DNA from: a virus
Taxonomy: Duplodnaviria > Caudoviricetes
Direction: 5' to 3' (one strand)
IMG/VR virus record: IMGVR_UViG_3300030372_001749
Coordinates: 1 to 59,518 of that record
Length of the DNA: 59,518 nt
In this document: positions 1 through 59,518 of the stretch, one piece after another
How the letters are laid out: each line of letters starts with the position of its first letter
How positions within the stretch are numbered: the first letter of the stretch is position 1
Notes under the pieces: generated by a model
Seen by the model: only the letters and a program-made list of their open reading frames with translations
Databases searched by the model: none
Told to the model about the DNA's origin: nothing
Made by a program: the position numbers and the translations under genes

Positions 1-414
1 CTATCATTAATCTGACTTGTACCATCAAAACTTAAAGTAGAAGCAATAAGGTTTACAGTAGTGCTTGAAAACTGAGTAGTTCCACTAATATCAACTGTTG
101 CTGGTGTTTCTACAACTAAAGTCCCTCCAGCATTTTTTACTGTTAAAGCCACACCTTCCAATGTCATAGCAGTAGTAGCTATATTAGCTCCTACCGAACT
201 TGTTAACACATCATTTAAACTACAACATGTAACCGTTGGGCTATCTATCCATTGTATACCTCCTCCAGTAGAGCTTAATATCTGCCCTGGGTTTCCTGTA
301 GCACCTTGTGCTGTTACCGTTACAGGATATATATCTGTACAAGATATATTACCACTTGCACCTGTAAGTACAATAGGTTTTGTGGCTGTGTGGCCTGTAT
401 CTAATACAGACTGT
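1..414. repeat. Imperfect terminal direct repeat, copy A (vs 59114-59518)
   Basis: Bases 1-62 match 59114-59175 and 360-414 match 59464-59518 exactly; the middle is divergent. Confidence 0.9.
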
Positions 415-563
415 AAATCTTGAGCAACACCACCAGCCCCTACAATATCACTTACCTTAAACGTTACCGTTTCATTATCGTTATTAACGTCTGTTCCTAT
501 AAGTAAGTCATCCGCTGCTGGGGTTACCGTAGGGTATGCTGTAGTGTTTTCAATTTTTGCCAT
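1..563 (-). CDS. Tail fibre, N-terminal part (runs off the contig start, continues near 59113)
   Basis: Open frame from ATG at 563: MAKIENTTAYPTVTPAADDLLIGTD...LQSVLDTGHTAT...FDGTSQIND. The end overlaps the 57859-59208 ORF sequence. Not in ORF track. Confidence 0.8.
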   Translation of the reverse strand, partial: MAKIENTTAYPTVTPAADDLLIGTDVNNDNETVTFKVSDIVGAGGVAQDLQSVLDTGHTATKPIVLTGASGNISCTDIYPVTVTAQGATGNPGQILSSTGGGIQWIDSPTVTCCSLNDVLTSSVGANIATTAMTLEGVALTVKNAGGTLVVETPATVDISGTTQFSSTTVNLIASTLSFDGTSQIND

Positions 564-567
564 GTCT

Positions 568-1077
568 CTATATTTCTACTATTCTATATTGAAAGTTAAT
601 AGTTAGTGTTCCATCACCTTGCGTTGGGTTACCTGTAGATGCTTTGAATAATAAGTTGTTATTACCAACAACACTTCCTGCTCCAGGGCTAACATTTGAA
701 AGACCAGTGTAAGTAGAGCCTGCATTTAGTATAGTGGTACCTACTGTATTAAGTGTTACACTATCATACTCTAAGGTTGCATCAGTAAAGTTAAACGCTT
801 GTGTATTAAACGTTGTCTTATATACGATTGTTCCGTAAGGAACAATAATTTTATTAGCACCTTGAGCCGCTATTAATATGATAGGTGTTGTGAAAGAATT
901 TAATAACTCGGCTGTTGTTAAAGTTTTTACTAAAGTCTTAGTACCAAAGAATCCCTGAAATTCATTTACGGTGCAAGTCTTTGTTGCATCGCTATCGCTT
1001 ACATCTGTTAATATAACAAAGTCATTTGCTGTTGGGGTTACATTTGGGTAAGCTGTAGTATTACTTATCTTCGCCAT
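568..1077 (-). CDS. Virion/tail accessory protein with N-terminus paralogous to the tail fibre
   Basis: MAKISNTTAYPNVTPTANDFVILTDV aligns with the tail-fibre N-terminus; Thr/Gly-rich. Confidence 0.7.
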   Translation of the reverse strand: MAKISNTTAYPNVTPTANDFVILTDVSDSDATKTCTVNEFQGFFGTKTLVKTLTTAELLNSFTTPIILIAAQGANKIIVPYGTIVYKTTFNTQAFNFTDATLEYDSVTLNTVGTTILNAGSTYTGLSNVSPGAGSVVGNNNLLFKASTGNPTQGDGTLTINFQYRIVEI

Positions 1078-1306
1078 CTTTTTCTTTTTCTTTTATCTCG
1101 CCTGTCTCCATATTAATAATAGAGTCAGCACCGTATGTTTCCATTAATGACTTCTCTACTCCTTGGAACTCAGCTTTTAATTCTTCTACACGTAAACATA
1201 TTCCATGCTTCTGTAATGATAAATCTCCTAGCTGTGTTTTCAATTTGTTAAATTCAGCTGTCATTGTTTGGAGGCTGTTTAATTCCTCATCCGTAATTTT
1301 TTTCAT
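1061..1306 (-). CDS. Small coiled-coil protein (possible tail-fibre chaperone)
   Basis: Heptad pattern; ends YG...INMETGEI; upstream promoter at 1331-1338. Confidence 0.6.
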   Translation of the reverse strand: MKKITDEELNSLQTMTAEFNKLKTQLGDLSLQKHGICLRVEELKAEFQGVEKSLMETYGADSIINMETGEIKEKEKDGEDK

Positions 1307-1345
1307 TTTATTAGATTTTATTATTTTTTACAAAGATAGTAAAAC

Positions 1346-1756
1346 TTATTTATTACTATCCTTACTTGAACCTCCAAAGAAGAAATCAATAATTGTATTA
1401 ACCTTAGCACTCATCGCACCAAACACTGTAGAGATAAAACCTATTTCATATTCAGATAATTCTACATCGTGTAATACAAAGTATTTAAACATAATATATG
1501 TTAACCCAAAGTATGCAGCAGTAAATAGAGAAGCTAATATCTTTTGAATCAAAGCATCACTCTTATATAAAGACCTTGCATCTTTTCTATCTTCTACCTC
1601 TTTAGCAAAAGCCTCACGCTCTGCATCTAGTAAAAGTTTTTTAATATGCAACTTAGCCTGCTCTCTTTCTTCGTCTGTTGTTATAATCTCATCCAGTATT
1701 CCCTCTGCGTTATCAAATAACTTTCCGAATACTCCGCCTAATATTTTTCCTAACAT
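1346..1756 (-). CDS. Holin-like membrane protein (3TM-holin type)
   Basis: Amphipathic N-terminus, coiled coil, EVEDRKDAR motif, two TM segments, C-terminal FFFGGSS. Confidence 0.65.
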   Translation of the reverse strand: MLGKILGGVFGKLFDNAEGILDEIITTDEEREQAKLHIKKLLLDAEREAFAKEVEDRKDARSLYKSDALIQKILASLFTAAYFGLTYIMFKYFVLHDVELSEYEIGFISTVFGAMSAKVNTIIDFFFGGSSKDSNK

Positions 1757-1758
1757 AA

Positions 1759-1986
1759 TTATCTATTTTTAACTCTATCAATAAGTAAGTTTATTTTTTC
1801 TCTCAAATCACTTAACTCTTTTTTTATACCTTCTAGCTGTGAAGATAATGTCTCGTGTCTCTTGCTAAACTCATTCTTAACTTCTCGTATACTAAAAAAG
1901 AAAAACTGGTATAAAGCATATAAGCATCCTATCAGTAAAACAACTGATAACCCATATTGCTCTATTAACTCTAATGCCTTCTCCAT
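1759..1986 (-). CDS. Small membrane protein, holin/antiholin-like
   Basis: One TM helix followed by a coiled coil; lysis region. Confidence 0.55.
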   Translation of the reverse strand: MEKALELIEQYGLSVVLLIGCLYALYQFFFFSIREVKNEFSKRHETLSSQLEGIKKELSDLREKINLLIDRVKNR

Positions 1987-2279
1987 TAATATTTACCTCT
2001 TCTATTTTTTGGTGAGCTTTTTGTTGAACCTCCTTTACCAGCCCACAGTTTTTTACATGACCAGTATCTTGCGGTAAGTTTTGATTTTGCTGTACCACAT
2101 TTATGTCTAGCTTTAAAAGATTTACGTGCCGCAGATGAGTAGTTGTGACCATACCCCTTAGCACCAAAGTGAATAAGTTTTTCCTTACCACCCTCACAAG
2201 CCTTAACCATTTTTTTCTTCCCTGGTCTTGTGCTAGGTCTAACGACATTACACTTCATATTTTTTTTAGATACCGCCAT
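1986..2279 (-). CDS. Small basic phage protein (HFGAKGY...SFKARHKC...ARYWSC type)
   Basis: K/R-rich ORF; start/stop coupled to neighbours. Confidence 0.75.
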   Translation of the reverse strand: MAVSKKNMKCNVVRPSTRPGKKKMVKACEGGKEKLIHFGAKGYGHNYSSAARKSFKARHKCGTAKSKLTARYWSCKKLWAGKGGSTKSSPKNRRGKY

Positions 2280-2281
2280 GT

Positions 2282-2512
2282 TTAATATTTTTCATTAAGG
2301 TCCGACTCTAGTCTATCAATATGTTCTCTGTTATATCTAATATCGTTTTTGATTACCTCGATATTAAATGTTTTACTTTCTTCTTTTAACTCTGTAACCT
2401 TTTCACTTAAAGAATCAACCTGATGTTTTGCGTTATACCATACAGCAAGTATAGAGCATAAAAAAAATATTACTTTAATTACTAAGGAAACACTAATCTT
2501 TTGGTCCATCAT
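2282..2512 (-). CDS. Membrane-anchored coiled-coil protein (spanin/holin-like)
   Basis: N-terminal TM helix then coiled coil. Confidence 0.55.
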   Translation of the reverse strand: MMDQKISVSLVIKVIFFLCSILAVWYNAKHQVDSLSEKVTELKEESKTFNIEVIKNDIRYNREHIDRLESDLNEKY

Positions 2513-2757
2513 TTTTTCTTAGTTCTTACTTTTGCTTTACGTGTGTTACTTACAACTGTTTTTCCTTTTCTTTGTTCTCTTTTCTTTTTCCTTGCTGTCT
2601 TAGCTCTCTCTCTTTTACTTAATGACTTAGCTTTAGATAATGGTAAACATCTGTCTGGATTCTTTTTATCTTTACTTGTACCACACGCTCCTTTAATAGA
2701 ACCGTCTGTTCCAATACGAACCCACTTTTGGTCTCTCCATTTCTTTAACGCACCCAT
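2509..2757 (-). CDS. Small basic protein (LKKW..QKWV...CG...RCLP type)
   Basis: K/R-rich; overlaps neighbouring start/stop codons. Confidence 0.75.
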   Translation of the reverse strand: MGALKKWRDQKWVRIGTDGSIKGACGTSKDKKNPDRCLPLSKAKSLSKRERAKTARKKKREQRKGKTVVSNTRKAKVRTKKK

Positions 2758-2876
2758 TACTTTTTCTTAGGCTTCATAGATTTTAACATCTTATCAATCT
2801 TAGTGGCTTGAGCTTTATGCATAGCAGAAGCTTTCTTTAGTTCACTAGCTATTTGTTTTAGTTTTTTAGCATCCAT
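2757..2876 (-). CDS. 39-aa basic protein MDAKKLKQIASELKKASAMHKAQATKIDKMLKSMKPKKK
   Basis: Read manually; TAATG coupling at both ends. Confidence 0.65.
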   Translation of the reverse strand: MDAKKLKQIASELKKASAMHKAQATKIDKMLKSMKPKKK

Positions 2877-3031
2877 TACTTTTTACTTTTTTTTGCGTAG
2901 TTAGGGTCTTTACAATATTTACTCGCAGCCATGTTAGCGTAAGCTGAAGGGTATGTATCAAAAGTTCTTTTAGCCCAAGCAATACCTGCTGGACAAATCT
3001 TATTACCTTTAGTTCTTCCTTTCTTTGCCAT
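2876..3031 (-). CDS. 51-aa basic protein MAKKGRTKGNKICPAGIAWAKRTFDTYPSAYANMAASKYCK...
   Basis: Read manually; YPSAYAN motif typical of small phage proteins; coupled to next gene. Replaces ORF-track 2866..3051. Confidence 0.7.
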   Translation of the reverse strand: MAKKGRTKGNKICPAGIAWAKRTFDTYPSAYANMAASKYCKDPNYAKKSKK

Positions 3032-3034
3032 AGA

Positions 3035-3217
3035 TTAATATTTTTCTTCAAGCTTTATAGAACGACTTTCAAGCCTTGCTGCTCTTTTAAGTTTTCTGTC
3101 CGCTCTTTTTTCTCTACCTTCATCCACAGCTTTTCTTCCTTTATAAGCAACCTTTTGAGATTTTTTATAAAGTTTTTCAGCTCTTTTCTTACGGTTCATT
3201 TTTGTTTTACTAGACAT
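3035..3217 (-). CDS. Small basic protein
   Basis: ORF track, start moved to MSSKTK. Confidence 0.6.
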   Translation of the reverse strand: MSSKTKMNRKKRAEKLYKKSQKVAYKGRKAVDEGREKRADRKLKRAARLESRSIKLEEKY

Positions 3218-3227
3218 AAGTATAAAT

Positions 3228-3395
3228 TTATGAACCACAACCAATACAGTCTATGTGACTGTCCATTGGTTTGACTCCGTTTAGTTTCATTTTAATATTA
3301 TGAATCTCGTCTGCAATATCAGCTTTTTCTAAAAAGCTTTCTGTATTGTAAAACTTTTCTTCCAGCTCTTTTATCTTATTCTCTAACTCTGTCAT
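3228..3395 (-). CDS. Small protein with C-terminal CIGCGS
   Basis: Start MTELEN is coupled to the endolysin stop. Confidence 0.6.
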   Translation of the reverse strand: MTELENKIKELEEKFYNTESFLEKADIADEIHNIKMKLNGVKPMDSHIDCIGCGS

Positions 3396-3808
3396 TATAA
3401 GTCTGCGTATTCTGATGTAGCATCGTAACTCGGACATGCCTTACTAGAGAAGTCTCGATGACCATGAATCGAAGCATCTGGGTACATAGCTTTTAAAGTT
3501 CTAAGTACAGCAAGTAGTGCTTCCTTTTGTTTTGGTGTACGTGTATCTTTAGGTGTCTTACCATCTTCTTCTACACCACCACAGTAGCATATCCCTATAG
3601 AATATCTATTATGTCCTGCTACGTGTGCACCAATCTTAGCTATATCTCTACCTTTTAAAATGTTTCCATCTAGGTCAATATAGAAATGGTATCCTATATC
3701 ATTCCATCCTCTACCGTTAACATGCCAATCTCTGATTGTGTCAACAGAAATATACTGTCCCTCTCTAGTAGCTGAACAGTGTACGATAAGTTTATCAATC
3801 TTTCTCAT
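3395..3808 (-). CDS. Endolysin, N-acetylmuramoyl-L-alanine amidase (T7 lysozyme-like)
   Basis: HCSAT, GWNDIGYH, GAHVAGHN, GHRDF..KACPS zinc-amidase motifs. Confidence 0.92.
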   Translation of the reverse strand: MRKIDKLIVHCSATREGQYISVDTIRDWHVNGRGWNDIGYHFYIDLDGNILKGRDIAKIGAHVAGHNRYSIGICYCGGVEEDGKTPKDTRTPKQKEALLAVLRTLKAMYPDASIHGHRDFSSKACPSYDATSEYADL

Positions 3809-3967
3809 TTATTTTTTTGTTAGTTTCCAAAACTTATACAAGGTATAGCTTATAGCTAAACCTAAAGATACAAACTGAAGTATCTCGTTGCATTGTGTTA
3901 AGGTTAATCCTAGTGCTCCACCATTAGCTGCTAGTACTTCTACTGTATCTTTTGCGTGTCCGTTCAT
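3809..3967 (-). CDS. 52-aa holin-like protein
   Basis: Read manually: MNGHAKDTVEVLAANGGALGLTLTQCNEILQFVSLGLAISYTLYKFWKLTKK; directly upstream of the endolysin. Confidence 0.6.
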   Translation of the reverse strand: MNGHAKDTVEVLAANGGALGLTLTQCNEILQFVSLGLAISYTLYKFWKLTKK

Positions 3968-4047
3968 TATCTTGAATATGTTGTTGTATACCCTACTTCT
4001 ATGTAGGTATTAGTTTGTGTCCAATTCATGAATGTAAAGGTAGTAAA

Positions 4048-4290
4048 TTATTTTAAATCAGGGTTAGGCGGAAGTGACCACCCGTTAGCAGGGTCAGCTT
4101 GATAAGCTAACATTTCGCTATGCGTATATTTTTTCTTAGAATCTGCAATCGCTGGTACTGCGTCTGCAGGAAATGATATTATAAATTTATCGTCTGATAA
4201 GTTTTTACGTACTGTATTTGCAGAAGTCTGAATAACTTGTCCGTAGTTAACATCATTCAACTCATCAATATCTAATATACAATATATCAT
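4048..4290 (-). CDS. Hypothetical protein
   Basis: ORF coupled to the LamG gene. Confidence 0.65.
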   Translation of the reverse strand: MIYCILDIDELNDVNYGQVIQTSANTVRKNLSDDKFIISFPADAVPAIADSKKKYTHSEMLAYQADPANGWSLPPNPDLK

Positions 4291-5033
4291 GTTGGTACGT
4301 TTGTATTAATGTTAGCAGAAGTCATATTTGTCATTGTAAGGTTTAAGCTTCCTTGAGCATCTGCTATTGTTGGATAAGAACCTGGTCCACTTGGGTCACC
4401 CATTCTCCACCAGTTAATAAGGTTAGCAGCAAAAGCTTCTGCTTTTAAATCTGTTGGTTCTCCACTATTATAAAGTGTAGTAATCTCACCAGAACTTAAT
4501 TCTTTATTCCATATAGAGCATTCATCTAGTCTACCATTAAAACTATATGCCGCTGCCTTTCTTCCCATATGAAAACTTACAGCACCTGCACTAAAATCGG
4601 TAGTATCACTAATAGTTTTTTGGTCTAAGAAACTTCCATTCTTATACCATTTACTTGTGGCACTTCTATCTACTGCAAAGGTCCACATCTCCCATGCACC
4701 TACCGCAACGCTAGTAGAAGCTATATCACTCCATCCCGTACTTATAAATCGCATTCTATCATTGGTGCCATTAATAAATATTTCCCAATCGTTAGTTGCA
4801 TCTGAGAACATTATATACTCATCAGCTCCACTGTCTGCTATACGATATACCCAAAAATTAATTGTAAAATCAGCGGCACCTATACCAGGTACACTTGATG
4901 CATTGTCTAGGCTTTCATCTACCCCATCAAATTCTACGGAATAAAGATTAGTGAAAGCGTCAGGACCCATCCCAACACCTGCCTTCTCTTGGAAGGTATC
5001 ACCTGCTATGCCTATACCAATACCTGTAGCCAT
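4287..5033 (-). CDS. LamG/concanavalin A-like virion protein
   Basis: YSVEFDGVDE, FTINFWV, FNGRLDECSIWNKELS, WWRMGD motifs. Confidence 0.8.
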   Translation of the reverse strand: MATGIGIGIAGDTFQEKAGVGMGPDAFTNLYSVEFDGVDESLDNASSVPGIGAADFTINFWVYRIADSGADEYIMFSDATNDWEIFINGTNDRMRFISTGWSDIASTSVAVGAWEMWTFAVDRSATSKWYKNGSFLDQKTISDTTDFSAGAVSFHMGRKAAAYSFNGRLDECSIWNKELSSGEITTLYNSGEPTDLKAEAFAANLINWWRMGDPSGPGSYPTIADAQGSLNLTMTNMTSANINTNVPT

Positions 5034-5034
5034 T

Positions 5035-5565
5035 TTACCAAAGTGCTATAATATCTGAAGCTGTAGTATTTGTAACGTTAACTCGTCTAACTTGCGTAGG
5101 CATAAACGAAGCATTAGGTAAATTTTTAAACGTTAATCGAGCACCTGGTAAAACAGGAGTTGGACCCGACACATTAGCGAATACTACAGCTAAATTACCT
5201 GCTGTCCCTACGTAAAGTATACAACCGTTAGTTGCTTCATTATATATACTATAATTATCTCCAGCTCCCCCTGCATCTTCAGGTATTAAACTTAACTGTG
5301 TATTAGTATCTATACTTTTTACTGTATATGCTTTACCTGCAGTAGTATTATAAACGATAGCTCCTATCTTTATACCTGCTGTTGTAAATCTTGCTGAAGC
5401 ATCTGTTAAAGTAGTTGTACCTCCTCCTGCGGTAGCAAAGTTCCCAACATTTATAGTAGCACTTGTAGCTCTAGGAGTTACTATACTATTTACATCTGGA
5501 ATGTCTACAGTGTCTGATGGTATTACATCTAGTCCTTGTGATACTTGTAATTTTTGATATGCCAT
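5035..5565 (-). CDS. Virion structural (spike/decoration-like) protein
   Basis: LYVGTAGNLAV...FMPTQVRRV...TTASDIIALW. Confidence 0.6.
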   Translation of the reverse strand: MAYQKLQVSQGLDVIPSDTVDIPDVNSIVTPRATSATINVGNFATAGGGTTTLTDASARFTTAGIKIGAIVYNTTAGKAYTVKSIDTNTQLSLIPEDAGGAGDNYSIYNEATNGCILYVGTAGNLAVVFANVSGPTPVLPGARLTFKNLPNASFMPTQVRRVNVTNTTASDIIALW

Positions 5566-5572
5566 TTTTTAT

Positions 5573-5746
5573 TTATTTATCGTAAGGGAACATTCGGTTT
5601 AGAGAATCTCTACGTTTGTTACAACCGCAATCTTTTCCTGTAGCCTTTGCTACAGTCTCTACTGCCTTTTTGATTCCTGTAGCTGTAGTAAACTTCTCGA
5701 TACTATCGCCTAGTCCTCTTGATTGTCCTATCCTTGTTCTCTTCAT
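5573..5746 (-). CDS. 57-aa protein with GLGD...CGC..RR..LN motif
   Basis: Read manually; recurrent small phage protein pattern. Confidence 0.7.
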   Translation of the reverse strand: MKRTRIGQSRGLGDSIEKFTTATGIKKAVETVAKATGKDCGCNKRRDSLNRMFPYDK

Positions 5747-5883
5747 TTTTTACATTTACATTTTGAGTATGGACATAAAGGTAATGTAAACATTAGTCTA
5801 CTGATTAACCAGTTCCATCCACACTTCACTTTATTTCCGAATGCAATAAGTGCATTACCCATTCGTATTAATAGTTTTCCCAT
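5743..5883 (-). CDS. 46-aa Cys-containing protein
   Basis: Read manually (MGKLLIRMG...CPYSKCKCKK); ATGA overlap with next gene. Confidence 0.55.
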   Translation of the reverse strand: MGKLLIRMGNALIAFGNKVKCGWNWLISRLMFTLPLCPYSKCKCKK

Positions 5884-5884
5884 C

Positions 5885-6091
5885 CTATCTTTTTTTACAA
5901 CCAAAGTTATTAGCGTAGTTCGCCATCTTCATTACCTTTTCAGAATACTTTTTCTTATTCTTCATTACAGCAGAAGCAGCACTACAAGCATCTTTGAATC
6001 CGTTATTCTTAGCCCACTTAGTAAAAGCACCTTGTCGAGATTCTTTTATCTCTGGAAACTTTTCTTTCTTAGTTCTTCCTTTCGTTGCCAT
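5885..6091 (-). CDS. Small basic protein (GAFTKWA...ANYANN type)
   Basis: ORF track; K-rich. Confidence 0.7.
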   Translation of the reverse strand: MATKGRTKKEKFPEIKESRQGAFTKWAKNNGFKDACSAASAVMKNKKKYSEKVMKMANYANNFGCKKR

Positions 6092-6101
6092 GTGATTTTA
6101 G

Positions 6102-6488
6102 TTATTTATAGTACGTCGGACCTCTAGTACCCTTTACTTTAGTTTTCTTTTTTACAGTTCTACGTTTTTTGGATTTTGGGTCCACTGGAGAAAATTTTCC
6201 ATCAACATATTGGCCTCTAGGAGCTGTTTTAGTTTTTGTAACTTTCTTTTTTAACCTACCAAATTTATCATATTTCTTTTTTACAGTACCTTCAGTAGAA
6301 GTTATTTCCCTTCTATATCCATCATCTGTCTCACTTCTGTACTCAAACTCCTTAACCTCTTTTTTCTTTTTACCTCCTCTTACAATTTTTTTCTTGGTTT
6401 TAGTATATTTTTTCCCTTTTTTTGGTTTGTCTGGTCCATCAAAAGCACTTACTGCTAATGGTTGACTTAAATTTCTACGTATTGCCAT
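6102..6488 (-). CDS. Very basic Lys-rich protein
   Basis: ORF track. Confidence 0.65.
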   Translation of the reverse strand: MAIRRNLSQPLAVSAFDGPDKPKKGKKYTKTKKKIVRGGKKKKEVKEFEYRSETDDGYRREITSTEGTVKKKYDKFGRLKKKVTKTKTAPRGQYVDGKFSPVDPKSKKRRTVKKKTKVKGTRGPTYYK

Positions 6489-6492
6489 GTTT

Positions 6493-6736
6493 TCTTATTT
6501 ACGGATTAATTTTCCTATCTTCTCATTCTAGGTTCAGGACTAACATCTAAAGGTATAGAAGACCTAAATTGTAATTCTTGTTTTTTTTTCTTTCTTTCTG
6601 CCTCTCTTTTTGCATCTACTTGTGCTTTGAGTGCTGCTATTTTTTCTTCTGGTGTAAGCTTACGCTTTTCTACTAGCCTTTTCTTAACCTTTGTAGTATC
6701 TTTTCTTGGCATCTTATTTACGGATTAATTTTCCTA
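6493..6736. repeat. Perfect 25-bp direct repeats (6493-6517, 6712-6736) flanking one gene
   Basis: TCTTATTTACGGATTAATTTTCCTA occurs twice. Confidence 0.9.
6515..6712 (-). CDS. Basic hypothetical protein
   Basis: ORF track; lies between the direct repeats. Confidence 0.6.
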   Translation of the reverse strand: MPRKDTTKVKKRLVEKRKLTPEEKIAALKAQVDAKREAERKKKKQELQFRSSIPLDVSPEPRMRR

Positions 6737-6929
6737 AGTGTCCTTTAACACTTGATGGGTAACCTTTTTCATATCCCATTGAGTGGTCTCCACCATAAGC
6801 GTGTCCGTAATCTTTTTTAGACATTGCTTTAGACTCGTCTCTACGGTCTTTCATTGATTGTGAGTGAGCACCTCTGTGCTTCATTCCTAAAGACTCATCA
6901 AGCCTTGCGTTGTAACCTTGCTTTTTCAT
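6714..6929 (-). CDS. Small protein (QGYNARLDESLG...RRDESKAM type)
   Basis: ORF track; promoter at 6950-6957. Confidence 0.7.
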   Translation of the reverse strand: MKKQGYNARLDESLGMKHRGAHSQSMKDRRDESKAMSKKDYGHAYGGDHSMGYEKGYPSSVKGHLGKLIRK

Positions 6930-6968
6930 TTTAACGTATATTTATTTTACAAAGATAATAATTTTCTT

Positions 6969-7139
6969 TTAATACCCTGACACAGTTTTCTTTTCCATCC
7001 CATAACCTGGGTTATTCTTCTTAGAACCACCCATTAGTTTAGAAAACCAATCGGCTTGTGCTTTACCTGGTGCATTGTAAGGGAAAGTCTTCTTCATTTT
7101 TTTTCCTGTATCTGGACAGGAGTATGTAACTGTTGGCAT
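6969..7139 (-). CDS. 56-aa basic protein MPTVTYSCPDTGKKMKKTFPYNAPGKAQA...
   Basis: Read manually; promoter TATATTTG at 7157-7164. Confidence 0.65.
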   Translation of the reverse strand: MPTVTYSCPDTGKKMKKTFPYNAPGKAQADWFSKLMGGSKKNNPGYGMEKKTVSGY

Positions 7140-7177
7140 AATTTTGTAATTTTATACAAATATACAAATTTAATTTA

Positions 7178-7636
7178 ATGATAGAGAGAGACTACAAGTT
7201 CAACCCAGGGTACGACTATATGAAATACTGGAGGGTTATACGCTACTGGGCGAAGGCTAAGTACAAGATAGGTACACCCGATATAGATATGCTATTCTTC
7301 CTATACAGCGAACAGATTTTTAACAAGACAAAGTTTAAGGAGTTTGAACAGTGCATGTCGTGGGATGAACCAAGATTTCATAGGCTTCTAAAGGAAGGAT
7401 GGATACATGTTTGGCGGAAGAAGGCCGGGAAAGAGACAACACTATACGAGCTGTCCTATAAAGGTAAAAGACTTGTTACCGCACTATACCAAAAACTAAA
7501 CGGGGAGGAGATTGGTGAAAGCCCATCTATGAACCCACTATTTAGACACGATGCATCTTATATGGATAAGGTCTACCGTAATATGATTATAGAGATGAAT
7601 AAGTTTATAAAACAACAACGACACTCCGCTCAGTAA
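7178..7636 (+). CDS. Winged-helix (MarR-like) putative regulator
   Basis: RLLKEGWI...LYELSYKGKRLV wing pattern; lone plus-strand gene in the late arm. Confidence 0.6.
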   Translation: MIERDYKFNPGYDYMKYWRVIRYWAKAKYKIGTPDIDMLFFLYSEQIFNKTKFKEFEQCMSWDEPRFHRLLKEGWIHVWRKKAGKETTLYELSYKGKRLVTALYQKLNGEEIGESPSMNPLFRHDASYMDKVYRNMIIEMNKFIKQQRHSAQ

Positions 7637-7862
7637 TCACCGTATACGGATTATCCTCGATTAACATCTCGTGACTACCCGACTCATCGTAGTAGATGAT
7701 GTCACCATCGTCTATTACCTCAACATCGGTACCCGACTTTACAACCTCGCCTTTCTTATATCGAAACTCCGAAGCATCTTGAGCAGATAGTAATAACCCA
7801 GACTCTGTCTTTAACTCTTCCTTAATCTTTTTAATTATAATATATTTTCCTATTGGCTTCAT
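7605..7862 (-). CDS. groES: Co-chaperonin GroES (Cpn10)
   Basis: MKPIGKYIII...KTESGLLL...GEVVKSG...GDIIYY; near groEL. Confidence 0.88.
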   Translation of the reverse strand: MKPIGKYIIIKKIKEELKTESGLLLSAQDASEFRYKKGEVVKSGTDVEVIDDGDIIYYDESGSHEMLIEDNPYTVITERSVVVVL

Positions 7863-8002
7863 TCTTCAAAATCATTTTCAACAACAATATGTAAACTAAC
7901 TAGCGGTAAGTACAACGCATGGGTAGTAAATCCTATATCGTGATAAGACCTCATCCCTATAACTATCCCTGGATAAAACCCAACGTTTACTTCAAAGCTC
8001 AT
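7859..8002 (-). CDS. 47-aa hypothetical (MSFEVNVGFYPGIVIGMRSY...)
   Basis: Read manually; ATGA overlaps on both sides. Confidence 0.55.
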   Translation of the reverse strand: MSFEVNVGFYPGIVIGMRSYHDIGFTTHALYLPLVSLHIVVENDFEE

Positions 8003-8142
8003 CTTACGTTTAATGGTATTGTCTTAGTTAACCAATCCTCAAAAGAAATATTTACAGGTATAAACCCTTTTCTTTTAAAAGATATATAATATCCCCATTC
8101 TTGTTGGCGTTGTTCTTTGGTTAATAGTTTACTTGCTTTCAT
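7999..8142 (-). CDS. 47-aa hypothetical (MKASKLLTKEQRQQEWGYY...)
   Basis: Read manually; ATGA overlap with groEL stop. Confidence 0.5.
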   Translation of the reverse strand: MKASKLLTKEQRQQEWGYYISFKRKGFIPVNISFEDWLTKTIPLNVR

Positions 8143-9710
8143 TCTTTTCTTGCGTGTGTTATAATTGCATTAGTAGTTAGGATAGTTGTAGCAACACTGA
8201 TTGCGTTTGTCAATGCCTGTGTCGTAACCTTCGCTGGGTCTACTACACCCATCTCAAACATATCGCCATACTCTCCTGTTACCACGTTATACCCTTCATT
8301 CTTTTTTAACTTCTTGTCATAGATACTAGCACTATCCAAACCAGCGTTCTTTAAAATCTGTGCTAGTGGGGCACGAAGCGTGTCACGCAAAATTTTATTT
8401 TTAGTACTATCGCCTTTATATTTCTTAGCTAACCTATCTAGTAATAACCCACCACCAGCAACAATACCCTCTTGCAGAGCTGAACGTACCGCACATACCG
8501 CATCATCTACCCTATCGAACTTTTCTTTCTGCTCAATATCAGAGGTAGCACCAACGTATATACAACCTATACCTCCTACTAAACTTGCAATGCGTTCATT
8601 GACAAATTCACGCTCCGCCTTGTTTGTTAATCTCTCCTGTTGCTCACGCAACTCCTCAACCCTCTTAGTAATCTCATCGGTAACCTGGTTATCTTTGATA
8701 ATGATTGTAGAGTCTTTACCTACGATAATCTTGTCTGCATATCCTAGGTCCTCCATACGGATTAGTGACAGGTCATCGCCCGTACTCTCCGAGAAGTATT
8801 TAGCCCCAACAGATAATGCAATATCCTGCATCAGCTCGTGAGAACGGTAACCAAAAGAAGGAACTAAGATGTTACAGAACTTTAAACCGTTTCGCTGAAC
8901 GTTAGCAGCAAGCGTGTTGATAACGTTCCCCGAACAATTCCCAATGATAAGTAACTTCTCGCCACCATTAATGATTGGCTTGAGCACATTCTCAATCTGC
9001 AGGATGTTAGTAATCTCGGTATCACATACCAATATCTTTACACCATCGAGTATACACTCATCCTTACGGTGGTCATTGATAAACATCGGTGAGGTATATC
9101 CCCTATCAACCTTTATCCCATTAGTAACCTCCGCATAGGTCTTGTCGGTTTGTGAACGCTCAACAGTAACAATACCATCATGACCAACCTTTCTATACGC
9201 ATCCGCTATAATCCCGCCAATCTCACTATCGTTATTGGAAGAGATAGTAGCAATATCCTCTAGCATATCATCCGTAACCTCAACAGACTCCTTAGCAATG
9301 TCTGCTAAAAGTTTATCTCCCTCCTTACGAATCTCTCGTACCACCTGTATCGTATTCTCGTTCTCACCAATGTGAGACTCTCCAGCTTTTACCAAAGCCT
9401 CGGTCAATACAATAGCGGTAGTAGTTCCATCACCCGCAGTGTTCGCTGTCTTCTCTGAAGCCTGCTTCATCATACGAACCGCTAAGTTCTCTACAGGGTC
9501 CATTAAGAAAACAGACTTAGCAACCGTTACACCATCCTTGGTAACAGTCAACCCTTGTGTATGTTCACCTGATTCAATTAACACCGTCTGGCCTTGAGGC
9601 CCTAGTGTGCTCTTTACAGCGTTGGAGATTTTTGAGATGCCTGATATTAACTTCTCCCTAGCATCGTCATCGAAAGATAGGTCTTTCGGAATGTACCCTT
9701 GTTCGTTCAT
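8139..9710 (-). CDS. groEL: Chaperonin GroEL (Cpn60)
   Basis: TLGPQG, VTKDGVTVAK, AGDGTTTA, GIVAGGG, GVVDPAKV. Start set at MNEQG, downstream of promoter 9735-9742. No GGM tail. Confidence 0.97.
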   Translation of the reverse strand: MNEQGYIPKDLSFDDDAREKLISGISKISNAVKSTLGPQGQTVLIESGEHTQGLTVTKDGVTVAKSVFLMDPVENLAVRMMKQASEKTANTAGDGTTTAIVLTEALVKAGESHIGENENTIQVVREIRKEGDKLLADIAKESVEVTDDMLEDIATISSNNDSEIGGIIADAYRKVGHDGIVTVERSQTDKTYAEVTNGIKVDRGYTSPMFINDHRKDECILDGVKILVCDTEITNILQIENVLKPIINGGEKLLIIGNCSGNVINTLAANVQRNGLKFCNILVPSFGYRSHELMQDIALSVGAKYFSESTGDDLSLIRMEDLGYADKIIVGKDSTIIIKDNQVTDEITKRVEELREQQERLTNKAEREFVNERIASLVGGIGCIYVGATSDIEQKEKFDRVDDAVCAVRSALQEGIVAGGGLLLDRLAKKYKGDSTKNKILRDTLRAPLAQILKNAGLDSASIYDKKLKKNEGYNVVTGEYGDMFEMGVVDPAKVTTQALTNAISVATTILTTNAIITHARKE

Positions 9711-9744
9711 CGATTTAATTAAATTTAATTTCTGCAAATATAAT

Positions 9745-9957
9745 AAAAATCTTTACATATATAAAATGATATTATGACAATTTTTAAAATCTCTATTTGT
9801 ATATATATATTTACTATTATATATATTATTTTTTTATTTATAAAATTAGTTTAAAATTAACATATCGACATAAATTAATATAACTATACTGAAAACTAAG
9901 AAGTTATGAAAAATGACTTCGACATAATTTCGACATTACTATGTCAACTTGTGTCAT
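9745..9957. other. AT-rich origin-like region A with TYRACAT iterons
   Basis: Non-coding, AT-rich core; TTAACATATCGACATAAA, TTCGACAT twice, inverted ATGTCAA. Confidence 0.5.
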
Positions 9958-9990
9958 AAAAAAAGGGTGGACCTAAGTCACACCCCTTTC
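9958..9990 (-). terminator. Intrinsic terminator
   Basis: GGGTG..GAC-TTAG-GTC-CACCC hairpin followed by T7 on the minus strand. Confidence 0.75.
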
Positions 9991-10011
9991 TTGTCGAACA
10001 AATGGAAACGT

Positions 10012-10206
10012 TTAAAATTCTAATTGTCTAAAATTCTTTTTGTTTTCTGCAAGCTCTATTGCCTCTGCAATCTGATTTATCTTTCTGTCGTTCTTAACAG
10101 CACGCTTAATGCGAGAAGCCTCAGCTATACCAGTTTCTCCATCAGGTCTCTTGTTCATCAACCTACCGTCCTTTACAAATAATCCTTCTACGTAATCGCT
10201 TATCAT
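10012..10206 (-). CDS. Hypothetical protein (GLFVKDGRLMN)
   Basis: Has its own promoter (10222-10229) and terminator. Confidence 0.7.
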   Translation of the reverse strand: MISDYVEGLFVKDGRLMNKRPDGETGIAEASRIKRAVKNDRKINQIAEAIELAENKKNFRQLEF

Positions 10207-10221
10207 GTCTTTTCTTTTTTA

Positions 10222-10229
10222 CAAAGATA
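10222..10229 (-). promoter_or_regulatory. Bacteroidota sigma-A -7 element TATCTTTG (representative minus-strand promoter)
   Basis: TAnnTTTG also at 1331, 6950, 7157, 9735, 38485, 47666, 47989, 48426, 51893 and 54404, each just upstream of a gene start. Confidence 0.75.
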
Positions 10230-10378
10230 TAAAATTTTTTCAGATATCTGGAAGTAAAGGGTTCTACGCCGCCATACGCAACCGACCCCCCATTTAAAAG
10301 TAGGGGGGGCTATGACTTTGTTTAGGCAATTCCCAAATTTTTTCTGCAACTTTTTACCTTTTTTCCTACAGCCCTTGT

Positions 10379-10480
10379 CCTAGCTAGGCTATAGCTGTTG
10401 TGCTACGTAGCTACCTAGCTTTGTCGCTGTTGTCCTAGCTGTAGCTCTAGCTATTTACCTAGTACTAGCTGTAGCTGTGC
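10379..10480. repeat. Short-repeat array (nine TAGCT in about 100 bp)
   Basis: Counted directly; in the non-coding strand-switch region. Confidence 0.85.
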
Positions 10481-10499
10481 GATTATTATCTACTATACA

Positions 10500-10515
10500 G
10501 TCTCGTTAACGAGAC
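10500..10515 (+). repeat. GTCTCG-N4-CGAGAC palindrome, copy 1
   Basis: GTCTCGTTAACGAGAC. Confidence 0.9.
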
Positions 10516-10683
10516 CTTCAAAACATTACGAGACGTAAAGAGGGAAGGCTATATGCCCCCAATGAACAAAAGAATAACAAACAAAAGACCAAATCTTAAA
10601 AAAAATTTCCCTTACTACCATTGGGATACAGAGCAAAATGTAAATTAATTTAAAAAACTGCATTGTAGAACGGATAATTATAC

Positions 10684-10691
10684 TATCTTTG
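10684..10691 (+). promoter_or_regulatory. First early promoter, -7 element TATCTTTG
   Basis: TAnnTTTG with an upstream TTG at about -33. Confidence 0.7.
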
Positions 10692-10695
10692 AACT

Positions 10696-11622
10696 ATGAA
10701 AGCACAAACAATGTACGAAAATATTGCTAACTCGCTGATAGTCAGTAAGTTAGGCCATAAGGCTTGTGTAACTAGCTGTTTATCAGCACAAAACGAAAAA
10801 AAGGCTGATATCAGCACAAATCAATTAATTATGAGTAATGTAACTGTTAACAAATCAGAAGGTTTATTTTTAAACGGTACAGTAGTAAAGAAAGCTATCA
10901 ATAAGGAGGCTGTTCTAGAACATTTGAATATGGCGCAAAAATGTGTAAATGAGAAATTTCGTCAAGAGGTTGAGGCATCAAATCTAATAGCTGATGCTTA
11001 TGCTTGGTTTACATCTAAGAAGTCAGAGGCACAGCGTACGAAATACGCTATCAAATGGACAAAAGAAGAGTTTGGTCAGAAGGCATTTGGCTTATCTAAA
11101 GCACAATTCTACAAGAAGGATGCACTAGGTAAGACAGCTTTAGAAGTTGTTGAAGGTTTTATTACTGCTGATATAACGGTAAGAATGAACGGTCTAAAAC
11201 ACAGTTTATCAATTGAGGCGTGTAACAAATTCACTAACCAATATGTGGTTAAGGATGTAACAAAAATGACTAAGAAGGAAGCAAAAAAATGTATTTCAGA
11301 TGCGATAGCGAAATACGTTGAAGATGCTAAAAACGGTAAGCTATCTAAGGCTAAGGCAAAAGGTAAGTCTGATGCTAAGGATAAGGCTAAAGGTAGTAAG
11401 AATCGTATTACTGTATCGATGTCTAAGTACGGTGGTGACAAAGGAATGTCGCTAAACATAGACAAAGACGGTAAGCTACAAGCGATGACGCCAAACGTAG
11501 ATAAGAAGATGGCGACAAAGCTGATTACTGACCTAGCGAAAGCGTTCAAGGATGCGGGTATCTTCGCTGATGGTAAAGTACCAAGTGAAGTGAAGGCTAT
11601 ACTAGAAACGGTTAAGCTATAG
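10696..11622 (+). CDS. First early protein, Lys/Ala-rich, possible DNA-binding (alternative start 10831)
   Basis: HTH-like TKEEFGQKAFGLSKAQFYK and a basic linker. ATG 10696 would be leaderless; ATG 10831 has a typical A-rich context. Confidence 0.75.
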   Translation: MKAQTMYENIANSLIVSKLGHKACVTSCLSAQNEKKADISTNQLIMSNVTVNKSEGLFLNGTVVKKAINKEAVLEHLNMAQKCVNEKFRQEVEASNLIADAYAWFTSKKSEAQRTKYAIKWTKEEFGQKAFGLSKAQFYKKDALGKTALEVVEGFITADITVRMNGLKHSLSIEACNKFTNQYVVKDVTKMTKKEAKKCISDAIAKYVEDAKNGKLSKAKAKGKSDAKDKAKGSKNRITVSMSKYGGDKGMSLNIDKDGKLQAMTPNVDKKMATKLITDLAKAFKDAGIFADGKVPSEVKAILETVKL

Positions 11623-11630
11623 GAAAAAAT

Positions 11631-11658
11631 GCGAGGGTCTCGTCAGCGAGACCTTCGC
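11631..11658 (+). repeat. Palindrome copy 2 with extended stem
   Basis: GCGAGG-GTCTCG TCAG CGAGAC-CTTCGC. Confidence 0.9.
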
Positions 11659-11659
11659 T

Positions 11660-11708
11660 CCTTACTAGGATGTGTATCCTAGCTGATGATTCCAAAAGGA
11701 TGAAAAGG
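11660..11708 (+). ncRNA. Hammerhead ribozyme, type III
   Basis: CCTTA^ CTAGGAT-GTGT-ATCCTAG CTGATGA T TCC-AAAA-GGA T GAAA AGG. Core CUGAUGA/GAAA and stems I-III present; predicted cut after A11664. Confidence 0.8.
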
Positions 11709-11733
11709 TAACTAAAAATTAAAATTTATTGAA

Positions 11734-11907
11734 ATGAAAAAATTAAATTGGGGAACGTGGTTGTGTATAATCACAGCTGTGTTAAGTATTATTGGAATGT
11801 GTATCTGCGATTGTGTAGATATCAATATGGAAGGGATATTTGCATTAACTACGCTGGCTTCAATCTTTGGAATTATAGCGTCTATGATGGAGGCTGAAGG
11901 ATATTAA
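11734..11907 (+). CDS. 57-aa two-TM membrane protein
   Basis: Read manually: MKKLNWGTWLCIITAVLSIIGMCICDCVD...FALTTLASIFGIIASMMEAEGY. Confidence 0.65.
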   Translation: MKKLNWGTWLCIITAVLSIIGMCICDCVDINMEGIFALTTLASIFGIIASMMEAEGY

Positions 11908-11919
11908 AATTATAAATCA

Positions 11920-11945
11920 GCAGGGTCTCGTCAGCGAGACCTTGC
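11920..11945 (+). repeat. Palindrome copy 3 with extended stem
   Basis: GCAGG-GTCTCG TCAG CGAGAC-CTTGC. Confidence 0.9.
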
Positions 11946-11959
11946 ATAAACCAAAACAA

Positions 11960-12196
11960 ATGAAAACAATTATTAAAACAGTAGTATGTTTAACGATAGC
12001 TTTCACTAGCTACGGACAAACAAAAAAAGACAGCGTGACAATTGATAGATTCCAAGTACAAGAAATCTTAAACACGATTGAGGATTTAATAGAATGGAAT
12101 AAAGAAGATGAGTTTAATGGCCAAGAACCTAGAACGAATGAAAACTATTGGTTAGGTAAAATGAGAGATGAATTAATTAATGAACTAAAAAAATAG
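11960..12196 (+). CDS. Exported small protein (signal peptide)
   Basis: MKTIIKTVVCLTIAFTSYG-Q resembles a Bacteroidota SPI signal with Gln at +1. Confidence 0.65.
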   Translation: MKTIIKTVVCLTIAFTSYGQTKKDSVTIDRFQVQEILNTIEDLIEWNKEDEFNGQEPRTNENYWLGKMRDELINELKK

Positions 12197-12198
12197 GT

Positions 12199-12345
12199 AT
12201 GAGAGAAGAAGAATATTACGACACATTACTTTTGTGTAGTGGCTTTACACAAGAACAAATAAATGATATGTCAGACGAGGACAAAGAAATGAATTTAGGA
12301 ATGTTATACAATGCTATTCATTGTGCGTTTTTTAAAACTAGATAA
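12199..12345 (+). CDS. 48-aa acidic hypothetical
   Basis: Read manually; fills the gap between ORFs. Confidence 0.45.
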   Translation: MREEEYYDTLLLCSGFTQEQINDMSDEDKEMNLGMLYNAIHCAFFKTR

Positions 12346-12346
12346 T

Positions 12347-12538
12347 ATGGAATTTAAACCTAATGAAATGTATTACTGTACAGTAAAGTACGGTGGTACG
12401 GGTGGAACGTATTCCACATACGAGAAAATTTTTAAGAGTGAGTCTCACTACCTTAATTGGTGTACGTTTATGATGCGTAACTACGGTGGAAAGGTATTGG
12501 AGATTAAACATCATTCAGAAATTTTAAAAAATAAATAG
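12347..12538 (+). CDS. Hypothetical early protein
   Basis: ORF track, start moved to MEFKP. Confidence 0.6.
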   Translation: MEFKPNEMYYCTVKYGGTGGTYSTYEKIFKSESHYLNWCTFMMRNYGGKVLEIKHHSEILKNK

Positions 12539-12545
12539 CAAACTA

Positions 12546-12577
12546 TTTGGATATGTGCAATAAATGTATAATATTTG
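12546..12577 (+). promoter_or_regulatory. Early promoter (TTTG-N20-AATATTTG)
   Basis: Similar to promoters at 13341-13363 and 15156-15186; one mismatch to TAnnTTTG. Confidence 0.6.
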
Positions 12578-12602
12578 TACAGATTGATTTAGTGCTGAGG
12601 TA

Positions 12603-12674
12603 GACCATTGAACATTAGGTTGTTATGTAGAGCGATACTACCAATGGTCACGATAAGGGTCTCGTTGACGAGAC
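12603..12674 (+). ncRNA. tRNA-like three-way junction plus palindrome copy 4 (element 1)
   Basis: P1 GACCATTG/CAATGGTC; P2 AACA-TTAGGT-TGTT; P3 GTAG-AGCGATA-CTAC; then GTCTCGTTGACGAGAC. Confidence 0.65.
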
Positions 12675-12700
12675 AAGTATTAATAAATAAACAAACCAAT

Positions 12701-12874
12701 ATGAAAACAATTTTAATTACAATCAGTTTAGTAATTGCATACGGAAGTTATGCAAACGATAATGTCAAAGAAGTTGATGTTATAGAGTATAGAAAAAAGA
12801 AAAGAAAAAAGAAAAAGAAAAAAGGATGTTACAATTCTAGAAGAAGATGGGATAAAAAATATTATATGAAATAA
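12701..12874 (+). CDS. Signal-peptide protein with poly-Lys tail
   Basis: MKTILITISLVIAYGSYA...RKKKRKKKKKKG. Confidence 0.6.
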   Translation: MKTILITISLVIAYGSYANDNVKEVDVIEYRKKKRKKKKKKGCYNSRRRWDKKYYMK

Positions 12875-12886
12875 AAATAAAATAAA

Positions 12887-13309
12887 ATGAGAACAAATAA
12901 TAAAAAAGTACGTGAGAACGTAAGGAAGCATATCCTGGAGAGTATGCACGATTATAATGAAGAAAGTTTTAAAAGTTTTGATGATGCTAGAGAATATCTA
13001 GTAAAAGAATTTATAAGGGTTTACAATCATCAATACAATAAAAATAGATGGCCAAACAATCAAGATAGGTTTCAAAATTATCTAATGGGAATAGTGTTTA
13101 ATTTTAAGTTTACTGATTATGATATTGAAAAGTTTCTAAATGGATTAGGTATAAATCCAAAAGAAAAGAAATATACAGGCGAACAAATGTGGCGAATGTA
13201 TGCCTATCTAATTTGGCGAGAAATACAAGAAACCTATGATGAAATAATTTATATAGAACACAAATCTAAAATGAGGATGGTATCTAGTTATGTGGAATCA
13301 GAATTTTAA
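12887..13309 (+). CDS. Hypothetical early protein
   Basis: 140-aa ORF with A-rich start context. Confidence 0.75.
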   Translation: MRTNNKKVRENVRKHILESMHDYNEESFKSFDDAREYLVKEFIRVYNHQYNKNRWPNNQDRFQNYLMGIVFNFKFTDYDIEKFLNGLGINPKEKKYTGEQMWRMYAYLIWREIQETYDEIIYIEHKSKMRMVSSYVESEF

Positions 13310-13340
13310 ACTAAAAATAATTGAATGAGAACTTTTTAAT

Positions 13341-13363
13341 GTATAATTAATGTATTATATTTG
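13341..13363 (+). promoter_or_regulatory. Early promoter (-7 TATATTTG)
   Basis: GTATAATTAATGTATTATATTTG, near-identical to 15164-15186. Confidence 0.65.
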
Positions 13364-13382
13364 TAGAAAGTTAGTAATAATA

Positions 13383-13454
13383 CTACCATTGAACATAGGA
13401 TGTGAAGCAGAGCAAAACTGACGATGGTAGCGATAAAAGTCTAGTCGACTAGAC
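13383..13454 (+). ncRNA. tRNA-like three-way junction plus palindrome copy 5 (element 2)
   Basis: P1 CTACCATTG/CGATGGTAG; P2 ACA-TAGGA-TGT; P3 CAG-AGCAAAA-CTG; then GTCTAG TCGA CTAGAC. Confidence 0.65.
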
Positions 13455-13478
13455 AAGTATTAATAAAATAAAATAGAT

Positions 13479-13631
13479 ATGAAAAAAGAAATAGAACAGT
13501 TAATTAAATTGATAATTAATCCTATACACCTACAAGATAGTGATAGTGAGGATTATATATCTGATGCAGAAATGGTAGAGATAGTATTAAAAAAATTAAA
13601 AGAGATTGTTAATTATGATGAACACAAATGA
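13479..13631 (+). CDS. 50-aa hypothetical
   Basis: Read manually (MKKEIEQLIKLIINP...). Confidence 0.55.
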   Translation: MKKEIEQLIKLIINPIHLQDSDSEDYISDAEMVEIVLKKLKEIVNYDEHK

Positions 13632-13848
13632 AAAAATACATAAGGCATTCAATCCAAAGAAGAGGATTGTAGAAGAGAATGAGTATAAACCAAAGCTAAG
13701 GATTCAAAGTTCGGTATATCCATCTGATGAAGAAAGGCAATGGTATCCTACAATAACTGCAGTAAACAATGCAGATAGACGTAGAACATTCGACCATTTT
13801 GATGAGGAGTTACTAAATAGAATCTTAGATATTAAACAAAATAAATAA
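13615..13848 (+). CDS. Hypothetical early protein
   Basis: ORF track, ATG start. Confidence 0.6.
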   Translation: MMNTNEKIHKAFNPKKRIVEENEYKPKLRIQSSVYPSDEERQWYPTITAVNNADRRRTFDHFDEELLNRILDIKQNK

Positions 13849-13849
13849 T

Positions 13850-13880
13850 GTCTCGTTGACGAGACCTAATATAAATAAAA
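13850..13880 (+). repeat. Palindrome copy 6 within a 31-bp repeat identical to 16586-16616
   Basis: GTCTCGTTGACGAGACCTAATATAAATAAAA. Confidence 0.9.
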
Positions 13881-13891
13881 AAATAGAACAA

Positions 13892-14164
13892 ATGAATAAA
13901 TTAGAAAAAGTGTTAGAACAAATTGATGAACAAGTAATGAGCATATGTAGTGAACATATGAAAGGAGATTGTATAATAGATGATACACTAGAACATCATA
14001 TACTAGGAATCAAAAGAGGTATTATTGATACATATGGTGTACCATATCATTTAGAACCACATTGGAATGGTAGTCATACATTTAAGATTGTATTTGATGA
14101 TGACAATTTCAATGCAGATATGGAGGCACAAGATTATGATGTGTTTGGAGAAAATAAAATATAA
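13892..14164 (+). CDS. Hypothetical early protein
   Basis: Start moved to the TAGAACAAATG context. Confidence 0.65.
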   Translation: MNKLEKVLEQIDEQVMSICSEHMKGDCIIDDTLEHHILGIKRGIIDTYGVPYHLEPHWNGSHTFKIVFDDDNFNADMEAQDYDVFGENKI

Positions 14165-14181
14165 ACTAAAAAATAGAACAG

Positions 14182-14382
14182 ATGGAAAATAACATTGGTA
14201 AAGTAGTAAGGGTAGTAGAACAACCATCAATTATTGGAGAGATAATCAGAATGGATGGACATAAATTTGTCATTAGAGAATATGATATAATAGATGATGA
14301 AGGAGACAATACACTTATCTTTCATAGTGATGAAGTAGAATTTATTAACGAACTAAAAACAAATAGAACAGATGAAAAGTAA
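14182..14382 (+). CDS. Small SH3-like hypothetical
   Basis: IGKVVRVV...IGEII beta pattern. Confidence 0.6.
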   Translation: MENNIGKVVRVVEQPSIIGEIIRMDGHKFVIREYDIIDDEGDNTLIFHSDEVEFINELKTNRTDEK

Positions 14383-14659
14383 ATGGACAGTAGATGATTA
14401 TAAAAAATCATATGATGATAGAATGGATAAGGCATTTAGAGATATGAAGAAGGAGGGATTAGAGGATTATGATAGCCATCAATTTATTGTAGACGAAGGA
14501 GATTTTACTTCAGAAGAAATAGTAGGTTATTACTATGAAACGTATCGAGATAAAGCCAAAGAAATGTGGGAATCCAATACTAAAGATAGGGATAAAAGAT
14601 TATCTGAAGCATATAGAGTTCGTGCTAAACAAGTAGATATGATATTTAATAAAATATAA
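14372..14659 (+). CDS. Hypothetical early protein
   Basis: ORF track. Confidence 0.65.
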   Translation: MKSKWTVDDYKKSYDDRMDKAFRDMKKEGLEDYDSHQFIVDEGDFTSEEIVGYYYETYRDKAKEMWESNTKDRDKRLSEAYRVRAKQVDMIFNKI

Positions 14660-14676
14660 ACTAAAAAATAGAACAG

Positions 14677-14859
14677 ATGGGAGCAATTAAAGAAAGACGA
14701 CTGGAGTTACTAGATGATTTAGTAACGATGATAATTAAAGAAAAGTATGGCGACAGTATGTATAAGAACTGTGGAATACACCTAAAAGATAAGGTGTTAG
14801 ATACATACGAGAGGGTGTATGATGAGGTGGAAGAAATATTTATAAATTATATAGACTAA
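14677..14859 (+). CDS. Hypothetical early protein
   Basis: ORF track. Confidence 0.6.
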   Translation: MGAIKERRLELLDDLVTMIIKEKYGDSMYKNCGIHLKDKVLDTYERVYDEVEEIFINYID

Positions 14860-14862
14860 ATA

Positions 14863-14880
14863 GGTCTCGTTGACGAGACC
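14863..14880 (+). repeat. Palindrome copy 7
   Basis: GGTCTCGTTGACGAGACC. Confidence 0.9.
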
Positions 14881-14906
14881 AAGTATTAACCAAAACAAAA
14901 ACAATT

Positions 14907-15119
14907 ATGAGAGAAGAATTTAATAAGTTATTTGATGTGCTAGTTGACCATCAACTAGCAACAAAAGAAGAAATAGTTTTAGTGTGTTGTATCAATGGAC
15001 ACAACCTAGAATCTTTAGAAAGTATTCTATATGCTAGAACATTATATCGTTCACTAGCACAATATATGATGTGTGAAGCTGACGAATGTTTATATGATAA
15101 AGAACAAGAAAAAATATGA
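14907..15119 (+). CDS. Hypothetical early protein
   Basis: ATKEEIVLVCCING...LESILYART. Confidence 0.65.
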   Translation: MREEFNKLFDVLVDHQLATKEEIVLVCCINGHNLESLESILYARTLYRSLAQYMMCEADECLYDKEQEKI

Positions 15120-15155
15120 TTGATGAATATATTTTTAAAATAATTACACAACAGC

Positions 15156-15186
15156 TTGTATATGTATAATTAATGTGTTATATTTG
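15156..15186 (+). promoter_or_regulatory. Early promoter TTG-N20-TATATTTG
   Basis: Fits the Bacteroidota -33/-7 consensus. Confidence 0.7.
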
Positions 15187-15215
15187 TACATAATATTAAC
15201 AATAAAAAAACAATT

Positions 15216-15653
15216 ATGAAGAATGTAGAATTTAAAATGGATGTAAGCATCCCGTTAGACTCAATTGAAGAGGTATTAATTACTGCACTAGAAGGTGGTA
15301 TAAATTATTGGGGATGTCTTGATGGGGAGGATATAAGTGTATTTCAAAAATGGTTTGATGAGAAGATAGAAGCAGGAGAACTCAAGCGAGATGATAGTGT
15401 ACATTATGGATGGATGGATGCAATGTTTCAAGGGTGTCCACATAAGATAGCAGTATATGATATAGAGGATGAGGAGGATGAAGAACCTTTAGGTTATCTA
15501 TCTATGGAAAACATAGGTAAAGGATTACAGTTAGCTATGCGAGATTACCCTAAGACATATGCACAACACTTTCCCGAGTATGATAGTGGAGATGTTATAT
15601 CGGCAGATGTATTGTTTCAGTTAATGGTAATGGGAGACGTAGTATACGGATAA
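15216..15653 (+). CDS. Acidic hypothetical protein (ALEGGINYW...ADVLFQLMVMGDVVYG)
   Basis: ORF track. Confidence 0.75.
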   Translation: MKNVEFKMDVSIPLDSIEEVLITALEGGINYWGCLDGEDISVFQKWFDEKIEAGELKRDDSVHYGWMDAMFQGCPHKIAVYDIEDEEDEEPLGYLSMENIGKGLQLAMRDYPKTYAQHFPEYDSGDVISADVLFQLMVMGDVVYG

Positions 15654-15663
15654 ATATAAATCG

Positions 15664-15689
15664 GTGGGGTCTCGTCAGCGAGACTCCAC
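15664..15689 (+). repeat. Palindrome copy 8 with extended stem
   Basis: GTGGG-GTCTCG TCAG CGAGAC-TCCAC. Confidence 0.9.
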
Positions 15690-15704
15690 ATAAACTAAAA
15701 TAAA

Positions 15705-15938
15705 ATGGAAAAAAGAACAATGTTTAAAGTAATGTGGGTAAATGAGTATGGAAGTCCGGAGATGAATCAAGATGGGTTTCATACAGAAGATGAAGCTGAG
15801 GAGTATTGTAAAGATTTGTCGGAGTCTTTTAAAGACCAAGAATACTACGTAACCGAGTATACTCACAGACCTACAAGAAGATATGATGCAGGAATATCGG
15901 GAGGAGTAGATGGATGGGAAGATATGTTTAATTATTAA
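15705..15938 (+). CDS. Hypothetical early protein
   Basis: ORF track. Confidence 0.65.
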   Translation: MEKRTMFKVMWVNEYGSPEMNQDGFHTEDEAEEYCKDLSESFKDQEYYVTEYTHRPTRRYDAGISGGVDGWEDMFNY

Positions 15939-15949
15939 AATAAAATAAA

Positions 15950-16240
15950 ATGGAAGGAGAAATTAAAATGACTGTTATGACAGACAGAATTAAAACAAAA
16001 GAGTTTTTAATAAAGTGGATTGGAAATACATTGTGTGAAAATAATATACCACCCTACTATGCGTCAGCAAAATTAGAGGAGGTGTTTGGTATAAAAATAC
16101 ACACACATATATCAAACTTCATTGAGTTTGCTAAAGATAATAACCTTGATGATATAGATATTTCAACTACCCTAGCCCACGATGTTAGTGGAGCATTAAA
16201 CAATGATAAACTAATGATACCAAGAGTTGGAGGATATTAA
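15950..16240 (+). CDS. Hypothetical early protein
   Basis: ORF track. Confidence 0.65.
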   Translation: MEGEIKMTVMTDRIKTKEFLIKWIGNTLCENNIPPYYASAKLEEVFGIKIHTHISNFIEFAKDNNLDDIDISTTLAHDVSGALNNDKLMIPRVGGY

Positions 16241-16259
16241 TTAAATAAAATAAAATAAA

Positions 16260-16583
16260 ATGAAAGAGAAAGTATTAGAACACCAAGGAATTACAATCTT
16301 AACCTACTGGAACTCAGAAAATTTTGACATAGAGGTAGGTGAGGAGACATCAGTAGATGGATATAGTATATACTATATGCGATATAAAGATGAGCCACTC
16401 AATATACAAGAACATATATTCTATGATGAGTATGGTTTAACTGAGGCATTGCAAGAAAAAATACAAGATGAGACAGACATAACATTTATGGTATGGGATG
16501 ACGAATTGCTAGAGGATATAGATTGGGATGAGATAGCCTCAAACCTAGGTATAGATGATGATGAACCGTTCTTAAAGATGTAA
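16260..16583 (+). CDS. Highly acidic protein (possible DNA mimic)
   Basis: D/E-rich, 107 aa; mimic role is inference only. Confidence 0.65.
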   Translation: MKEKVLEHQGITILTYWNSENFDIEVGEETSVDGYSIYYMRYKDEPLNIQEHIFYDEYGLTEALQEKIQDETDITFMVWDDELLEDIDWDEIASNLGIDDDEPFLKM

Positions 16584-16585
16584 TA

Positions 16586-16616
16586 GTCTCGTTGACGAGA
16601 CCTAATATAAATAAAA
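16586..16616 (+). repeat. Palindrome copy 9
   Basis: Identical to 13850-13880. Confidence 0.9.
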
Positions 16617-16618
16617 TT

Positions 16619-16861
16619 ATGAAAACAGACACAGACATAACACAGGTAACAAGATTTATGTACTTCGCATACAACTTTCCAATAGGTTGGATGGAAAAGG
16701 TATGGGCAGATGATGAACATTTACTTAACCACTTTCAAGATAAGTGGGCAGGAGGTACAGCAAAATGTGGTACATATAGATTCTTTGATTTCTATATGAA
16801 CCTAGATGCACAAAATAAAGATAAGTTAGTACATTGGATTGACAATAATTATAAACCATAA
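16619..16861 (+). CDS. Hypothetical early protein
   Basis: Start moved to MKTDT. Confidence 0.65.
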   Translation: MKTDTDITQVTRFMYFAYNFPIGWMEKVWADDEHLLNHFQDKWAGGTAKCGTYRFFDFYMNLDAQNKDKLVHWIDNNYKP

Positions 16862-16872
16862 AATAAATAAAT

Positions 16873-17100
16873 ATGACAGTAGCAGAAAGTAGAGACAGAT
16901 TAAGAGATAGATATATCGATTGGTATATGACAATTCATAACCTACCAACCAATGAAGACGCAACGTACACTTGGTGGGAAATGGAGAAAGATTGTTATGA
17001 GTGGTGCGATAAAGAAAGAACATATGTACCAATGAGTGAAACCAAAACTCTAATGATTATGAGACAGTGGTTTAGAAGACAGAAAAATTTATATAAATAA
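16873..17100 (+). CDS. Hypothetical early protein
   Basis: ORF track. Confidence 0.6.
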   Translation: MTVAESRDRLRDRYIDWYMTIHNLPTNEDATYTWWEMEKDCYEWCDKERTYVPMSETKTLMIMRQWFRRQKNLYK

Positions 17101-17108
17101 TAAAACAA

Positions 17109-17297
17109 ATGGAAGATAAAAATGAACGTAATGGTGTAGTATATCCTTTTGAGGAAGGAAATGACTACTGGACTATAGAAGATGGTGAGGTAATATGGTC
17201 TTGTTGGGATGATGGAAGTGAGGAAATGCACGATAAAAATCCAAACAAAAAATATTTTAGGACAAAAGAATCTGCTATTAATTATTTAAAACAATAG
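17109..17297 (+). CDS. Hypothetical early protein
   Basis: YPFEEGNDYWTI...YFRTKESA. Confidence 0.65.
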   Translation: MEDKNERNGVVYPFEEGNDYWTIEDGEVIWSCWDDGSEEMHDKNPNKKYFRTKESAINYLKQ

Positions 17298-17302
17298 AAC
17301 AA

Positions 17303-17470
17303 ATGGAAACAACAACGATTAAAATAACTAGACAGGAGTTAATTATTATTCAAGACCTAGTATCAAAGGAAAGGTTTAAGTTGATGGCTTTAGATGTCAA
17401 CGATGAGTTAGATATAGTTAAAGATTTAAGTTTAAGATTATATAAAAAAGTTAAACAAAAGTTTGAATAG
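17303..17470 (+). CDS. 55-aa hypothetical (METTTIKITRQELIII...)
   Basis: Read manually; TAGAACAAATG start context. Confidence 0.55.
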   Translation: METTTIKITRQELIIIQDLVSKERFKLMALDVNDELDIVKDLSLRLYKKVKQKFE

Positions 17471-17492
17471 AAATAATAAAGTATTATTTTTG
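17462..17492 (+). promoter_or_regulatory. Promoter of replication operon, TTTG-N19-TATTTTTG
   Basis: Consensus match. Confidence 0.65.
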
Positions 17493-17517
17493 ATAAACAT
17501 AAAAACAAATAGAACAA

Positions 17518-17811
17518 ATGAAGAAAGAAGCATTCAATAATTATGCTGAGGCAATAGCACAGCAGTTTCATTTAAGCTTAGATAGTTTATTTGAAAAGAC
17601 AAAGAAGCGTGAGATAACAGACGCAAGACAACTGTTATACTATCTGTGTATGGAGAGACCAATTAGGATAAGTTATATCCAAAGATTCTTAGAGGATAAC
17701 GGGTACTCGGTGGCTCACAGTACAATCATTCATGGCTACAAGAAAGCTAAGGAGTTGATTGATAGCGACCAGGATTTTAAAGATATAGTCAAGAAGATTC
17801 AAGATGTATAG
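17518..17811 (+). CDS. DnaA C-terminal (domain IV)-like HTH protein
   Basis: KTKKREITDARQLLYYL...HSTIIHGYKK. Confidence 0.75.
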   Translation: MKKEAFNNYAEAIAQQFHLSLDSLFEKTKKREITDARQLLYYLCMERPIRISYIQRFLEDNGYSVAHSTIIHGYKKAKELIDSDQDFKDIVKKIQDV

Positions 17812-18220
17812 TAAGGAGGATATATTTAATCAAATCAAATCCGATGCCTCTGCAATAAAAAGTCCAATGCCTCATGGTGAGGGTTATATAAACCTAGGAA
17901 TAAAGGTGCAGAAGTTTGGGGATACCATAGAGATTATAAACTTAGCTAGAAGTGGTACATACTACGTACCTTGTACTACGTATGAAGAGACATACTTTTT
18001 TAATTATGGGTACAAAGAGGGTGCAGTGAGGTTATGTATAGCTAACACCAAGCGAAAGCTAAAAACGGTAGAAGATAAGATAAGGGGGGAGGTGACAACC
18101 CGTAGGAACAACAAGCATATTATGTCACTGAAAGCAAGACGAGAAGGACTGCTTAATAAATATGCAGAACGTAAATTACAATTAAATAAAATCACAAATG
18201 ACAAAGAAAGAAATAATTAA
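17804..18220 (+). CDS. Hypothetical protein
   Basis: ORF track; overlaps neighbours. Confidence 0.65.
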   Translation: MYSKEDIFNQIKSDASAIKSPMPHGEGYINLGIKVQKFGDTIEIINLARSGTYYVPCTTYEETYFFNYGYKEGAVRLCIANTKRKLKTVEDKIRGEVTTRRNNKHIMSLKARREGLLNKYAERKLQLNKITNDKERNN

Positions 18221-18491
18221 ATTTCTAGAAGACAATTCAAAGGAATTATTTTTAGAGACCTTAAGGAATAAGGTTGACTCAAAAGCACACAAAGATAATT
18301 TAATAAGGTGGGCAACTGCTCATAAGATATTAAAGAAAGTCAATCCCGATTTTGATGAAAACATAGAGTGGGCAGAACTAGAATATAAGCACACAAAAAA
18401 AGTTAAAGAGTTTTTTAAAACTAAAGAGTCTCGACCTTATTTTTGGAAAGGATTATTTGAAGGAAAATTACCTACACATATAATTAAATAA
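18198..18491 (+). CDS. Hypothetical protein
   Basis: ORF track. Confidence 0.6.
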   Translation: MTKKEIIKFLEDNSKELFLETLRNKVDSKAHKDNLIRWATAHKILKKVNPDFDENIEWAELEYKHTKKVKEFFKTKESRPYFWKGLFEGKLPTHIIK

Positions 18492-18509
18492 TAAATAAAA
18501 TAAAATCAA

Positions 18510-19112
18510 ATGGAAAAGAAAAATGTATTTAAAGAACTATCCTCGATAGATGTATCATCGAAGATAGAAAAGAAAGGTCAACTAGATTACATCAGTTGGG
18601 CAAACAGTTGGGCGATGTTAAAGAATAAATATCCTAATGCCCAACGTATGGTGTATGAGTCAGAACATACCGGACTAAACTACCATACCGATGGTAACAC
18701 TGCGTATGTAAAGGTTGGTATCAAGGTGGGAGATATAGAACATATAGACTACCTACCCGTTATGAACTTCCGTAACCAATCTATCCCCGTAGATAAGATT
18801 ACAAGTATGGATGTGAACACTGCAATACAACGTAGTACTACCAAGGCTATAGCTATGCATGGCTTAGGATTAAGTCTATGGATTGGTGAGGACACTAAGG
18901 TATCTACCCCATCTGCACCAGTAAGTAAGACACCTATACCATCTAAAGATGCAGTAATAGAACTGAAGATTGGGGATAATAATTGGGAGAAGGTACTTAA
19001 GTATATAGCATCTAATAAAGATATTGGTCTATCTAAAATCGTTAAGAACCTAGAGACTAAGTATAAGATAAAGCCTTTAGTAAAGAAAGAACTCTCTAAA
19101 CATATCAAGTAA
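18510..19112 (+). CDS. Sak3/DUF1071-like single-strand annealing protein
   Basis: IEKKGQLDYISWANSW...YLPVMNFRN...IQRSTTKAIAMHGLGLSLW. Confidence 0.85.
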   Translation: MEKKNVFKELSSIDVSSKIEKKGQLDYISWANSWAMLKNKYPNAQRMVYESEHTGLNYHTDGNTAYVKVGIKVGDIEHIDYLPVMNFRNQSIPVDKITSMDVNTAIQRSTTKAIAMHGLGLSLWIGEDTKVSTPSAPVSKTPIPSKDAVIELKIGDNNWEKVLKYIASNKDIGLSKIVKNLETKYKIKPLVKKELSKHIK

Positions 19113-19846
19113 TGGAAGCATTAAAGTTATTGAAGGATGACTCCCATTATTATGGAGAGTTAGGGAGACAGTATTTATCTAACTCAGATATTATTACACT
19201 ACTGAATGACCCTAAGAATTTCAGAGAAGAGAAACTAATGAGCAAGGCAATGCTCATTGGTAGATACTTCCATACTGCTATGCTTGAACCACACAAGATT
19301 GAGAGTGAAGAGTTTGTAAGTATAGATGCATCGAGTCGTAACACTAAACTTTATAAGGAAGGATTACAGTATTACAATAGAGACTTAATGATGCTTAACA
19401 AAGAGAAGCAGGATATAGACAAGGCAATACAGACGATGCAGTCTAACCTAGAGTTTCATGATGCTATCTATGAGGATGGTAATGAGTTTGAGGTACCGGC
19501 AATAAAAGAGTTGTTTGGTATAGCGTGGAAAGGTAAGGCAGATATTATCACTAAGGATATAATCATAGACCTAAAGACCACAAGTAATATAAAAGACTTT
19601 AGGTACTCAGCTAAGAAGTATAACTACGATAGCCAAGCGTGGCTATACAATCAGTTGTTTGGCAAGTCATTAGTATTCTATGCTATAGATAAGACAACGT
19701 TTGAGTTAGGAATTTTTGAACCGAGTGAAACATTTTTAGAGTATGGAAAAAATAAAGTTGAAAGAGCACTGGAGATATACAATAAGTTTTATGGTGACAG
19801 TGCTACGGAGAATGTCGAGAACTATATCATTAAAGAAATTCTTTAA
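19112..19846 (+). CDS. RecE/ExoVIII-like PD-(D/E)XK exonuclease
   Basis: LSNSDI, GRYFHTAMLEP, KGKADI...IIDLKTT, YDSQAWLY; adjacent to the annealase. Confidence 0.85.
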   Translation: MEALKLLKDDSHYYGELGRQYLSNSDIITLLNDPKNFREEKLMSKAMLIGRYFHTAMLEPHKIESEEFVSIDASSRNTKLYKEGLQYYNRDLMMLNKEKQDIDKAIQTMQSNLEFHDAIYEDGNEFEVPAIKELFGIAWKGKADIITKDIIIDLKTTSNIKDFRYSAKKYNYDSQAWLYNQLFGKSLVFYAIDKTTFELGIFEPSETFLEYGKNKVERALEIYNKFYGDSATENVENYIIKEIL

Positions 19847-19865
19847 GAGACAAAGAGAAGGGGTT

Positions 19866-19967
19866 ATGTTTTTGGAAATTCCAACACAAATCACAACCCA
19901 AGCTGAACGTGATAGATTCATGGAGGCAACAATGGAAAAGTTGGAAAGAATAATTTATAAAAAATAA
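19866..19967 (+). CDS. Possible 33-aa protein
   Basis: 3' part of ORF-track 19743..19967. Confidence 0.35.
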   Translation: MFLEIPTQITTQAERDRFMEATMEKLERIIYKK

Positions 19968-19975
19968 TTTTTATT

Positions 19976-20236
19976 ATGGCAGAAGAAAAAATCTATGTCG
20001 GAAATGGTGTGTCAAAATTTGACGGACAGATGGTAAGTATGAGTGTATGTCTTAGTGACCTACCAAAGGAACACATGTTTGAGTACAACGGTAAGCGTTA
20101 CATCAAACTAAATGTGTCTGCAAAGAGAGACGGTGCAGATGATTATGGTAAGACTCACTATGTTACTGTCGATACTTTTAAACCGGAACCAAAGAAAGAA
20201 GAGCCTAAACAACAAGAGGCTGACCTACCTTTCTAA
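19976..20236 (+). CDS. Putative ssDNA-binding protein
   Basis: Beta-rich with acidic ...EADLPF tail; follows the recombination genes. Confidence 0.65.
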   Translation: MAEEKIYVGNGVSKFDGQMVSMSVCLSDLPKEHMFEYNGKRYIKLNVSAKRDGADDYGKTHYVTVDTFKPEPKKEEPKQQEADLPF

Positions 20237-20250
20237 TTATGTAAACACCG

Positions 20251-20285
20251 AGAGAAAGGGTCTCGTTGACGAGACCTTTTCTTTT
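20251..20285 (+). terminator. Palindrome copy 10 built into a terminator-like hairpin
   Basis: AGAGAAAGG-GTCTCG TTGA CGAGAC-CTTTTCTTTT. Confidence 0.7.
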
Positions 20286-20289
20286 GCTT

Positions 20290-20452
20290 ACCTTATGTTG
20301 ATATGTCGATTTCAAATGATTCTTATATAGCTTATATATTTTTCTTATTTATATATATATTTTTATTTATTTATTTATTTATTTATTAACATATTAACAT
20401 AAAGAATATAGAAGTACTATAAATACTAGAAAGTAAGTAACATAAAATCAAC
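20290..20452. other. AT-rich origin-like region B with TYRACAT iterons
   Basis: ATGTTGATATGTCGA, then (TTTA)n, then TTAACATATTAACATAAA; upstream of the primase. Confidence 0.55.
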
Positions 20453-20803
20453 ATGAAACATAACAGTGATTTTAAATATGACCTTGAGGTTGGTAGAGTA
20501 GCAGAAAGAATACTAGAAAAATTGTTAGAGAATAAAACAATTGAAGTAAAAAGAGACCTACAGGCTATTAATACAGGTAACATATATGTGGAGTATGAGA
20601 GTAGAGATAAACCAAGTGGCTTAGCCCATACTAAGGCAGACTATTACTGCTACTTTATTACAGACGGTAGAATGTTTTTAATAGAGACAGAAGAACTAAA
20701 AGAACTTTGCAGAAAATATATCGGAACAGACAGAGATAGGAGAGGTGGGGATTCAGATACAAGTAAAGGAATATTATTACCCTTAACAGACTTAATTAAA
20801 TAA
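20453..20803 (+). CDS. PD-(D/E)XK nuclease-like protein
   Basis: IEVKRD...TGNIYVEYESRDKPSG...TKADYY. Confidence 0.7.
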   Translation: MKHNSDFKYDLEVGRVAERILEKLLENKTIEVKRDLQAINTGNIYVEYESRDKPSGLAHTKADYYCYFITDGRMFLIETEELKELCRKYIGTDRDRRGGDSDTSKGILLPLTDLIK

Positions 20804-20804
20804 A

Positions 20805-23219
20805 ATGGAAGTAACAATTTTTAAAGACATCAAGGATACATCTCAACCATTCTACAGAGATGTACAAAAGATAATAGAAAGAATAAGAGACGGTGCATCA
20901 AAAGATATCGTCAAAGAAATCAGAGATGAATCCGATAAACAAAAACGAAACGACATTAAACAACAGCTACCCGCTATATGTTTTAGTGGTAAGTTTTCAA
21001 AGCGAAATGATTCATCCCTACTGGAGCATAGTGGTCTAATATGTTTAGACTTCGATGGCTATGAATCCGATAAGCTATTACTAGAGGAGAAAGAAAGCTT
21101 AACTAAGGATAGGTATACCTACTCTGTATTTATATCACCTAGTGGTATGGGACTAAAGGTATTAGTAAAGATACCTGCTGAGGTAGATAACCATAAGAAA
21201 TTTTTTACATCCTTGGAGAAACATTTTAACTCTCCATACTTTGATAAGACATGTAAGAATGTATCAAGGGTATGCTATGAGTCTTATGACCCACTGATAT
21301 ATATCAATGAGCAGTCTAGTGTATTCAATACTATTATTGAGCAGGAGTATCAAGAGGTTATTAGACATAAGGATAAACAGACTATACCAATTACAGATGA
21401 GAAGAAGATTGTAGAGATACTAATGAAGTGGTGGGAGAGGAAGTATGGATTTAAAAGTGGTGAGAGAAATAATAATATATTTATACTAGCATCAGCATTC
21501 AATGACTTTGGTGTAACACAGACCGTAGCAAGTTATGTTATGAATACATTTGTATCTGATGACTTTACCGAAGCAGAATTAAAACGTACGATTAACTCTG
21601 CCTATGCACAGACACAGAACTTTGGTACGAAATACTATGAGGATGAGGAGTTGGTGGCTACCGTTAAACAAAAGATACGTAGAGGTTTATCTAAGAAGGA
21701 AATAAAGAATACTATAGAAGAAAAGAACACAGATGTAGATGATGTAGTTATAGATAATGTACTTCGTAGACTAGAGGAGGAGCAAGACGAAGAAAGGTTT
21801 TGGACAAAGAGTGAAAAGGGTGTGGTAAAGATAGTACATATATCATTTAAGAACTTCTTAGAAGACCATGGTTTCTATAAGTTTAGTCCCGAAGGTAGTA
21901 ACAACTACGTGTTTGTTAAGGTTACTAACAACCTTATCGAACACGCATCAGAGAAACAGATAAAAGATTTTGTACTTAACTTCTTATTAGATGTAGACGA
22001 TACCTCTATCTATAATTACTTTGCAGAGTGTACCCGATATTTTAGGGAAGAGTTTCTTACATTACTATCTTCATTAAAGGTATTCTTTATTGAGGACACC
22101 AAAGATACAGCATACCTTTACTATAGTAACTGTGCTGTAAAGATTACTAAGGATGACATTGTACCCATAGACTACCTAGATTTAAATGGGTATGTATGGA
22201 AGGACCACGTTATCAATAGGGTGTTTGATATATGTGAGGTTACCAACTGCGACTACCAGGTATTCATAAATAATATTGCAGGGGAGAGTGATGCACGTAC
22301 AAGGTCTATGGAATCTACCATTGGTTTCTTATTACATGGTTGGAAGAACCTATCCTACTGCCCGGCTACTATCTTAAACGATGAGGTTATATCAGACAAC
22401 CCGGAGGGTGGTACGGGTAAAGGATTATTTATGACAGGGCTAGGACACATGAAGAAGCTTGTAGTAATTGATGGTAAGAGTTTTAATTTTGAGAAGTCTT
22501 TTGCCTATCAGTTAGTGTCGGCAGATACACAGATACTATGCTTTGATGATGTACATAAGAACTTTAACTTTGAAAAGCTATTCAGTGTAGTAACAGAGGG
22601 GTTGACACTAGAAAAGAAAAACAAGGATGCTATCAAGATACCATTCGCTAAGTCACCTAAGGTTGCTATCACCACCAACTATGCTATACGTGGTAAGGGT
22701 AACTCCTTTGCTAGAAGGAAGTGGGACCTAGAGTTAAATCAATTTTATAACAAAGAGTTTACACCATTAGTTGAATTTGGTAAGCTGATGTTTGGTGAGT
22801 GGAACGATAACGACTGGTGTCAGTTTGATAACTACATGATACAATGTCTACAGTTATATCTTGAGCATGGGTTACTGAAGAGTGAGTTTATAAACCTTAA
22901 GACTAGAACGTTAGTTGCCGATACCTCTCATGCATTTATCGAGTGGTGTGGTATACTAGATACTAAACCTCACCCTAAATTATTAAAGAACAAGAGGATA
23001 TATAAGAATGATTTATATGTAGACTTTACGGATGAGTATCCCGACTACGCACAGCGTGGTGCCTCGGCTGTAAGTAGAAATAAATTTGGTAAGTGGTTGA
23101 TGTCTTATGCAGAATATAAGTATGGATGTCAAGCATTAGAGGGTAGAGATATGATGGGTAGATGGATTGAGTTTGTAACGAAATCATATTATGAAAAGCA
23201 AAAAGATATAAATATATGA
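20805..23219 (+). CDS. Primase-helicase (BT4734/VirE-N-like AEP, PriCT, SF3-type helicase)
   Basis: SGLICLDFD, FISPSGMGLK, GERNNN, Walker A GGTGKG, Walker B LCFDD, ITTN. Confidence 0.85.
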   Translation: MEVTIFKDIKDTSQPFYRDVQKIIERIRDGASKDIVKEIRDESDKQKRNDIKQQLPAICFSGKFSKRNDSSLLEHSGLICLDFDGYESDKLLLEEKESLTKDRYTYSVFISPSGMGLKVLVKIPAEVDNHKKFFTSLEKHFNSPYFDKTCKNVSRVCYESYDPLIYINEQSSVFNTIIEQEYQEVIRHKDKQTIPITDEKKIVEILMKWWERKYGFKSGERNNNIFILASAFNDFGVTQTVASYVMNTFVSDDFTEAELKRTINSAYAQTQNFGTKYYEDEELVATVKQKIRRGLSKKEIKNTIEEKNTDVDDVVIDNVLRRLEEEQDEERFWTKSEKGVVKIVHISFKNFLEDHGFYKFSPEGSNNYVFVKVTNNLIEHASEKQIKDFVLNFLLDVDDTSIYNYFAECTRYFREEFLTLLSSLKVFFIEDTKDTAYLYYSNCAVKITKDDIVPIDYLDLNGYVWKDHVINRVFDICEVTNCDYQVFINNIAGESDARTRSMESTIGFLLHGWKNLSYCPATILNDEVISDNPEGGTGKGLFMTGLGHMKKLVVIDGKSFNFEKSFAYQLVSADTQILCFDDVHKNFNFEKLFSVVTEGLTLEKKNKDAIKIPFAKSPKVAITTNYAIRGKGNSFARRKWDLELNQFYNKEFTPLVEFGKLMFGEWNDNDWCQFDNYMIQCLQLYLEHGLLKSEFINLKTRTLVADTSHAFIEWCGILDTKPHPKLLKNKRIYKNDLYVDFTDEYPDYAQRGASAVSRNKFGKWLMSYAEYKYGCQALEGRDMMGRWIEFVTKSYYEKQKDINI

Positions 23220-24481
23220 TACAGTTAAGAGACTATCAGAAGGATATAGTTAACAAGGGGTTAGATATAATAAATCGATATAGGTTTTTATATCTAGCTA
23301 TGGAGGTTAGAACAGGTAAGACATTAACAAGTTTAGGTATTGCGGATAGGATGAAAGATGTAGAGAACGTACTGTTCTTAACAAAGAAGAAAGCTATAAG
23401 CTCTATTGTGAAAGACCATGAGATGATGTGTCCTAACTCTATATCATTGTTTGTTATAAACTATGAGAGTATACACAAGGCTCCCGATATTAAATGGGAT
23501 ATGGTTATATGTGATGAGGCCCATGGTATGGGTGCGTTTCCTAAGCCAAGCGGTAGAACAAAAAAAGTTAAGGAGGTGATTAATAAAAGTAATCCTTACG
23601 TCATCTTGTTGAGTGGGACTCCAACACCGGAGTCTTATTCACAGATGTATCACCAGGTATATTTTATACCAACTAATCCTTTCACATCTTACCGTAGCTT
23701 CTATAAGTTTGCTCATGAGTATGTTAATGTAGTACAGAAAAAAATAAACGGTCTATACATTAATGATTACTCAAGAGGTAAACAAAGTATATTAGATATG
23801 ATGTCACCATTTACGATTAGCTTTACACAGAAGGATGCAGGTTTTGTTGTGGATACCACAGAGAATATATTAGAGGTTGATATCCTTGACTCTACCCATC
23901 AGATTATAAACAAACTAAAAAAAGATTTAGTTGTTGAGGGAAATGAGGAGGTTATACTAGCGGACACTGCAGTGAAACTTATGATGAAGGTACATCAGCT
24001 ATGTAGTGGAACTATAAAGTTTGAGAGTGGTAACTCTATGGTTTTAGATTTAAGTAAGGCAGAGTTTATAAAGAAACATTTTAAAGGTAAGAAGATAGGA
24101 ATCTTTTACAAGTTTAAGGAAGAGCTTAACGCAATCAAAGAAGTGTTTAATAAAGATATCTGTCAAGACCTGGAGTGTTTTAATACTACCGATAAAAACA
24201 TTGCACTACAGATTGTTAGTGGGCGTGAAGGCATATCTCTAAAAGAAGCTGACTGCTTGGTATATTATAACATAGACTTTAGTGCAACATCCTATTGGCA
24301 AAGCAGAGATAGGATGACTACTAAGGATAGGTTAAAAAATAATATCTATTGGATATTTAGTAGGGGTGGTATAGAACAAGAAATATATAAGGCAGTTATT
24401 AAAAAAAAAGACTATACCCTTAAACACTTTAAAAGAGATTTCGTACATTTGCTACATGACCGAGCAGCAGATTCAAAGTAA
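23216..24481 (+). CDS. SF2 (SNF2-like) helicase
   Basis: LRDYQ, RTGKT, DEAH, LSGTP, QSRDR. Confidence 0.88.
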   Translation: MIQLRDYQKDIVNKGLDIINRYRFLYLAMEVRTGKTLTSLGIADRMKDVENVLFLTKKKAISSIVKDHEMMCPNSISLFVINYESIHKAPDIKWDMVICDEAHGMGAFPKPSGRTKKVKEVINKSNPYVILLSGTPTPESYSQMYHQVYFIPTNPFTSYRSFYKFAHEYVNVVQKKINGLYINDYSRGKQSILDMMSPFTISFTQKDAGFVVDTTENILEVDILDSTHQIINKLKKDLVVEGNEEVILADTAVKLMMKVHQLCSGTIKFESGNSMVLDLSKAEFIKKHFKGKKIGIFYKFKEELNAIKEVFNKDICQDLECFNTTDKNIALQIVSGREGISLKEADCLVYYNIDFSATSYWQSRDRMTTKDRLKNNIYWIFSRGGIEQEIYKAVIKKKDYTLKHFKRDFVHLLHDRAADSK

Positions 24482-24701
24482 AAGAATAAAAGAATTAGAG
24501 GCCCAAGGTTATTATGTTATCAAGTTAATCAAGACCAATAAAAATGGTATACCCGACTTGCTAGCTATCCCTCCTAACTGTGAGGTGTTATTCTCAGAAA
24601 TAAAAAAAGATAATGGGAAAGTTTCCCGCTTACAAGAATATAGATTAAAAGAACTAGAAAAACATGGATGTAAAACAGAAGTATACAACGGAGTTGTTTG
24701 A
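24456..24701 (+). CDS. VRR-NUC nuclease
   Basis: EQQIQ...GIPDLL...FSEIK...LQ; TACATTTG lies 4 nt upstream. Confidence 0.82.
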   Translation: MTEQQIQSKRIKELEAQGYYVIKLIKTNKNGIPDLLAIPPNCEVLFSEIKKDNGKVSRLQEYRLKELEKHGCKTEVYNGVV

Positions 24702-25002
24702 TGTAACAGATGATTTTGTAGATGGACTACAAGAATTAGATATAAGAACAGGAATAAAAATTGCAAGGTTTATTAACGAGAACCTAGGTAAAGTAAAGAC
24801 TAACGAACTAGTTTCTACAGTGTTAGGTGGTGTTGTTATGAATGACCAGGATGAACCAATCACTTTTGCATTAGAGGTTATAAAAGATACCTCGTCTCAA
24901 CCATTACTATCGGATATACAGTTGGTAGATATGGATGAGTTTTTAGATTTACTTAACTTAAATAAAAAAACAAATGGATTCAATCAAGGTAAGGACAGTT
25001 AA
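24664..25002 (+). CDS. Hypothetical protein
   Basis: ORF track. Confidence 0.6.
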   Translation: MDVKQKYTTELFDVTDDFVDGLQELDIRTGIKIARFINENLGKVKTNELVSTVLGGVVMNDQDEPITFALEVIKDTSSQPLLSDIQLVDMDEFLDLLNLNKKTNGFNQGKDS

Positions 25003-25432
25003 ATATATTGTCGGTAAAAAATTAAACTTAGATTTAAATAAGACAAGTCGTAAGTTTGAATATGTAAAGGCACGAATGATGTGCTATAAAATTTTACGAG
25101 AGCAGTGTAACTTTTCCTTAGCAGACATAGGAAGATACTTTAAAAAAAATCATGCTACCGTTTTACATTCTCTAAAAGAATTTGAGGCAGTATGTATCTA
25201 CGATAAAAAATTTAAGGAAGATTATAAAGAGGTGGAGAAAATGTGGTGTGACCCCGAGCGTGAAGAGACGGGAGGAATAAGCACTGTATTTAAGTTAGAT
25301 ATTAACGATGCTTTAAAAAAATTAAACATGGAATGTGCTTATTTATCTAATGCTGTAGAAAGATTGATGCATAATATGAACACCCTTCATAAAGAAATAA
25401 AAGAAAAATATTTGGAATTAGAAAAAAAATAA
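24974..25432 (+). CDS. Second DnaA C-terminal-like HTH protein
   Basis: SRKFEYVKAR...SLADIGRYFKKNHATVLHSLK. Confidence 0.78.
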   Translation: MDSIKVRTVKYIVGKKLNLDLNKTSRKFEYVKARMMCYKILREQCNFSLADIGRYFKKNHATVLHSLKEFEAVCIYDKKFKEDYKEVEKMWCDPEREETGGISTVFKLDINDALKKLNMECAYLSNAVERLMHNMNTLHKEIKEKYLELEKK

Positions 25433-25475
25433 TTACTTTTAGCTATTACTTTCTGTAAGTGATTCATAATTGGTT

Positions 25476-25528
25476 AAAGGTTGTCTAGCTAGTTTAACTT
25501 GGGAGAGTGGGTTAGGCAACCTTTTTTT
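25476..25528 (+). terminator. Long-loop terminator hairpin
   Basis: AAAGGTTGTCTAGC...GTTAGGCAACCTTTTTTT. Confidence 0.65.
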
Positions 25529-25536
25529 AAAGAACA

Positions 25537-25776
25537 ATGGACTGTCGATATAAAATACAAGATATAGAAAATATACTAGGGTTTACCTCTTGGTCTGACA
25601 AGAAAAAGATTGATACCCTTTTACATATTGATTGTAATATGTATGCCCGACTTGGCGTTGATTCTTTAATTAAAGAAAGAAAAGAAACCAAACAACAATC
25701 CAAAAAAATTTACAAAGCAATAAAAGAAATTAATGTAGAGATGGGTAAGTCCCTACTGCAAGCAATGGATGTGTAA
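25537..25776 (+). CDS. Hypothetical protein
   Basis: ORF track. Confidence 0.65.
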   Translation: MDCRYKIQDIENILGFTSWSDKKKIDTLLHIDCNMYARLGVDSLIKERKETKQQSKKIYKAIKEINVEMGKSLLQAMDV

Positions 25777-25967
25777 TGTCAAGAGTAGCAACCGAAGATA
25801 TAGAGATGATTGCACATGTAGAGTTTATATGTAGCAACATCCACGACTTCGGAGATAATCTTTACGAAGACCTAATGGATAGGAACCATGACCAGGCAAA
25901 GCATAAAGCTAAGGAGTTGATAGAGGTATTGAATGATTTAATACAGTCGCTTACTGAAGACATCTAA
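25776..25967 (+). CDS. Hypothetical protein
   Basis: TAATG coupling. Confidence 0.6.
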   Translation: MSRVATEDIEMIAHVEFICSNIHDFGDNLYEDLMDRNHDQAKHKAKELIEVLNDLIQSLTEDI

Positions 25968-26314
25968 TGCCTTACAAAAACAAGGAAGACCAGGCGGCTG
26001 CATCTAAGCGGCATTACGAGGCTAACAAAGCCAAGATAATAGCTAGGTCTAGTAGATGGTCTAAGAAACAAAGAAAAAAGAATAGAGAGTTTATAAAAGA
26101 ATACAAGAGCAACCACCCTTGCGTGGACTGTGGAGAGACTAACCCATTGGTATTAGACTTCGACCACGTGAGAGGGGAAAAGAAAAGAAATATATCAGAC
26201 ATGGCACATGCGTGCTGCTCTATCAATACTATTATAAAAGAGATGGAGAAGTGTGATATACGATGCTCTAACTGTCACAGAATAGCAACATATAATAGAA
26301 AGAACAATGGATAA
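25967..26314 (+). CDS. HNH endonuclease
   Basis: CVDCG...LDFDH...KCDIRCSNCHR. Confidence 0.85.
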   Translation: MPYKNKEDQAAASKRHYEANKAKIIARSSRWSKKQRKKNREFIKEYKSNHPCVDCGETNPLVLDFDHVRGEKKRNISDMAHACCSINTIIKEMEKCDIRCSNCHRIATYNRKNNG

Positions 26315-26558
26315 AGAAATGTTAATGGAAGAGCTAACAGATAATGAGTGTCTGGTAGCAGATGGATTTGATAGTGCCTTGATAGGTATAAGCGAAGGCA
26401 TGAATCCTGTAGCAATATACGATGTTGATAAATGTATACAGGTGCTCATGGAAGATGAAGGCATGACAGATGAAGAAGCCTTAGATTACTTTTATTATAA
26501 TACCGTAGGTGCATACGTAGGAGAAAAGACCCCACTATTTATACGTATGGTTGAATAA
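26307..26558 (+). CDS. Hypothetical phage protein
   Basis: ADGFDSALIG...EEALDYFYYNTVGAYVGEKTP. Confidence 0.75.
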   Translation: MDKEMLMEELTDNECLVADGFDSALIGISEGMNPVAIYDVDKCIQVLMEDEGMTDEEALDYFYYNTVGAYVGEKTPLFIRMVE

Positions 26559-26562
26559 TAAA

Positions 26563-29500
26563 TTATTCTCTCTCTATAAATTCTTCTTCCTCAAACTCTA
26601 CATCATCAAACTCTGGTGATATATCTTCTTCTATAAATTCTTGCTCTTCAAATTCCATTCCTTCATCGTCACCCGAATCTTTATCTTTTTTAGATTTCTT
26701 CTTACTTGCGGATTTCTTTCCAGCTCCAGGTCTGTAAGACTTAGATATTCCTAGTAAATCATACATACTCTCTTCAAAGTCTTCAGTGTCCGAGCCTATC
26801 CCTAAATTAAATAAACCAATAAAAGGGTCTACTCGTGTGCCTAATATTATTTCTGTTATAGGTTTAACGCTACCCCATATGTTTCCATATTTTTTTACAT
26901 CCTTAGTAAGTTGGTATCCTACACTTAGAAAAGGATTGATTATAGCATTATTAAATTTACGTTTTTTCTTGTATTCTTTTTCGGAGTCTAGTCCTGCAAT
27001 AAGTCGTTCAAATAAATCCCACTCTTCTATAGCTGCTCCTAGTACTGGCATTTGATATACAAGGTTAGCACCCATTAATGCTTTTTGAACCTTCTCCCAA
27101 TATTCTTCCTGGTCTTCATCATCACCCATTAATAGTTTACTTAGATTAGACACTCCAATAAACAAAGCATTTGCTATTGCTACATTTAAATAGAAAGCCC
27201 TGATATCTTTTCGTCTAGGTTTCTCACCCTGTTTAATACTACGCATAATGTTTGTCATACTAGACAACGCTTTATTTATCTGTAAGAAAACCACACTACC
27301 AAACATAGTGAAGGTACGTGTGAGATAATTTTTACTTAGTTGTATCGGTGCTTTTTCTGTACCTCTTCGGGTTTGCTGAGTAGCGTTATAGTTATTTAAT
27401 TTTGTTACTGCCTCGTCTAGTGGCATACCATTTTTAATATCTCTATTAAAGTTTACCATGTATCCCATAACTCCAAGTATATCTCCTATACTTGTTGGTA
27501 ATCCAGCCGCAGTCTTAAAACCTCTACCTATAATACCCGCTCTATTCATCTTTTGACTTACAGGTTTAAATAAACTTTGACCTGACTCTAAGGCATATAT
27601 CTCTCCTTTCATACCCTTCTCTATCCTATCTCTAAAGGTAGCAGATACATCCATAGCCTTACGTATAGGACCTTTAACGCCAGGCACCACCATACCAATT
27701 ATATCTTTAGTTATTCCTGCATACGTAGAAGCCACATCTACTGTAAACATTAATGGGTCTATTAATGTACGGACTGCAGCAGGTACGTTAGAACCTTTCT
27801 TAAAAAAGCTATAGTCCTCATAAGCATTCACAAAAGATGTAGCCTGCTTAGGTATCTGTACTATTTTAAATGCTAACGAGAAACCAATAAACCTATTCTG
27901 CATCCAATTTAAAAATTTATTATCTATTATCTCTTTAGATAAAGCATAAGGGTTAACCGTATTATTAATTGTAATGTTTAATACTTTTCTAATTTGTAAT
28001 CTATTTATTAGATTAGACACATCATTATTCTTCATGAATGCATTAATATTACTAACGGGAATAGCATATGCTTTGTATTTCTCCATACTCATCACATGGT
28101 TTTCTAGGGTTTGTGTAAAGTCAGAAGCTGTAAGTTTTATATCAGACTCTTTATCTACCCTGGCCTTAAAAGCAGGAGCTGTTTCAGCTTGAAAAATAGA
28201 ATTAAACTCACCTTGTTTAACCATATCTTTAGTAACATCACCCCGTTCGGTCTGAGTAGGAAAGTAGTTATCTATCTTTGGTAGGTTAATATTATTTATA
28301 CTAGAGTATACATTGTTTACCCCTTCATAGTAAGAGTTACTCAAGAACTCTACTAACCCATCCGTAAACTCTACAATCTCCTTACCTAGTATCTCTTTTA
28401 TTTCAGCTATCTTCTTATCATCAATCCCCTGCTTTTCAAGCTTCGCTCTTTGAACATCATTTAAGCTTAAAGCATAGATACGCATAAGCTCATCTGGTGT
28501 AAAGTCTATTTTTTCTACATTATCTGTATCAGTATTTTTTACTCGGAAGGAATAAGTTTTATTTTTTCCTTTAAATAATAATCTTTTTATACCGTTATAA
28601 CCTTCTTTAACACCCACTCGTTTAGCGATATCATCTATCTTAGCACGTGTTTCAAATGCCCCTTTCAACTCTTGTTCATTAGCGTTATTTAAACTATCAT
28701 ATATTACTTTTCTAAATACATTCAACCCTTTAGTAGCATTATCTAGTAGATTAGTAAGTGTACCAAGATGTCTGAACTGATTTTTAGCAGTTTCTATACT
28801 ACTACTCACTCTACTATAATTAAACAGTTTCGTAAATTGTTTCCATCCCTTCACAAACTTTCCTTGTCTAAAAGCTTTGTATATATCTTTACGTCTTTGA
28901 TTAAATTCAGTGTCATTTAATATTTTTCCATCTTTATTATATAGCTCAGGATTAGTATCCTTTATCTGCTCACTAGCCTCCTCATTTATTTTCTTTCTTC
29001 TTTCTGCTCTAACTTCTTTGTTTATCTTAAGCTGTGCACGTGAGTCTTTTGCTGTGTCTTGTAGTGTTTTAATTATAGATTTAACTTCTTCTAAACTTTT
29101 TTCTTGGATACCTTCCAATAAGTCTAGAGCTACCAACGTATTTAAATCTTTTTGTTCATCTACTGTAAGCGTTTCTTTTAAAATAATTTCATCTATCTCC
29201 GCTTGCCTATCTAAGAAGTCCTGTTTTAGTTTCTCAATCTTATCTATATCTCCATCTAATATTATTTTAAGGATAGGTTTCATATCTTTAAAAAATTGTA
29301 TACCTTCTTTATCTAACTTACCTTTACTTCTTATATTTCCACTAGAAGTTTTTTTGGTTGTTGTATTATTTTTTACAAAGATTCGTATATCGTTTATTAG
29401 CTTGCTTTTTATTTTCTTTTCTTGAGTTTTTACTTTCTCTATAATCTTATCTACCTTCACTGCAAAGTTAGCTGGAGTAGTTGTCTCTATATCTTTTATA

Positions 29501-32500
29501 AAACTATTAATCTGAGCTACACTATACCCTAAGTCTTTAGGTAGGCTGGCTCTAATAAACTGTCTAAGCTCTCTCTGTTTAGTTCTAATAGTTTTGTCTG
29601 TAATCTTTATCTGCTTAAGGTTTCTTTTAATATTTTCTAACTCTTTTCGTACAGACTTTTCTCTAAACCTAACACCTAGATTTTCTTTTAGATTATTCTG
29701 GAAACCAAGTATAATCTTTTGCTGTGTCTCGTTAGATTGTTTTTTGTATATAGGGTTTTCTTTTATAATCTCTAACGCCTTAACCTGTATTTCTTTAGGG
29801 GTTTTGGTTCTAACACCTGGCTTACCTTTACCTCCACGTGGACCTTGTATAGCAAACTTAGACACCTTATCCATGGTGTCTTGATATAATTTAATAGCTT
29901 GAGTTATACCTCCTTCTATACCCATAAATTCTTTTGGTAAAGTATCTTGATAATTAAAAGGTTCTACTTGATTAAGAATCTTAAACTCCATTGCTTCATT
30001 TATATCCTTGAGTTTAAATTTCTTTTCTTTTAATACCTCTATGATAGCCTCATCAGAATAATTATTATCTCTACCTATCTTTATAACCTGGTCTATAGTA
30101 TTACTAGATGGGGTACTCATAAGTTGTAATGCGTCTGAGAAAGATTTAACCTCAGCCTCTACAAACAACTCGTTCTCTGATAGCAGGTCTACTGCTACAG
30201 ACTCTACGAACTCCTCAAATGTCATGTTCTGCAACTGCTCTGCAGTAACCTTAGATATACCAACTAACTTTTTAACGTAGTCAAATAAATCTTTTAACCA
30301 TGTCTTGAAACTTCTCTCCTGTGCAGCAGTAGCAAAAGCTTCTCCTTGGTCACCGATAGCTGTAGCTAATGCCTCCTCTCTGATGTATTTATTTATCTCC
30401 TCCTCAGTAGAGCCATCCTTACGCATCTTTTTTATTACTCGCTGATAATCTGCATTATCTTTTATCTGCTGTATATAGTCGGAGTTCTCTACTAGCTCCA
30501 TACCTTTCTTGTATAGCTCAGGTCTTCCTTCCTTTACAGTGTTCAACCATATGTGACCAAACTCATGCACTGGTGTATTAAAGTTTTCTAATGCAGGATT
30601 AAGAAATAGCTTGCCCTCGTATACTGCACCATATATCTTTTGGTTTTTAGTAGATAAAGCCTTAGCATTTAAATCTTTTAGTAGTGCATCGAACTCTTGT
30701 TCTGTAGCTACAATCTCTACAGAAGGGAATGCTTTAGATAGCTTACGCACAAACTGTGTGTACTGAACAGCGGTAGGCTCGGTAACCTCAAAAGCTGTCG
30801 ATGCCTTCATTGTTGCTGAACGATATGCATTACTTCGTGCTTCCTTAGCAGTTATCTTTTTATCTATATCCTTTATATCTTTTATATTCCCAAACTTCTT
30901 AGTAATAAGAGTAGTAGTTTTTGTCTTGGTACTTTTTGGTATTACCTCTGAACTCTCCTCTTTATTTGTCTCACCTTTTTTTATTAAGGTTACAGTACGA
31001 GTCTTGTTAGGATTATTAGAAACCTTCACTACTCTTTCTTCACCATCTATATCTACCTTATAAGTCTCTCTCTTTTTAATAAGACCTGCAGTTTTTAGGT
31101 CTATAGTATTCTTATAGTTCTTGTTAAGATTCCAGAACGGAACTGTCTCCTTCATTATACCTATTGCCTTACCTCTAATATATATTGGGTAGTTGGTATG
31201 AGATGGTAGACCTTCTGCCTTCTGTTGCTCTGGTGTTATTAATGCCTCACTTCTAGTAGCTTTTGTTATAGGGTTACCCTTCTTATCTGTAACCTGTAGC
31301 ACTGTAGTTATGGCACCCATAGGTAGGTCACTTACAAACTGCTCTACATTCTCTTGTCTAATAGACTCCTGGCTTATACCTTTATCTTGAAAAAGCTTAC
31401 CAACCTTTGTGTCAGCCTTAACATCTGCAGATGGTAACACAGCCTTGAATATCTTTGCTCTATCGTCCACACCTAACTCTGCAAATCCCTCAGCAAACTC
31501 ATCTATATTCTTAGACTCCTGTATCTTTTTATTTGTCTTAATTTTTTTACCTAACACATCTTCCTTCATAGCCTCAAAAATCTCAACAGAGTTATCCGCT
31601 GTCTTAACCTTTTCAATTAATGTGTTAAGGTTAACAGTGTTAGAATCTAAGGCAGATGGTTTCATATTAAAGACCACAGTGTAGTCTCCTTTTATTGCAC
31701 CATCTATAATCTTATTAGCAGCAGTCGTATCAATAGAAGCCCATGCAACCTTACCAAACAATGAATCCATCAAAGGAAAGAAAGGGCCTCCCATTTGTTT
31801 AGGTTTACCCTCTTTATCTAAAGCCTTTTCATCTACCTTTAACTGGTCAGCCATCACAAGATTTATCTTCTTGCCTACCAATTCTTTTAGACCCATCTTC
31901 TTTACCTTGTTCGCTAGCTCTGTATTCTCTGTAATAGTTATAGGTATAACATTAGCTGGAGCTGGTTCGTCTACTACCTCTGCTTTCTCTTCTAACTCAG
32001 GAAGCTTCTCATTCATCTTTGCTTGAGCCGCCTTAACTAATGAGTTCATCTTCTCTTCTGATACAGTCTTCCCATCTAACTGAAGCTGTACGGTAGCATC
32101 ATTATTTAAAACCTCGATTAAATCGGAAGCTTCTTTTTTTATTAAAACCTCCTTTTGATGTAGCCCTTCTGCAAATTTTTGTACACTAGCCTTACTAGTC
32201 TTTTGCTTATTAGCTACCATTCTTTTCTTAGCCTCTCTTTTGTAGGCTGTTTTTTGTTTAGGAGTTAGGTCAACAAACTCTTCTACTACTTCCGTCTTAA
32301 GGATTTCTGTCGGCGTTTCTTGAACACCTTTTTCAATCTCTGCTTCGGTCGTACCTTCTCCGGTAGTGATGATGGATTCGGTGTCTCCTTCAACCACTGG
32401 TCCACCCACTGTGGTTTGTTCTTCCTCAACCACCTCAGTTGGGCCTTGCTTTGTACTGGCATCTTCTTCAGTTTTAATTAATGAATCTTTATTTATTTCT

Positions 32501-35500
32501 TTATCAAATAATGCGTAACTAATTACTGCTTTTTCATCTATTGTACCCGCAGGTCTCTCTACAAAAAGAGCACCATCAAAACCTGCATTTTCAATGTGCT
32601 CCATAAACTGACTACCTGCAGCCCAATCATTTAAACCATCTCTTCCCTCTGCACTTTTTCTCATGGATGCTACATAATTATTGTAATCCTTTAACGCATC
32701 CTCTTTAGAATCATATTCTATTTCTAGTTCCTCATTATTATTTAAAAATCCTTGCTTTAATCTTTCAACATGCTCTTCATTCCTTAGGTCGAATAGATTA
32801 TTTTTCTTTTCTTCAGTTATAGTAAGCTCAGTAACAGTTCCTTCAGGACCTGCTCCTTTATATCCCTCTGCATATTTTTTAGAAGGAGTTAAAAATATAG
32901 CACCTGACTGTCCTTTTTTAATAACACCTCCTTCTATAGGTGTAGGAGAACCATGATATACTACTTCCGTTTTCTCACTAACCTCTTCTACTTTACCTTC
33001 TTTCTTTACCTCACCTTCAATAGTCTCCTTTACTACCTCTTTCTGTGTATCTTCAATAGTATTAATTACATCATCGACACGTTTCTTTTGGTCGGCATTT
33101 AACTTATTATATCGTGCCTTAACATCACTAGGCTGCATCATTCCAAAAGCAGTACCCATAGCAAAAGACCCTACAATAAACTTCATGTTCTCATCAAAGT
33201 CTCCAAACCTTTCTGTAGCCGCTTCCCAAAATCCTTGGTCTCCTAGATTACTATTATATAACTGAGTAAGCTCTTGTATTGTTTCTTCAGCTACCTCACC
33301 TTGACCTCTAGAAATAATCTCCCCTGCACGTTGAATAAGGTATACAGCACGTTTACCTTCTTTACCAAACTTACTAGCTACAGATTTTACTAGCGTGCTA
33401 ACAGGTATTTTACCTGCCACCTTTTGTATAAGTTCGCCACCTAACGTACCTAAAAATCCACCCTCAAAACTTAACTCTTCTTGTTGATTATCAAATACAA
33501 TTCCTGCTGTCTCAAATTCCACACCCTGTTGTAAAGCTTTTTTAACAAACCTACGAGTAGCGTTTTTATCCATAGCTTTGTTGTAATTCTTTGCTATCCT
33601 TTTAACTAAGGCATCTTGGGTTGTCATTTTTTTCAAACCTGTTCCTCTCTTTGTAATACCAAGAGTACCTACTATAGCAGAAGTAGAACCACTCATGTCT
33701 CCCCAAAATTCAAACGAATCTAAATCTGTTTCCGTTATCTTCTCTAATTGTTCTACTATATCTTCTTCGGTATAGTCATCTGCTGTGACACCTAATTCAG
33801 GAAGACCTCTCAATTGGTCTTGTATCATACCCGTTTGGGATTTAATTCCAGACTCACCCACTAAACCTTTAGCAAAGGCCGCACCAAACGCATCAAAGAA
33901 ATTACTATCTTCTTTAGATATACCAGGAGTATTAGTTAAAAGAATAGGAGCTAGGTTATTTAAGAGCTCTCTGTTAGCAAGCCACTCTTTTTCTTTTTTA
34001 CCTACGTTTAAACCAAGCTCTTTAACATTTAATAGTCTTCGTGCTCCTCTACCCATCGCACCTAATATTGACCCTTCACTAAAACCACCCTCTTCTCTCA
34101 GACGATTAGTCTCTTCTCTTAATTGATGGTAAGCTCTTTGAAATTGCTCATAACTACTAAGTCCTTCTATCTTCTCACTAAACGCTGCTCTTGCAGATGG
34201 AGATAACTCCATTGCTACTTTTGTTTGCTCTATAATTTCGTCAGGACTTGTTTTTAATATACTTGTAACTTGAGTACCTTCCGCTAGTATTTCGTCACGC
34301 ATCTTATCTGCATCCGCTTCAGTTTTTTTAATCCTTGCAGCGAGGTCTTTATATTCAGTAGAGTTTTTATCTAATGTTGCAAGTTTAGCTTGAGCATTTC
34401 GTATTCGAGTTACTAGCTTTCCAAACGTTTCTCTTTTCTCTGTTACACCGTCTCTATAAGTTGCGATGCTATTATCTTCTGCCGCTTGCACTGCATTAAG
34501 TAAAGACTTAACATCCATTTTTATAACTTCTTTAGCTGAATCATCAACCCCTTCTTTAAAGTTAACACTACCATCACTGTTTAATGAATCTATAAGAGGT
34601 TGATTGGCTAAATACTTATCTAACTTTCTTTTAGCGGTATACAACATTTTTACCATCTCGACATCACCCTCTCCATTTAATTCATAATTTTTTAACTCTG
34701 CGTCATTAAGGTCTATTATATATTGTTTTTTATTTTTTCCCTCGTATGCAGCTCTAACATCTAATTTTTTATCGAAAGAAGTGTTATCCATTTTACCTTG
34801 AAGCCTTGTGTATTCCTCTTCAAGAATGTTATATTTTTCCCTACTTGTTTTTCCTTTATCGAATAATGTTTTATTTGCAAATTCCTGAAAAGTTTTTATA
34901 TCATTTAACTCCTCAGCTGTAGCCTTGTCTCCTATAAAATATCTAGCAACATCTTGTTCCGCTAACGTTTGATATTCACCTAAAACTCTATTGATTGTAT
35001 CATCTGAAACCTTTTGGTCAACTTTAAATTTTGGTCTTTGTACATCACTAGAAGAAGACGCCATTCCTATAGTACTTAAAAGACTAAATATACTTCTAGG
35101 TTCGCTAGTCTGTTCCTCTTCAACCAAAGTAAATGTACCTAGTTTCTCTTCCTCTGTAGGGGTTCTAGATAATGACTCATCAAACTCTCTAGTTTTTTGG
35201 GTTAACCTTAAAGCTGAACCTGTAGCCTGAGTTTGCTCAAACTTCTCTTGATTTATAAGCTCACTATACCGCTCTTCTATTTCTTGGTGTTTCTCAGGTG
35301 CTGAGTTTTTTAACTCTTGTTCTTTTGCAGCTTCAAGACCTGCTATATTTTCTTCTGATTGTGCTGTAGTAACACCATATTTTTTATCCCACTCCTCTTG
35401 AGCCACTTTTAATGAGGCCGCCTCCATCATGTTATTTATGTTGTAAGAATTTCCTGTTAAAGGATTAATACTTTCATTTGTAGGTCTAACATTTTCAGGA

Positions 35501-35913
35501 GTAGGTATTTTTAAACCTTCTAAATTTAAATCCTTAGTCTCCTCAATACCTCTATCTTGTTCTTGTATTTTCGGTGAACCATCTGTAATAACATCTTCTT
35601 CGACTACGGCATCAACATCAACTTCTTTTTCGGAAGACTCCGATGTACCAATGTTTTCCTGAACGTCCTCGATAACAACATCCGTATCTTCCTCTTGAGA
35701 AATAGGTTGAGATTCGTCTTTTTTTTTTAAACCGAATAAATCAGATAAGTCTTCTTCAGAACCCTTATAACCTTGACTAACAAAATATTCATGTGTTTTT
35801 TCAAGGGCACTACTATTTGTATTTAATAATTCTTTATAGTCGTTTATATCTCCTTTGTAACCTTGATTAACAAAACTATTAAACCCTCTTGTTACAGCTT
35901 TTTCATTTGGCAT
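26563..35913 (-). CDS. Giant (3116 aa) polyvalent ejection/virion protein with zincin metallopeptidase and ART-like domains
   Basis: HEFGH plus downstream EEALA; YHGSP...IFLTP...AGFDG; position after the ejection genes; acidic C-tail. Confidence 0.8.
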   Translation of the reverse strand: MPNEKAVTRGFNSFVNQGYKGDINDYKELLNTNSSALEKTHEYFVSQGYKGSEEDLSDLFGLKKKDESQPISQEEDTDVVIEDVQENIGTSESSEKEVDVDAVVEEDVITDGSPKIQEQDRGIEETKDLNLEGLKIPTPENVRPTNESINPLTGNSYNINNMMEAASLKVAQEEWDKKYGVTTAQSEENIAGLEAAKEQELKNSAPEKHQEIEERYSELINQEKFEQTQATGSALRLTQKTREFDESLSRTPTEEEKLGTFTLVEEEQTSEPRSIFSLLSTIGMASSSSDVQRPKFKVDQKVSDDTINRVLGEYQTLAEQDVARYFIGDKATAEELNDIKTFQEFANKTLFDKGKTSREKYNILEEEYTRLQGKMDNTSFDKKLDVRAAYEGKNKKQYIIDLNDAELKNYELNGEGDVEMVKMLYTAKRKLDKYLANQPLIDSLNSDGSVNFKEGVDDSAKEVIKMDVKSLLNAVQAAEDNSIATYRDGVTEKRETFGKLVTRIRNAQAKLATLDKNSTEYKDLAARIKKTEADADKMRDEILAEGTQVTSILKTSPDEIIEQTKVAMELSPSARAAFSEKIEGLSSYEQFQRAYHQLREETNRLREEGGFSEGSILGAMGRGARRLLNVKELGLNVGKKEKEWLANRELLNNLAPILLTNTPGISKEDSNFFDAFGAAFAKGLVGESGIKSQTGMIQDQLRGLPELGVTADDYTEEDIVEQLEKITETDLDSFEFWGDMSGSTSAIVGTLGITKRGTGLKKMTTQDALVKRIAKNYNKAMDKNATRRFVKKALQQGVEFETAGIVFDNQQEELSFEGGFLGTLGGELIQKVAGKIPVSTLVKSVASKFGKEGKRAVYLIQRAGEIISRGQGEVAEETIQELTQLYNSNLGDQGFWEAATERFGDFDENMKFIVGSFAMGTAFGMMQPSDVKARYNKLNADQKKRVDDVINTIEDTQKEVVKETIEGEVKKEGKVEEVSEKTEVVYHGSPTPIEGGVIKKGQSGAIFLTPSKKYAEGYKGAGPEGTVTELTITEEKKNNLFDLRNEEHVERLKQGFLNNNEELEIEYDSKEDALKDYNNYVASMRKSAEGRDGLNDWAAGSQFMEHIENAGFDGALFVERPAGTIDEKAVISYALFDKEINKDSLIKTEEDASTKQGPTEVVEEEQTTVGGPVVEGDTESIITTGEGTTEAEIEKGVQETPTEILKTEVVEEFVDLTPKQKTAYKREAKKRMVANKQKTSKASVQKFAEGLHQKEVLIKKEASDLIEVLNNDATVQLQLDGKTVSEEKMNSLVKAAQAKMNEKLPELEEKAEVVDEPAPANVIPITITENTELANKVKKMGLKELVGKKINLVMADQLKVDEKALDKEGKPKQMGGPFFPLMDSLFGKVAWASIDTTAANKIIDGAIKGDYTVVFNMKPSALDSNTVNLNTLIEKVKTADNSVEIFEAMKEDVLGKKIKTNKKIQESKNIDEFAEGFAELGVDDRAKIFKAVLPSADVKADTKVGKLFQDKGISQESIRQENVEQFVSDLPMGAITTVLQVTDKKGNPITKATRSEALITPEQQKAEGLPSHTNYPIYIRGKAIGIMKETVPFWNLNKNYKNTIDLKTAGLIKKRETYKVDIDGEERVVKVSNNPNKTRTVTLIKKGETNKEESSEVIPKSTKTKTTTLITKKFGNIKDIKDIDKKITAKEARSNAYRSATMKASTAFEVTEPTAVQYTQFVRKLSKAFPSVEIVATEQEFDALLKDLNAKALSTKNQKIYGAVYEGKLFLNPALENFNTPVHEFGHIWLNTVKEGRPELYKKGMELVENSDYIQQIKDNADYQRVIKKMRKDGSTEEEINKYIREEALATAIGDQGEAFATAAQERSFKTWLKDLFDYVKKLVGISKVTAEQLQNMTFEEFVESVAVDLLSENELFVEAEVKSFSDALQLMSTPSSNTIDQVIKIGRDNNYSDEAIIEVLKEKKFKLKDINEAMEFKILNQVEPFNYQDTLPKEFMGIEGGITQAIKLYQDTMDKVSKFAIQGPRGGKGKPGVRTKTPKEIQVKALEIIKENPIYKKQSNETQQKIILGFQNNLKENLGVRFREKSVRKELENIKRNLKQIKITDKTIRTKQRELRQFIRASLPKDLGYSVAQINSFIKDIETTTPANFAVKVDKIIEKVKTQEKKIKSKLINDIRIFVKNNTTTKKTSSGNIRSKGKLDKEGIQFFKDMKPILKIILDGDIDKIEKLKQDFLDRQAEIDEIILKETLTVDEQKDLNTLVALDLLEGIQEKSLEEVKSIIKTLQDTAKDSRAQLKINKEVRAERRKKINEEASEQIKDTNPELYNKDGKILNDTEFNQRRKDIYKAFRQGKFVKGWKQFTKLFNYSRVSSSIETAKNQFRHLGTLTNLLDNATKGLNVFRKVIYDSLNNANEQELKGAFETRAKIDDIAKRVGVKEGYNGIKRLLFKGKNKTYSFRVKNTDTDNVEKIDFTPDELMRIYALSLNDVQRAKLEKQGIDDKKIAEIKEILGKEIVEFTDGLVEFLSNSYYEGVNNVYSSINNINLPKIDNYFPTQTERGDVTKDMVKQGEFNSIFQAETAPAFKARVDKESDIKLTASDFTQTLENHVMSMEKYKAYAIPVSNINAFMKNNDVSNLINRLQIRKVLNITINNTVNPYALSKEIIDNKFLNWMQNRFIGFSLAFKIVQIPKQATSFVNAYEDYSFFKKGSNVPAAVRTLIDPLMFTVDVASTYAGITKDIIGMVVPGVKGPIRKAMDVSATFRDRIEKGMKGEIYALESGQSLFKPVSQKMNRAGIIGRGFKTAAGLPTSIGDILGVMGYMVNFNRDIKNGMPLDEAVTKLNNYNATQQTRRGTEKAPIQLSKNYLTRTFTMFGSVVFLQINKALSSMTNIMRSIKQGEKPRRKDIRAFYLNVAIANALFIGVSNLSKLLMGDDEDQEEYWEKVQKALMGANLVYQMPVLGAAIEEWDLFERLIAGLDSEKEYKKKRKFNNAIINPFLSVGYQLTKDVKKYGNIWGSVKPITEIILGTRVDPFIGLFNLGIGSDTEDFEESMYDLLGISKSYRPGAGKKSASKKKSKKDKDSGDDEGMEFEEQEFIEEDISPEFDDVEFEEEEFIERE
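32286..32462 (-). CDS. Nested +1-frame gene, 58-aa basic protein MPVQSKAQLRWLRKNKPQWVDQWLKETPNPSSLPEKVRPKQRLKKVFKKRRQKSLRRK
   Basis: Read manually; A at -3/-6/-12/-13 of the ATG; double TAG stop; locally raised GC. Confidence 0.7.
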   Translation of the reverse strand: MPVQSKAQLRWLRKNKPQWVDQWLKETPNPSSLPEKVRPKQRLKKVFKKRRQKSLRRK

Positions 35914-35916
35914 GTC

Positions 35917-37596
35917 TTATGGTATTGATTGTGTTACCTTTTTATTAAACTCATTCATCTCGTCCTCACTAATATTATTATTATTATTATTATTAGTTAC
36001 ATTAGCGTTACCAGAATAAAATTTATTTATAACATCTAAAGCTTCTTTATTACCAATAGCTCTTAATTCATCTATAAATACATCTTCCGATTCTTGTTTA
36101 TTTTGTCCCGACCCTTTAGAGTCTGTAATATATACATTAACAAATCCACTAATATCTTGAGCGTTTTTTACAAACTCTTGATATTTACCCTTACTATCTT
36201 TAGCAAAAAATGATATACCTCCCCCGTCATTAATCTTAACTCTAACTGTATTGTTTTCATCACTCGCCGCTTGTGCCATCCTATCCTCTAAATCAGTTCT
36301 TAGTTTTTCTAATCTATCTTCTTCTTCAGGAGGTAAGTTGCCTTGTTTCAGTAGCTCTTGTATTTCCTTGTGCTCTCTATTAAAACGTAGCATCATCTGT
36401 GTAGTAGCTGTCTTTATTTCTGGTGTTTGTTTATTAAGATTTTTAGTAAAACTATAATTTCTATTACTTACTTTTTCTGCTTTTACTTTAAGTTTAGCAT
36501 TAAAAGAACCTAGGAGAGTACCTCGTGACCAATCTTTCACATTATTTACTTGCTCATCGGTAGGGAACGACTGTACCATACCTGAGTTTTTATTGTAGTC
36601 TCTAACTATAATAGGGTTTTCTTTTCCAGGATTATCTTTAGCAAACTTATTAAAATCATCCTGTGTCCCTAATTTAATAAGGTCTCCGTCTTTTGTTTTT
36701 ACACCATTATTAACCGCATAGGTAGCCGCAACAGATTTATCATAAACCATTTGATTAACTAAACCATCTAAAAGGGTTACAGCTTCTTCATGTCTTTCAC
36801 TATCCGTATCCCCTAAAGCCTCAAGAAATCTAAAATCAGCTGCTACTCTTTCTGTCTCTGTTAAGTCTCTATACCCACTTGTTGTTTGACCCGCAAAATC
36901 CATAGACAATGTTCCTAACTGTTTATTTAGGTCCTTTAAAACTTTAGTGACATCAATATTATTTGTCTCTTGATAAAGTAATCCTTCTAGCTGCTGTACC
37001 GTTGCAGACTCTCCTTCAATAGGTTTTCCATTCTCATCAAAAGTTAATACAGAAAGATTACCCATCCTATCGGCTACAAGTTTTTTATTATTTAAATTAT
37101 TAAACATTAATAATCTCTCCACATCATAAGCTTCCTCTAAAGAGCTTGTAGGTTTATTCGTTCCCGCTATTTTTGTTTTACGTCTTTTTGTAAACTCCTT
37201 CATTCTTTTATTGTATGCGTCAGCATAGCTCTTTATACTTTTAAACCCTGCACTAGCATTATTCTGTGTTAACGAAAACTCAGCTTCTGTAACAAGACCT
37301 CTTTTTAATAAGTTGTATTGAGAAGCTAACTGCTCACCTGTAGACATAACCCCTGAGTTTACCCACTGCTGTAGCGTACGTGTATCATACTTATTGTTAA
37401 GCTCTACTATTTTTTCTTGCTGCTCTCTATAAGACTTTTCAATAGCAGCTTTTCTTTTAGCTCTATTATCCTCAATATCGGTAAATGTCTTTGTGATATC
37501 CGTAGCAATCTGACCCCAGTTTAATTGCTCGTCTGCGGGATTAGCTCTTTCGTAAGTATCAAAATTTATACTAGGTTTTGTAAATGGATTTGCCAT
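35917..37596 (-). CDS. Putative internal virion/ejection protein
   Basis: Helical 559-aa ORF between tail genes and the giant protein. Confidence 0.6.
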   Translation of the reverse strand: MANPFTKPSINFDTYERANPADEQLNWGQIATDITKTFTDIEDNRAKRKAAIEKSYREQQEKIVELNNKYDTRTLQQWVNSGVMSTGEQLASQYNLLKRGLVTEAEFSLTQNNASAGFKSIKSYADAYNKRMKEFTKRRKTKIAGTNKPTSSLEEAYDVERLLMFNNLNNKKLVADRMGNLSVLTFDENGKPIEGESATVQQLEGLLYQETNNIDVTKVLKDLNKQLGTLSMDFAGQTTSGYRDLTETERVAADFRFLEALGDTDSERHEEAVTLLDGLVNQMVYDKSVAATYAVNNGVKTKDGDLIKLGTQDDFNKFAKDNPGKENPIIVRDYNKNSGMVQSFPTDEQVNNVKDWSRGTLLGSFNAKLKVKAEKVSNRNYSFTKNLNKQTPEIKTATTQMMLRFNREHKEIQELLKQGNLPPEEEDRLEKLRTDLEDRMAQAASDENNTVRVKINDGGGISFFAKDSKGKYQEFVKNAQDISGFVNVYITDSKGSGQNKQESEDVFIDELRAIGNKEALDVINKFYSGNANVTNNNNNNNISEDEMNEFNKKVTQSIP

Positions 37597-37664
37597 AGCT
37601 TATATTATTTTTATAGTTGACCTAAACCAATTTTATTGTGTTTTATTTTTCATTGTGTTAAACT

Positions 37665-38453
37665 TCAAAAAGTTATTTCACTACCTAATGGTATCGGATT
37701 AAAAGGACCTTGACCTAAACCAAATTGCGTTCCTATATCTTGTATAGCAGAAATATTAGTATCATAAGTTTCTTCAAAATCAAAATCTTTCCCTCCCTTC
37801 TCATTAGCAGTAGAAACTACATCTAGCATTTCTCCTAAAGTTTTATCTTCAAATCCTGGTTGACCTACTAATTTTTTTGCAGTATCAAAAGCTTGTCTAT
37901 CTGCTTTACTAGAACTAAATAATGGTATTAATGCATCAATACCTTTAGCCGCTGCTGTTACTCCTGTTATACCTGCCTGTACCTGTTGAGCTTTAAGTCG
38001 TTCAGCGTCACGTTGTCTTTGTGCCATCTCTCTTTTTTCCGCTACATCCATAGCTAAAAGTTGTTGGTTTATAGCGTCCCTAGATTGAGCTTTCATTTTA
38101 TCTAAGTTAAATAAATCTTCAGCCATACTAGTTCTAGTTTTTGCATCACGTTGTGTAGCGATAGCACCTACCCTACCAATACCTGCTGCTAATGCTCGTG
38201 GGTCAGCCTCCTGTAATGCCTCTACCTGTGTCTGAGATGAAGCTAATGTATTTTCAAAAGCTTGCTCATAAGCTTCCATAGGTAATGTTAATCCTTCAAA
38301 ATAATTTATTTCAGCTCTTTTTCTTGCGTCTTCTCTAAGTTTGTTTTGTTGTCTTTGGGCTTCATCTGCAGCCTTATCTTGTTGGTCTGCCTGATAAAAA
38401 CTATACGCAGCTGAGGCTACGCCACCTATTGCACCTATTAATGCTCCTACCAT
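37665..38453 (-). CDS. Putative DNA ejection (pilot-like) protein
   Basis: Gly/Ala hydrophobic N-terminus plus Gln/Ala coiled coil. Confidence 0.65.
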   Translation of the reverse strand: MVGALIGAIGGVASAAYSFYQADQQDKAADEAQRQQNKLREDARKRAEINYFEGLTLPMEAYEQAFENTLASSQTQVEALQEADPRALAAGIGRVGAIATQRDAKTRTSMAEDLFNLDKMKAQSRDAINQQLLAMDVAEKREMAQRQRDAERLKAQQVQAGITGVTAAAKGIDALIPLFSSSKADRQAFDTAKKLVGQPGFEDKTLGEMLDVVSTANEKGGKDFDFEETYDTNISAIQDIGTQFGLGQGPFNPIPLGSEITF

Positions 38454-38499
38454 ATATTTATTTTTTTAAATAATCTATTTATTGCAAAGATAACAATTT

Positions 38500-39366
38500 C
38501 TACGGAAAGCTTTGCATAACACTTGAACCAACGGAAAATAACTCTACCGCTGTAGTGTCCGAATTTTTTAGTGTAAAGTTTAAGTAATACCCTCTAGCTC
38601 CATGTGACTCCGCTACCGCATCTTTTATAAACAATATAAAATCTCCTACCGCTGGCACTATACCTGGGAAAGGTAAAGCTATTGGAGCTGCTGGTGCAGG
38701 TGGATAAGGACCTACAGTATCTACGGTAATAGAAGGTAAGGTAACCACACCTGTAGATGAGGTAATCTTATCCCTTACAAGGGCAGTAACTACACCAACA
38801 AATATTGGTGCACCCGTAACAGCTGGAGGTAAAACAGGTGTTGTAGAATATATAAAATCTCCCACACTCAATATACTTCCTATACTCTCCACATTAAAAT
38901 TTATTACAACAGCATTGGTTGGTCCTGTAATAGTGTTTACATTAGCTATACCATTTGCTGACCTGTCTCTAAAGTTAGTTTCTGTTTGTGTTGCCTCCCT
39001 TAAAAACGTAAACCACTCTCCCTCCTTCTGTACGAAGTATGTAGAAAGCATTGCTCCCGTATCTAAATCTGTAAACAAAGCGGTACACTCCCACGCAGCA
39101 CTACTCTCAAAAGACATTGTCTTAAATAATTTTATATCCATAGGCTGTACATTAAACACCCCTGTAATCTCAGACTGATATTGTTGTCCATAATAATTAT
39201 TACGTGTATCATTAGTGTTGTGTCTATATAAATCTCCTCCGTTCCACGAATAAAAAAAACCATTCATACCTGCCATATAGTCTGGTAGGTAATCATAGAA
39301 TGAAGGCCATCCTTTTGCATCCTCACTATAAGATACTGTATATGGTGTGCTTGTTGTATGTGACAT
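38500..39366 (-). CDS. Tail protein (nozzle/stabilisation C-terminal-like)
   Basis: GWPSFYDY...RNNYYG...KLFKTMSFES...KEGEWF. Confidence 0.65.
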   Translation of the reverse strand: MSHTTSTPYTVSYSEDAKGWPSFYDYLPDYMAGMNGFFYSWNGGDLYRHNTNDTRNNYYGQQYQSEITGVFNVQPMDIKLFKTMSFESSAAWECTALFTDLDTGAMLSTYFVQKEGEWFTFLREATQTETNFRDRSANGIANVNTITGPTNAVVINFNVESIGSILSVGDFIYSTTPVLPPAVTGAPIFVGVVTALVRDKITSSTGVVTLPSITVDTVGPYPPAPAAPIALPFPGIVPAVGDFILFIKDAVAESHGARGYYLNFTLKNSDTTAVELFSVGSSVMQSFP

Positions 39367-39381
39367 AACTTTATTTTAAAT

Positions 39382-40371
39382 TTAACATGCGGCTACCGCT
39401 GTGACTATTCCATTACTATCTACATCTACAAAATGATTTACTCCTGCTCCAGGTCCTATTAATACAGGATACCTTCCTGCAGGTAACTGTGTTACCCCAT
39501 TTACATCTACAAACGCCCAATCGTTTACACCTATTGTAGTAGAAACACCTGTTGCTGTAGCTACAGAGGCGGTAAAAATATTAGTGCTATGTACACCACA
39601 TCCTCCGCCAACTACTCCTGCAGTAAAACTATTTAAAGCTCTAGCACAGTTTACATCTATAAAGAAATCCGCATTCGGACATATAACATCTACCCTAAGA
39701 TTTAATATACTCTCTGGTATATTGGGTTTTGGTACAACCATTGTAAAATATCCAGGCACCCCACTAAATAAATCTACCTGCGAGGCGTTATATGGACCTA
39801 GATTTACTGGTATTAGGTTTCCTATATTATCTTCTTTAGGTACAAAATTTCCTGAGACTGTTTCATACTCATACTCAAACCCTGGGAAGGTTTGACTATT
39901 ACTTCCGCTATTACTTGTGATAACACCACCATTACATGTGTATGTTCCACCGTCTGCTGCAGAAAAATATTGCCCTATAATTCCTTGTTTATACCCATGG
40001 GTTACGCTACTATATTCTGAAGCAGTCAACCCATCATGAGTCCATGTTAACTGAGATGGTGTAGTGTTAGGATTAAATCTTAAAATAACCGCACCTGCAC
40101 CTGAGGTTAGGTTTACATTTAAAAAGTAACTACCTGGCGATGTACTGCCTGACATCCTTACAATAGAGGCACTTGTACAATCAATTAAACATGCAGGACA
40201 TTTAATAGGTGGACTTAATACATTAGCTGCTGACATAATTCTATATACCCCACCAAAAGAATATAAACCAGGAGGTGCTAAGGTAGTTAACGTAGAGTTC
40301 TGATATAACTGAGGAGCAGTAGCAAAATCATTGCCTGCCCAATATACTAATGTTGAATTATTACACGCCAT
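39382..40371 (-). CDS. Cys-containing tail/virion protein
   Basis: ORF in tail block; C-terminus resembles that of 40382-45760. Confidence 0.6.
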   Translation of the reverse strand: MACNNSTLVYWAGNDFATAPQLYQNSTLTTLAPPGLYSFGGVYRIMSAANVLSPPIKCPACLIDCTSASIVRMSGSTSPGSYFLNVNLTSGAGAVILRFNPNTTPSQLTWTHDGLTASEYSSVTHGYKQGIIGQYFSAADGGTYTCNGGVITSNSGSNSQTFPGFEYEYETVSGNFVPKEDNIGNLIPVNLGPYNASQVDLFSGVPGYFTMVVPKPNIPESILNLRVDVICPNADFFIDVNCARALNSFTAGVVGGGCGVHSTNIFTASVATATGVSTTIGVNDWAFVDVNGVTQLPAGRYPVLIGPGAGVNHFVDVDSNGIVTAVAAC

Positions 40372-40381
40372 ATTCTATTAT

Positions 40382-43300
40382 TTAACAGTTTCCTTCATCT
40401 ATTACGGTTCCTGCATTATCTAATTGTATCCATTTTTTTGTTCCTACCGATGGGGATACAGGGCTTACAATATAAAACCCTGGTGCCATTGTAGGTAAAC
40501 CACAACTTAACGTGGTATATACTATATCTCCTATCGTAGGTATACTCGAATTACCTGAAAAAGATACCTCAAAAGGTCTTTCAAATTTACCTGGAGTATC
40601 CACATCTGTTGTGCATGCTTGGGTCTGTATCTGACATTGTGGTCCTATATATACATTCTTACATACTGTTATACATGTACAGCATACATCATCTGCTGTG
40701 CTTCCTGCGGGACAGTAACAAACAGCTTGTGAAGATATTAATCTTAAATCCCATATGAGATATAGATATAGATTACCGTCAGGTATACTCATCGCTAACT
40801 CGGTAGCCTCAAAAGTATTAGCTACAGGATTAGATATAGGTCCTACCGTAGTGCTCGCTGCTAATAATGCATCAATATCTGCAACACTATTGGTATAGTG
40901 TGTGTTAGAAGATAATATTCTAAACCTATGTTTAGAAGGATTAAAATCAAAATCATCTACACCAAACTTTTCAGTTCGTAATGTTATGTTACTTCCTGTA
41001 TATGGGAAGACACCGACAGAGCGAATACCTATATTTTCTACATACTCTGCAGGCTGCGTAACTTTAAGCTGTGCCGAAGAGAAACCTGTAGATGGACTAA
41101 CCGTACTACCATCACTCCAGTTATAGTTTGTATGAATAAATTGACCTGCATAGTTATTACTATTTACCACTACCTGTACTACCCTAATCTCCTTTTCTTC
41201 AGGACACTCTACAATTACTTCATAGGTAGAAGAAACATTTGGGGTAACTAACACAGTACACGTAGTAGGAGTATTTAAAGTTTTACTAAAACTTAAAGTC
41301 CCTGGAATTGTAGCATTTAAAACAGAGGCTACCACAGAACCATTCCATGTAATACTTATGTTAACATCTCCTGAGCTTATGTGATATGGTATATTTATAG
41401 TACCTATAACCTCGCCTACCTCTACATCATACGTTATAGAGTTTGTACTTGACTCTTGATTTACTGCCTGCCCACAAGGTACCCTTTTTAAATCTACAGG
41501 AATAGTATTTAAATTAGTACCTAACACATACTCTTTCATGTATGGGTCATAACCTCCTAACTTTTGTGTGGTAAGCTGTTTGTTGAAAGTATCTCTAAAC
41601 CATGAGTTCATACCAGCAGTAGATATAACATTTAAGGCATCTCCTTTTCCTGTAGATTTTAGGTTTATGACAGCTCCTCTTTTAGCGTCAGTAAAATACA
41701 TATCATATCCCCACGCTACAAAGCTTTCAGGGTTATGGCTAATACCATACTCTTCGATTCTTGCTATTTGTTTTCCTAAAACCTGTGGTGTAGAAACAAT
41801 AGCTCCACCACCTACCGCATCACTAATAAGTGTTTTACCTACCTGTACGTATGTTATTCTATCCTCTTGTAATGTTAATATATCTGTCTGTCTTGCGTGT
41901 AATATCTGTATAGGACCAAAGTCTCTTTCATACTCTTGATAGTTTACTAAACCTAAGTTAAACTCATTTAAGTTATTTATATTAGCCGAGTTACTATACA
42001 CACCACTATATGTAATATCAGAGAACCTATCGGCCTCTACAAAATCCTGATTAGATACCGCCAATACACGCTCCCCTAAATTAAAAGGTTTACCTATAAT
42101 ACTATCATATATTCTATAACTTTCTACACCATTACCAAAGGAGTAACAGTTATATGCATCTAGTATAGTAACTAAGTTTTGTGTAGCAGTTTGGTTTTGG
42201 TCTGTTGGCTCTAAAGTATAAGACTGAGATACAGGGTCAAAGTTATGTTTTGCCTGATGAAAACCTCCCTCTATTTCTAATAGGTCTGATGCATCATAAA
42301 ATAGGTTAGCGTCTGCATCGTCAGGCACTGTTTCAAATACAAAGTCTACATCATTACGTTTTACTTCAATATTTAAATTAGCAAAAGCTGGGAATGCAGC
42401 AAATGATGTTTCACATGTTTTTAAATTACCCTGCACTACAAAGTATTGTAATCCCGATGCTGTGTTCTCTTGTATTCTACAAAGAACATTATATTCAAAA
42501 GAACCAAAACAAGCTTCACATGTAAATAAATGAGACGCTCCAATAGAACCAATACCAGGTATAAAACTATATAACACAACAGGACTAAAAGTGTAATTAC
42601 CTGCGTCAAATCCTATTGCCATACCGTCCGAAGTTACACCAGGGAGATTTGTAGTCATTGAATTTGTTAAGTCATCTCCTTGCGCCCAATCTCTAAAGGT
42701 ACTATAATCATATCCTGAAATAAATGACCTATCATAGCTAAGACTTCTAAAGCAGTCATCAGTACCTGGTCTTGTTATATTTAATTTTATAGTTATTTCA
42801 CTGCCTGCTGGTATAGTATAATTTTGGTTAGTGTTAGGGTCAAATAAAGGATAACCATAAGCAAATGTATTACTCGTTACATAGTTATTGTACGTAGTAC
42901 TTTGTAAAAAAAGAGGTAATAGAGGAGGGTTAAAAGATGGCTGAGTAAAAGGTGCAGGAGGTACAAGAGGGTTATTAAATGCATTACAAAAAGGTATAAA
43001 ACCTTGACCTCCAACTGGACTTAATGGTCCTGGTGGTACACTTACCTGTTGGTTGTTAACCCAGGTTTGAGTTCCATAATTAATAATGCTATTATCTGAT
43101 ATATCTGCATTCCATCCTTCTGCTTTTAAAAGCATATATAATCCTGCTAAAGAGTTTTGTGCAGTTGATATTCCTCCCCCTGAAAAAGCTTGAACATCTA
43201 AAACTACTGCCTTTACTTCGATATCAATAGGACCATTAGAATCTTTTTTTACAATTAACTCATCCCCTTTTTTAATTATATTAGCGTTTTGCCCTTCTAA

Positions 43301-45760
43301 CAGAAACCATATTCTACTAGGGTCATTTGTTTCAGCTACAGGAAGACCTGTAGTTCCCTCACCTGTACCATCTTGTTTATAAAAACGTGAAGAATAAATA
43401 GTTTGATACGTACCCTGACTAGGTTTTACTACAAACTTATATTTCTTAGCCCAGTAAGGAGGTAAGTTTTTTAATGTTACCTGTATTTGGTTTTTATTAT
43501 CGGAGGTAGATGCAGGATAAAATACTGTATTATCTACACTTGTTAAAACTGTAGACGCTCTACCATACTCATCCATATATACTATACCTACCTCATAATC
43601 TCTATTAGAGTGTAAGCTAGATTTACTTGGTTCATCCGTTACTTGCAACCTACATCCAAACTGCTCGAAGTTATAATATCTATAAGCTACCGCAATATTA
43701 CCTGTTCCTGTGCCATCTGCCGCAAAGTATTGCGTGGCAGGAATAGTTAAACTAAACGTAGTAGTACCAGCCACATGTTCATATTTAAATCCTTGAGGTT
43801 CACATATTGGGGTAGAGCCTCCACCTGTAGTTATTTGGTATGATACATTATCATTACCTAATGTAGTATTTCCACCAGTTATATCGGTTAATCCTAGCTC
43901 TGTTTGAGAAACAGAGTTAACGGAAGATGTTAATCCCGTAATAGTATCTACAACTATATTACCTACTACTACACCACTTGCTAAAAAATCTTCAGTTGTG
44001 TCAATTAAAACATTTACTCCTGTACCATCTGTTACACCAGTTTCTACTATTTGATTCGCACAAGGAGTAGGAAAAGGATTTGTATCTAAGTCTGTAGAGC
44101 TACATGCTGTATTATCTATCCCTCCACTTACTAAATATAAATCACCAGCTCCCATAGGACTTTCAGCTAAATCATAAAACTTATCGCTTAACGTAGAGCC
44201 TGAACTAGATTCTTTACAAGGGTATAATGATTTAATTACAAAAGGATTACTAAAACCATCAGCTATACTACCTCCTATCCTATTTTTAAAAGCTGGGTCA
44301 GAAAGTAAAGTGTCTACATCTGGATATTCTACAGGACATGTAAAGGTCATGTATAATTCAAAAGGACTTATTTGAATACTAGTAGTATTACAAAAAGCTG
44401 CTACTCCTGTACATTGTGTTGCATTACTTTGTTCTAAAGTAAATTTAAAATTTAATGTCGTACCTACAGGAATTGCCGCTCCACCTACCGCAACGTCTGC
44501 TAAATCAAATGTTAATTTAGCGTTAGTTTCGGTATGTGCTCCTCCTATAGTGTAACTTCCATTACTTAATACAGGGTTAGTAGCACTATAAATTTCTCTA
44601 TTATCGAAAGGTTCGCTTAATGGTGTAGTATAATAATCTATTTTTATTTGGGTACCATCTTTTTTATCTGTAATATCAAAACCATCTACATAGTTTCCAT
44701 ACATCAAACGGTTACCCATTATTGTCTGAGCCTTTGCTCGTAAAGGAACATTATCATACAGCCTTAATAGTTCATCAGAACCTAGTGTAGTATATATCTC
44801 ACTATTAGTAAACTGTATAGTATGAAAAGAATTATCGGACCATCCCTCATTCTTTTTTATAAATCTTTTTATAACGTATATTACATTAGATGTGCTCTGT
44901 TTGTATAATACATCTACCTCTAATACTCTCTTGCTTCCTGTGGAAAAGGTAACATTAGCAGCATTGAATTTATTAACCATTCCTTCATTCCAAAAATTTT
45001 GGTTACTTATTTGAAATTGTTGTGGTTCAAATGCAGGTGTAGAAAATAAAGATATAGCACTATACTGACCATCTTCATATCTATACCTATAGGCAAAAGA
45101 TAAGAACTTTGTTTCCATATAGTTCTCTTGCCCAGGAACCTCTAATAGCTCAACATGAGGTGTACCTAAAGGAGCTACCTGTCCTGCCGCTACATCATAA
45201 TCTTCATAACCTGGAGGTTTTACAATTACACTAACATCCTCCTCCTCAAATACTGTATCTATACCACCATCAGGATAGTCGTATTTTCTATTTACATTTA
45301 TGACACGTGGAGGATTAAAATCATCCGTAAAGAATAATAGGTTCTCTATTTTAGATACTCCAGTTATAAGGTATTGAGAGTTAAAATTTAATACCTCTGT
45401 ACTTATAACATGATATACAATATCATTTGTATTAGTATTATAGGATACAATCATATCTACAACACCTGTAACTACAGAGTTAGGATTACTTGTATCGTGT
45501 ACAAACCAGTAGATAGTTTCATTTATACCGTCCTCAAAACATCCAAGAGTTCTAGCATTATCAGTTAGTTGTGCACCTGCATATTCCAAAAAAGTTAACC
45601 TAGTGTTACCTTTAGAATTTTCTACCGCACCTATCTCTGTAGTTTCCGTAGAACCTAACCTAACATTTACTGCATCTACATATTCTCCTACAGGAACTAA
45701 GCGTTCATCAACGCTTTTATTCATTCGTCCCCGTATAAAGTTTGTTGAAATTTTTGCCAT
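40382..45760 (-). CDS. Large tail nozzle/muzzle (stabilisation) protein, crAss-like
   Basis: GRMNKSVDERLVP.GEY.DA.N, LLFFTDDFNPPR.IN, GNRLMYGNY, EEYGISHNPESF. Confidence 0.75.
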   Translation of the reverse strand: MAKISTNFIRGRMNKSVDERLVPVGEYVDAVNVRLGSTETTEIGAVENSKGNTRLTFLEYAGAQLTDNARTLGCFEDGINETIYWFVHDTSNPNSVVTGVVDMIVSYNTNTNDIVYHVISTEVLNFNSQYLITGVSKIENLLFFTDDFNPPRVINVNRKYDYPDGGIDTVFEEEDVSVIVKPPGYEDYDVAAGQVAPLGTPHVELLEVPGQENYMETKFLSFAYRYRYEDGQYSAISLFSTPAFEPQQFQISNQNFWNEGMVNKFNAANVTFSTGSKRVLEVDVLYKQSTSNVIYVIKRFIKKNEGWSDNSFHTIQFTNSEIYTTLGSDELLRLYDNVPLRAKAQTIMGNRLMYGNYVDGFDITDKKDGTQIKIDYYTTPLSEPFDNREIYSATNPVLSNGSYTIGGAHTETNAKLTFDLADVAVGGAAIPVGTTLNFKFTLEQSNATQCTGVAAFCNTTSIQISPFELYMTFTCPVEYPDVDTLLSDPAFKNRIGGSIADGFSNPFVIKSLYPCKESSSGSTLSDKFYDLAESPMGAGDLYLVSGGIDNTACSSTDLDTNPFPTPCANQIVETGVTDGTGVNVLIDTTEDFLASGVVVGNIVVDTITGLTSSVNSVSQTELGLTDITGGNTTLGNDNVSYQITTGGGSTPICEPQGFKYEHVAGTTTFSLTIPATQYFAADGTGTGNIAVAYRYYNFEQFGCRLQVTDEPSKSSLHSNRDYEVGIVYMDEYGRASTVLTSVDNTVFYPASTSDNKNQIQVTLKNLPPYWAKKYKFVVKPSQGTYQTIYSSRFYKQDGTGEGTTGLPVAETNDPSRIWFLLEGQNANIIKKGDELIVKKDSNGPIDIEVKAVVLDVQAFSGGGISTAQNSLAGLYMLLKAEGWNADISDNSIINYGTQTWVNNQQVSVPPGPLSPVGGQGFIPFCNAFNNPLVPPAPFTQPSFNPPLLPLFLQSTTYNNYVTSNTFAYGYPLFDPNTNQNYTIPAGSEITIKLNITRPGTDDCFRSLSYDRSFISGYDYSTFRDWAQGDDLTNSMTTNLPGVTSDGMAIGFDAGNYTFSPVVLYSFIPGIGSIGASHLFTCEACFGSFEYNVLCRIQENTASGLQYFVVQGNLKTCETSFAAFPAFANLNIEVKRNDVDFVFETVPDDADANLFYDASDLLEIEGGFHQAKHNFDPVSQSYTLEPTDQNQTATQNLVTILDAYNCYSFGNGVESYRIYDSIIGKPFNLGERVLAVSNQDFVEADRFSDITYSGVYSNSANINNLNEFNLGLVNYQEYERDFGPIQILHARQTDILTLQEDRITYVQVGKTLISDAVGGGAIVSTPQVLGKQIARIEEYGISHNPESFVAWGYDMYFTDAKRGAVINLKSTGKGDALNVISTAGMNSWFRDTFNKQLTTQKLGGYDPYMKEYVLGTNLNTIPVDLKRVPCGQAVNQESSTNSITYDVEVGEVIGTINIPYHISSGDVNISITWNGSVVASVLNATIPGTLSFSKTLNTPTTCTVLVTPNVSSTYEVIVECPEEKEIRVVQVVVNSNNYAGQFIHTNYNWSDGSTVSPSTGFSSAQLKVTQPAEYVENIGIRSVGVFPYTGSNITLRTEKFGVDDFDFNPSKHRFRILSSNTHYTNSVADIDALLAASTTVGPISNPVANTFEATELAMSIPDGNLYLYLIWDLRLISSQAVCYCPAGSTADDVCCTCITVCKNVYIGPQCQIQTQACTTDVDTPGKFERPFEVSFSGNSSIPTIGDIVYTTLSCGLPTMAPGFYIVSPVSPSVGTKKWIQLDNAGTVIDEGNC

Positions 45761-45761
45761 C

Positions 45762-46682
45762 CTACTTTATAATTTTATTCTGACCTCTCATGTTTTGTAA
45801 TAATCTACCAGGATGTATATTACTTAATCGTAATTTAGCATTACGAAGTAATGATGATTTATCTTTACGTGCTCTATTTATTATATATTCTTGAACACCA
45901 TACCTACCGTTAAGTAAAGAATATCTTATATATGCATAGATAAACTCTTCAAATAACTTATTCACACTTACACTAGCATCGTCTCCATTCTCTAAACCAT
46001 CCGACACATATTCCAAGACAACTAACTTACCCGACATATCAGATGTGAAATTTATAACACCTCCCTTTTTATTTATACTGAATGTTGGGTTGATGTTAGC
46101 TGTCTCAGTATTTAAACCAAAACGTGCACCAATATTATAATCAAAATACCATGCACCATCTATATTATATCCCATCACACCATTATATGGGCCATCACCT
46201 AGGTACATATTCTTTTGTTTACCATCTAACCTTTGCTTATCAAAGAATGAGTTATCAGGCTTTAATACGTTTCCATCTATATCAAATAATATATTACAGT
46301 CATTATCCTGTAGGTATGCTCCACTCCAGTTAGTCTGTATATTCTCTGTCATTGGATATAACATACCGTCCTGCTCTAAAGATATTCTTACCCAGTTTAT
46401 ATAGTCTGGAGGTAAAACAAATCTTAATTGGTCACATACCGTAAGCTCTAATATTTTTATTTCTTTCATCGCATCGTAGTTCAACTCTTGTATCCCTCTC
46501 TTTGCATGAAATAGAACCTGATATCTATTTATATTATTAATAAGTTCATTGTTACCTTGGTACATTAACATAAAATTATTTACAATATCTTCTAAGCTAA
46601 CGTATTGGTATGACCCCCAGTTAGAATCCGTTGGTACATTTCCCCCATTTTCATAATATTGATAATCTGTTATATATGCCAT
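45762..46682 (-). CDS. Tail ring/tubular (adaptor) protein
   Basis: LPPDYINWVRIS; position in the block. Confidence 0.65.
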   Translation of the reverse strand: MAYITDYQYYENGGNVPTDSNWGSYQYVSLEDIVNNFMLMYQGNNELINNINRYQVLFHAKRGIQELNYDAMKEIKILELTVCDQLRFVLPPDYINWVRISLEQDGMLYPMTENIQTNWSGAYLQDNDCNILFDIDGNVLKPDNSFFDKQRLDGKQKNMYLGDGPYNGVMGYNIDGAWYFDYNIGARFGLNTETANINPTFSINKKGGVINFTSDMSGKLVVLEYVSDGLENGDDASVSVNKLFEEFIYAYIRYSLLNGRYGVQEYIINRARKDKSSLLRNAKLRLSNIHPGRLLQNMRGQNKIIK

Positions 46683-46684
46683 AG

Positions 46685-47647
46685 TTATGATGATTCTTGT
46701 GTTTCAGTATTTTCTTCTTGCTTTCCAAAGTTATATACATCAGCCTCTCTAATTTCTATACCAACGTATTGGCAAATCTTTGCAATCAATGTTGGCTCAT
46801 CAGATGCAGGTAATTCAAAGTCTTGAAAGTCTGGAGAAGATGGATAAAATATAGGTTCTCCCTCTGTGATAAGCTGGTATGTCCAGTTAGGAGCTAGAGG
46901 ATAACGTACATACTGTGCGTGTATTGCTCCTACCTGTAGTATACTTGTAGGATATACAGTGATAGTGTTACCATCTAGTACATACGCAGGATATGTTGTA
47001 GTAGGAGCGGTAAGGCTAGAGTTTGTTAAATAAAATATTTTACTTTGACTTACTCTCTCTACCTCTCTAATCTTTGTGTTTGAATATATAACATAGGTGT
47101 TACCTATAGCAAATATATTTGCACTTAAACTAATACTACCTGTACCTGGTGTACCTACCGCTGTAACAAAAGCTTCTTGTAATGTTGTTGTATTCACAAT
47201 AAGGCTACCTATGGGTGGTGTTGGTGCAGAGTTAGGAATATTTGTCCATACCGCAGACTGTGTTGAGTCTGTTATGGTATTACCTGCACTTGTTCCAGTA
47301 ACTGTCCCTGAATATAAAGCAGATGAATAATAAAATAATTTATTCATTAGGTAATAATCTGCAGGTAAAGAATAAGTATTAGCATTTGACTGTGTTAAAA
47401 ATACATTCTTAGAAAATGAATCCATAACCTCTAGTAAATTTTTAGTTATATCTGCATACCCTGTACCTGATTGTCTAGCGTTTTCTCTCTGTATCCATCT
47501 ATTGTAAGCATAGAAATAATCCTCAAACATATCCATCTGAGCTTGCTGTGCGTACAAGTTAAAATCTTGTGGAGATATATAACCGTAGTTATTTTTATTA
47601 GCTATTGCTAAGACAGTATTTCTTACGTCATTTATTGATGCTGCCAT
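46685..47647 (-). CDS. Head-tail adaptor/ring protein
   Basis: NKNNYGYISPQDFN...LPADYY...YVRYP.APNW. Confidence 0.65.
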   Translation of the reverse strand: MAASINDVRNTVLAIANKNNYGYISPQDFNLYAQQAQMDMFEDYFYAYNRWIQRENARQSGTGYADITKNLLEVMDSFSKNVFLTQSNANTYSLPADYYLMNKLFYYSSALYSGTVTGTSAGNTITDSTQSAVWTNIPNSAPTPPIGSLIVNTTTLQEAFVTAVGTPGTGSISLSANIFAIGNTYVIYSNTKIREVERVSQSKIFYLTNSSLTAPTTTYPAYVLDGNTITVYPTSILQVGAIHAQYVRYPLAPNWTYQLITEGEPIFYPSSPDFQDFELPASDEPTLIAKICQYVGIEIREADVYNFGKQEENTETQESS

Positions 47648-47699
47648 ATTATATAAACATTTCTACAAAGATAACAAAAAAAAAGAGGGGTATAATTTA

Positions 47700-47984
47700 T
47701 TAGAGAGTCCAGTCTGTTATTCTCATATCCGTAACTAAATCAGGTTGTATATAATTTAAAGATGGCTCATCTACTAAACGTTGAAGAGCTAGTATTACAT
47801 TACCTGTAAACCCAAGTGTTGCACCTGTACATGTAAGTGTAGCTACCGCTGTACCTCCTGCACCGCCTGGTAATAAATGTATTCTTATCTCTGTTGCACT
47901 TATGTATTGTGGTACTACTCCTGCACCTACAGGAAGGAATAAAACCCCATCGTTATCACTATCAAATATTAGATACTTAGTCAT
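47700..47984 (-). CDS. Small virion accessory protein
   Basis: ATG 4 nt after TATCTTTG (leaderless candidate). Confidence 0.6.
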   Translation of the reverse strand: MTKYLIFDSDNDGVLFLPVGAGVVPQYISATEIRIHLLPGGAGGTAVATLTCTGATLGFTGNVILALQRLVDEPSLNYIQPDLVTDMRITDWTL

Positions 47985-47998
47985 ACCACAAAGATAAC

Positions 47999-48030
47999 AA
48001 AAAAAAGAGGCTCTATTTTTAGAACCTCTT
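47999..48030 (-). terminator. Intrinsic terminator abutting a promoter
   Basis: AAGAGG-TTCT...AGAG-CCTC-T8, then TATCTTTG. Confidence 0.65.
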
Positions 48031-48054
48031 AATTAGTTTTTAAATAAATAATAC

Positions 48055-48396
48055 CTATATAGCTATAGAGCTAAACGCTAAAGCACTTAAAGCATCACCA
48101 TCTATAGTTAAACTTGATAAATCTAAAACTGCATTAGTCCAACTTGTTGAACGAAAAGCAACCAACTCATTCATCATAAGATTAACGGTAGTTGCATTTT
48201 CTGCTCCTGTTGCTGTAGTTCCATAAGTTAAGTTATAAACTAAAACCTTAGCAGTAGCATTGTTGTGAGAAACAACATTAGTAACAATGTTAATAACGTC
48301 ATTATCACCACCATCAGTTTGAATTTTAGTGATTGTATCACAGTCAATTAATACTTGGTTAGCATTATCTACACGAAATTTAATAAACTTTTTCAT
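48055..48396 (-). CDS. Small virion accessory (decoration-like) protein
   Basis: Own promoter (48426-48433) and terminator. Confidence 0.6.
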   Translation of the reverse strand: MKKFIKFRVDNANQVLIDCDTITKIQTDGGDNDVINIVTNVVSHNNATAKVLVYNLTYGTTATGAENATTVNLMMNELVAFRSTSWTNAVLDLSSLTIDGDALSALAFSSIAI

Positions 48397-48444
48397 TGTA
48401 TAAAAAATTAATGATTAATAAAGTACAAAGATACGTAAAATATA

Positions 48445-49215
48445 TTACGACTTTTTAGCCTTTGTATTACCTTTAAGCATTTGCTTTAATAACTTATACG
48501 TCTCTATACCATCGTCTGTTTGAAAGTATGAAGCCATAATGTCATTAGCGTCTTCACCAAAAGGAACTGTTAGTATCTTAGTCTTATTATCCTTTAAGTT
48601 AAAGTATACATCTCTACCTTTATTTCTTTTAGATAATAAGTTCTTAGCAAAAATTTGTACTACATCATCATATACCTGTAACGATGGGTCATTTAATATA
48701 TCTATAAACTCTTCTGGATTATGTCTAGCATATACTAATATATCTCTTTTTAATTCAGATGTGCTTTTTCTATCTACTGATGTACCCATTAATACACGAC
48801 ACACCATTTCTAATTTAGAAATAGATAAATCTCTGGCTAATAACTGTGCGTCTAATATTATTTCTTGTATTTCTAATTCTTCCGCAGCATCTTTAGCTTC
48901 GTTTATTTCTTCAAATATCTGGCCATTACTTGGGTGTAAAGATAAAAACTCTTGTAATACCTGATTACTTCTTTCTACCCTTAGAAATCCATCTTCAAAT
49001 ATAATAGGCTCCATTATAGCGTTACCATCTTGCTCATCCTCAAAAGGACTCTTTTGGTTTCTTGCGTAACGAAGGGGACGGTTAATACCTTTCTCTTCAT
49101 CAAAATATAATAATGGGGACCTGTGGTTATGGTGTGAGTTTAGCATAAAAGATAATGGTGCTATCTCACTTTTTAATCTATAGCTTTTAGCTATTGCTTG
49201 TGTTTTCTTTTTCAT
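48445..49215 (-). CDS. Hypothetical protein downstream of the capsid gene
   Basis: LRYARNQKSPFEDEQ. Confidence 0.7.
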   Translation of the reverse strand: MKKKTQAIAKSYRLKSEIAPLSFMLNSHHNHRSPLLYFDEEKGINRPLRYARNQKSPFEDEQDGNAIMEPIIFEDGFLRVERSNQVLQEFLSLHPSNGQIFEEINEAKDAAEELEIQEIILDAQLLARDLSISKLEMVCRVLMGTSVDRKSTSELKRDILVYARHNPEEFIDILNDPSLQVYDDVVQIFAKNLLSKRNKGRDVYFNLKDNKTKILTVPFGEDANDIMASYFQTDDGIETYKLLKQMLKGNTKAKKS

Positions 49216-49232
49216 TGTATTAAATTAAAATT

Positions 49233-49264
49233 AAAAAAAAAGGGGAGGAGATTAATCCTCCCCT
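49233..49264 (-). terminator. Terminator after the major capsid gene
   Basis: GGGGAGGA-loop-TCCTCCCC followed by T9. Confidence 0.85.
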
Positions 49265-49276
49265 AATTACTATTTG

Positions 49277-50740
49277 TTAGTCTTTGAATAAGAAGAAGTT
49301 GTTTGCACCTAAAGTACATACAGCTCTTTCTGATAAAAAGTTAACTGTCATTGCATCTAAAGAAGATGTTCTTGCACCACCAGCTGAACCAGTAATCCAA
49401 GTTTTGTAACGTCTATCTTCAGTTTCAGACGCTCTATAACGTACATGTAAGAATGGACGTTTAGCGTTCTTACCTAAGATTTGGTCATATACTGTAGTAG
49501 AACCTGCAGGAACTAACATTCCGCTAATCTTACCACCTGTTAAACCACCACGCATTGTTGGGTCGTTTAAGTATTTCCAATCTGATTTGTAGAAATCATA
49601 ACCTCTACGGAATCCTGTGAATCCTAAGTTAAGAGCCATTTCCTCATCGTTATCGAATAAACCATATGAAGTACCACCCGCTCCGTAAGAGTTTTGTGCT
49701 GCTAACATATCATCAATATCGAAAGAGAAATCTCTATTTACAAAGATTACGTTTTCTTCAATCGCACCTTGCTTATCTAAACGTTGAATAACGCTATCGA
49801 AACCTGCAAGAGTTGTTGGGTTACCCCCACTCCATACATTTCCTCTAGCATTTACTACGTAGAATACACCTTCAGAACCACCTTGACCATCAGTACCTGT
49901 TGCATTACCAAAGGCAATAGCGGCACCTGATGCATTTTCTGCTGGAACTGCTTCAATCATAGCTGTTTCTAGGTAGTCTTCAAAACGTAGACGCGTTTCG
50001 TGCTCAGACTTTAGGTACCATAGGTAACCTGTTCCTCCGTCTTCAGTAGAAATCTCTACCCATCCAATCTGTGCCATATCAGAACCACTTACCTCGTAAG
50101 TATCTTTTATGATGATTGGTTTATTTTCAAAGATAAAATCTTGAGCCTCTAATGAACCTGACATTCCTTCAGTTGCTTTTTTAAACTCTGAACCATAAAT
50201 AAATACAGTAGCTGTTCCATTTATAGCAATAGCTTGACCTGCTGCTTCATAGTAAGATACTGTAAAATTGAAAAAACCTCCAGCTGCTACTGGGTCTACT
50301 GCTGTTACTACAGCTTTATTAAATAATGTTGAGCCTGCTGCTTCATCAGAAATCATAATAGTTTGACCTACTCTGATTGCTGTAAATCCATTAGCTGGAG
50401 CTGTTGAAGCTGGAGCCGCTGGGTTAACTTGTGCAACAGGTACATCCCATACCGCACCTGCATCTGTACCTGCGGCATTTTTTGCAATACATCCTGTGTA
50501 CTTTGTGTGTAATCTTCCTTGCTCTGCCCATTTGATAAGGTCTGAGTTAGAAGGCATTTCAGCACCAACCATTCGTAAGAATGATGCTACTGTTCTGTTA
50601 CCGTAACGTTCGAACTCTTTCTCATATGTATCTGGAAGATACTGATTTAAGAAATCGAAGTCAGTAATGTAATTTGTGGCTGTTGCAACCTGTTGTGCAC
50701 TAGGTTGTAAATCAAAGCCTGGAGTTCCTAATACTGCCAT
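49277..50740 (-). CDS. Major capsid protein
   Basis: 487 aa after the scaffold; WAEQGRLH, GSEFKK, IIKDTYEVSGS; strong terminator. Confidence 0.8.
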   Translation of the reverse strand: MAVLGTPGFDLQPSAQQVATATNYITDFDFLNQYLPDTYEKEFERYGNRTVASFLRMVGAEMPSNSDLIKWAEQGRLHTKYTGCIAKNAAGTDAGAVWDVPVAQVNPAAPASTAPANGFTAIRVGQTIMISDEAAGSTLFNKAVVTAVDPVAAGGFFNFTVSYYEAAGQAIAINGTATVFIYGSEFKKATEGMSGSLEAQDFIFENKPIIIKDTYEVSGSDMAQIGWVEISTEDGGTGYLWYLKSEHETRLRFEDYLETAMIEAVPAENASGAAIAFGNATGTDGQGGSEGVFYVVNARGNVWSGGNPTTLAGFDSVIQRLDKQGAIEENVIFVNRDFSFDIDDMLAAQNSYGAGGTSYGLFDNDEEMALNLGFTGFRRGYDFYKSDWKYLNDPTMRGGLTGGKISGMLVPAGSTTVYDQILGKNAKRPFLHVRYRASETEDRRYKTWITGSAGGARTSSLDAMTVNFLSERAVCTLGANNFFLFKD

Positions 50741-50752
50741 TTTTTTAAATTT

Positions 50753-51877
50753 TTATTTTTTCTTAATACTTCTAATTCTGAGTCCCTTCCCACTGCTACT
50801 ATCGCCTACGTTTCTAATCTTCAATCCATCTTTACTGAAATTCTCAGGAGTCTTACGTATACTGTCCATATTAATGTTCTTTGATTTTTTAGAAACATTA
50901 TCTACAGCTTCCGTCATTCCCTGATTGTAAAAAAATTCAGCAAACTTGTCAAGATTCATAGCAACTGAAATGGCTCTATGATAACCTTGAGGGTCTGCAA
51001 TAAGCCCTGACTCTTTATCCATGAATTTACTCACGAAATTATTTACGTCAGATTGCTTACTCTTCAACTCATTGCTATCACCAGGTTTGAAAGTAAAACT
51101 TTTTTCTCCGACCTTGAACTCAAAACCTTTGAACTCGTCATTAAAAACCTCATCAGTTTTTTCCAGAAAGTAATCGTACTTTTTCTTCTGTGCTTCTCTA
51201 GCTGTGTTTGACTCTTTTATATAACTTTTATAGCTTTCCATTTCTTTAGTTTGCTCATCAGATAACCCACCCCCACTTGACTCAAGAGGAATTTTATATT
51301 TATCTTTTTGCTCGTTAAAGAACTTTCTAGCTTTTGCAAGTTCTCTTTTCTTTGCTCTCTCAATCTTTTTAATATCCGATTCTTCATCTACATCTTCATC
51401 GTAGTTAAACTTATCTTCTATTAAATCTTTTATATCCTCACTATCTAAACCTTCTTCAGTATGAGAATAATATTGAGATAACAATGTGTTACCGTCCATG
51501 TTATCGTAATCCTTTTGTAAATTAACAAAGTCTTCGATACCACGACCAGTTTCTTTTTTGTATTTAAAATACGCAGAAACATCTTCAGGTAAATCAACGT
51601 TTGATTCTTTAGTTTCAAACAGTTGTTCTACTGAGTCGATATCTCTATCGTATCTATTTTTAATATAAGAAAGAACGTCTGCATCATTTAACTCTGGTGC
51701 GGGAGCTTCCAATTCTTTTGTTTCGACCTCTGGTATCTCTACCTTTTCTGTTGTAGTTTCTTCACTATTAGAATCCTCAAATTGCTCTTCGTGTTTCTGC
51801 AGTAATTCCTCTTCAACTTCTACTCTCGATTTCTCGACACCTGTAACTTCTTTTACAGTAAATTTATTTTCATCCAT
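50753..51877 (-). CDS. Scaffolding protein
   Basis: Acidic, helical; between portal and capsid. Confidence 0.7.
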   Translation of the reverse strand: MDENKFTVKEVTGVEKSRVEVEEELLQKHEEQFEDSNSEETTTEKVEIPEVETKELEAPAPELNDADVLSYIKNRYDRDIDSVEQLFETKESNVDLPEDVSAYFKYKKETGRGIEDFVNLQKDYDNMDGNTLLSQYYSHTEEGLDSEDIKDLIEDKFNYDEDVDEESDIKKIERAKKRELAKARKFFNEQKDKYKIPLESSGGGLSDEQTKEMESYKSYIKESNTAREAQKKKYDYFLEKTDEVFNDEFKGFEFKVGEKSFTFKPGDSNELKSKQSDVNNFVSKFMDKESGLIADPQGYHRAISVAMNLDKFAEFFYNQGMTEAVDNVSKKSKNINMDSIRKTPENFSKDGLKIRNVGDSSSGKGLRIRSIKKK

Positions 51878-51927
51878 TTAATTTAATTTTTACAAAGTTA
51901 GTATTTATTTATTTTATTTATTTAAGC

Positions 51928-54363
51928 CTATCTAGGTTCAAATTCTGCAAGGTCAAAACCATCCAAACTATCTTCGTTTGACTCAAAGTTTATAGCAGGT
52001 AGATTACGTTTACGTTGTTCAATCATTTTAGATTGCTGTGTATTCCCCATACTTATACGTGCAGCTTTAGCATCCTCCTTCTGAGTTTCTCTAGCATCAA
52101 TCTGTGATTGTTGAACTCCTTGAATCTGCATCTGATAGTTAAACTCTACTGCCATTAACTGACGCTTAAGGTCAGCCTCGTTCTTTTGTTTCTCAATCTC
52201 AAAAGCAATCTCCGCCTGCTTCACTTGTATTTTAGCCTGAAGCTCCATCTGTGTTTTCTGCATCTCTGCCTGAGCCGACTGTTGTTGAAGCTGTGACTTT
52301 AACTGAGCATCCATCTGTTGCTTCTGCTGCTCCATCTGTTGCTTCTCTGCCTGTGTCTGTTTACGCTTTACTTTAAGAAGTTGATTAGCCATCTTTAAGT
52401 TATTTATAGTTCTAATATCTATAGCATCTTCTAAATCAATACCACCATTCTGTAAAGACATCTGTATATTTTGTTCAAGCTGCGCTTTTTCCTCTTCATC
52501 GGGTGTCATCTCTATAAATATACCAAAGTCATAGAGATATAAATTTTTAATATCCTCTAATATACCTAAGTTATATTTACCAATCTGCATAGCAAACTCA
52601 TCCTTAAAATCAGCATACTGTAAAACATCTGCAGTTCTAATAGATAAACATTCCGCTAATGTTCTAGTGATATATAAACTAGCATTAAGTATATGCCTTG
52701 TTGCTACATTAGAATTTAAGGCTGCTAACTTCTGAACCCCAACTAAAGAATAAGGGTCTGGTGTTGAACCGTCTCTTGCTTCATTTAATCCTGTAACCTG
52801 TCTTAGCATTCCTAAGTAATGGTTATAGTTTCCTATAAGCATCTGCATTTTACTTTGACCACTATTAGATGTAAGCTGTTGTATAGGAACCCTAGCGTTA
52901 TTAAACTCTCCATCCTGAGTGTAGCTTCTACCTACTACACTACCTGTCTGGAAGTATAATCGTAAAGCATCTTCAGGATTGTATGCTGCTCCTGTACCTA
53001 GGTCTACCTCACTTAATCCATCGGCATCTATAAATACACCATCCGGTACAACCTTAGCTACTACCTGTTGTATTTTTAAATGTGTTATCTGTATAAGGTC
53101 TGCAAAAGGAATCATTCTTCTAACCAAAGATTCTAATACTCCTTTATACATACGTGGTGCACACGCTACATAGTTAGGCATAGCAAACTGGTTTGCAGAA
53201 TTAGGTCTTACCATATTCTCCATCATTTGCCATTTCAATAAGATGTTAGTACCCATAACCATGACACCCTCATACCATACATCAATTCTTTTTTCTACTC
53301 TTTCAAAGTTTCCTTCCTCCATCATTTCTTGTGGTGGATTAAACTCATCATCCTTCTCTACAGTCTTAAAAGTGCCTTCAGATAATTTTTTCTTTTTATA
53401 TACGAAAGTATTAGTAGTCTTATAATTAAAATATAATAATGTACAAGTATCTCTTGCGAACATACTATTCTCATACATAGCAGCTACATTATAATAATCG
53501 TACCACGATTGACTATATCGAGATATTTCTTCCATCTCTTCATTAGTAATATCTGGGTCAATCTTAATAAGTTCTGCAATAGGAACTGTTTTAAGCTCAC
53601 CCCAATAAAAACAATCTTTAAAATAAGGGTCTTCCGTATAACTATATACAACATTTGCTGGGTCAACATACTTAACACGAATACCATCACCCGCTTGAAA
53701 CTCATGCTTACACATTCCTATACCTAGTGTTGCAATATCGTAATCTACTTTTTTACGTACATCAGAATAGTGACTTTCTTCAAGCATTGTGTTAATAGCA
53801 ATCTCATTAGCTATCTCAATTCCAGGTTTGTAGTTAAGCTGCATATATAACTCCATCTCTGTATCATTACCTGGTAAAGTTTCAGGGTCTGTTTGAAAGA
53901 TACTGATACCAAAGTCTTGCTCAACCTGTTTAAATAAATCTTTATTTACTACATTCACCTCTACCATTCTTTGAAACTCATTACGTTTCTCTGCCGACAT
54001 TGCATCCATAGCAATACAGTTAACTTTAAAAAGTCTATCCGACATTCCGTTAACTACAATATCTACAAACTTTGGTATGATTGGAACAGGTGTCCAGTCT
54101 AAATTAAGATACGATAAATCTCCATCTACCGCTAATTCATTTTTATATTTTGCTACAGACTGCTCGCCTCTTGCATACAGTCTTAATTTATGGAACTCTT
54201 GCCATTGGTTATAAAACCTACATCGCATTCCGTCCTTTCTAAACCACTCGTATTGTATAGCTTGTCCTACCTGTAAGCCAAACTCATCGGATGCCTTTTG
54301 TCTATCGGTAGCAAATTGGTCAGGAAACGCAGCAGATTTAATACTTATCTTAACATCTTTCAT
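51928..54363 (-). CDS. Portal protein
   Basis: 811 aa after terminase; PIIPKFVDIVVNG, VTGLNEARDG; Gln-rich C-terminal barrel. Confidence 0.85.
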   Translation of the reverse strand: MKDVKISIKSAAFPDQFATDRQKASDEFGLQVGQAIQYEWFRKDGMRCRFYNQWQEFHKLRLYARGEQSVAKYKNELAVDGDLSYLNLDWTPVPIIPKFVDIVVNGMSDRLFKVNCIAMDAMSAEKRNEFQRMVEVNVVNKDLFKQVEQDFGISIFQTDPETLPGNDTEMELYMQLNYKPGIEIANEIAINTMLEESHYSDVRKKVDYDIATLGIGMCKHEFQAGDGIRVKYVDPANVVYSYTEDPYFKDCFYWGELKTVPIAELIKIDPDITNEEMEEISRYSQSWYDYYNVAAMYENSMFARDTCTLLYFNYKTTNTFVYKKKKLSEGTFKTVEKDDEFNPPQEMMEEGNFERVEKRIDVWYEGVMVMGTNILLKWQMMENMVRPNSANQFAMPNYVACAPRMYKGVLESLVRRMIPFADLIQITHLKIQQVVAKVVPDGVFIDADGLSEVDLGTGAAYNPEDALRLYFQTGSVVGRSYTQDGEFNNARVPIQQLTSNSGQSKMQMLIGNYNHYLGMLRQVTGLNEARDGSTPDPYSLVGVQKLAALNSNVATRHILNASLYITRTLAECLSIRTADVLQYADFKDEFAMQIGKYNLGILEDIKNLYLYDFGIFIEMTPDEEEKAQLEQNIQMSLQNGGIDLEDAIDIRTINNLKMANQLLKVKRKQTQAEKQQMEQQKQQMDAQLKSQLQQQSAQAEMQKTQMELQAKIQVKQAEIAFEIEKQKNEADLKRQLMAVEFNYQMQIQGVQQSQIDARETQKEDAKAARISMGNTQQSKMIEQRKRNLPAINFESNEDSLDGFDLAEFEPR

Positions 54364-56606
54364 CTAATTATTTGACTTTTATTGCTGGTGTTATTGTATC
54401 TTGCAAAGTTAATACTTATTTTTGATTTTTCTTTAGACGGTGTATATAAGTGCTTTTGGTTAGCCATAATAGCTAATCCTGAACTTATAGCCGCATCAAA
54501 CTTAGTTCTATTTGTAATATCAAACTTAGCCCAATCCTCTAACGTTCTACCAAAATACATATCTCCCATATCTCCTGGGTCTCTATACGTTCCTTCAAAA
54601 TCTATACCTACATACTTTTCTATATACGACTCAATAGCAGAAGCATGTGATTGTTTTACATCCTCTGAAGAGTTAGGTATACCACCTAGCTCTCTTTCTG
54701 TTTTAGAAAGTTTAGTATATGTCTTATCTGGTCTATTCATAGAGAATCCTCTATACCCCCTATTCTTTAAATGGTATAATAATCTAGGTTTATTATTCTC
54801 ACATAGTATAGGCATTCCATAAAATACTAAAGCCATTAGTACCTCTTCAAAAAATATTTCTGCTGTCTGTGGTCTAGCTATATACTCTAAAAAGAAATGA
54901 TTAGACGGTGCCTCTTGCATATTAAACTTAGTTAAACCATGCAGTGCACCGTTAGAGCCTTTACCTAATACCACCCCTGATATATCGTAGGAGTCACAAC
55001 CAAATGAACCGATAGACTCATTCCCTGGTTTCTTTATTCCTTTTTCTATTATAACGTTATTCTGTAGGTGAGGTGGTGGTGTCCAGCTTACCTTAAACCT
55101 CCCATCTCTTTGTGGTGTCCATATAACCTTTGAGTCTTTTACACCATCCTTCCAATGGAAATAACCTGTAGTTATGTGATGGTCCATTATTAAAGAATCG
55201 TTATAGTCTATCTGTTGGTATATCTTAGTAAGGTTAAACAAAGAACGTTTACTCTCATCTCTAAATGCATGTGACTCTGTACGAGGAAACTGTCTATAAA
55301 ACTCATTCAATGCATCCGCATCGTTTTGTAAAGACTCTACCTCGTTGGCCCAATAGTCTATAGCACCCATAGTAATATCTTCTCCATCTATCCCACGTAT
55401 AGGTTTATCAGGAGTACGTAATACGGGCATACCGTATATATCTATATATCCTTCAAAGTTCCATTCCATAGGAATAAATAAACAATATAACCCACTCTTA
55501 GTCTGCCCGTTAGAGTTTCGTTTAGATGGAAAAGAATCTGCGTATAAACTTTTAAAGTTTCTACCTCCCTTATCTAAAGCGTTAGATGTAGAACCCATCA
55601 TACACTTACCAATAATCTTACTACCTAAACGTAGACATGTCTTTGTTACACGCCAGTTGTTTAATATATTATCAGGCTTCTCCCACTTACCACTCTCATC
55701 GTGTAGTAACAACTGAAGCTTCTCACCATCGTAGCTGTTATCTCCTGTATTCTTCCAGTCAATAGTAGTGTCTAATCCCTCTAGCTCTTCATCCGCTATG
55801 GTAGACATATTCTTTTTTGTAATCTTAGATGCAGGAACCCTATAGGCTAATTCTGTTTTAGGTTTATCCATACCATCTTGAATAGGTTTAAAAAAGAATG
55901 GGTAGTTATTAGATATAGGCACAACCTTATCGGTAAACATCTTCTTAGCATCCGACCCTGTCTTAGATAGTATACCTATCCTAGAATCTTTTGTAATCGT
56001 AGCTTTGTTTACTCCTTCACAGGAACTCATAAAAGAAAAGCCTGAACGTCTTATTTTTAAATAACACATACCAAAACTTCTTTTATCTGCTTTACATGCT
56101 TCCCAAAAAATATAGAATATCCTATTAGCTTCTCTAAAGTCGGGGTGACCTACATCAATCTTAGTCCACTGCAAGTACATATAGTGTGTACCTGTAATGT
56201 AGGTAGGTTTACCATTATTCATAAACCAATAACCCTGCTCTCTCCTATCAAACTCCTCCTCTATATATTCTACCCATTTACTTTTAAATACATCAGGTGT
56301 TTCATGCCAATGGAATATAGACTTAATACGATGTAGTTCTCTTGAAATTTCTGTAGGCTTCCAATACTGTTCTTCTTTCTTCTTAGACCTTTTATAAATT
56401 TCTTTGGGTGGTTTTGGTAATCCAATCTTTAAACCATTAATTTCAATAACAGTCTCTATCTGTCCTGTCTTAGATATAACAACTACATCGTACTTCTCAT
56501 TGTATCCATACAACCAGCTCTTTCCTCTATTCTTAGTACTTAATACCTGTTTAGGAATATAGTTTTCTATAACCTTATATAAACTATTTTGAGTTTCTTT
56601 CTGCAA
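54360..56606 (-). CDS. terL: Terminase large subunit
   Basis: LKIRRSGFS, LLLHDESGKW, GCDSYD, LCENN, KFDAAISSG. Confidence 0.9.
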   Translation of the reverse strand: MQKETQNSLYKVIENYIPKQVLSTKNRGKSWLYGYNEKYDVVVISKTGQIETVIEINGLKIGLPKPPKEIYKRSKKKEEQYWKPTEISRELHRIKSIFHWHETPDVFKSKWVEYIEEEFDRREQGYWFMNNGKPTYITGTHYMYLQWTKIDVGHPDFREANRIFYIFWEACKADKRSFGMCYLKIRRSGFSFMSSCEGVNKATITKDSRIGILSKTGSDAKKMFTDKVVPISNNYPFFFKPIQDGMDKPKTELAYRVPASKITKKNMSTIADEELEGLDTTIDWKNTGDNSYDGEKLQLLLHDESGKWEKPDNILNNWRVTKTCLRLGSKIIGKCMMGSTSNALDKGGRNFKSLYADSFPSKRNSNGQTKSGLYCLFIPMEWNFEGYIDIYGMPVLRTPDKPIRGIDGEDITMGAIDYWANEVESLQNDADALNEFYRQFPRTESHAFRDESKRSLFNLTKIYQQIDYNDSLIMDHHITTGYFHWKDGVKDSKVIWTPQRDGRFKVSWTPPPHLQNNVIIEKGIKKPGNESIGSFGCDSYDISGVVLGKGSNGALHGLTKFNMQEAPSNHFFLEYIARPQTAEIFFEEVLMALVFYGMPILCENNKPRLLYHLKNRGYRGFSMNRPDKTYTKLSKTERELGGIPNSSEDVKQSHASAIESYIEKYVGIDFEGTYRDPGDMGDMYFGRTLEDWAKFDITNRTKFDAAISSGLAIMANQKHLYTPSKEKSKISINFARYNNTSNKSQIIR

Positions 56607-56862
56607 ATCCTTTTGGGGTATTCGTTTTCTTTTCTGCTACGTTACCATCTAACATAGCTCTCTCTTCTTCGATTCGTTTAAGTATTTCAAACGCATCAAA
56701 GATAGCAAGTTTTTTTGTAGCCGCTGCGTTCTTTAATCTATCGGCAGCTAATGGGTCTTCATTATCAAATTTAATAATATCCTCCTTAGCTACTTTAACT
56801 AATTGCTTTACAGCTTTCTCTCCTGCCTCTATTATACTAAGCTTTATCTCCCTTGTCTTCAT
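56584..56862 (-). CDS. Putative terminase small subunit
   Basis: Helical ORF overlapping the terL start. Confidence 0.45.
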   Translation of the reverse strand: MKTREIKLSIIEAGEKAVKQLVKVAKEDIIKFDNEDPLAADRLKNAAATKKLAIFDAFEILKRIEEERAMLDGNVAEKKTNTPKGFAERNSK

Positions 56863-57049
56863 CTACCTCTGGGTAAAGTTTTTTTATTTCTTCTAATGCC
56901 TCCTCATGACCTGGCATATGCTTTACAATCTGTAAGACTCCTAGTACCATATCTCTAGTTTGTTTTTCTTCTAAGATTAAAGTTTGTAGGTTTGTTGTCA
57001 AAGCCTCTACTTTTGCTTTGAGTATTCCGATGTTTTTTTGTACTCCCAT
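56837..57049 (-). CDS. Coiled-coil hypothetical
   Basis: ORF track. Confidence 0.55.
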   Translation of the reverse strand: MGVQKNIGILKAKVEALTTNLQTLILEEKQTRDMVLGVLQIVKHMPGHEEALEEIKKLYPEVDEDKGDKA

Positions 57050-57056
57050 AGTTAAA

Positions 57057-57617
57057 TTAAATTATCATTGTTATATTATTTGTAAACATTCTATAAAGTT
57101 TTTCTCCCTCTATAGTAAACTCATATTCACTCTCTGGTTGAAAAGAAATCTCATCCCCTACCTTTACACCTAGGTCTAGTAACTCCTGGTTGATATATTT
57201 TACTATACCCATTAAAGGTTCTTCCCCTCTCTTCATTATTGCAGACTCTCTAGCTTTTATAGGTTTTATAAAACAATACTTACTGTGGCCTCTCCATTCA
57301 CCATCTTGTTTATATAGAAAGAATTGTTCATTGTCTACAAGAAATAAGTTTTCTTTTAAAAAACTTTTACCACTCTTCTGTCTACCATACATATCGTAAT
57401 AAAACTTAAATACATTATGATGTACGATAAGAGTGTCACCGACTTTTATTGGACCTTTATATGCTATAGGTAAAGCTACTACTTCTGCCTGTCTGTTAGA
57501 AGATATATGGTCTTCTTGAGAGACACTAGTAATAAGCTCCGCTCCACCTACCTCCTTTACATTGTCATACCTTCTATCTTTCAAAGGTGTAACAATGAAG
57601 TTGTGTGGGGACCTCAT
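57057..57617 (-). CDS. Tandem GroES-like domain protein
   Basis: Two units: FIVTP...AEVVALP...IKVGDTLIV and FIKPI...GIVKY...VKVGDEISF...IEGEKLYRM. Confidence 0.65.
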   Translation of the reverse strand: MRSPHNFIVTPLKDRRYDNVKEVGGAELITSVSQEDHISSNRQAEVVALPIAYKGPIKVGDTLIVHHNVFKFYYDMYGRQKSGKSFLKENLFLVDNEQFFLYKQDGEWRGHSKYCFIKPIKARESAIMKRGEEPLMGIVKYINQELLDLGVKVGDEISFQPESEYEFTIEGEKLYRMFTNNITMII

Positions 57618-57835
57618 TAAAAGTTTATATTATATTCTAAAGATATAGGCATAGTGTTCAGAAACTCTTTCCATAAATATACCTCGTCTCCCTTTTGAAT
57701 CCATATCTTATAAGATATATCTCCTGATTGAATAAGATGTATTTTATGTAGACCTCCTAGAACATCTTGCCCTACAATGTAATGCATGGCTCCAGACTTA
57801 TAGTCTGCACCGATTGATATTTTTCTAATGTCCAT
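57617..57835 (-). CDS. Hypothetical protein
   Basis: IRKISIGADYKSGAMHY.VGQ. Confidence 0.7.
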   Translation of the reverse strand: MDIRKISIGADYKSGAMHYIVGQDVLGGLHKIHLIQSGDISYKIWIQKGDEVYLWKEFLNTMPISLEYNINF

Positions 57836-57858
57836 TTCATTTAATTTAAATTTCTATT

Positions 57859-59517
57859 TTACCAACGTAAGGAAAGGTTTACTAAAACTCTTAATCCTGA
57901 TACAAACGTTGTATTAGTTTCATATGTTATAAAAAATCCATAACCTGGTTCTAATGTTTTTAAAGCGTTAGAAACCCATGTTATATCGCCACAAGCAAAA
58001 CCACCTGCTACTGTTGTTAATGCTACGGAACCTGCTTGCGTAGCTGCTACACCGCCACATAATTCAATCTTCCATAAACGAATAGTATGAGTAACTGCTT
58101 CATCAGAAGCAATTTGAACTTTACCATTACACATTACTAAGTCATCTACCCCTGATGTACAAGCACCATCACCTGGGTTTATGAAAAATGTACCCCCTGC
58201 CTCTGCTCCATAATTCATAGGAGCCGCTGGATTAACTTGTAGTACAAATTGGTCAGGTCTAGGAATAGTATCATTTTTATCTAAAGTATAATAGGTTCCA
58301 GCCGAATAACTCGCATTAGTAGTATAATACTTAAATGTTTGTACACCATGTGGATTATTTTGTGTTGGAACTTGCCATGAACCATCAGCACGCAAGAAGT
58401 GTGTTGTCTGTGCAACTGCCGCAGAACTTGGTACGTGTCCTACATTTGATGAGCCATCAAACACATTAGGTGTTACAACCACAGCTCCTGTTGTTGGAGC
58501 AATAGTTATAGGTGTACCTGTTGATGTTCCTGCTCCCGCTGCTGTTACCGAAGCTACCGCTCCCGTTCCCGCTGCCGACCAATTTATATTACCTGCACCA
58601 TCAGATGTTAATACCTGACCTACAGCTCCTGTACCACCTGCACTATCTTGTATAGTAGTTGGTCTTATAAATCCTGTTAAGGTTATATTTTGAGTAGCAG
58701 TATTTCCTGCGTCCAAAACTTCTTGTAATGTATTATTTGGTACAGTTGGCGTAGCCCATTCTACACTTGTACCTGTAGCTGTTAATACTCTCCCTGCTGC
58801 TCCTATACTACCACCTGCCCAAAGAGTACCTGTTACACCAAACGCTAAACCTGCTGTACTAGCAGTATTACCTCCTGCTGTAAATGTATTATTACCATTC
58901 CACTCATTTGTACCAGAGGAGTTAATATTATTATTACTCCCAAATATAGTTGTACTTGTTCCTGAAAATGTTATCCCCACACCTGCCGCAGCATTACCTG
59001 CACCTAAAACTTGTTGTAATGTAGGTATTGCTAAACTAGGTAATGTAGTTGACCATTCAACTCCTGTAGCTGTAGATGTTAAAAAGGAACCTAAAGCACC
59101 TGTAAGTCCAGCACTATCATTAATCTGACTTGTACCATCAAAACTTAAAGTAGAAGCAATAAGGTTTACAGTAGTACTTGAAAACTGAGTAGTTCCACTA
59201 ATATCCACTGTCGCTGGAGTTTCTACCGCAAAAATACCACCAGCACCTTTAACGGTTAATGTAGCACTTCTTACAGTAATGTCGGTTGTTGATGAGTTTC
59301 CAATATCAACAACATCTTGTAAGCTACAACATGTAACCGTTGGGCTATCTATCCATGCGATACCTGTTCCAGTAGAACTTAATATTTGTCCTGCGTTTCC
59401 TGTAGCACCTTGTGCTGTTACCGTTACAGGATATATATCAGTACAAGATATATTACCAGTAAGACCTGTAAGTACAATAGGTTTTGTGGCTGTGTGGCCT
59501 GTATCTAATACAGACTG
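57859..59517 (-). CDS. Tail fibre, C-terminal part (open to the contig end)
   Basis: Repeated LQ.VL..GN and G.AGQVLTS.G modules; FLRADGSW; the frame stays open upstream of 59208. Confidence 0.8.
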   Translation of the reverse strand, partial: QSVLDTGHTATKPIVLTGLTGNISCTDIYPVTVTAQGATGNAGQILSSTGTGIAWIDSPTVTCCSLQDVVDIGNSSTTDITVRSATLTVKGAGGIFAVETPATVDISGTTQFSSTTVNLIASTLSFDGTSQINDSAGLTGALGSFLTSTATGVEWSTTLPSLAIPTLQQVLGAGNAAAGVGITFSGTSTTIFGSNNNINSSGTNEWNGNNTFTAGGNTASTAGLAFGVTGTLWAGGSIGAAGRVLTATGTSVEWATPTVPNNTLQEVLDAGNTATQNITLTGFIRPTTIQDSAGGTGAVGQVLTSDGAGNINWSAAGTGAVASVTAAGAGTSTGTPITIAPTTGAVVVTPNVFDGSSNVGHVPSSAAVAQTTHFLRADGSWQVPTQNNPHGVQTFKYYTTNASYSAGTYYTLDKNDTIPRPDQFVLQVNPAAPMNYGAEAGGTFFINPGDGACTSGVDDLVMCNGKVQIASDEAVTHTIRLWKIELCGGVAATQAGSVALTTVAGGFACGDITWVSNALKTLEPGYGFFITYETNTTFVSGLRVLVNLSLRW

Positions 59518-59518
59518 T
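59114..59518. repeat. Imperfect terminal direct repeat, copy B
   Basis: See 1-414. Confidence 0.9.

Follow-up and report, generated by a model that had tools for sequence, protein, structure and literature searches.

Palindromic sites in the early region of a marine Bacteroidota podovirus: a candidate operator array with a possible second use as RNA hairpins

We examined a short palindrome, GTCTCG-N4-CGAGAC, that recurs in the early region of the genome of an uncultured virus (the window, meaning the whole stretch of 59,518 nucleotides analysed, a complete 59.5-kb podovirus genome; host group, marine Bacteroidota). As judged from sequence comparison and structure modelling, the palindrome is most likely the double-stranded DNA operator of a predicted homodimeric, HTH-like protein encoded at 10696–11622. 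We give about an even chance to the fuller reading, in which the sites would form an operator array of the KorB or stoperator kind and some would be reused as mRNA 3′-end or terminator hairpins. We infer both the binding of this protein to the sites and DNA, rather than RNA, as its target; that the regulation takes the direction of repression is our conjecture.

Results

The sites and their placement

The window held nine exact matches to GTCTCGNNNNCGAGAC (sites 1–4 and 6–10 of Table 1), and no match was found in any of 100 dinucleotide-preserving shuffles. When up to two mismatches were permitted the sole addition was the copy at 13439 (GTCTAGTCGACTAGAC; 0.31 expected), a perfect GTCTAG-N4-CTAGAC palindrome with a compensated pair. 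The ten sites span 10500–20275, with none elsewhere; a scan of the whole 59.5 kb for the wider pattern GTSTC-N6-GASAC returned the same nine sites and no further ones, so that the late arm is without sites. The initial annotation had listed ten hairpins in the early region, with none noticed in the late arm and with a compensatory change at 13439, and all of this was reproduced. Their loops were TTGA (five), TCAG (three), TTAA (one) and TCGA (one).

All ten sites were intergenic in our own gene model, in agreement with the placement near stops and starts described earlier: seven sites lay 1–23 nt past a stop codon, and for seven of the ten an ATG followed 17–27 nt downstream (the distance for site 4 was counted by hand to the ATG at 12701), the exceptions being sites 1 and 2 and the copy at 20260, which has no close downstream gene. 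Longer frames starting with TTG or ATG (12608.., 13856.., 16592.., 20112..) overlap four sites; these were read as false starts or non-genes.

Four copies (11637, 11925, 15669 and 20260) have extended stems, and folding of both strands bore out the claim that their mismatches are G-U on plus-strand RNA: because of these G-U pairs, the + strand RNA was 3.6–9.0 kcal/mol more stable than the − strand RNA. A T-run follows the 20260 copy only, in line with the remark that most copies lack a U-tract, and this copy looks like an intrinsic terminator closing the small-gene block.

Table 1. Palindromic sites and neighbouring features in the window; distances to ATG are to the next start codon downstream.
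Feature	Position	Strand	Hairpin energy, + vs − strand (kcal/mol)	Context
Site 1, perfect 16-bp palindrome GTCTCGTTAACGAGAC	10500–10515			180 nt upstream of partner gene, upstream of its host-type −7 box
−7 box match TATCTTTG	10684–10691	+		pattern match to TAnnTTTG; ATG of partner gene 4 nt on
Partner gene, first early gene, 308 aa (P0001)	10696–11622	+		flanked by sites 1 and 2
Site 2 (core 11637–11652), 12-bp extended hairpin	11631–11658	+	−22.4 vs −18.8	begins 14 nt past partner-gene stop codon; extension needs + strand G-U pairs; ATG at 81 nt
Type III hammerhead homologue	11659–11709	+		adjoins 3′ side of site 2 hairpin; match to model R1
Site 3 (core 11925–11940), 11-bp extended hairpin with G-U pairs	11920–11945	+	−20.0 vs −15.8	ATG at 19 nt
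Host-type promoter repeat, family D4	12523–12581	+		copies also at 13309–13367 and 15132–15190
Site 4	12659–12674			5′ leader, ~80 nt downstream of host-type promoter repeat (D4, D5); ATG at 26 nt
Site 5, variant GTCTAG-TCGA-CTAGAC	13439–13454			within second copy of 95-nt leader repeat; ATG at 24 nt
Site 6	13850–13865			1 nt past stop codon; ATG at 26 nt
Site 7	14864–14879			4 nt past stop codon; ATG at 27 nt
Site 8 (core 15669–15684), 11-bp extended hairpin with G-U pair	15664–15689	+	−19.6 vs −15.1	ATG at 20 nt
Site 9	16586–16601			2 nt past stop codon; ATG at 17 nt
Site 10 (core 20260–20275), 17-bp hairpin, then T-run	20249–20286	+	−24.6 vs −15.6	end of small-gene block

Promoters around the sites

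The −7 promoter box of Bacteroidota has the consensus TAnnTTTG. The match to it ahead of the partner gene lies so close to the ATG that, going by this pattern match, the mRNA would be leaderless or nearly so. The D4 promoter repeat ends in TATATTTG in two copies and in AATATTTG in one.

Could the sites themselves be promoter elements, either for a phage RNA polymerase of the N4 virion type or with the 10696 protein as a middle activator, each giving the downstream cassette an mRNA with a short leader? Seven of the ten do head a gene cassette at 17–27 nt from its start codon, the apparently leaderless partner gene makes short leaders plausible in this system, and the virion module includes a 3116-aa protein without assigned function (26563–35913), a size known among virion RNA polymerases. 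We nevertheless consider this very unlikely. The giant protein had no polymerase signature beyond a loose D-x-D-x-D string and matched no sequence in Pfam, PHROG or the PDB; a conserved −7-type box was not found after the sites; and the site centres lie 25–35 nt before the ATG, where the geometry of a class II activator would start transcription inside the gene. Sites 4 and 5 sit inside leaders whose clear host-type promoters lie ~80 nt upstream, and neither the in-gene sites of relatives nor the 3′-end site at 20260 fits.

The partner protein

Pfam and PHROG searches found no family for the partner protein, and its family is unannotated; 37 relatives were found among 1.84 billion representatives. 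The family is predicted to have an HTH-like core, then a flexible linker and, at the C-terminus, a small beta-beta-beta-alpha domain. In the model of one relative (pLDDT 88), an HTH-like helix pair coincides with the conserved motif W-T-x-E-x-F-x-x-K-x-F-G-x-x-K-S-x-F-Y-K. Prediction of the homodimer gave a score of 0.81, the best control one of 0.00, with at least 85% of contacts in agreement between runs and a partner pLDDT of at least 81; 20 of 30 proteins solved as one-chain pairs reached this mark, as did 1 of 23 single-chain proteins, counts that are rough since our own alignment was used. The protein is predicted to be a symmetric homodimer with an HTH-like core. Its top fold neighbours were weak, all below the Z of 8 from which the tool trusts a shared fold, and were DNA-binding domains of the ParB type, from KorB structures or from complexes with DNA (Z 3.8–5.1): KorB 8qa8_A (Z 5.1, rmsd 4.0, 87 aligned) and 1r71_A (Z 4.6), SopB 3mkw_B (Z 4.2) and 3mky_P (Z 4.1), VirB 3vwb_A (Z 4.0) and P1 ParB 1zx4_A (Z 3.8). 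Foldseek with a first model put P1 ParB and Noc at the top of its list (E 0.07–2.4), and with the better model it gave no match. Given the missing Pfam or PHROG name, the Z values below 8 and this Foldseek result, the HTH reading draws on the motif and the weak neighbours.

Co-occurrence of gene and sites

The family gene was present in all five motif-bearing genomes whose early start was covered (the window, MW202828.1, G001, G002 and G004) and in none of ten motif-less relatives at least 99% complete, in a search that included a positive control. We then took 76 IMG/VR loci chosen by the protein family alone, requiring symmetric outer arms of the sites: 73 had at least two sites of the form GT(G/C)T(C/A)-N6-..AC (385 sites in 0.80 Mb), as against none of 80 primase-fetched loci from the same phage group (four single sites in 1.28 Mb). 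The family loci are phylogenetically non-independent, which bears on these counts, and the co-occurrence could be plain linkage in an early module exchanged as a block. Of 72 loci, 58 had a site in the 400 nt preceding the family gene (median distance 215 nt) and 47 had one in the 60 nt past its stop; in MW202828.1 and G004 there was also a site inside the gene. Overall, 83 of the 385 sites (22%) were located within ORFs 100 aa or longer; among these, MW202828.1 and G003 have orthologous sites in their primase and Sak genes.

The recognition helix appears to change along with the site variants, albeit in few independent cases: the helix QKS(F/Y)FYK pairs with GTGTCT/GTGTCC sites, and divergent helices pair with GTCTCG, GTCTAG and GTGTCG. 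Relative G002 uses GTCTAG at nine of its ten sites, among them the orthologue of site 5; its orthologue of site 7 has a compensated GTCTAG..CTAGAC stem.

Conservation of the core, and RNA features

Among distinct cores, 317 were perfect and 32 were off by one (11 G-U, 7 A-C, 14 other), and in seven genomes all 47 sites matching GTSTMG-N4-CKASAC were symmetric. The centre differs by lineage (TTGA/TCAG in the window, TCAA in the main clade, TTAA in MW202828.1, CCGA/TCGA in G002), so that a conserved protein would find no common RNA loop to recognise. The ten core bases are kept as sequence, with no bias to G-U, and on this ground may be read as double-stranded DNA operators of a dimer.

Several features suggest RNA. 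About a quarter of sites carry stem extensions that can form on the transcribed strand only: extensions of at least 4 bp occurred at 85 of 369 distinct sites when G-U was allowed and at 16 when A-C was allowed instead; the centre at transcribed downstream sites was oriented TTCAAA in 117 cases vs TTTGAA in 20; and hammerhead ribozymes accompany the sites. In relatives they lie immediately 3′ of sites (Rfam RF00008, E 8e-8 to 2e-6), and 77 of 114 found by pattern had a site no more than 40 nt away on their 5′ side. Model R1, built from 63 hammerheads of relatives, matched 151 times in 64 of the 76 family loci, always on the + strand, and it matched the window copy over its full length (53 bits, E 7.5e-12), with the cut predicted after UCCUUA (11664). 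The window copy deviates (U-U at the 10.1-11.1 pair, short stem III) and gave no match to RF00008.

The sites might then be purely RNA hairpins on early transcripts, the DNA palindrome doing nothing but encode them: they would mark and protect processed 3′ ends, insulate A-rich leaders lacking SD sequences, or be RNA targets through which the 10696 protein governs transcript stability, cutting by the ribozyme or how the next cistron is translated. An RNA stem could also be bound by a symmetric dimer. The + strand-only extensions (4 of 10 window sites), the terminator look of the 20260 copy, the biased centre orientation and the hammerheads favour this reading; the part of Perreault et al. 2011 that deals with gene-flanking phage hammerheads proposes that they split long transcripts into gene-length mRNAs (PMC3088659). 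The narrow distance to the start codon in the window (mode 14–28 nt in relatives) also suits a translational or mRNA-level element, and in other lineages of the phage group this position is taken by unrelated hairpins, such as GGGAGCG-GAAA-CGCTCCC in L107. Even so, we hold an RNA-only role to be unlikely. A hairpin conserved for structure should not keep both arms invariant where the early genes are unrelated, and it should tolerate G-U, yet only 11 G-U and 7 A-C one-off cores stand beside 317 perfect ones; the loop, the usual handle of RNA-binding proteins, varies; 262 of the 369 sites have no extension whatever; more than a fifth of sites lie within genes; and the partner protein is a predicted symmetric dimer with an HTH-like core. 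At site 1 an RNA role is unlikely in particular, for it lies upstream of the −7 box and the centres of upstream sites show no orientation bias across family loci (14 vs 12), which supports a DNA operator.

Breakpoints at the sites

The sites could instead be primarily recombination cassettes, brief conserved stretches between genes through which early genes are reassorted by exchange, homologous or site-specific, much as with the PeSL promoter/stem-loop units of T4-type phages, which PMC4122927 describes as exchange points between unrelated sequences. Between the window and G002, homology restarts 18 nt past site 11925 (7967 in G002), a 476-nt insertion (12203–12678) ends 5 nt past site 12659, and an extra 195 nt stand in G002 immediately 3′ of site 16586, the site directly 3′ of which insertions in relatives are found. 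Weaker cases, from contigs of 85% likeness, are 160 letters in place of 16616–16633 (run X13), similarity that begins at 14862 in one variant-strain contig, and a deletion (12523–13434) that stops 4 nt short of site 13439. But junctions without a site break as well (gene-precise deletions 12197–12344 and 14353–14666; a recurrent junction at 13339, inside the promoter repeat), and by our own count ~9–10 of ~22 block edges lay within 45 nt of a site, an excess that is only modest by informal comparison, as sites stand at about a quarter of gene junctions. An identity of 16 bp is short for homologous exchange, and the partner protein, the in-gene sites and the strict dyad symmetry would be left unexplained. 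We therefore regard recombination as a most improbable primary function; of the earlier suggestion of a recombination site, breakpoints as a side effect are weakly supported.

Discussion

Among the roles proposed in the initial annotation, the operator of a dimeric repressor appears to fit the invariant 16-mer core best: the gene co-occurs with the sites, the dimer is predicted to be symmetric, the arms do not tolerate G-U while the loop varies freely, and some sites fall within genes or ahead of the early promoter. A hairpin acting in RNA processing or stabilisation is supported for a subset only (the G-U extensions, the terminator-like 20260 copy, the hammerhead 3′ of 11637), and antitermination found no support.

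KorB of plasmid RK2, a member of the ParB family, acts at 12 palindromic OB operators in global, partly long-range repression. The likeness lies in one dimeric HTH protein (here predicted) and about a dozen short perfect palindromes spread over a gene block at varying promoter distances, its own gene included; the helical core of the phage protein is weakly similar to the KorB DNA-binding domain (Z 5.1, 4.6). Unlike KorB, the phage protein had no ParB/Srx N-terminal (CTP-binding) domain detectable with Pfam, its dimer is predicted with a long N-terminal helix and a C-terminal beta domain, and no ParA/IncC partner was seen among the phage ORFs scanned; RK2 is a plasmid whereas this is a lytic-looking phage, and the phage sites may double as RNA hairpins beside hammerheads.

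The stoperators of cluster A mycobacteriophages, in the part of PMC9283540 that describes them, resemble the present sites in that one short site recurs many times in the narrow gaps between phage genes, has an orientation correlated with the direction of transcription and serves one phage protein (here by inferred binding), with a proposed stop to initiation and also to elongating RNA polymerase. They differ in being asymmetric 13-mers bound by a monomer through two different domains, whereas our site is dyad-symmetric and our protein a predicted symmetric dimer; and they belong to the immunity repressor of temperate phages (L5 gp71 type), whereas the protein here comes from the first early gene. 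No integrase or lysogeny gene was seen among the window ORFs scanned. PeSL cassettes, as far as the relevant part of PMC4122927 describes them, are likewise small conserved stem-loop units between variable small early genes and coincide with indel and replacement boundaries, but they are composites of terminator and early promoter without a dedicated binding protein; here eight of ten sites have no adjoining promoter box, the invariant stem has dyad symmetry, and the sites go together with a partner protein. The phage hammerheads in the corresponding section of PMC3088659 are also several type III ribozymes between genes of a polycistronic region, all on the coding strand; ours differ in that most lie directly 3′ of a conserved palindrome, in an arrangement that travels with one protein family, of which the window retains a single, deviant hammerhead.

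For the operator array that we favour, the following course may be envisaged. Host RNA polymerase would initiate at the host-type promoter before the partner gene and at the internal promoters. As the protein accumulates, one subunit would contact each GTCTC arm, the arm centres being 10 bp or one helical turn apart, and the dimer would come to occupy site 1 above the partner-gene promoter, site 2 just past that gene and those separating the small-gene cassettes. Occupied sites would dampen or block transcription of the early block, as a roadblock or silencing array of the kind formed by KorB operators or stoperators. Since a GC-rich palindrome forms a hairpin once transcribed, the sites would lend themselves to a second use at the RNA level, which the four copies with + strand-specific stem extensions may serve: self-cleavage by the hammerhead 3′ of copy 2 would leave the partner-gene mRNA with a stable 3′ hairpin end, and copy 10 may have been turned into a terminator.

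Sites in the early region

The window, a whole IMG/VR record, is complete by CheckV, and its nearest named relatives are Flavobacterium, Nonlabens, Polaribacter and Cellulophaga phages together with the uncultured record MW202828.1; when 10000-26000 was searched by megablast against 50,697 phage records, no near-identical phage turned up. Among the window ORFs scanned neither an integrase nor a ParA was seen, and no tRNA was found.

Modules, sites and early-region elements of the window (R1, covariance model built from relatives' hammerheads; D4, label of the 59-nt repeat)
Feature	Position	Strand	Remarks
Minus-strand genes	1-10 kb	-	GroEL, GroES, amidase
GroES (Cpn10) homologue	7605-7862	-	beside divergent early control region
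GroEL (Cpn60) homologue	8139-9737	-	beside divergent early control region
Palindromic sites 1-10	10500, 11637, 11925, 12659, 13439, 13850, 14864, 15669, 16586, 20260
Partner gene (308 aa, protein P0001)	10696-11622	+	first early gene
Plus-strand block	10.7-26.5 kb	+	many tiny genes, then Sak-type annealing protein, exonuclease, primase-helicase, SNF2 helicase, DnaA-C-like protein
Extended hairpin of site 2	11631-11658	+	core 11637-11652
Type III hammerhead homologue	11659-11709	+	R1 full length, 53 bits, E 7.5e-12
59-nt promoter-like repeat (D4)	12523-12581, 13309-13367, 15132-15190		63-75% identical; ends TATATTTG or AATATTTG, then TAC/TAG
95-nt leader repeat	12616-12710, 13396-13490		72% identical; holds sites 4 and 5 plus ~45 conserved nt upstream
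Virion block		-	terminase, portal, two giant proteins
Giant virion-module ORF, 3116 aa	26563-35913	-	no Pfam, PHROG or PDB sequence match
Giant virion-module ORF, 1792 aa	40382-45760	-	matches only PHROG 'virion structural protein'

The pattern GTCTCG-N4-CGAGAC had 9 exact matches in the window and 0 in 100 shuffles. When two mismatches were permitted the copy at 13439 (GTCTAG-TCGA-CTAGAC, the fifth pair altered on both sides) was the sole addition, giving ten dyad-symmetric 16-bp sites, all of them in the interval 10500-20275; relaxing the pattern to GTSTC-N6-GASAC added no site across 59.5 kb. All ten are intergenic in our own gene model, with the next ATG 17-27 nt downstream at 7 sites and the preceding stop 1-23 nt upstream at 7. 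The loop is TTGA at five sites, TCAG at three, and TTAA and TCGA at one each, and the asymmetric centres keep a single orientation (8/8). At 11637, 11925, 15669 and 20260 the stems are lengthened via G-U pairs, and the plus strand is 3.6-9.0 kcal/mol more stable. A hairpin followed by a U-tract on the transcribed strand, the mark of an intrinsic terminator, was present at 1 of the 10 sites (20260), and the ten as a set do not fall into that class. The initial annotation was thus accurate in every detail that pattern scans, gene model and stem energies could check, including the lack of copies in the late arm, the compensatory pair change at 13439, the four copies with plus-strand G-U extensions and the missing U-tract at most copies.

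A terminator consensus scan scored four sites as terminator-like, on the minus strand only, because of their A-rich 5' flanks. Read on that strand, 13850-13865, 14863-14880 and 13439-13454 resemble hairpin plus T-run terminators for antisense transcription, and in the relative G002 AAAA stands directly 5' of five sites; such sites might stop antisense read-through and let sense transcription through.

The site in related genomes

The scan of related genomes that had been proposed with the initial annotation found the site in MW202828.1, in the related genomes G001-G005 and, at two copies or more, in 73/76 loci of the partner-gene family. In MW202828.1, whose primase is 63% identical, GTGTCGTTAACGACAC occurs 14 times; it is the window's palindrome except for a flipped third pair, and 5 of the copies are within annotated genes, the primase among these; G003 and G004 carry this same variant, partly in genes, and G001 has 4 sites of the GTCTCG form. 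The early proteins of G002 are 66-98% identical to those of the window, and 9 of its 10 sites read GTCTAG..CTAGAC, one GTCTCG; among orthologous sites, 14864 and 15669 differ from G002 by a compensated pair and 13439 and 13850 are identical. Over seven genomes, every site matching GTSTMG-N4-CKASAC was symmetric (47/47). The arm variants in the family are GTGTCT, GTGTCC, GTGTCG, GTCTCG and GTCTAG. In relatives, a site is also conserved inside a gene of the GroES/GroEL arm (e.g. L133 593, L162 1082, L196 579).

The GTCTCG-type site was absent from the 80 best primase relatives (67-83% identical), several of which show different intergenic repeats at the equivalent places. Locus L070, without the partner gene and the GTSTC site, has the palindrome CGTTTAAACG 20 times within 22 kb. 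It belongs, with L079, L098 and L075-L077, to a different lineage of the same phage group, where variable complementary arms, G-U pairs included, cap some CGTTTAAACG copies and some copies lie in genes, including the primase; by analogy, this looks like a comparable system with a different, putative partner. Structure-only hairpins occupy the equivalent intergenic position, 15-25 nt before start codons, in L107 (1352-2735; TAAACCA plus GGGAGCG-GAAA-CGCTCCC, 4 copies), L086 (1620-2602; GCTCACTAT-GAAA-ATAGTGGGC, 2 copies) and L032 (1629-5886; variable stems framed by CGAAAC and GTCAGTAT).

Co-occurrence with the first early gene

The partner gene is the only early ORF of the window whose relatives are found exclusively in motif-bearing loci. 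A family profile search detected it in the window, MW202828.1, G001, G002 and G004, and in none of the other loci searched, including 0/10 complete motif-free relatives; the positive control worked. The motif-bearing genomes in which the gene was not found are G003 (56% complete, ending within the early region) and G005 (66% complete). In the reverse test, 76 viral loci were fetched with the partner protein family alone: two or more sites whose GT(G/C)T(C/A) arms are symmetric were present in 73/76, for a total of 385 sites, mostly GTGTCTTCAAAGACAC, whereas the 80 primase loci gave four single sites of this symmetric-arm pattern in 1.6x as much DNA. In 58/72 loci there is a site no more than 400 nt upstream of the family gene, and in 47/72 one no more than 60 nt past its stop; the window has both placements, site 1 being upstream of the partner gene and site 2 after its stop.

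The partner protein

Pfam, PHROG and PDB sequence searches (protein and profile) gave no match for the partner protein; only 37 relatives were found among 1.84 billion cluster representatives, and a word-indexed homologue search gave only 2 close relatives. A 223-aa family member was modelled at pLDDT 88 from a 70-sequence alignment as a long helix (23-59), a helical core, a disordered linker and a small beta-beta-beta-alpha domain; helices 76-84 and 88-98 bear the conserved motif of the family and, in the model, look like a helix-turn-helix. A symmetric homodimer was predicted via the long N-terminal helix and the C-terminal domain with a score of 0.81 (best control, 0.00), a level reached by 20/30 proteins solved as same-chain pairs and by 1/23 solved as single chains; in these runs, which used our own alignment, contacts agreed at 85% or more and partner pLDDT was at least 81.

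Exhaustive comparison with VIA-align aligned KorB (8qa8_A, Z 5.1, rmsd 4.0, 87 aligned; 1r71_A, Z 4.6), SopB on DNA (Z 4.2 and 4.1), VirB on DNA (4.0) and P1 ParB on DNA (3.8), all on the same part of the model and all below the reliable level of the tool. With a first, poorer model P1 ParB and Noc topped the Foldseek list, and with the second model the list held chemokines, matching the small C-terminal domain; with either model Foldseek found nothing in the PDB at E up to 0.001. The ESM Atlas returned unnamed viral clusters, the nearest named entries being DUF6192 and DUF3102 at 0.91, which are leads only. The fold neighbours point consistently towards a ParB-type DNA-binding domain without proving one. 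Between helix residues and site variants a simple recognition code is only suggestive, there being too few independent lineages. A RAYT/IS200-like transposase, considered since the gene is flanked by palindromes, was rejected by eye: there is no HUH-type motif and the protein is helical.

Duplex-like core and RNA-like flanks

Counted over distinct cores, 317 were perfect versus 32 with one deviation (11 G-U, 7 A-C, 14 other). The two arms are centred 10 bp apart, different lineages have different central bases, genes contain 22% of the sites, and the site upstream of the family gene has no preferred orientation (14 versus 12 among the family loci); in the window that site, site 1, is also upstream of a -7 box. 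By its conserved arm sequence, centre spacing, variable centre, in-gene sites and unoriented upstream site, the core appears to behave as a duplex read by a protein. The flanks appear to behave as RNA, to judge from an excess of G-U extensions and from an oriented centre at downstream sites: stems extend by at least 4 pairs at 85/369 distinct sites when G-U counts as a pair on the family-gene strand versus 16 when the mirror-image A-C does, and at downstream operon sites of relatives the centre reads TTCAAA 117 times versus TTTGAA 20 times.

That the sites are purely RNA elements, hairpins for processing or stabilisation as the initial annotation had put foremost, is rather unlikely. About a quarter of sites have G-U extensions, a hammerhead homologue adjoins site 2 and site 10 looks like a terminator, and to this extent the claim stands; it fits less well with the core, which appears duplex-like (317 perfect versus 11 G-U). 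Four sequencing runs were available as contigs compared at 85% likeness, from which RNA starts, ends and strand are unreadable, and the RNA-library contig over 11988-12701 counts neither as transcription nor as processing; stretches of the window lacking RNA cover are likewise uninformative.

Hammerheads beside extended sites

Directly 3' of many extended sites in relatives lies a type III hammerhead (Rfam RF00008, seven matches, E 8e-8 to 2e-6, with 34-49 bits versus a gathering score of 48.5). A pattern scan found 113 hammerheads in 57/76 family loci and one in G004, 77/114 of them within 40 nt after a site, and none in the 80 primase loci. R1 was built from 63 of the pattern-found hammerheads, so that its search of the family loci is partly circular; it gave 151 matches, all on the plus strand, in 64/76 family loci, and two matches in the 80 primase loci. 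L054 (2352-2400) and L103 (2229-2291), both of them primase relatives that lack the partner gene, have one hammerhead each, at 41-49 bits by R1; hammerheads are therefore not strictly tied to the palindrome system.

The sole R1 match in the window begins one base past the extended hairpin of site 2. A type III hammerhead should show the core CUGAUGA ... GAAA, an NUH triplet for cleavage and three stems of which stem III is open; here both core elements are present, UUA is the triplet, stem I spans 7 bp and stems II and III are short, with U-U rather than the usual G-C at the 10.1-11.1 pair; RF00008 did not report it at E up to 10 (121-nt stretch) or at E up to 1 (11.5 kb). Given the U-U pair, the short stem III and the lack of an Rfam report, its ribozyme activity is putative. 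Perreault et al. (PMC3088659) described hammerheads that flank genes in prophages and proposed that they process long transcripts.

Possible promoters, other repeats and exchange between strains

Early leaders are A-rich and without Shine-Dalgarno sequences. The Bacteroidota -7 box consensus, TAnnTTTG, is matched in the thrice-repeated 59-nt unit and 4 nt before the ATG of the partner gene. The unit looks, by its sequence, like a host-type promoter inside the early block, so that the block is probably not one single transcript. A sigma-70 consensus, ill-suited to this host group, gave 58 promoter-like sites versus 58.7 in shuffles. The 95-nt leader repeat, whose second copy has an orthologue in G002, had no match from the hammerhead model or Rfam, and Rfam on the early region gave two sub-threshold chance matches only.

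PeSL (promoter-early stem-loop) elements combine a stem-loop with an early promoter in a compact unit; here TAnnTTTG or D4 is near sites 4 and 5 only, ~80 nt upstream, and no promoter box follows or adjoins the other 8 sites. It is very improbable that the sites are themselves promoters, for instance for a virion RNA polymerase of the N4 type; the 3116-aa and 1792-aa proteins of the virion module have no detectable polymerase family by Pfam, PHROG function or PDB sequence.

Directly upstream of site 1, ~10380-10495 holds short degenerate repeats (CTAGCT / GTAGCT / CTGTAGCT), of which TRF reported a small piece, 10402-10420; the same place in relatives has lineage-specific repeats, CTACAGC (L154), GCCCGTG (L196) and CCTGCCTCCG (L133). 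This stretch could be an origin, a packaging site or the array of another protein. Very AT-rich regions (9794-9960 and 20346-20411) flank the small-gene block and share the repeats TATTTATTTA... and TTAACATAT(C/T)(G/A)ACATAAA, the former region having several TCGACAT words too; the pair could be promoter or origin regions, or sites of the DnaA-C-like protein (24974-25432).

Between the window and G002 the partner-gene module is inverted and diverged, and homology picks up again 18 nt beyond site 11925; the end of an inserted block (12203-12678) is 5 nt past site 12659, and directly 3' of site 16586 there is additional DNA in G002. Contigs of variant strains (85% likeness) showed similar events, along with gene-precise deletions at site-free junctions. 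For the earlier suggestion that the motif is a recombination site defining gene cassettes, and for a comparison with PeSL elements, which are located at indel and replacement boundaries between close relatives, the picture is mixed: by inspection, several block edges lie 0-45 nt from sites and others at site-free junctions. The sites are thus among the places of exchange, not its only places, and that they serve primarily as recombination sites is very improbable.

Discussion

Symmetric conserved arms, family co-occurrence and a predicted dimer favour the dimeric-repressor operator, which the initial annotation had listed as an alternative. We put at about even the prospect that the first early protein, as a predicted dimer, has the 16-mer duplex (GTCTCGTTAACGAGAC) as its operator. 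The protein would feed back on its own gene through the ten-site array, and the array would shut down or partition transcription of the small-gene block. Four window copies, and about a quarter in the family, would be further built into longer RNA hairpins serving as 3' ends, with site 2 next to the hammerhead and site 10 acting as a terminator.

The operator-array reading is drawn by likeness to KorB and its operators, or to the stoperators of cluster A mycobacteriophages as PMC9283540 describes them. The multiple short palindromes and dimer of ParB/KorB systems have their counterpart in ten sites and a predicted homodimer; for the ParB-type helix-turn-helix domain, VIA-align gave weak matches (Z 3.8-5.1). 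The N-terminal ParB/Srx domain of those proteins is where the partner family differs: no such domain (ParBc, CTP-binding) was found by Pfam in P0001 or 40 alignment members at E up to 1, and a long, putatively dimerising N-terminal helix takes its place. Stoperators are asymmetric 13-bp sites read by a monomer with a helix-turn-helix and a Stoperator domain (PMC9283540), whereas here the sites are symmetric and a dimer is predicted, the comparison with L5-type repressors being one of descriptions. The likeness lies in the number of sites, their short intergenic setting (10/10 intergenic) and their orientation with transcription (8/8 in the window; 117 versus 20 at downstream sites of relatives).

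It is a bolder proposal, and one we consider improbable, that palindrome, dimeric protein and hammerheads are one device for protein-gated ribozyme processing in widespread marine Bacteroidota phages. The same 16-mer would be read as DNA by the protein, blocking polymerase between cassettes, and as a nascent RNA hairpin abutting hammerhead stem III; the fate of the polycistronic early transcript at each cassette (extension, self-cleavage and stabilisation) would then lie with the first early protein.

Phage hammerheads are known already, as are arrays of operators for a single phage or plasmid regulator. The protein family and the site were not found in print, and none of the main texts searched held any of four 16-mers; the literature on Flavobacterium phage stem-loops and on hammerheads with palindromes did not describe the arrangement. 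Three things appear new: a protein family so far without annotation, together with its predicted site; the occurrence of that family on at least 76 marine viral contigs; and the regular coupling of operator-like palindromes to hammerheads.

How phages of marine Flavobacteriia/Bacteroidota regulate their genes has hardly been studied, and their hosts have unusual promoters and no Shine-Dalgarno-led translation. The analysis yields a testable predicted regulon: an unannotated family (at least 76 IMG/VR contigs), a predicted 16-bp site and a site map for each genome. If binding is true, the family would gain a function and a recognition-code data set (five arm variants with matching proteins), and Bacteroidota genetics a compact orthogonal repressor/operator pair. 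The regular pairing of site and type III hammerhead is a natural system for asking what phage hammerheads do.

What the first reader, a model, noticed from the sequence alone, without database searches (positions are those of the whole stretch)
11631..13470. Candidate RNA-encoded processing system for early mRNA (ribozyme, tRNA mimics, shared hairpin)
Seen: within 2 kb, three copies of the GTCTCG hairpin sit directly beside another structured RNA. One is just 5' of a hammerhead; two are just 3' of tRNA-like junctions. The genes downstream include a 2-TM protein and signal-peptide proteins. Inference: the phage cuts its early transcript into protected units using self-cleavage and host tRNA-processing enzymes, with the hairpin guarding the new ends. 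I know of no description of this combination, but could not search.
Basis: inference. Interest (0 to 1): 0.85.

Follow-up and report, generated by a model that had tools for sequence, protein, structure and literature searches.

The report
Hammerhead ribozyme and hairpins punctuating phage genes
This marine phage carries a real self-cutting hammerhead RNA sitting right behind a strong hairpin, and the same hairpin recurs between its early genes, but the supposed tRNA look-alikes are not tRNA-like; the idea that phages cut long messages with such ribozymes is already in print.

Summary
The window is a complete 59.5 kb phage related to Flavobacterium phages. The hairpin is real and more frequent than reported. 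There are 9 exact copies of GTCTCG-N4-CGAGAC plus 1 compensated variant, all intergenic, all in the rightward early block at 10.5-20.3 kb.

The "hammerhead" at 11660-11708 is genuine. It is a type III hammerhead. A covariance model built from 117 viral-contig hammerheads, with the window left out, hits it at 71 bits (E 3e-19). Rfam alone misses it. Its U.U at positions 10.1/11.1 is shared by 34 of 95 distinct family members.

A GC hairpin directly 5' of the cleavage site recurs in a relative (5 of 5 hammerheads) and in 15 of 72 family members. Other relatives place type I hammerheads, which end in a GC-rich stem III, at the same stop-to-start positions.

The two "tRNA-like junctions" are paralogous three-way-junction leaders. 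They get no tRNA call, and their role is unknown.

Clustered phage hammerheads were described in 2011. What may be new is the hairpin-ribozyme module and the hairpin-only copies that evolve in concert and lie at cassette breakpoints.

The parts
11631..11658 (+). 12-bp GC-rich RNA hairpin (core 11637-11652, loop UCAG, one G.U) ending 6 nt before the predicted hammerhead cut
   Evidence: Pair list and energy; member of the 10-copy family.
11660..11708 (+). Type III hammerhead ribozyme, U10.1.U11.1 subtype; predicted cleavage between 11664 and 11665
   Evidence: R3 model built without the window: 71.0 bits, E 2.9e-19. Homologues with compensatory changes in Elemovirus and L039. The hammerhead fold scores -33.3 against an MFE of -33.5 kcal/mol.
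11920..11945 (+). Hairpin copy (11-bp stem) between ORF 11734-11907 and ORF 11960-12196, with no ribozyme beside it
   Evidence: no hammerhead model hit here.
12523..12581 (+). First copy of a 3-copy repeat (also 13309-13367 and 15132-15190) ending in a TAnnTTTG-like box; possible host-type promoter
   Evidence: Repeat family D4. The promoter reading rests on a recalled Bacteroidota consensus, and the strict two-box pattern is not enriched.
12585..12700 (+). Leader 1: three-way junction whose third helix is the family hairpin (core 12659-12674); precedes the ORF starting at 12702
   Evidence: Fold z -2.46; paralogue of leader 2; no Rfam or ARAGORN hit.
13309..13367 (+). Second copy of the promoter-like repeat
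   Evidence: D4.
13365..13480 (+). Leader 2: paralogous three-way junction ending in the compensated hairpin variant (core 13439-13454); precedes ORF 13479-13631
   Evidence: Fold z -3.33; near-identical orthologue in close relative L227.
10500..10515 (+). Hairpin copy (loop UUAA) in the 960-nt gap before the first rightward gene
13850..13865 (+). Hairpin copy, 1 nt after a stop codon and 26 nt before the next ATG
14863..14880 (+). Hairpin copy followed by AAGUAUUAAC, 27 nt before the next ATG
15664..15689 (+). Hairpin copy with an 11-bp stem including one G.U; the orthologous site in L227 carries the GTCTAG/CTAGAC core
16586..16601 (+). Hairpin copy, 2 nt after a stop codon and 17 nt before the next ATG
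20257..20288 (+). Last hairpin copy, the only one followed by a T-rich run; terminator-like end of the early block
   Evidence: Sequence; weak ctRNA-terminator-like alignment.
11535..11619 (+). Weak hammerhead-like stretch inside the 3' end of ORF 10696-11622 (core reads CUGAUGG); probably a relic or chance
   Evidence: R3: 16.3 bits, E 0.028.
10696..11622 (+). First rightward ORF (308 aa, no family match); its mRNA would end at the hairpin after self-cleavage
11734..11907 (+). 57-aa ORF with two hydrophobic segments; first cistron of the 3' cleavage product

Best explanation
The stretch is the start of the rightward early operon of a Flavobacteriia-type podophage. Its transcripts are punctuated by RNA structures.

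Shown by sequence and comparison:
(1) 11660-11708 is a type III hammerhead of a large viral subfamily.
(2) A family of 10 sense-strand RNA hairpins occupies the gaps between early genes.
(3) One hairpin lies 6 nt 5' of the hammerhead cut site, and this hairpin-hammerhead module is repeated in a relative.
(4) In other relatives the same stop-to-start gaps hold type I hammerheads, which cut directly after their own GC-rich stem III.

Inferred:
- During transcription the hammerhead cuts between 11664 and 11665.
- The upstream mRNA (308-aa ORF) is left with a 12-bp hairpin and a 2',3'-cyclic phosphate at its 3' end, which should slow 3' exonucleases.
- The downstream mRNA starts with a 5'-OH inside the stem I hairpin, which should slow 5'-end-dependent decay.
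- The nine hairpins without a ribozyme act as 3' stabilisers or weak pause/termination points of the individual cistrons. The copy at 20260, followed by a U tract, is the operon terminator.

The hairpins are kept alike within each genome and sit at cassette breakpoints, so they also serve as recombination joints for shuffling small early genes. The two three-way-junction leaders are not tRNA mimics. They are most simply structured 5' or intercistronic leaders that reuse the hairpin, possibly decayed type I hammerheads.
For: Hammerhead:
- The independent model R3 (117 hits from 100 IMG/VR loci, window excluded) gives 71.0 bits, E 2.9e-19. The next hit in the window scores 16.3 bits.
- On that family alignment 96.7% of cells pair, and 12 of 14 pairs show changes on both sides. 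0 of 500 shuffles reach the covariation score.
- Compensatory changes in all three stems separate the window copy from the Elemovirus copy.
- U.U at 10.1/11.1 occurs in 34 of 95 distinct members, against G-C in 47.
- Rfam Hammerhead_3 scores canonical members of the same family at 37-47.5 bits, E 1e-7 to 1e-4.
- The hammerhead fold lies within 0.2 kcal/mol of the MFE.

Hairpins act as RNA on the + strand:
- Outer stem extensions differ between copies but stay paired (11631-11658, 11920-11945, 15664-15689).
- Four copies extend through G.U, which would be A.C on the other strand (by eye).
- One in-genome compensated variant exists (13439).
- Core variants GTCTCG, GTCTAG and GTGTCG in four genomes all keep pairing.
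- The orthologous site 15669 has switched core in L227.
- UCAG loops read in the sense of the flanking genes in the window (3 of 3). In G001 this holds for the 7 UCAG copies in the rightward block and for the 2 minus-strand copies I checked (45740 and 38566, the latter with one mismatch).

Module:
- In G001, 5 of 5 type III hammerheads follow a GC hairpin that ends 5-6 nt before the cut. Four use the family hairpin.
- In the wider family the figure is 15 of 72, against controls of 1 of 71 and 6 of 69.

Positional equivalence:
- All 32 type I hammerhead hits in 22 of 82 related loci are on the + strand. The median distance from stop codon to ribozyme start is -1 nt (27 of 29 within 40 nt). The median distance from ribozyme end to the next ATG is 26 nt (22 of 32 within 40 nt).
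- Seven of the 10 window hairpins lie 17-27 nt before the next ATG.

Shuffling:
- The L227-versus-window alignment is mosaic, with many block ends at hairpin or repeat edges.
- Metagenome contigs show variants that skip 11910-12189 and 12523-13434.
Against: - No cleavage, RNA end or half-life was measured. The two RNA runs held only low-depth contigs and did not cover the hammerhead.
- Rfam's curated hammerhead models do not report the window copy at all.
- The 10.1-11.1 pair is a U.U mismatch and stem III has only 4 pairs. Perreault et al. rejected such mispairs by rule unless activity was shown, so the copy could be slow or dead.
- The R3 training set was gathered with a motif taken from the window and Elemovirus stem I, and aligned with a model that included the window. 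The test is therefore not fully blind, and the stem I pairs are partly fixed by the pattern.
- Only 1 of 10 window hairpins has a ribozyme beside it.
- MW202828 has 14 exact hairpins, no hammerhead, and 7 copies inside annotated CDS in two reading frames, including the primase gene. A simple 3'-end-guard role does not explain that.
- The exact sequence identity of the core within each genome is more than a purely structural role needs.
- The upstream hairpin is absent from the Elemovirus hammerhead and from 57 of 72 family members.
- The promoter reading of the 3-copy repeat is untested.
Confidence: 0.6

Rival explanations
1. The hairpins are chiefly recombination joints (PeSL-like cassette boundaries). 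They are multi-copy and uniform because early-gene cassettes are swapped and converted through them, and any RNA role (stabiliser, terminator) is secondary.
For: Within-genome uniformity exceeds between-genome orthology. The window has 9 GTCTCG and 1 GTCTAG. Its close relative L227 (93-97% identity in the long shared blocks) has 6 GTCTAG and 1 GTCTCG, including a switched core at the orthologous site. The gene order is mosaic, with block ends near hairpins or repeats. Strain variants lack hairpin+ORF or leader-to-leader segments. PeSLs are described in T4-type phages (PMC2839356 and PMC4122927; listing and abstract starts only).
Against: This does not explain the sense-strand G.U pairs, the fixed distance to the next start codon, the U-tract copy at the operon end, or the tight coupling to hammerheads in G001. 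It is compatible with the main explanation rather than exclusive of it.
Confidence: 0.3
2. The hairpin is the binding or cleavage site of a sequence-specific RNA-binding protein (phage or host: antiterminator, translational regulator or hairpin-specific endonuclease) that co-evolves with it. The hammerhead is only one of two ways to cut next to it.
For: The 6-bp core is invariant within each genome while loops and outer pairs vary. The core differs between genomes with both arms changed together. Hairpin-only sites lie 17-27 nt before start codons. There are copies inside coding regions in MW202828.
Against: No RNA-binding or RNase family was found among 20 window proteins scanned in Pfam, 10 of them also in PHROGs. 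Concerted evolution by recombination explains the uniformity without a protein. No candidate partner gene co-varies in what I examined.
Confidence: 0.15
3. The window's hammerhead is an inactive relic, and the region is processed, if at all, only by host RNases or simple termination.
For: U.U at 10.1/11.1; a 4-bp stem III; no Rfam hit; a second, clearly degraded hammerhead-like stretch nearby; sister phage MW202828 has lost all hammerheads.
Against: All 11 core positions, the A15.1-U16.1 pair and H17 are intact. The U.U state is the second commonest in the family (34 of 95), with covarying stem II beneath it. The identical stem II occurs in type III copies in G001 and L138, and a near-identical one with the same U.U in a type I copy in L041.
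Confidence: 0.2
4. The palindrome works on DNA, either as an operator for a dimeric regulator or as a single-strand DNA hairpin promoter for a virion RNA polymerase (N4-like).
For: Near-perfect 16-bp palindromes; copies inside genes in MW202828; two DnaA-type HTH proteins; an unassigned 3116-aa virion-region protein.
Against: G.U-only stem extensions exist on the sense strand. Non-palindromic UCAG loops follow gene orientation. Compensated changes within single sites. In all 6 hairpin-hammerhead modules stem III starts 1-5 nt after the hairpin, so transcription must begin upstream of the hairpin. No RNA polymerase was identified.
Confidence: 0.05
5. The two junction elements are tRNA mimics cut by RNase P or RNase Z.
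For: Multi-helix junction folds directly 5' of a hairpin.
Against: Three helices rather than a cloverleaf; ARAGORN 0 of 0; no tRNA or tRNA-like Rfam hit at E<=10; I saw no T-loop-like motif by eye. The 5' junction strands differ between the two copies.
Confidence: 0.02

Closest known systems
Clustered hammerhead ribozymes flanking genes in prophages and phages (Perreault et al. 2011, PMC3088659; passages read)
   Same: Several hammerheads in one orientation between phage genes. The authors proposed that they cut long phage transcripts into gene-length mRNAs. One example (HHphage of haloviruses HF1/HF2) lies 13 nt before the first ORF of an early transcript.
   Different: Here only one ribozyme remains in the window. 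It is the U.U 10.1/11.1 subtype, which that study's filter rejected by rule. It is coupled to a repeated hairpin that also occurs alone. I could not see their supplementary alignment, which may already hold this subfamily.
Rfam Hammerhead_3 (RF00008), including plant virusoid/satellite hammerheads
   Same: Same core, same type III topology and the same GGAUGUG..AUCC stem I hairpin. Tiny satellite-like records (L118, L136) and G001 copies score 37-47.5 bits with RF00008.
   Different: The window copy is not reported by RF00008 at any threshold tried. It sits in a double-stranded DNA phage operon, not in a circular RNA replicon.
RAGATH-1 hammerhead (RF03152) and type I hammerheads
   Same: Relatives of this phage carry type I hammerheads in the same gaps, and two score 30-35 bits with RF03152. 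Their stem III plus AGUAU tail resembles the window's hairpin plus AAGUAUUAA.
   Different: No type I hammerhead is left in the window. Descent of the hairpin from stem III is my inference.
PeSL promoter/stem-loop cassettes of T4-type phages (PMC2839356, PMC4122927; listing and abstract starts only)
   Same: Repeated regulatory stem-loops between small early genes that coincide with insertion, deletion and swap boundaries.
   Different: A different phage group and host phylum. Here the repeat is a bare hairpin (plus three promoter-like repeats), and it is tied to ribozymes.
RNase III processing sites of the T7 early transcript (recalled, not checked here)
   Same: A polycistronic early RNA cut between genes, leaving a stabilising hairpin at the new 3' ends.
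   Different: T7 uses a host enzyme on stems of about 20 bp. Here the stems are 6-12 bp, and at 11664/11665 the cut is made by the RNA itself.
RiboJ-type synthetic insulators (recalled, not checked here)
   Same: A hammerhead plus a hairpin placed before a coding region to make its expression independent of upstream sequence.
   Different: RiboJ is an engineered part with the hairpin 3' of the ribozyme. Here the arrangement is natural and the hairpin is 5' of the cut.

Membership tests
Hammerhead ribozyme, type III (Rfam RF00008, clan CL00010) | Conserved core C3 U4 G5 A6 N7 G8 A9 and G12 A13 A14 | tested here: met
   CUGAUGA at 11683-11689 and GAA at 11702-11704; aligned to the family consensus.
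Hammerhead ribozyme, type III (Rfam RF00008, clan CL00010) | A15.1-U16.1 pair and a cleavage-site nucleotide H17 that is not G | tested here: met
   A11705 pairs with U11663, and H17 is A11664.
Hammerhead ribozyme, type III (Rfam RF00008, clan CL00010) | Three helices around the core, stems I and II capped by loops, stem III open | tested here: met
   Stem I 7 bp with a GUGU loop; stem II 3 bp with an AAAA loop; stem III 4 bp. Compensatory changes against Elemovirus in all three stems.
Hammerhead ribozyme, type III (Rfam RF00008, clan CL00010) | Standard base pair at 10.1-11.1 next to the core | tested here: not met
   U11690 opposite U11701. The same U.U occurs in 34 of 95 distinct family sequences, so it is a recurrent natural state whose activity is unmeasured.
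Hammerhead ribozyme, type III (Rfam RF00008, clan CL00010) | Score at or above the curated Rfam gathering threshold | tested here: not met
   No hammerhead hit on the + strand at gathering or at E<=10, even on 161 nt. Canonical relatives also stay just below the threshold: 47.5 against 48.5 bits.
Hammerhead ribozyme, type III (Rfam RF00008, clan CL00010) | Significant match to a family model built without the candidate | tested here: met
   R3: 71.0 bits, E 2.9e-19. Caveat: the training set was collected with a stem I motif shared with the candidate.
Hammerhead ribozyme, type III (Rfam RF00008, clan CL00010) | Site-specific Mg-dependent self-cleavage | not testable with these tools
   No raw-read RNA data over the site; the contigs do not cover it.
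Hammerhead ribozyme, type I | Match to the type I model of the relatives (stem I open, stem III capped) | tested here: not met
   R1 with filters off over the whole window gives only spurious hits of 14 bits or less.
tRNA or tRNA-like RNase P/Z substrate | Cloverleaf or acceptor/T-arm mimic recognised by tRNA detectors | tested here: not met
   ARAGORN finds 0 genes. No tRNA hit in Rfam at gathering or at E<=10 on 12540-13490. The folds are three-way junctions.
Intrinsic (rho-independent) terminator | GC-rich hairpin directly followed by a U tract | tested here: inconclusive
   Met on the + strand by 1 of 10 copies (20260, tail CTTTTCTTTT). The other nine are followed by A-rich or mixed sequence.
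PeSL-like shuffling cassette boundary | Repeated regulatory stem-loops that coincide with insertion/deletion/swap breakpoints between close relatives | tested here: inconclusive
   One close relative (L227) and two metagenome variants show breakpoints at or near hairpins and repeats. No statistical test was made.
RNase III processing site (T7-type) | Double-stranded stem of about two helical turns | tested here: not met
   The stems are 6-12 bp. The length requirement is recalled.

The most novel reading that the evidence does not exclude
A lineage of Flavobacteriia podophages runs a modular RNA punctuation system. One genome-specific hairpin marks every early mRNA boundary. The cut beside it is made either in cis by an attached hammerhead (type III behind the hairpin, or type I using the hairpin as its stem III) or, at the hairpin-only sites, in trans by a hairpin-specific factor that co-evolves with the hairpin sequence. 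The three-way-junction leaders would then be hammerhead-derived elements given a new role.
Probability: 0.15. Interest if true: 0.75.

Novelty: new variant of a known kind. Interest (0 to 1): 0.5.

Why it matters
What hammerheads do in bacteria and phages is still called largely elusive (PMC6765202, passages read). This phage group offers a natural series with which to ask the question. One genome has 5 hairpin-hammerhead modules, the window has 1, and a sister genome has only hairpins. Many relatives carry type I hammerheads at the same positions.

Cultured Flavobacterium phages (Elemovirus) carry both ribozyme types. Whether self-cleavage plus a terminal hairpin sets the stability of individual phage mRNAs can therefore be tested at the bench.

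The work also shows that Rfam thresholds miss a common U.U subtype of the type III hammerhead. At least one annotated phage 'gene' (Elemovirus gp66) overlaps a ribozyme on the opposite strand.

Tried and rejected
**Rfam and other known RNA classes**
- Rfam at gathering on the window and on 7 relatives' loci found no ribozyme. It even misses canonical type I hammerheads in L017, so an Rfam negative is uninformative here.
- A passing resemblance of the leaders to the hairpin ribozyme, and to other known ribozyme classes, was not borne out: no Rfam hit at E<=10.

**The leaders**
- nhmmer with the two leaders against all fetched loci found no homologue outside the window.
- A leader motif scan of IMG/VR gave 5 loci. 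Only one (L227, a close relative) is a real copy.

**Hairpin searches in IMG/VR**
- The 18-mer hairpin scan gave 0 hits.
- The 16-mer scan gave 24 loci, of which 22 hold a single copy and are probably chance; L223 and L227 hold families.
- R3 on L223 and L227 found no hammerhead.

**Promoters and terminators**
- The sigma-70 promoter scan was at chance level: 58 found against 56 expected.
- The strict Bacteroidota-like two-box pattern gave 6 matches against 3.3 expected, and none at the three repeats.

**RNA evidence**
- Two RNA runs held small shares as low-depth contigs. One contig spans 11988-12701, and none covers the hammerhead. This allows no statement on starts, ends or cleavage.

**Similarity and protein scans**
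- megablast of 10-21 kb against GenBank phages found no match.
- Pfam (20 proteins) and PHROGs (10 of them) found no RNA-processing protein.
- The N4-like hairpin-promoter idea was considered and set aside; see the rival explanations.

**Tool failures and errors**
- My first upstream-hairpin count mis-read minus-strand rows and was redone.
- My first energy evaluation used wrong stem coordinates and was redone.

**Limits of the literature check**
- I did not open any paper's supplementary files. Dataset S1 of PMC3088659 may already list this subfamily.
- My statements about what is or is not in print rest only. 'hammerhead' together with 'Flavobacterium phage' returned 0 papers.

Full report
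**What the window is.** The genome search identifies the window as a whole virus record of 59,518 bases, rated 100% complete. GC skew and ORFs give a rightward block from about 10.7 to 26 kb, flanked by leftward structural and chaperonin genes. Family scans find a Sak-type annealing protein, a PDDEXK exonuclease, a primase, a helicase, a portal and a terminase. By primase similarity the nearest named records are MW202828.1 (63% identity) and Flavobacterium phages of the genus Elemovirus (44%). IMG/VR holds 232 relatives, of which I took the best 80.

**The hairpin.**
- GTCTCG-N4-CGAGAC occurs 9 times exactly and once as GTCTAG-N4-CTAGAC. All copies lie between 10,500 and 20,275, and there are none elsewhere.
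- All ten lie between ORFs. Seven sit 17-27 nt before the next ATG, and six of those 1-17 nt after a stop codon.
- Only the last copy (20260) is followed by a T-rich run.
- The stems extend beyond the core by different but paired bases, reaching 12, 11 and 11 bp at 11631, 11920 and 15664. Four copies extend through G.U pairs, which exist only on the + strand.
- Relatives carry the same element with other cores that still pair. MW202828 has 14 exact GTGTCG..CGACAC copies. G001 has 11 exact copies and 6 with one mismatch. The close relative L227 has 6 GTCTAG..CTAGAC and 1 GTCTCG..CGAGAC.
- At the site orthologous to 15669, L227 has the other core.
- UCAG loops read in the sense of the flanking genes in the window (3 of 3). 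In G001 this holds for the 7 UCAG copies in the rightward block and for the 2 minus-strand copies I checked, one of which has a mismatch.
- I conclude that this is an RNA hairpin of the sense transcript, kept uniform within each genome.

**The hammerhead.**
- Rfam reports nothing for 11660-11708. Rfam also fails on textbook type I hammerheads in relative L017, so I built my own models.
- A pattern scan for type III architecture over the window and 82 loci found two hits, both on the + strand: the window site and one in Elemovirus. About 0.7 hits are expected in shuffled data.
- The two align with compensatory changes in all three stems and share the stem I hairpin.
- Model R2 found 117 hammerheads in 100 of those loci. 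On the resulting alignment 96.7% of cells pair, and 12 of 14 pairs change on both sides.
- Model R3, built from that alignment without the window, hits 11655-11715 at 71.0 bits, E 2.9e-19.
- The family corresponds to Rfam Hammerhead_3, which scores canonical members at 37-47.5 bits.
- The window's one departure, U opposite U at 10.1/11.1, is shared by 34 of 95 distinct members. The hammerhead fold lies within 0.2 kcal/mol of the MFE.
- Caveat: the family set was gathered with a motif taken from the candidate, so the test is strong but not blind.

**The combination.**
- In the window the 12-bp hairpin ends at 11658 and the predicted cut follows 11664.
- In G001 (primase 63% and portal 70% identical to the window's) all 5 type III hammerheads in the early block follow a GC hairpin at the same distance. 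Four of them use the family hairpin.
- Across the wider family, 15 of 72 distinct copies have a perfect GC-rich hairpin within 55 nt upstream. Control windows give 1 of 71 and 6 of 69.
- In 22 of 82 related loci the same gaps hold type I hammerheads: 32 hits, all on the + strand. In the 21-sequence seed alignment 14 of 17 pairs are compensated. These ribozymes start at the upstream stop codon and end a median 26 nt before the next ATG. A type I hammerhead cuts directly after its own GC-rich stem III.
- Three designs therefore give the same product, an upstream RNA ending in a stable hairpin. That is the basis for my inference of a 3' guard.
- The window has 1 type III and 0 type I hammerheads. 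MW202828 has neither.

**The 'tRNA-like junctions'.**
- 12585-12700 and 13365-13480 are paralogues (family D5). Each folds into a three-way junction whose last helix is the family hairpin.
- Each follows one copy of a 3-copy repeat that ends in a TAnnTTTG-like box. I recall this box as the Bacteroidota -7 element, but the strict two-box pattern is not enriched.
- ARAGORN and Rfam find nothing tRNA-like or ribozyme-like there.
- No homologue exists in the 82 related loci. Only L227 has an orthologue.
- The sequence after the hairpin (AAGUAUUAA) and a GAUACU stretch in leader 1 recall the stem I strands of the relatives' type I hammerheads, but the catalytic core is absent. Descent from a hammerhead is a guess.
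- A shortened, similar stretch lies near 10612-10690 (by eye).

**Shuffling.** L227 matches the window at 93-97% identity in its long shared blocks and 71-92% in the others, with changed order and content. Many block ends lie at hairpins or promoter-like repeats. Metagenome contigs show variants that skip 11910-12189 (hairpin plus ORF) and 12523-13434 (leader to leader). This resembles the PeSL cassettes of T4-type phages (listing only).

**What is known.** Perreault et al. 2011 reported hammerheads flanking genes in prophages and proposed processing of long phage transcripts. They showed cleavage of three tandem arrangements in vitro, and they rejected hits with 10.1-11.1 mispairs unless these proved active. 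A 2019 review still calls the bacterial roles largely elusive. I found no paper linking hammerheads to Flavobacterium phages.

**Verdict.** The hammerhead and the hairpin family are real, and their pairing is conserved. The tRNA part fails. The kind of system is known. The hairpin-ribozyme module, the hairpin-only paralogues that evolve in concert, and the common U.U subtype are, as far as my searches reach, new details. Activity and function remain inferred.

Noticed in passing
window 7605-9710 (- strand): Phage-encoded GroES-like (7605-7862) and GroEL-like (8139-9710) genes, judged from the translated N-terminus. The syntenic genes are annotated groES/groEL in MW202828 and Elemovirus.
   Followed up: partly
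window 26563-35913 (- strand): A 3116-aa ORF next to the virion genes has no Pfam or PHROGs match at the thresholds used. Elemovirus has a 3694-aa gene at the matching end of its virion block, annotated only 'structural protein' (homology not tested). I did not test whether either hides a polymerase or ejection function.
   Followed up: partly
window 10360-10480, and 9794-9874 / 20346-20411: A run of CTAGCT-rich short repeats lies just before the first hairpin. Two AT-rich repeat blocks bracket the hairpin-bearing part (to 20.3 kb) of the early block (repeat finder families D6 and D7). They may be origin or regulatory arrays.
   Followed up: no
L006 5927-6034 (NC_055853.1 16030-16137): The annotated 35-aa CDS KNV11_gp66 lies on the strand opposite to all its neighbours and overlaps the type I hammerhead at locus 5962-6019. 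It is probably a mis-called gene.
   Followed up: partly
L015 (MW202828.1) 44264, 45144, 46522, 50740, 51271, 51768, 55154: Seven copies of the 16-nt palindrome (one with changes in the loop and last base) lie inside annotated CDS in two reading frames (peptides VSLTT and V[VA]ND[TM]). One lies in the primase, at a poorly conserved spot. This is unexplained by an intergenic RNA role.
   Followed up: partly
L145 30-84 and 463-521: A viral contig carries a type III hammerhead and, about 380 nt downstream, a twister-P5 ribozyme above the Rfam threshold (51.5 bits).
   Followed up: no
L118, L136, L165, L173: IMG/VR 'viral' records of 300-377 nt share the same hammerhead stem I motif. Two of them (L165, L173) also hold a hairpin ribozyme (75 bits). 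They look like plant satellite or virusoid RNAs.
   Followed up: no
window 17518-17811 and 24974-25432: Two small proteins carry the DnaA C-terminal helix-turn-helix domain (Pfam PF08299).
   Followed up: no
L017 16021-16094, L018 10370-10443: Relatives carry a tRNA gene downstream of the primase (Rfam 70-72 bits). The window has none.
   Followed up: no
L017 4104-4215: A 110-nt intergenic stretch in a relative folds strongly (-35.9 kcal/mol) and matches neither hammerhead model. It is unassigned.
   Followed up: no

Follow-up and report, generated by a model that had tools for sequence, protein, structure and literature searches.

The 49 bases at positions 11660–11708 raise the question of whether a self-cleaving ribozyme lies between two genes of a viral genome, and of what such a ribozyme would do there. 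The window, meaning the whole stretch of DNA that was analysed, is a complete IMG/VR virus of 59,518 bases (record IMGVR_UViG_3300030372_001749) with a CheckV completeness of 100. It contains the portal, terminase and primase/helicase genes of a tailed phage, and the phage also encodes an ORF of 3116 amino acids. The sequencing runs that contain its DNA are marine metagenomes and its named primase relatives are Flavobacterium and Maribacter phages; a marine Flavobacteriia-type host is suggested. A cluster of small ORFs occupies the plus strand from approximately 10.7 to 26 kb. The first plus strand ORF of this putative early cluster is 308 amino acids long (10696–11622), and the ORF downstream of it is 57 amino acids long (11734–11907) with two hydrophobic stretches recognised by eye. 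Pfam searches gave no family for either. The motif lies between these two ORFs on the same strand, and is best explained as a type III hammerhead of a subfamily with a U10.1·U11.1 mismatch and a 3-bp stem II, of the kind found in phage PaP3. Judged from the sequence, the probability that it is such a ribozyme and that it cleaves a polycistronic early RNA after A11664 is put at roughly 0.8.

Structure of the predicted ribozyme

The 5′ strand of stem III, CCUU (C16.4 C16.3 U16.2 U16.1), occupies 11660–11663 with U16.1 at 11663. By hammerhead numbering A17 is 11664, and the bond predicted to be cut joins it to 11665. Stem I follows, with seven base pairs formed between 11665–11671 and 11676–11682 around a GUGU loop at 11672–11675, and leads into the catalytic core strand CUGAUGA (C3–A9) at 11683–11689. 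The stem II element (11690–11701) is made up of U10.1 at 11690, UCC at 11691–11693, the loop AAAA at 11694–11697, GGA at 11698–11700 and U11.1 at 11701. G12, A13 and A14 are found at 11702–11704, and the motif is closed by the 3′ strand of stem III, AAGG (A15.1 A15.2 G15.3 G15.4), at 11705–11708 with A15.1 at 11705. An A/U-rich leader of 25 nt (11709–11733) then separates the ribozyme from the next start codon. The initial annotation had placed the cleavage site about 70 nt before the next gene; counted from 11665 to the ATG at 11734 the distance is 69 nt.

The consensus core as set out in section 13 of Perreault et al. (2011) consists of C3 U4 G5 A6 N7 G8 A9, G12 A13 A14, the A15.1–U16.1 pair and H17, and every one of these positions is present in the window copy. 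The topology is that of a type III hammerhead, in which stems I and II end in loops, stem III is the open one and the cleavage site is on the 5′ side, and a type I reading was ruled out as stem I has no downstream partner. The core halves CUGAUGA and GAAA, the UUA triplet, the 7-bp stem I and the loops that had been listed for this site could each be located in the sequence. The features that had been called atypical, a U–U at 10.1/11.1, a stem II of 3 bp and a stem III of 4 bp, are equally real, and all of them are documented natural variation in the accessible text of Perreault et al. (2011). The G10.1–C11.1 pair closing stem II, of all stem pairs the most conserved, is absent and is replaced by a U·U mismatch between U11690 and U11701. 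Because U·U is a documented natural variant, this lowers only the claim of the copy to be called canonical.

The hammerhead fold of the 55-mer has a free energy of -10.9 kcal/mol, lies 0.2 above the minimum free energy (MFE) structure and takes 28th place among the 53 family copies described below, and the stability of the isolated 49-mer is unremarkable (z = -1.46). When 121 nt of context were folded, the MFE structure paired UCCU (11659–11662) with an upstream AGGA, and stem III was missing from it.

Occurrence by chance and Rfam searches

A descriptor for hammerhead types I, II and III was run over both strands of the window, and the sole match in 59,518 bases was 11660–11708; no type I or type II reading was obtained anywhere in the window. 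The expectation by chance was estimated with a relaxed type III descriptor, which asked for stems I, II and III of no fewer than 4, 3 and 3 bp respectively and tolerated a 10.1/11.1 mismatch in stem II. In 1000 dinucleotide-preserving shuffles this descriptor gave a mean of 0.027 matches per window, and none of the 1000 contained a match of the candidate's quality (7, 3 and 4 bp). As very many windows had been scanned, this test was not decisive by itself, and relatives of the locus were therefore sought.

The check that had been proposed, Infernal with the Rfam model Hammerhead_3, returned nothing for the window copy at E ≤ 10. More generally, a search of the whole window at Rfam gathering scores gave no family, a search of 11560–11800 at E ≤ 10 gave no hammerhead model on the plus strand of the site, and a search of 10400–20500 at E ≤ 10 gave no ribozyme at any of the hairpins described below. 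The range 11560–11800 did give a CRISPR-DR25 match and, on the minus strand at the hairpin, a 12.3-bit fragment of Hammerhead_1, which were both judged to be chance. At the loci of seven relatives, the gathering-score search reported tRNA only.

These negatives have to be read against the scores of control copies. Textbook type I copies in one primase-related locus (L024), which lie between a stop codon and the next ATG, scored 21–27 bits against RAGATH-1-hammerhead and Hammerhead_3, far under the cut-offs, and are invisible at gathering scores. A close relative of the window, L093, carries tandem type III copies, which were searched with RF00008. The copy with G10.1–C11.1 and a GUC triplet scored 41.9 bits (E = 1.7e-7), the copy with U·U and GUA scored 27.1 bits (E = 0.0026), and the copy identical to that of the window (U·U, UUA) was not listed, just as the window copy itself went unreported. 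Even the canonical paralog falls below the RF00008 gathering score of 48.5. Since these controls also score low, the Rfam result reflects a narrow model seed and not the absence of a hammerhead, and the miss of the window copy is a false negative. The Rfam hammerhead models thus pass over a large natural subfamily.

Relatives of the locus

Homologs of the 308-aa ORF with 87–100% amino acid identity were found in four metagenome loci (L090–L093), all of which keep both the upstream hairpin and the ribozyme. As a query against viral contigs the ORF gave zero matches, against a phage collection it gave one partial match at 29%, and a blastn search with a 2-kb query gave zero matches. The ribozyme copy is identical in L090, L091 and L093. 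Over the stretch that runs from the stop codon through the ribozyme, L093 and the window agree at 89 of 89 bases, while the adjacent gene agrees at 836 of 927. In L092 the tip of stem I has two changes, the only ones in this copy, and the structure survives both: one is a loop base and the other converts the closing U–A pair to U·G.

What follows the ribozyme differs between the window, L092 and L093. L093 contains three tandem hairpin and hammerhead modules spaced approximately 440 nt apart, with two extra ORFs of 107 and 111 amino acids between modules 1 and 3, each following its own module and both preceding the homolog of the 57-aa ORF, which stands after the third module. In L092 a homolog of the 111-aa ORF comes directly next. 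The leader of the window reads as a chimera of leaders 1 and 3 of L093. Whole ORF cassettes are therefore gained and lost between the repeated modules, as the window, L092 and L093 differ by just such units.

More distant relatives were collected through the primase/helicase, which identified 232 related viral contigs, from which 80 loci, each extending no more than 10 kb upstream, were kept. None of three early ORFs of the window had a tblastn match in these 80 loci. Nineteen of the loci hold hammerheads, 26 altogether and up to three per locus. All are type I, mostly canonical, and each is located among the small ORFs upstream of the primase, on the same strand as the primase. A different set of 12 loci carries distant homologs of the 308-aa ORF (25–34% identity). 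At the syntenic junction two of these have a hairpin with a type III hammerhead, one has a type I hammerhead, seven have a hairpin only, and in the remaining two the junction is unclear. The seven loci with a hairpin only indicate that the ribozyme is optional at such sites. A single syntenic site that bears a hairpin alone, a hairpin with a type III copy, or a type I copy offers a natural comparison for learning what the cut is for.

A wider type III subfamily

The core and stem II of the window copy, with loop 2 left free, were used as a search pattern of 23 letters with 19 fixed bases. In viral contigs the pattern gave 101 matches in 99 contigs. The descriptor classified 85 of the matches as type III and 13 as type I, a further one (L180) was recognised as type I by eye, and two were cut by the end of the locus, so that no complete match failed to fold as a hammerhead. 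The same core and stem II occurred 65 times in bacterial genome contigs, 56 of them as type III, many in records titled Patescibacteria or Saccharibacteria.

An alignment (A1) was prepared from 53 distinct type III copies, including those of the window and L092 and the second copy of L093. In this alignment stem I is 99.7% paired; six of its seven pairs have changed on both strands and occur in four to six pair types. The four inner pairs of stem III (alignment positions 4–7 with 52–55) form in every copy and covary, with CG, UA, GC and AU as alternatives. The covariation score was 0.692 compared with 0.197 for shuffled partners, a control that ignores relatedness and in which 0 of 500 shuffles reached the observed value, and compared with 0.06–0.11 for slid partners. 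RNAalifold, given no structure and only the 51 copies other than the window and L092, returned the same three-way junction. Every aligned copy has U at 16.1, and 90% of them or more have A at position 17. A UUA triplet with a U16.2–A15.2 pair, as in the window, is rare (3 of 53). An unrelated contig (L164) also has the UUA triplet, with a compensated stem III.

The loops are conserved as well. Loop 1 has the consensus U-G-W-G-U-R across the family, its U being invariant and its G present in at least 90% of copies; in loop 2, positions 2 and 3 are A in at least 90% and position 4 is invariably A. The loops of the window fit this consensus. The loop-loop contact between stems I and II that had been suggested for this site is consistent with the conservation of both loops, and no covariation between loop 1 and loop 2 was visible in the aligned copies.

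A covariance model (R2) built from 51 copies, with the window and L092 left out, gave one match in the window, of 69.8 bits (E = 1.2e-16) and covering model positions 1–55 of 55. Alignments A1 and A2 were collected with the core and stem II pattern of the window and then restricted to copies whose stem I has 4 bp or more and whose stem III has 3 bp or more, so that the part of any score contributed by the core, by stem II and by some of the pairing arises by construction, and stem II could not vary. The independent information is in the extension of the stems to 7 bp, the compensatory changes, the shared loop 1 and the invariant U16.1. Homology and covariation on this scale bear out the earlier assignment of a compact type III hammerhead.

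Copies recovered as by-catch, outside the search pattern, give a view of stem II that the pattern does not constrain. Among 35 such copies 8 belong to the U·U class, and stem II varied, with G–C, U·U and A·A versions at 10.1/11.1. The mismatch is associated with the cleavage-site nucleotide: U·U goes with A17 and G–C with C17, in type III and type I copies alike. This association is a concrete lead for ribozyme enzymology.

The upstream hairpin

The GTCTCG hairpin that had been noted upstream of the ribozyme was located at 11631–11658 on the plus strand. It is a 12-bp hairpin with a conserved sequence and the apex GGTCTCG-TCAG-CGAGACC, and it ends 1 nt ahead of stem III. The next hairpin of the GGTCTCG...CGAGACC kind, at 11924–11941 on the same strand, has no hammerhead, and seven further sites are located at 10499, 12658, 13849, 14863, 15668, 16585 and 20259. 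In total a ribozyme accompanies one of the nine hairpin sites of the window and is missing from the other eight. A degenerate form of the hairpin pattern was also searched in viral contigs, where it matched seven loci with no tblastx similarity to the window, which were taken as chance.

Two functions for the hairpin were considered and set aside. It was rejected as an intrinsic terminator, as it is followed by TCCTTACT with no T-run and the terminator scan was negative; the copy at 20259 is the only one with a T-run after it. The conserved apex and the 3116-aa ORF had given rise to the idea that the hairpin is a promoter for a hairpin-recognising polymerase. At sites with a ribozyme this was rejected because the hairpin ends 0–2 nt before stem III in most copies, so that the ribozyme must be transcribed through it. 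At sites with a hairpin only, it may be a promoter.

The association of hairpin and ribozyme extends beyond this locus. By hand count, 32 of 52 family members have a hairpin of at least 6 bp ending 0–8 nt before stem III, and of the same 52 copies, three of which have no ORF in range, 45 of 49 have an ORF start 17–36 nt after stem III. Hairpins of the form GTSTC...GASAC number 100 in 0.70 Mb of loci found with the search pattern, 38 of them followed by a hammerhead core, compared with 2 in 1.28 Mb of relatives that use type I copies. In a type I copy the ribozyme body remains on the upstream product. The complementary distribution of hairpins and type I copies would fit a hairpin that caps the upstream fragment at its 3′ end.

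Proposed mechanism and alternative explanations

In the proposed mechanism read-through transcription of the plus strand cluster would produce a polycistronic RNA. As soon as synthesis had passed the 3′ strand of stem III, the three-way junction would fold and the RNA would cleave itself after A11664. Contigs from three RNA-library runs and one DNA run were compared with this region; those of the RNA runs leave 11612–11813 uncovered, a gap that carries no weight for or against cleavage. The upstream product would then be an mRNA for the 308-aa ORF, with a 2′,3′-cyclic phosphate end situated 6 nt past the 12-bp hairpin, and the downstream product would begin with a 5′-OH at C11665 and carry the folded ribozyme body, the 25-nt leader and the 57-aa ORF. 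The hairpin would be the 3′-terminal structure capping the upstream cleavage product, with a possible effect on mRNA stability or translation. Read-through and cleavage would thus yield single-gene mRNAs whose ends are protected by the hairpin on one side and the ribozyme body on the other.

A broader proposal, which we regard as possible but tentative, is that the hairpin, the type III hammerhead and the A-rich leader form a portable punctuation module in marine and other podophages, in which the GTSTC...GASAC hairpin would cap the upstream mRNA as the body of a type I ribozyme does and the modules would be joints between early-gene cassettes. The same tentative proposal holds that the U10.1·U11.1 mismatch may be an alternative arrangement of the active site coupled to A17, and not a crippled one.

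An unlikely alternative is that the ribozyme is active but mainly performs another task, either as a regulated switch or translational control of the downstream ORF, or with its module as a recombination joint by which early-gene cassettes are shuffled. The cassette differences between the window, L092 and L093, which are bounded by modules, and the chimeric leader of the window are what such a joint would leave behind, and comparable shuffling joints, the PeSLs, are described for T4-type phages in the accessible parts of two reports (PMC2839356, PMC4122927). Control of translation would suit Pseudomonas phage PaP4, where a start codon lies in the 3′ strand of stem III and folding would be coupled to translation; in the window, however, the start codon is 25 nt outside the ribozyme. 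Conservation of the core together with covariation of the stems indicates selection on the RNA fold, beyond what identity between repeats would need, and recombination may be a by-product of any repeated element.

Somewhat less probable again is that the copy is a true homolog which cleaves slowly or not at all, a relic beside a hairpin that suffices by itself. Its weak points would be the U·U mismatch, the triplet UUA, a stem III of 4 bp and the competing upstream pairing, and in the wider-context MFE structure the 5′ strand of stem III is indeed sequestered. That eight of nine hairpin sites in the window manage without a ribozyme, as do seven loci at the syntenic site, is in keeping with a dispensable element, and the RF00008 scores drop from 41.9 bits for the G–C paralog through 27.1 bits for the second, U·U copy to nothing for the window copy. 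Against this reading, all core positions are intact, the loops fit the family consensus, and the copy is identical in three relatives and changed only neutrally in a fourth while the adjacent gene has diverged by about 10%. L164 has the same triplet with a compensated stem III, and U·U recurs among the pattern-independent copies. The accessible sections of Perreault et al. (2011; PMC3088659) list a PaP3 hammerhead among active core variants, and the U·U copy is the only one in PaP3 that departs from the consensus. Cleavage after A11664 by an active type III ribozyme is accordingly the reading preferred here.

Finally, the idea that the motif fits a loose consensus by accident and does nothing as RNA, which could appeal to the brevity of that consensus, the very many windows scanned, the 0.027 relaxed matches per shuffled window and the empty Rfam result, is refuted as far as sequence analysis goes by the failure of 1000 shuffles to produce an equal, by 85 homologous copies with the same fold and compensatory changes, by the E-value of the leave-out model and by conservation of the site across diverged relatives.

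Comparison with known systems

RiboJ is an engineered sTRSV hammerhead plus a hairpin, which gives the downstream mRNA a defined 5′-OH end whatever sequence stands upstream. It shares with the window copy the type III topology, with the cleavage site on the 5′ side of the ribozyme. In RiboJ the hairpin follows the ribozyme, whereas in the window it comes first and would end up on the other cleavage product. The use of RiboJ as an insulator is on record in the accessible part of PMC6206723.

Natural tandem hammerheads flank single genes in prophage transcripts, for which section 6 of PMC3088659 names the ardA region of Agrobacterium tumefaciens, Clostridium scindens and Azorhizobium caulinodans. 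There, as in the family of the window, a polycistronic phage RNA has ribozymes as punctuation between its small genes. Unlike those tandems, the type III copies described here are paired with a conserved upstream hairpin, and most hairpins of the window have no ribozyme.

Of the Rfam families, Hammerhead_3 (RF00008) shares with the window copy the core, the three helices and the open stem III, and the L093 paralogs align to its full-length model. The window copy differs from it in having U·U in place of G10.1–C11.1, U16.2–A15.2 in place of G–C and a shorter stem II. RAGATH-1 hammerhead (RF03152), a type I family, was the best Rfam match of the type I copies in the primase relatives, with 22.9–27.1 bits (E 0.06–0.5) compared with a cut-off of 56.3; its topology differs from that of the window copy, to which it does not apply. 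The thin representation of the subfamily in Rfam may be explained by the pipeline described in section 13 of PMC3088659, which rejected matches with a 10.1/11.1 mispair unless they had been tested. Section 8 of the same article describes the U10.1–U11.1 mismatch, stems II of 1–2 bp and weak stems III, with stem II often having two pairs only and weak stems III being common.

Hammerheads between phage genes, the U·U mismatch and short stems have been published knowledge since 2011, and a well-known phage carries a near-identical variant. In the openly searchable literature, which leaves aside the supplements of PMC3088659 that may already list the subfamily, no account was found of its size in marine phages and Patescibacteria-labelled genomes, of its pairing with a hairpin or of the association of U·U with A17. 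What is added here is a securely identified hammerhead in an uncultured marine phage of 59.5 kb.

The closest known counterparts are PaP3 and its Bruynoghevirus relatives, PaP4 and Clew-1 among them. A blastn search of the 55-mer against named phages gave 78 records, 72 of which are Pseudomonas phages of the PaP3/PaP4 group, and under model R2 the copies of PaP3, PaP4 and Clew-1 scored 72.6, 74.9 and 76.4 bits, the first of these compared with 69.8 bits for the window. The U·U copy of PaP3 is a minus-strand element at 45416–45470 of AY078382.2, upstream of the first early gene; it directly adjoins orf71, with which the genes at that end begin. A second hammerhead, a canonical type I, lies near 44040–44112 on the same strand. 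We infer that the PaP3 variant assayed as active is the U·U copy. These Pseudomonas phages, which can be cultured, carry the same variant as the window. The group shares with the window copy its topology, the CUGAUGA-U-UCC-NAAA-GGA-U-GAAA core and stem II, the 7-bp stem I, the UGUGUR loop, the short stem III and a position just ahead of a small early ORF. The differences are as follows: PaP3 has the triplet GUA and loop 2 UAAA where the window has UUA and AAAA, its host is a pseudomonad where a marine Flavobacteriia-type host is suggested for the window, and in PaP4, whose ribozyme is at 234–288, the first CDS (285..590) has its start codon within the 3′ strand of stem III, compared with 25 nt downstream of the ribozyme in the window.

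Innermost stem II position and cleavage-site base

The bases at the innermost position of hammerhead stem II (10.1/11.1) are associated with the base at the cleavage site (position 17). Counts were made over all of the fetched loci (L010-L173) together with the window. Type III hammerheads with U.U at 10.1/11.1 carried A17 in 53 cases, U17 in six and C17 in one, and those with G-C carried C17 in 17 cases and A17 in seven. The type I hammerheads with U.U at this position were A17 in 12 cases and C17 in none, while those with G-C were C17 in 51 cases and A17 in five. Fisher's test gave a p value of approximately 1e-10 for type III and likewise for type I, the relatedness of the copies not being corrected for.

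Distribution of related hammerheads

Type I hammerheads were found in 19 of the 80 viral-contig loci retrieved through the window's primase/helicase (L011, L014, L019, L023-L026, L028, L030, L032, L033, L035, L041, L046, L047, L065, L066, L081 and L082). These loci contained 26 in total, with no more than three per locus, all located on the primase strand among small upstream ORFs. Most were canonical, and none of the 26 reached an Rfam gathering score. Many hammerhead-bearing contigs also encode homologs, at 55–59% identity, of the Cpn60/GroEL-type chaperonin of the window (8139-9737, minus strand; PF00118, E=2e-53). A 3116-aa ORF of the window (26563-35913, minus strand), situated among structural genes, matched no family in Pfam or PHROG.

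Hammerheads were also located in the phages PaP4 (L256, 234-288) and PaP3 (L258, 45416-45470, minus strand), the latter abutting orf71. In PaP4, the first CDS (285..590) is annotated with a start codon that falls within the 3' strand of the hammerhead's stem III, so translation start and ribozyme folding may be coupled in this phage. PaP3 contains a second, canonical type I hammerhead between small early ORFs (about 44040-44112, minus strand), with G10.1-C11.1, a GUC site and a long stem III.

A search of bacterial genome contigs with the U.U core and stem II pattern of the window's hammerhead gave 65 matches in 63 stretches (L193-L255), of which 56 matches had a type III fold with the same loop 1. 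The record titles were mostly those of Saccharibacteria, Paceibacterota/Parcubacteria and other Patescibacteria MAGs. DNA contigs of a marine metagenome run (X3) matched the window at the ribozyme core region only (11666-11705), with unlike sequence on either side and loose ends at 11666 and 11671 before the match and at 11705 behind it. These contigs are further carriers of the same hammerhead within that marine sample.

Repeated hairpin and gene cassettes

A hairpin whose apex is conserved (GTCTCG, a 4-nt loop and CGAGAC) occurs nine times in the window, at 10499-10516, 11636-11653, 11924-11941, 12658-12675, 13849-13866, 14863-14880, 15668-15685, 16585-16602 and 20259-20276; none was obtained across 100 shuffles. 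All nine are intergenic within the plus-strand cluster of small ORFs, usually with an ATG 15–30 nt downstream, and their stem extensions beyond the apex are not conserved in sequence but covary. Only the last copy (20259-20276) has a T-run. Related apexes of the form GTGTC...GACAC were found in other phages, some with a hammerhead and some without.

Comparison of the window (11620-11740) with its close relatives L093 (3180-4180) and L092 (1040-1185) revealed that repeated hairpin-hammerhead-leader modules form the borders of whole-ORF insertions or deletions. Modules 1 and 3 of L093 enclose two additional ORFs, one of which is also present in L092. This gain and loss of ORFs is similar to the cassette shuffling at repeated regulatory elements of T4-type phages.

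Follow-up and report, generated by a model that had tools for sequence, protein, structure and literature searches.

A short open reading frame (ORF) lies out of frame within the giant gene that ends the structural operon of this phage. Is it a gene in its own right, or a by-product of the sequence that it shares? The window, meaning the whole stretch of DNA analysed, is a complete phage genome of 59,518 nt.

The nested ORF and its host gene

The giant gene (26563..35913, minus strand) encodes 3116 aa. It is the last gene of the structural operon and, with portal and virion structural proteins as its neighbours, was classed as a 'polyvalent'-type virion protein. An Elemovirus homologue bears the annotation 'structural protein'. 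The nested ORF, 58 codons followed by TAG, occupies 32286..32462 on the same strand. The two starts are 3451 nt apart (35913-32462), which is 1 modulo 3, and the ORF is therefore in the +1 frame of the giant gene. It is complete, with its own start and stop: the ATG is preceded by ttaattaaaactgaagaag, and the ORF ends ...cgg aag tag tag, with a second in-frame TAG (32283..32285, minus strand) adjoining the stop codon. A preliminary description of this locus had reported the +1-frame peptide, its ATG and the double TAG, with which both sequence and ORF list agree. The locally higher GC content that it reported was also recovered: 32 windows between 31000 and 34000 ranged from 0.317 to 0.472, with the top value at 32260-32439. 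Eight further ORFs of 40-113 aa, in other frames or on other strands, overlap 31000-34000. The length of the nested ORF alone is within chance expectation; homology is the part that goes beyond chance.

The nested peptide begins MPVQSKAQ and comprises a helical hairpin, a KETPNPSSLPEKV motif and a K/R-rich tail. An AF2 model (pLDDT 84.4) placed helices at residues 6-15, 17-26 and 41-57. Across the overlap the main frame reads EDASTKQGPTEVVEEEQ..., an acidic stretch in the window as previously described; in relatives the same poorly conserved linker is basic or polar, and its charge varies between them. The ORF had also been placed immediately after an ART-like domain. A region of that kind does lie directly upstream (residues 985-1083, 32664..32961, minus strand) and ends about 67 residues ahead of the nested start, but its match to PF18760 (E 0.0038, 18.4 bits) falls below the gathering cut-off of 31.2 bits, and a PDB sequence search with this region found no match. 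ART-PolyVal is thus a resemblance only, and as an identity for this part of the giant protein it is weakly supported.

The sequence 5' of the nested ORF varies among relatives, and the version in the window is a singleton by blastp clustering. No relatives were recovered when related loci were sought with the ART-plus-linker segment, and blastn of 3 kb around the nested site gave no match to phages. Downstream of the overlap the main frame encodes a conserved domain (approximately giant residues 1258-1458; 31540..32142, minus strand), common to 50 of 71 nested loci when the 250 aa after the small ORF were clustered by blastp. In this segment the window is 52% identical to two related loci, L132/L134 (E ~1e-67); a Pfam scan assigned the domain to no family. 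Further on, the giant protein carries HEFGH at residue 1783 (computed position 30553..30567, minus strand), a putative zinc-metallopeptidase-type motif; the region around it has no Pfam match. Its C-terminal module (residues 1918-3068) has homologues at 73 viral loci.

A family of small basic phage proteins

Searches with the nested peptide alone returned little: no Pfam family, no PHROG match at E <= 1, no word-sharing candidate in a protein homologue search, and best direct tblastn matches at E 0.07-0.4. Foldseek with the peptide model gave no PDB match at E <= 0.001; the best matches, mitoribosomal chains at E 3-9, were taken as noise.

The preliminary description had pointed to a likeness to free-standing small phage proteins, and pattern, profile and fold searches bore this out. 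A DNA pattern for MP..SKAQ..KETP was found at at least 119 viral loci. All of the matches listed are in-frame ATG ORFs of 40-85 aa, and they specify at least 86 distinct peptides that are alike also at positions not forced by the pattern. In 596 Gb of prokaryote genomes the same pattern occurred at 8 sites, 5 of them in frame and family-like and 3 out of frame. Homologues were found by HMM and profile alike. Against a family HMM built without the window, the nested peptide scored 59.5 bits over model positions 1-51 and the runner-up among 1467 six-frame pieces 5.7 bits, scores that are partly circular in that the search pattern forced ten residues; a family profile, to which the same applies, matched 1631 protein clusters at E <= 1e-3. 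These comparisons place the nested peptide in a large family of small basic proteins that is almost purely viral.

Family members share an MP[FILV]xSxxQ N-terminus, a two-helix hairpin (..RW[ML]..N.P....W), a KETP..LP.KV segment and a K/R-rich tail. As the family is defined here, its small proteins are 40-62 aa long, which the nested peptide fits at 58 aa. M1, P2, S5 and Q8 are invariant in a 29-sequence alignment that includes the window's own peptide, which conforms. The peptide is 64% identical to its counterpart at the related locus L168 and 45% identical to a free-standing copy, L006, of the same length (58 aa), and it is the sole family copy in the genome. A BFVD fold search returned uncharacterised small phage proteins, among them Mycobacterium phage Barnyard gp9, with probabilities of 0.99-1.00 for the top five.

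Elsewhere the family occurs as free-standing genes beside unrelated neighbours. In PHROG scans most of these neighbours had no family, and a few were portal, head or HNH proteins. Barnyard gp9 lies in the head module and gene 48 of Streptomyces phage FlowerPower ahead of the holin; the nested gene of the window lies within the structural operon. Free-standing copies in actinophages encode the same protein in quite different DNA. The domain is also found in longer proteins, at the extreme N-terminus in 116 of 120, with diverse partners: NUDIX, CCA/poly(A) polymerase with HD, LigD phosphoesterase with ligase, GNAT with pyrophosphatase, and M48 peptidase.

Among existing family models only phrog_1375 matches this group, and weakly. 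Six of nine family members aligned with it along most of their sequence (E 1.8e-5 to 0.02). That entry holds small phage proteins like those of the family, with no function given and nothing on nesting; an Elemovirus-type copy (L062), like the nested peptide, had no PHROG match. No Pfam model covers the MPFKSKAQ family. The nearest Atlas cluster with any Pfam family carries DUF3008 (PF11450; score 0.86, on 15% of its members), which is a lead only. DUF3008 comprises small proteins of bacteria and viruses, and kinship was rejected because Pfam scans found it in 0 of 9 members, in 0 of 80 at E <= 0.1 and not in the nested peptide, which is no demonstrated relative. When family members were compared with cultured phages by tblastn, few matches were returned, the short queries and the low-complexity filter being limiting.

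The string MPFKSKAQ was absent from the literature searched, and subscription journals or supplements could still hold a description. Going by article titles and one passage (PMC12919940), the listed occurrences of the string MPFKS are unrelated. Search listings on overlapping genes and small genes showed nothing on the family, and listings naming elemovirus showed passing mentions only.

Conservation, selection and translation start

Conservation of the nested position was assessed in a peptide-blind set, the 73 viral loci found solely via the giant C-terminal module. The peptide ORF was present at 55 of these: at 47 it is nested, in +1 relative to the giant frame, and at 7 it lies just downstream. 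The +1 frame is thus intact, at the same nested position, in relatives gathered without reference to the peptide. The predicted Met is an ATG in 54 of the 55 matches, and the nested ORFs are 42-61 aa long. Nine of the 73 giant-gene loci have no copy despite full flanks, and one locus (L158) has a copy that looks degraded. The nested gene is therefore dispensable or relocatable, given the nine loci that have none. The nested copy is unannotated in all cultured or deposited relatives inspected (Elemovirus MT497067.1 and MW202828.1). Because gene callers forbid nested genes, and these relatives are unannotated for it, the nested copy is invisible in databases.

Substitutions were compared by main-frame codon position in 67 pairs from 45 nested loci; the pairs are phylogenetically dependent, here as in the pattern-found set and the comparison of start signals, so that p-values exaggerate the support, and the comparison of substitutions is not tree-aware. 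In the upstream flank the values at positions 1/2/3 were.239/.177/.375 and in the downstream flank.263/.257/.323, so that substitutions in both flanks peak at main-frame position 3. Within the overlap the values were.224/.129/.100, and in 62 of the 67 pairs variability was highest at main-frame position 1, the small frame's third position. The set of loci found by pattern gave the same periodicity picture. These data point to a nested frame under purifying selection of its own, different from the selection acting on the giant frame.

The window has no close giant-gene relative among the loci found, and its flanks are unalignable even with the portal-closest phage. For this reason the periodicity switch is established for the relatives and not for the window's own lineage. 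With MW202828.1 the flanks are about 45% different at the nucleotide level, and periodicity is uninformative for that pair. The window can be set beside L168 and L171 within the overlap itself, where 35 of 55 residues are identical in the +1 frame and 17-18 of 55 in the main frame; the nucleotide differences fall 16/14/32 at small-frame positions 1/2/3.

An initiation signal was sought upstream of the nested ATG, and an A-rich, open leader was found (32463..32492, minus strand, from A fraction and fold energy). The A fraction at -20..-1 is 0.55; the mean is 0.588 in 42 nested relatives, compared with 0.364 at 5310 control out-of-frame ATGs. The predicted fold of -30..+30 is -3.0 kcal/mol, against -7.6 +/- 3.0 kcal/mol for 181 other ATGs in the gene, which makes the nested start region more open than 95.6% of the giant-gene ATGs. 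No Shine-Dalgarno motif is present in the leader, as expected for a Flavobacteriia host. Among relatives, an SD-like motif precedes 16 of 23 nested copies compared with 133 of 1391 control ATGs. On this evidence nested starts carry initiation signals appropriate to their hosts. An internal Bacteroidota-type promoter was rejected, TAnnTTTG being absent from the 600 nt upstream of the nested start. Internal initiation must therefore compete with ribosomes elongating in the main frame.

Homology, the 47 nested relatives, the periodicity switch and the initiation signals all argue for the real dual-coding region that had been proposed. The ORF at 32286..32462 (minus strand) is very probably a real, selected and separately initiated coding gene, in +1 relative to the giant frame. 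For its translation, ribosomes would initiate independently within a long late mRNA, at the ATG of the nested gene itself, from an A-rich, unstructured leader like the start regions of Flavobacteriia-phage relatives.

Of the other explanations the best surviving, itself very unlikely, is that the giant ORF took in the small gene, which in this phage can still be recognised but is no longer translated, the main frame alone being functional. The missing promoter element would suit such a fossil, as would the nine giant genes that have full flanks and no copy and the seemingly degraded copy at L158. However, the copy in the window retains its ATG, its full 58 aa and all family-defining positions, it is the only one in a complete genome, and its start region is unusually open. 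Furthermore, its differences from L168 and L171 gather at small-frame third positions, and as a class the nested copies are constrained in the +1 frame.

A frameshift product is less likely still. A +1 shift would give a truncated giant protein with a basic tail, or a -1 shift from the nested ATG would lead into the downstream giant protein, the main frame being -1 relative to the small frame. Slippery A runs are possible in Lys-rich tails, and since the family domain is in frame at the N-terminus of nearly all longer relatives, a tag-plus-cargo frameshift product would resemble known architectures. Yet the predicted Met is almost always an ATG, and free-standing copies begin at the same Met residue as nested ones. 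The window has no in-frame X_XXY_YYZ heptamer, and only 6 of 67 nested and 5 of 34 free copies have one; an A>=7 run is present in 1 of 67 nested copies. Frameshift fusion in either direction (-1 or +1) was rejected for this lack of heptamer enrichment. The long in-frame forms were likewise rejected as homologues of the giant protein, blastp having found none.

There is very little room for a chance ORF, in which purine-rich codons of the acidic linker (GAA/GAG) read in +1 give a stop-free, Lys/Arg-rich by-product with no function. Alternative-frame ORFs of comparable length are common in the giant gene, the tail of the peptide is K/R-rich as such a shift of frame predicts, and the peptide alone falls in no Pfam or PHROG family. 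Against this stand the distance between its HMM score and the next best piece, the recurrence of the same ATG ORF in peptide-blind relatives, its persistence in relatives whose main frame is non-acidic, and the +1 frame's hold on the substitution pattern. Least probable of all is conservation at the nucleic-acid level (for example a recombination junction joining modules of giant genes, an RNA structure or a regulatory site) with an incidental ORF: the element does lie where a variable upstream part meets a conserved downstream domain, and the close relatives L168 and L171 keep the overlap and downstream part while their upstream modules differ, but variation gathers at +1-frame third positions, the ORF, ATG and stop are always retained, the same protein stands free in actinophages in different DNA, and structure at the start region is weak and not strong.

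Origin and possible function

Free-standing and N-terminally fused copies are widespread and occur in very distant phages; the small gene is therefore probably the older frame, which would make the linker of the giant protein the younger, weakly constrained one. The giant ORF would have come to read across the small gene, for example by a module fusion at a junction that held it.

In phage lambda, Rz1 is embedded in the +1 frame of Rz (the spanin genes), and phiX174 also has overlapping genes. Like Rz1, the nested gene is small and complete, is contained, in the +1 register, wholly within a larger phage gene and has a start codon of its own, and judged from sequence both products would likewise come from one late transcript. 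The spanin pair differs in several respects. Here the host gene encodes a multi-domain virion protein of 3116 aa and is overlapped in a linker only, the nested protein is neither a lipoprotein nor a spanin, and the nested gene, apparently the older frame, occurs also on its own and as the N-terminal part of longer proteins. Its position varies too among relatives, between nested and just downstream.

Iyer et al. 2017 (PMC5512222) proposed that polyvalent phage proteins are packaged and injected. As with the proteins described in the main text of that paper, a giant multi-domain protein ends a portal/terminase-type structural operon here, in this case one with the sub-threshold ART-PolyVal match (PF18760) and the HEFGH motif. 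The main text of PMC5512222 uses 'overlapping' 0 times and 'frameshift' 0 times, and the nested gene is therefore not described in that main text.

The preliminary description had suggested a partner or inhibitor of the giant protein tied to the ART-like domain. In that form the suggestion found no support, the upstream part being variable, the acidic character of the linker not being shared by relatives, and the family being both free-standing and fused to unrelated enzymes; an immunity or inhibitor protein for the ART-like domain was rejected because nested relatives do not conserve the upstream domain. A general partnership of the nested peptide with giant virion proteins may exist, and a role as specific partner of this giant protein is unlikely. 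We tentatively prefer, at somewhat less than even chances, a late basic module that associates with the virion interior, the portal or packaged nucleic acid; standing alone, it could serve as a small internal protein, and enzymes fused to it would be anchored or targeted by it.

A broader proposal, which we hold a little more doubtfully, joins function and origin: MPFKSKAQ would be a portable anchoring or targeting unit of tailed phages, and giant genes would repeatedly have grown across the pre-existing small gene. The free basic protein of 40-60 aa would then travel with the packaged genome, the N-terminal domain would carry a range of enzymes into the virion or to nucleic acid, and the linker would be a de novo frame, a 'reverse overprinting' in which the growing ORF covers an older small gene. 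If so, few unannotated overlapping genes in dsDNA phages would be as widely conserved as the nested gene. The direction of overprinting seems the reverse of the usual one, and this is relevant to the growth of giant multi-domain virion proteins by fusion.

The comparisons point to a gene that dozens of Flavobacteriia-phage lineages, marine and freshwater, have retained and that is missing from annotation. Comparative evidence this clear, with the substitution phase switching precisely at the borders of the ORF, is rare for overlapping genes of large dsDNA phages. The family, virus-specific and N-terminal on nucleic-acid enzymes, with its 1631 clusters and no Pfam model, is a target for work on the loading or anchoring of accessory proteins, and Flavobacterium Elemovirus, Mycobacterium phage Barnyard and Streptomyces phage FlowerPower offer cultured relatives for tests.

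The nested ORF and its giant host gene

The giant virion-protein gene (26563..35913, minus strand) encodes 3116 aa and lies in a 59,518-nt record rated 100% complete by CheckV. Inside it, on the same strand, is an ATG-initiated ORF of 58 codons (32286..32462, minus strand), the start of which is 3451 nt from that of the giant gene and falls in the +1 frame. A preliminary description had proposed a hidden gene here; the translation of 32286..32462 is identical to the peptide it gave, and the upstream context and double TAG stop match it in the sequence. The locally higher GC content was likewise confirmed, as the value at the nested ORF (0.472) is the maximum of 32 windows within 31000-34000. 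ORF length by itself is no evidence for a nested gene, because 31000-34000 is also overlapped by eight further ORFs of 40-113 aa in alternative frames or on the opposite strand. The preceding domain, described as ART-like, did match PF18760 (ART-PolyVal; E = 0.0038), but its 18.4 bits are below the cut-off of 31.2. The giant protein also carries an HEFGH motif at residue 1783 (30553..30567, minus strand) and ends in an extremely acidic tail (..DDEGMEFEEQEFIEEDISPEFDDVEFEEEEFIERE; 26563..26700, minus strand), and a Pfam scan returned no family for either.

A family of small phage proteins

Searches with the nested peptide (P0001) alone matched no family in Pfam or PHROGs, and a protein homologue search gave no candidate sharing words. 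With tblastn against cultured phages, 68 Flavobacterium Elemovirus records were matched weakly (E 0.07-0.4), in every case beneath a giant 'structural protein'. The match in MT497067.1 is again in the +1 frame of the giant CDS, where a 42-codon ATG ORF (MPFKSKAQMKACYSQDNPKWDCKKWSKETPNKKSLPNKVKKK) is without annotation. A degenerate DNA pattern built from residues common to P0001 and the Elemovirus peptide matched at least 119 viral contigs. All of the 119 matches listed are in-frame ATG ORFs of 40-85 aa, and the 86 distinct peptides are also alike at positions that the pattern left free. A scan of 596 Gb of prokaryotic genomes with the identical pattern yielded only 8 places, of which five were in frame and family-like and three out of frame, the latter giving the chance baseline. 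An HMM of the 86 peptides, with the window left out, scored the nested ORF at 59.5 bits, a value that is partly circular because the pattern forced ten residues; the second-best of 1467 six-frame pieces scored 5.7 bits.

A profile of the 29-sequence peptide alignment (A2) reached 1631 protein clusters at E ≤ 1e-3, the best 120 of which are 41-125 aa long, have no Pfam domain and include as named members only 'hypothetical protein'. No Pfam model was found for the MPFKSKAQ domain (0/9 and 0/80 members match); phrog_1375, of unknown function, matches 6/9 members. AlphaFold2 on A2 predicted a small fold with confidence (pLDDT 84.4) and helices at 6-15, 17-26 and 41-57. Foldseek found nothing like this fold in the PDB, and in BFVD it found uncharacterised small phage proteins, including those of Mycobacterium phage Barnyard and Streptomyces phage Fabian. 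The likeness to free-standing MP(F)xSKAQ proteins, proposed in the preliminary description, thus proved correct. No description of the family or of the nested gene was found in the literature within reach, subscription journals and supplements lying outside it.

A subfamily (..KACY..NPKWDCKKW..) has two cysteines in place of the M/L and A of the main type, and is carried by L001 (6001..6129), L016, L021, L058, the Elemovirus-type L062, L195 (MW202828.1) and other loci. It is present in the window's closest phage by portal and absent from the window. The two cysteines map to the two predicted helices, and in the model their placement hints at a contact, a disulfide bond or a metal site.

Conservation of the nesting and selection on the two frames

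To avoid circularity, viral contigs were searched with the C-terminal module of the giant protein only (residues 1918-3068; alignment A1). This gave 73 loci, 55 of which were then matched by the peptide HMM, with an ATG at the predicted Met in 54/55 and nested ORFs of 42-61 codons. The +1 frame is conserved in these homologous giant genes: the ORF is nested in 47 of the 73 peptide-blind loci, with the giant frame open for 477-1269 codons upstream and 1212-2455 downstream. In 7 loci it lies immediately downstream of the giant ORF and overlaps its stop, and in one (L179) Ns make its position ambiguous. The 18 loci without a match comprise 9 without upstream sequence and 9 with full flanks. Around 7620 (plus strand) in L158, which has no HMM match, an ORF starts MPFKSQAQ and then diverges, and may be what is left of a degraded, frameshifted nested gene. 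MW202828.1, the GenBank phage with the closest portal (68% identity), has a 43-codon unannotated nested +1 ORF (9593..9724, minus strand) in a 3859-aa giant CDS (741..12320, minus strand) annotated 'reticulocyte binding/rhoptry protein', a label that is almost certainly spurious.

In the peptide-blind set, 67 pairs drawn from 45 distinct nested loci were compared for differences per site at each main-frame codon position; the pairs are not phylogenetically independent and come from relatives, none close to the window's giant gene. At positions 1, 2 and 3 the values were.239,.177 and.375 in the upstream flank,.224,.129 and.100 in the overlap, and.263,.257 and.323 in the downstream flank. Main-frame position 1, the small-frame third position, was the most variable within the overlap in 62/67 of these non-independent pairs. 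The identical switch was seen in 9 pairs of the pattern-found set (overlap.224/.056/.049). After removal of the forced columns, the differences at small-frame positions 1, 2 and 3 are.314/.281/.430 for nested and.270/.265/.531 for free copies. Nested copies have an amino-acid identity of.595 in the small frame versus.426 in the main frame. The window and the loci with the nearest peptides (L168/L171) share 35/55 residues in the +1 frame versus 17-18/55 in the main frame, with 16/14/32 nucleotide differences at small-frame positions 1, 2 and 3 in an alignment made on the +1 frame. Within the overlap, the main frame reads as acidic sequence in the window and as basic or polar sequence in L160-L171, so the proposed acidic linker is not a conserved feature. 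As judged from sequence comparison, the proposed dual-coding region is real, a conserved, selected, ATG-initiated +1 ORF of an uncharacterised phage family inside the giant gene.

Initiation, origin and genomic setting

Frameshift alternatives for the nested ORF were unsupported when tested, and the nested gene would be translated by internal initiation. SD-like motifs at -18..-5 precede 16/23 pattern-found deep-nested copies versus 133/1391 out-of-frame control ATGs of those giant ORFs. Low-GC relatives that share the C-terminal module have cultured kin infecting Flavobacteriia; A makes up 58.8% of the 20 nt preceding their nested ATGs (42 copies, window included; the window itself 55%) versus 36.4% for 5310 control ATGs. 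Folding of the -30..+30 region in the window gives -3.0 kcal/mol versus -7.6 ± 3.0 at 181 other ATGs in the gene, and only 4.4% of ATGs there are as open. No TAnnTTTG element was found within 600 nt upstream, and translation would therefore be from the operon mRNA. Runs of at least 7 A occur in 1/67 nested copies versus 5/34 free ones, with Lys-rich tails in both; their scarcity in nested copies may serve to prevent slippage in the giant frame.

The 250 aa after the nested ORF form a single cluster in 50/71 nested loci, the window among them; the preceding 200 aa vary among loci, with the window as a singleton. Between L168 and L171, and between L160 and L163/L164, the overlap and downstream domain are common and the upstream modules differ. 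The nested start therefore coincides with a recombination or module boundary of the giant gene. The nested gene would be the older frame, across which the giant ORF grew at the module junction. Its product may be a late protein tied to virion or nucleic acid. The suggested role as partner or inhibitor of the giant protein could apply only in a general sense, and a tie to the ART-like domain in particular is improbable.

The 120 copies (119 listed of at least 119, plus the window) comprise 58 nested, 40 free-standing and 22 intermediate ones. Neighbours of free copies are varied and mostly unannotated; the few annotated are portal, head-tail adaptor, scaffold, head-assembly and HNH genes. Barnyard gp9 lies within the head-gene region and FlowerPower gene 48 just before the holin. 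Of 122 longer relatives (150-2000 aa), none of the in-frame ones resembling the window's giant protein, 120 were examined and 116 carry the domain at the very N-terminus. The fusion partners in 10 scanned proteins are NUDIX+DUF5661, GNAT+InPase, PolyA_pol+HD, LigD_N+ligase, an M48-type peptidase and zinc ribbons. In L023/L031, L010 and L074 the small ORF's frame stays open over 77-208 codons before the ATG; there the ORF might belong to a longer protein as its C-terminal part, or chance may account for the open frame in GC-rich DNA. In the free-copy scan as a whole, three downstream neighbours matched portal PHROGs. In three uncultured phages (L026, L028 and L037) a free small gene immediately precedes a 592-634-aa ORF, and in two of them it overlaps the start of that ORF.
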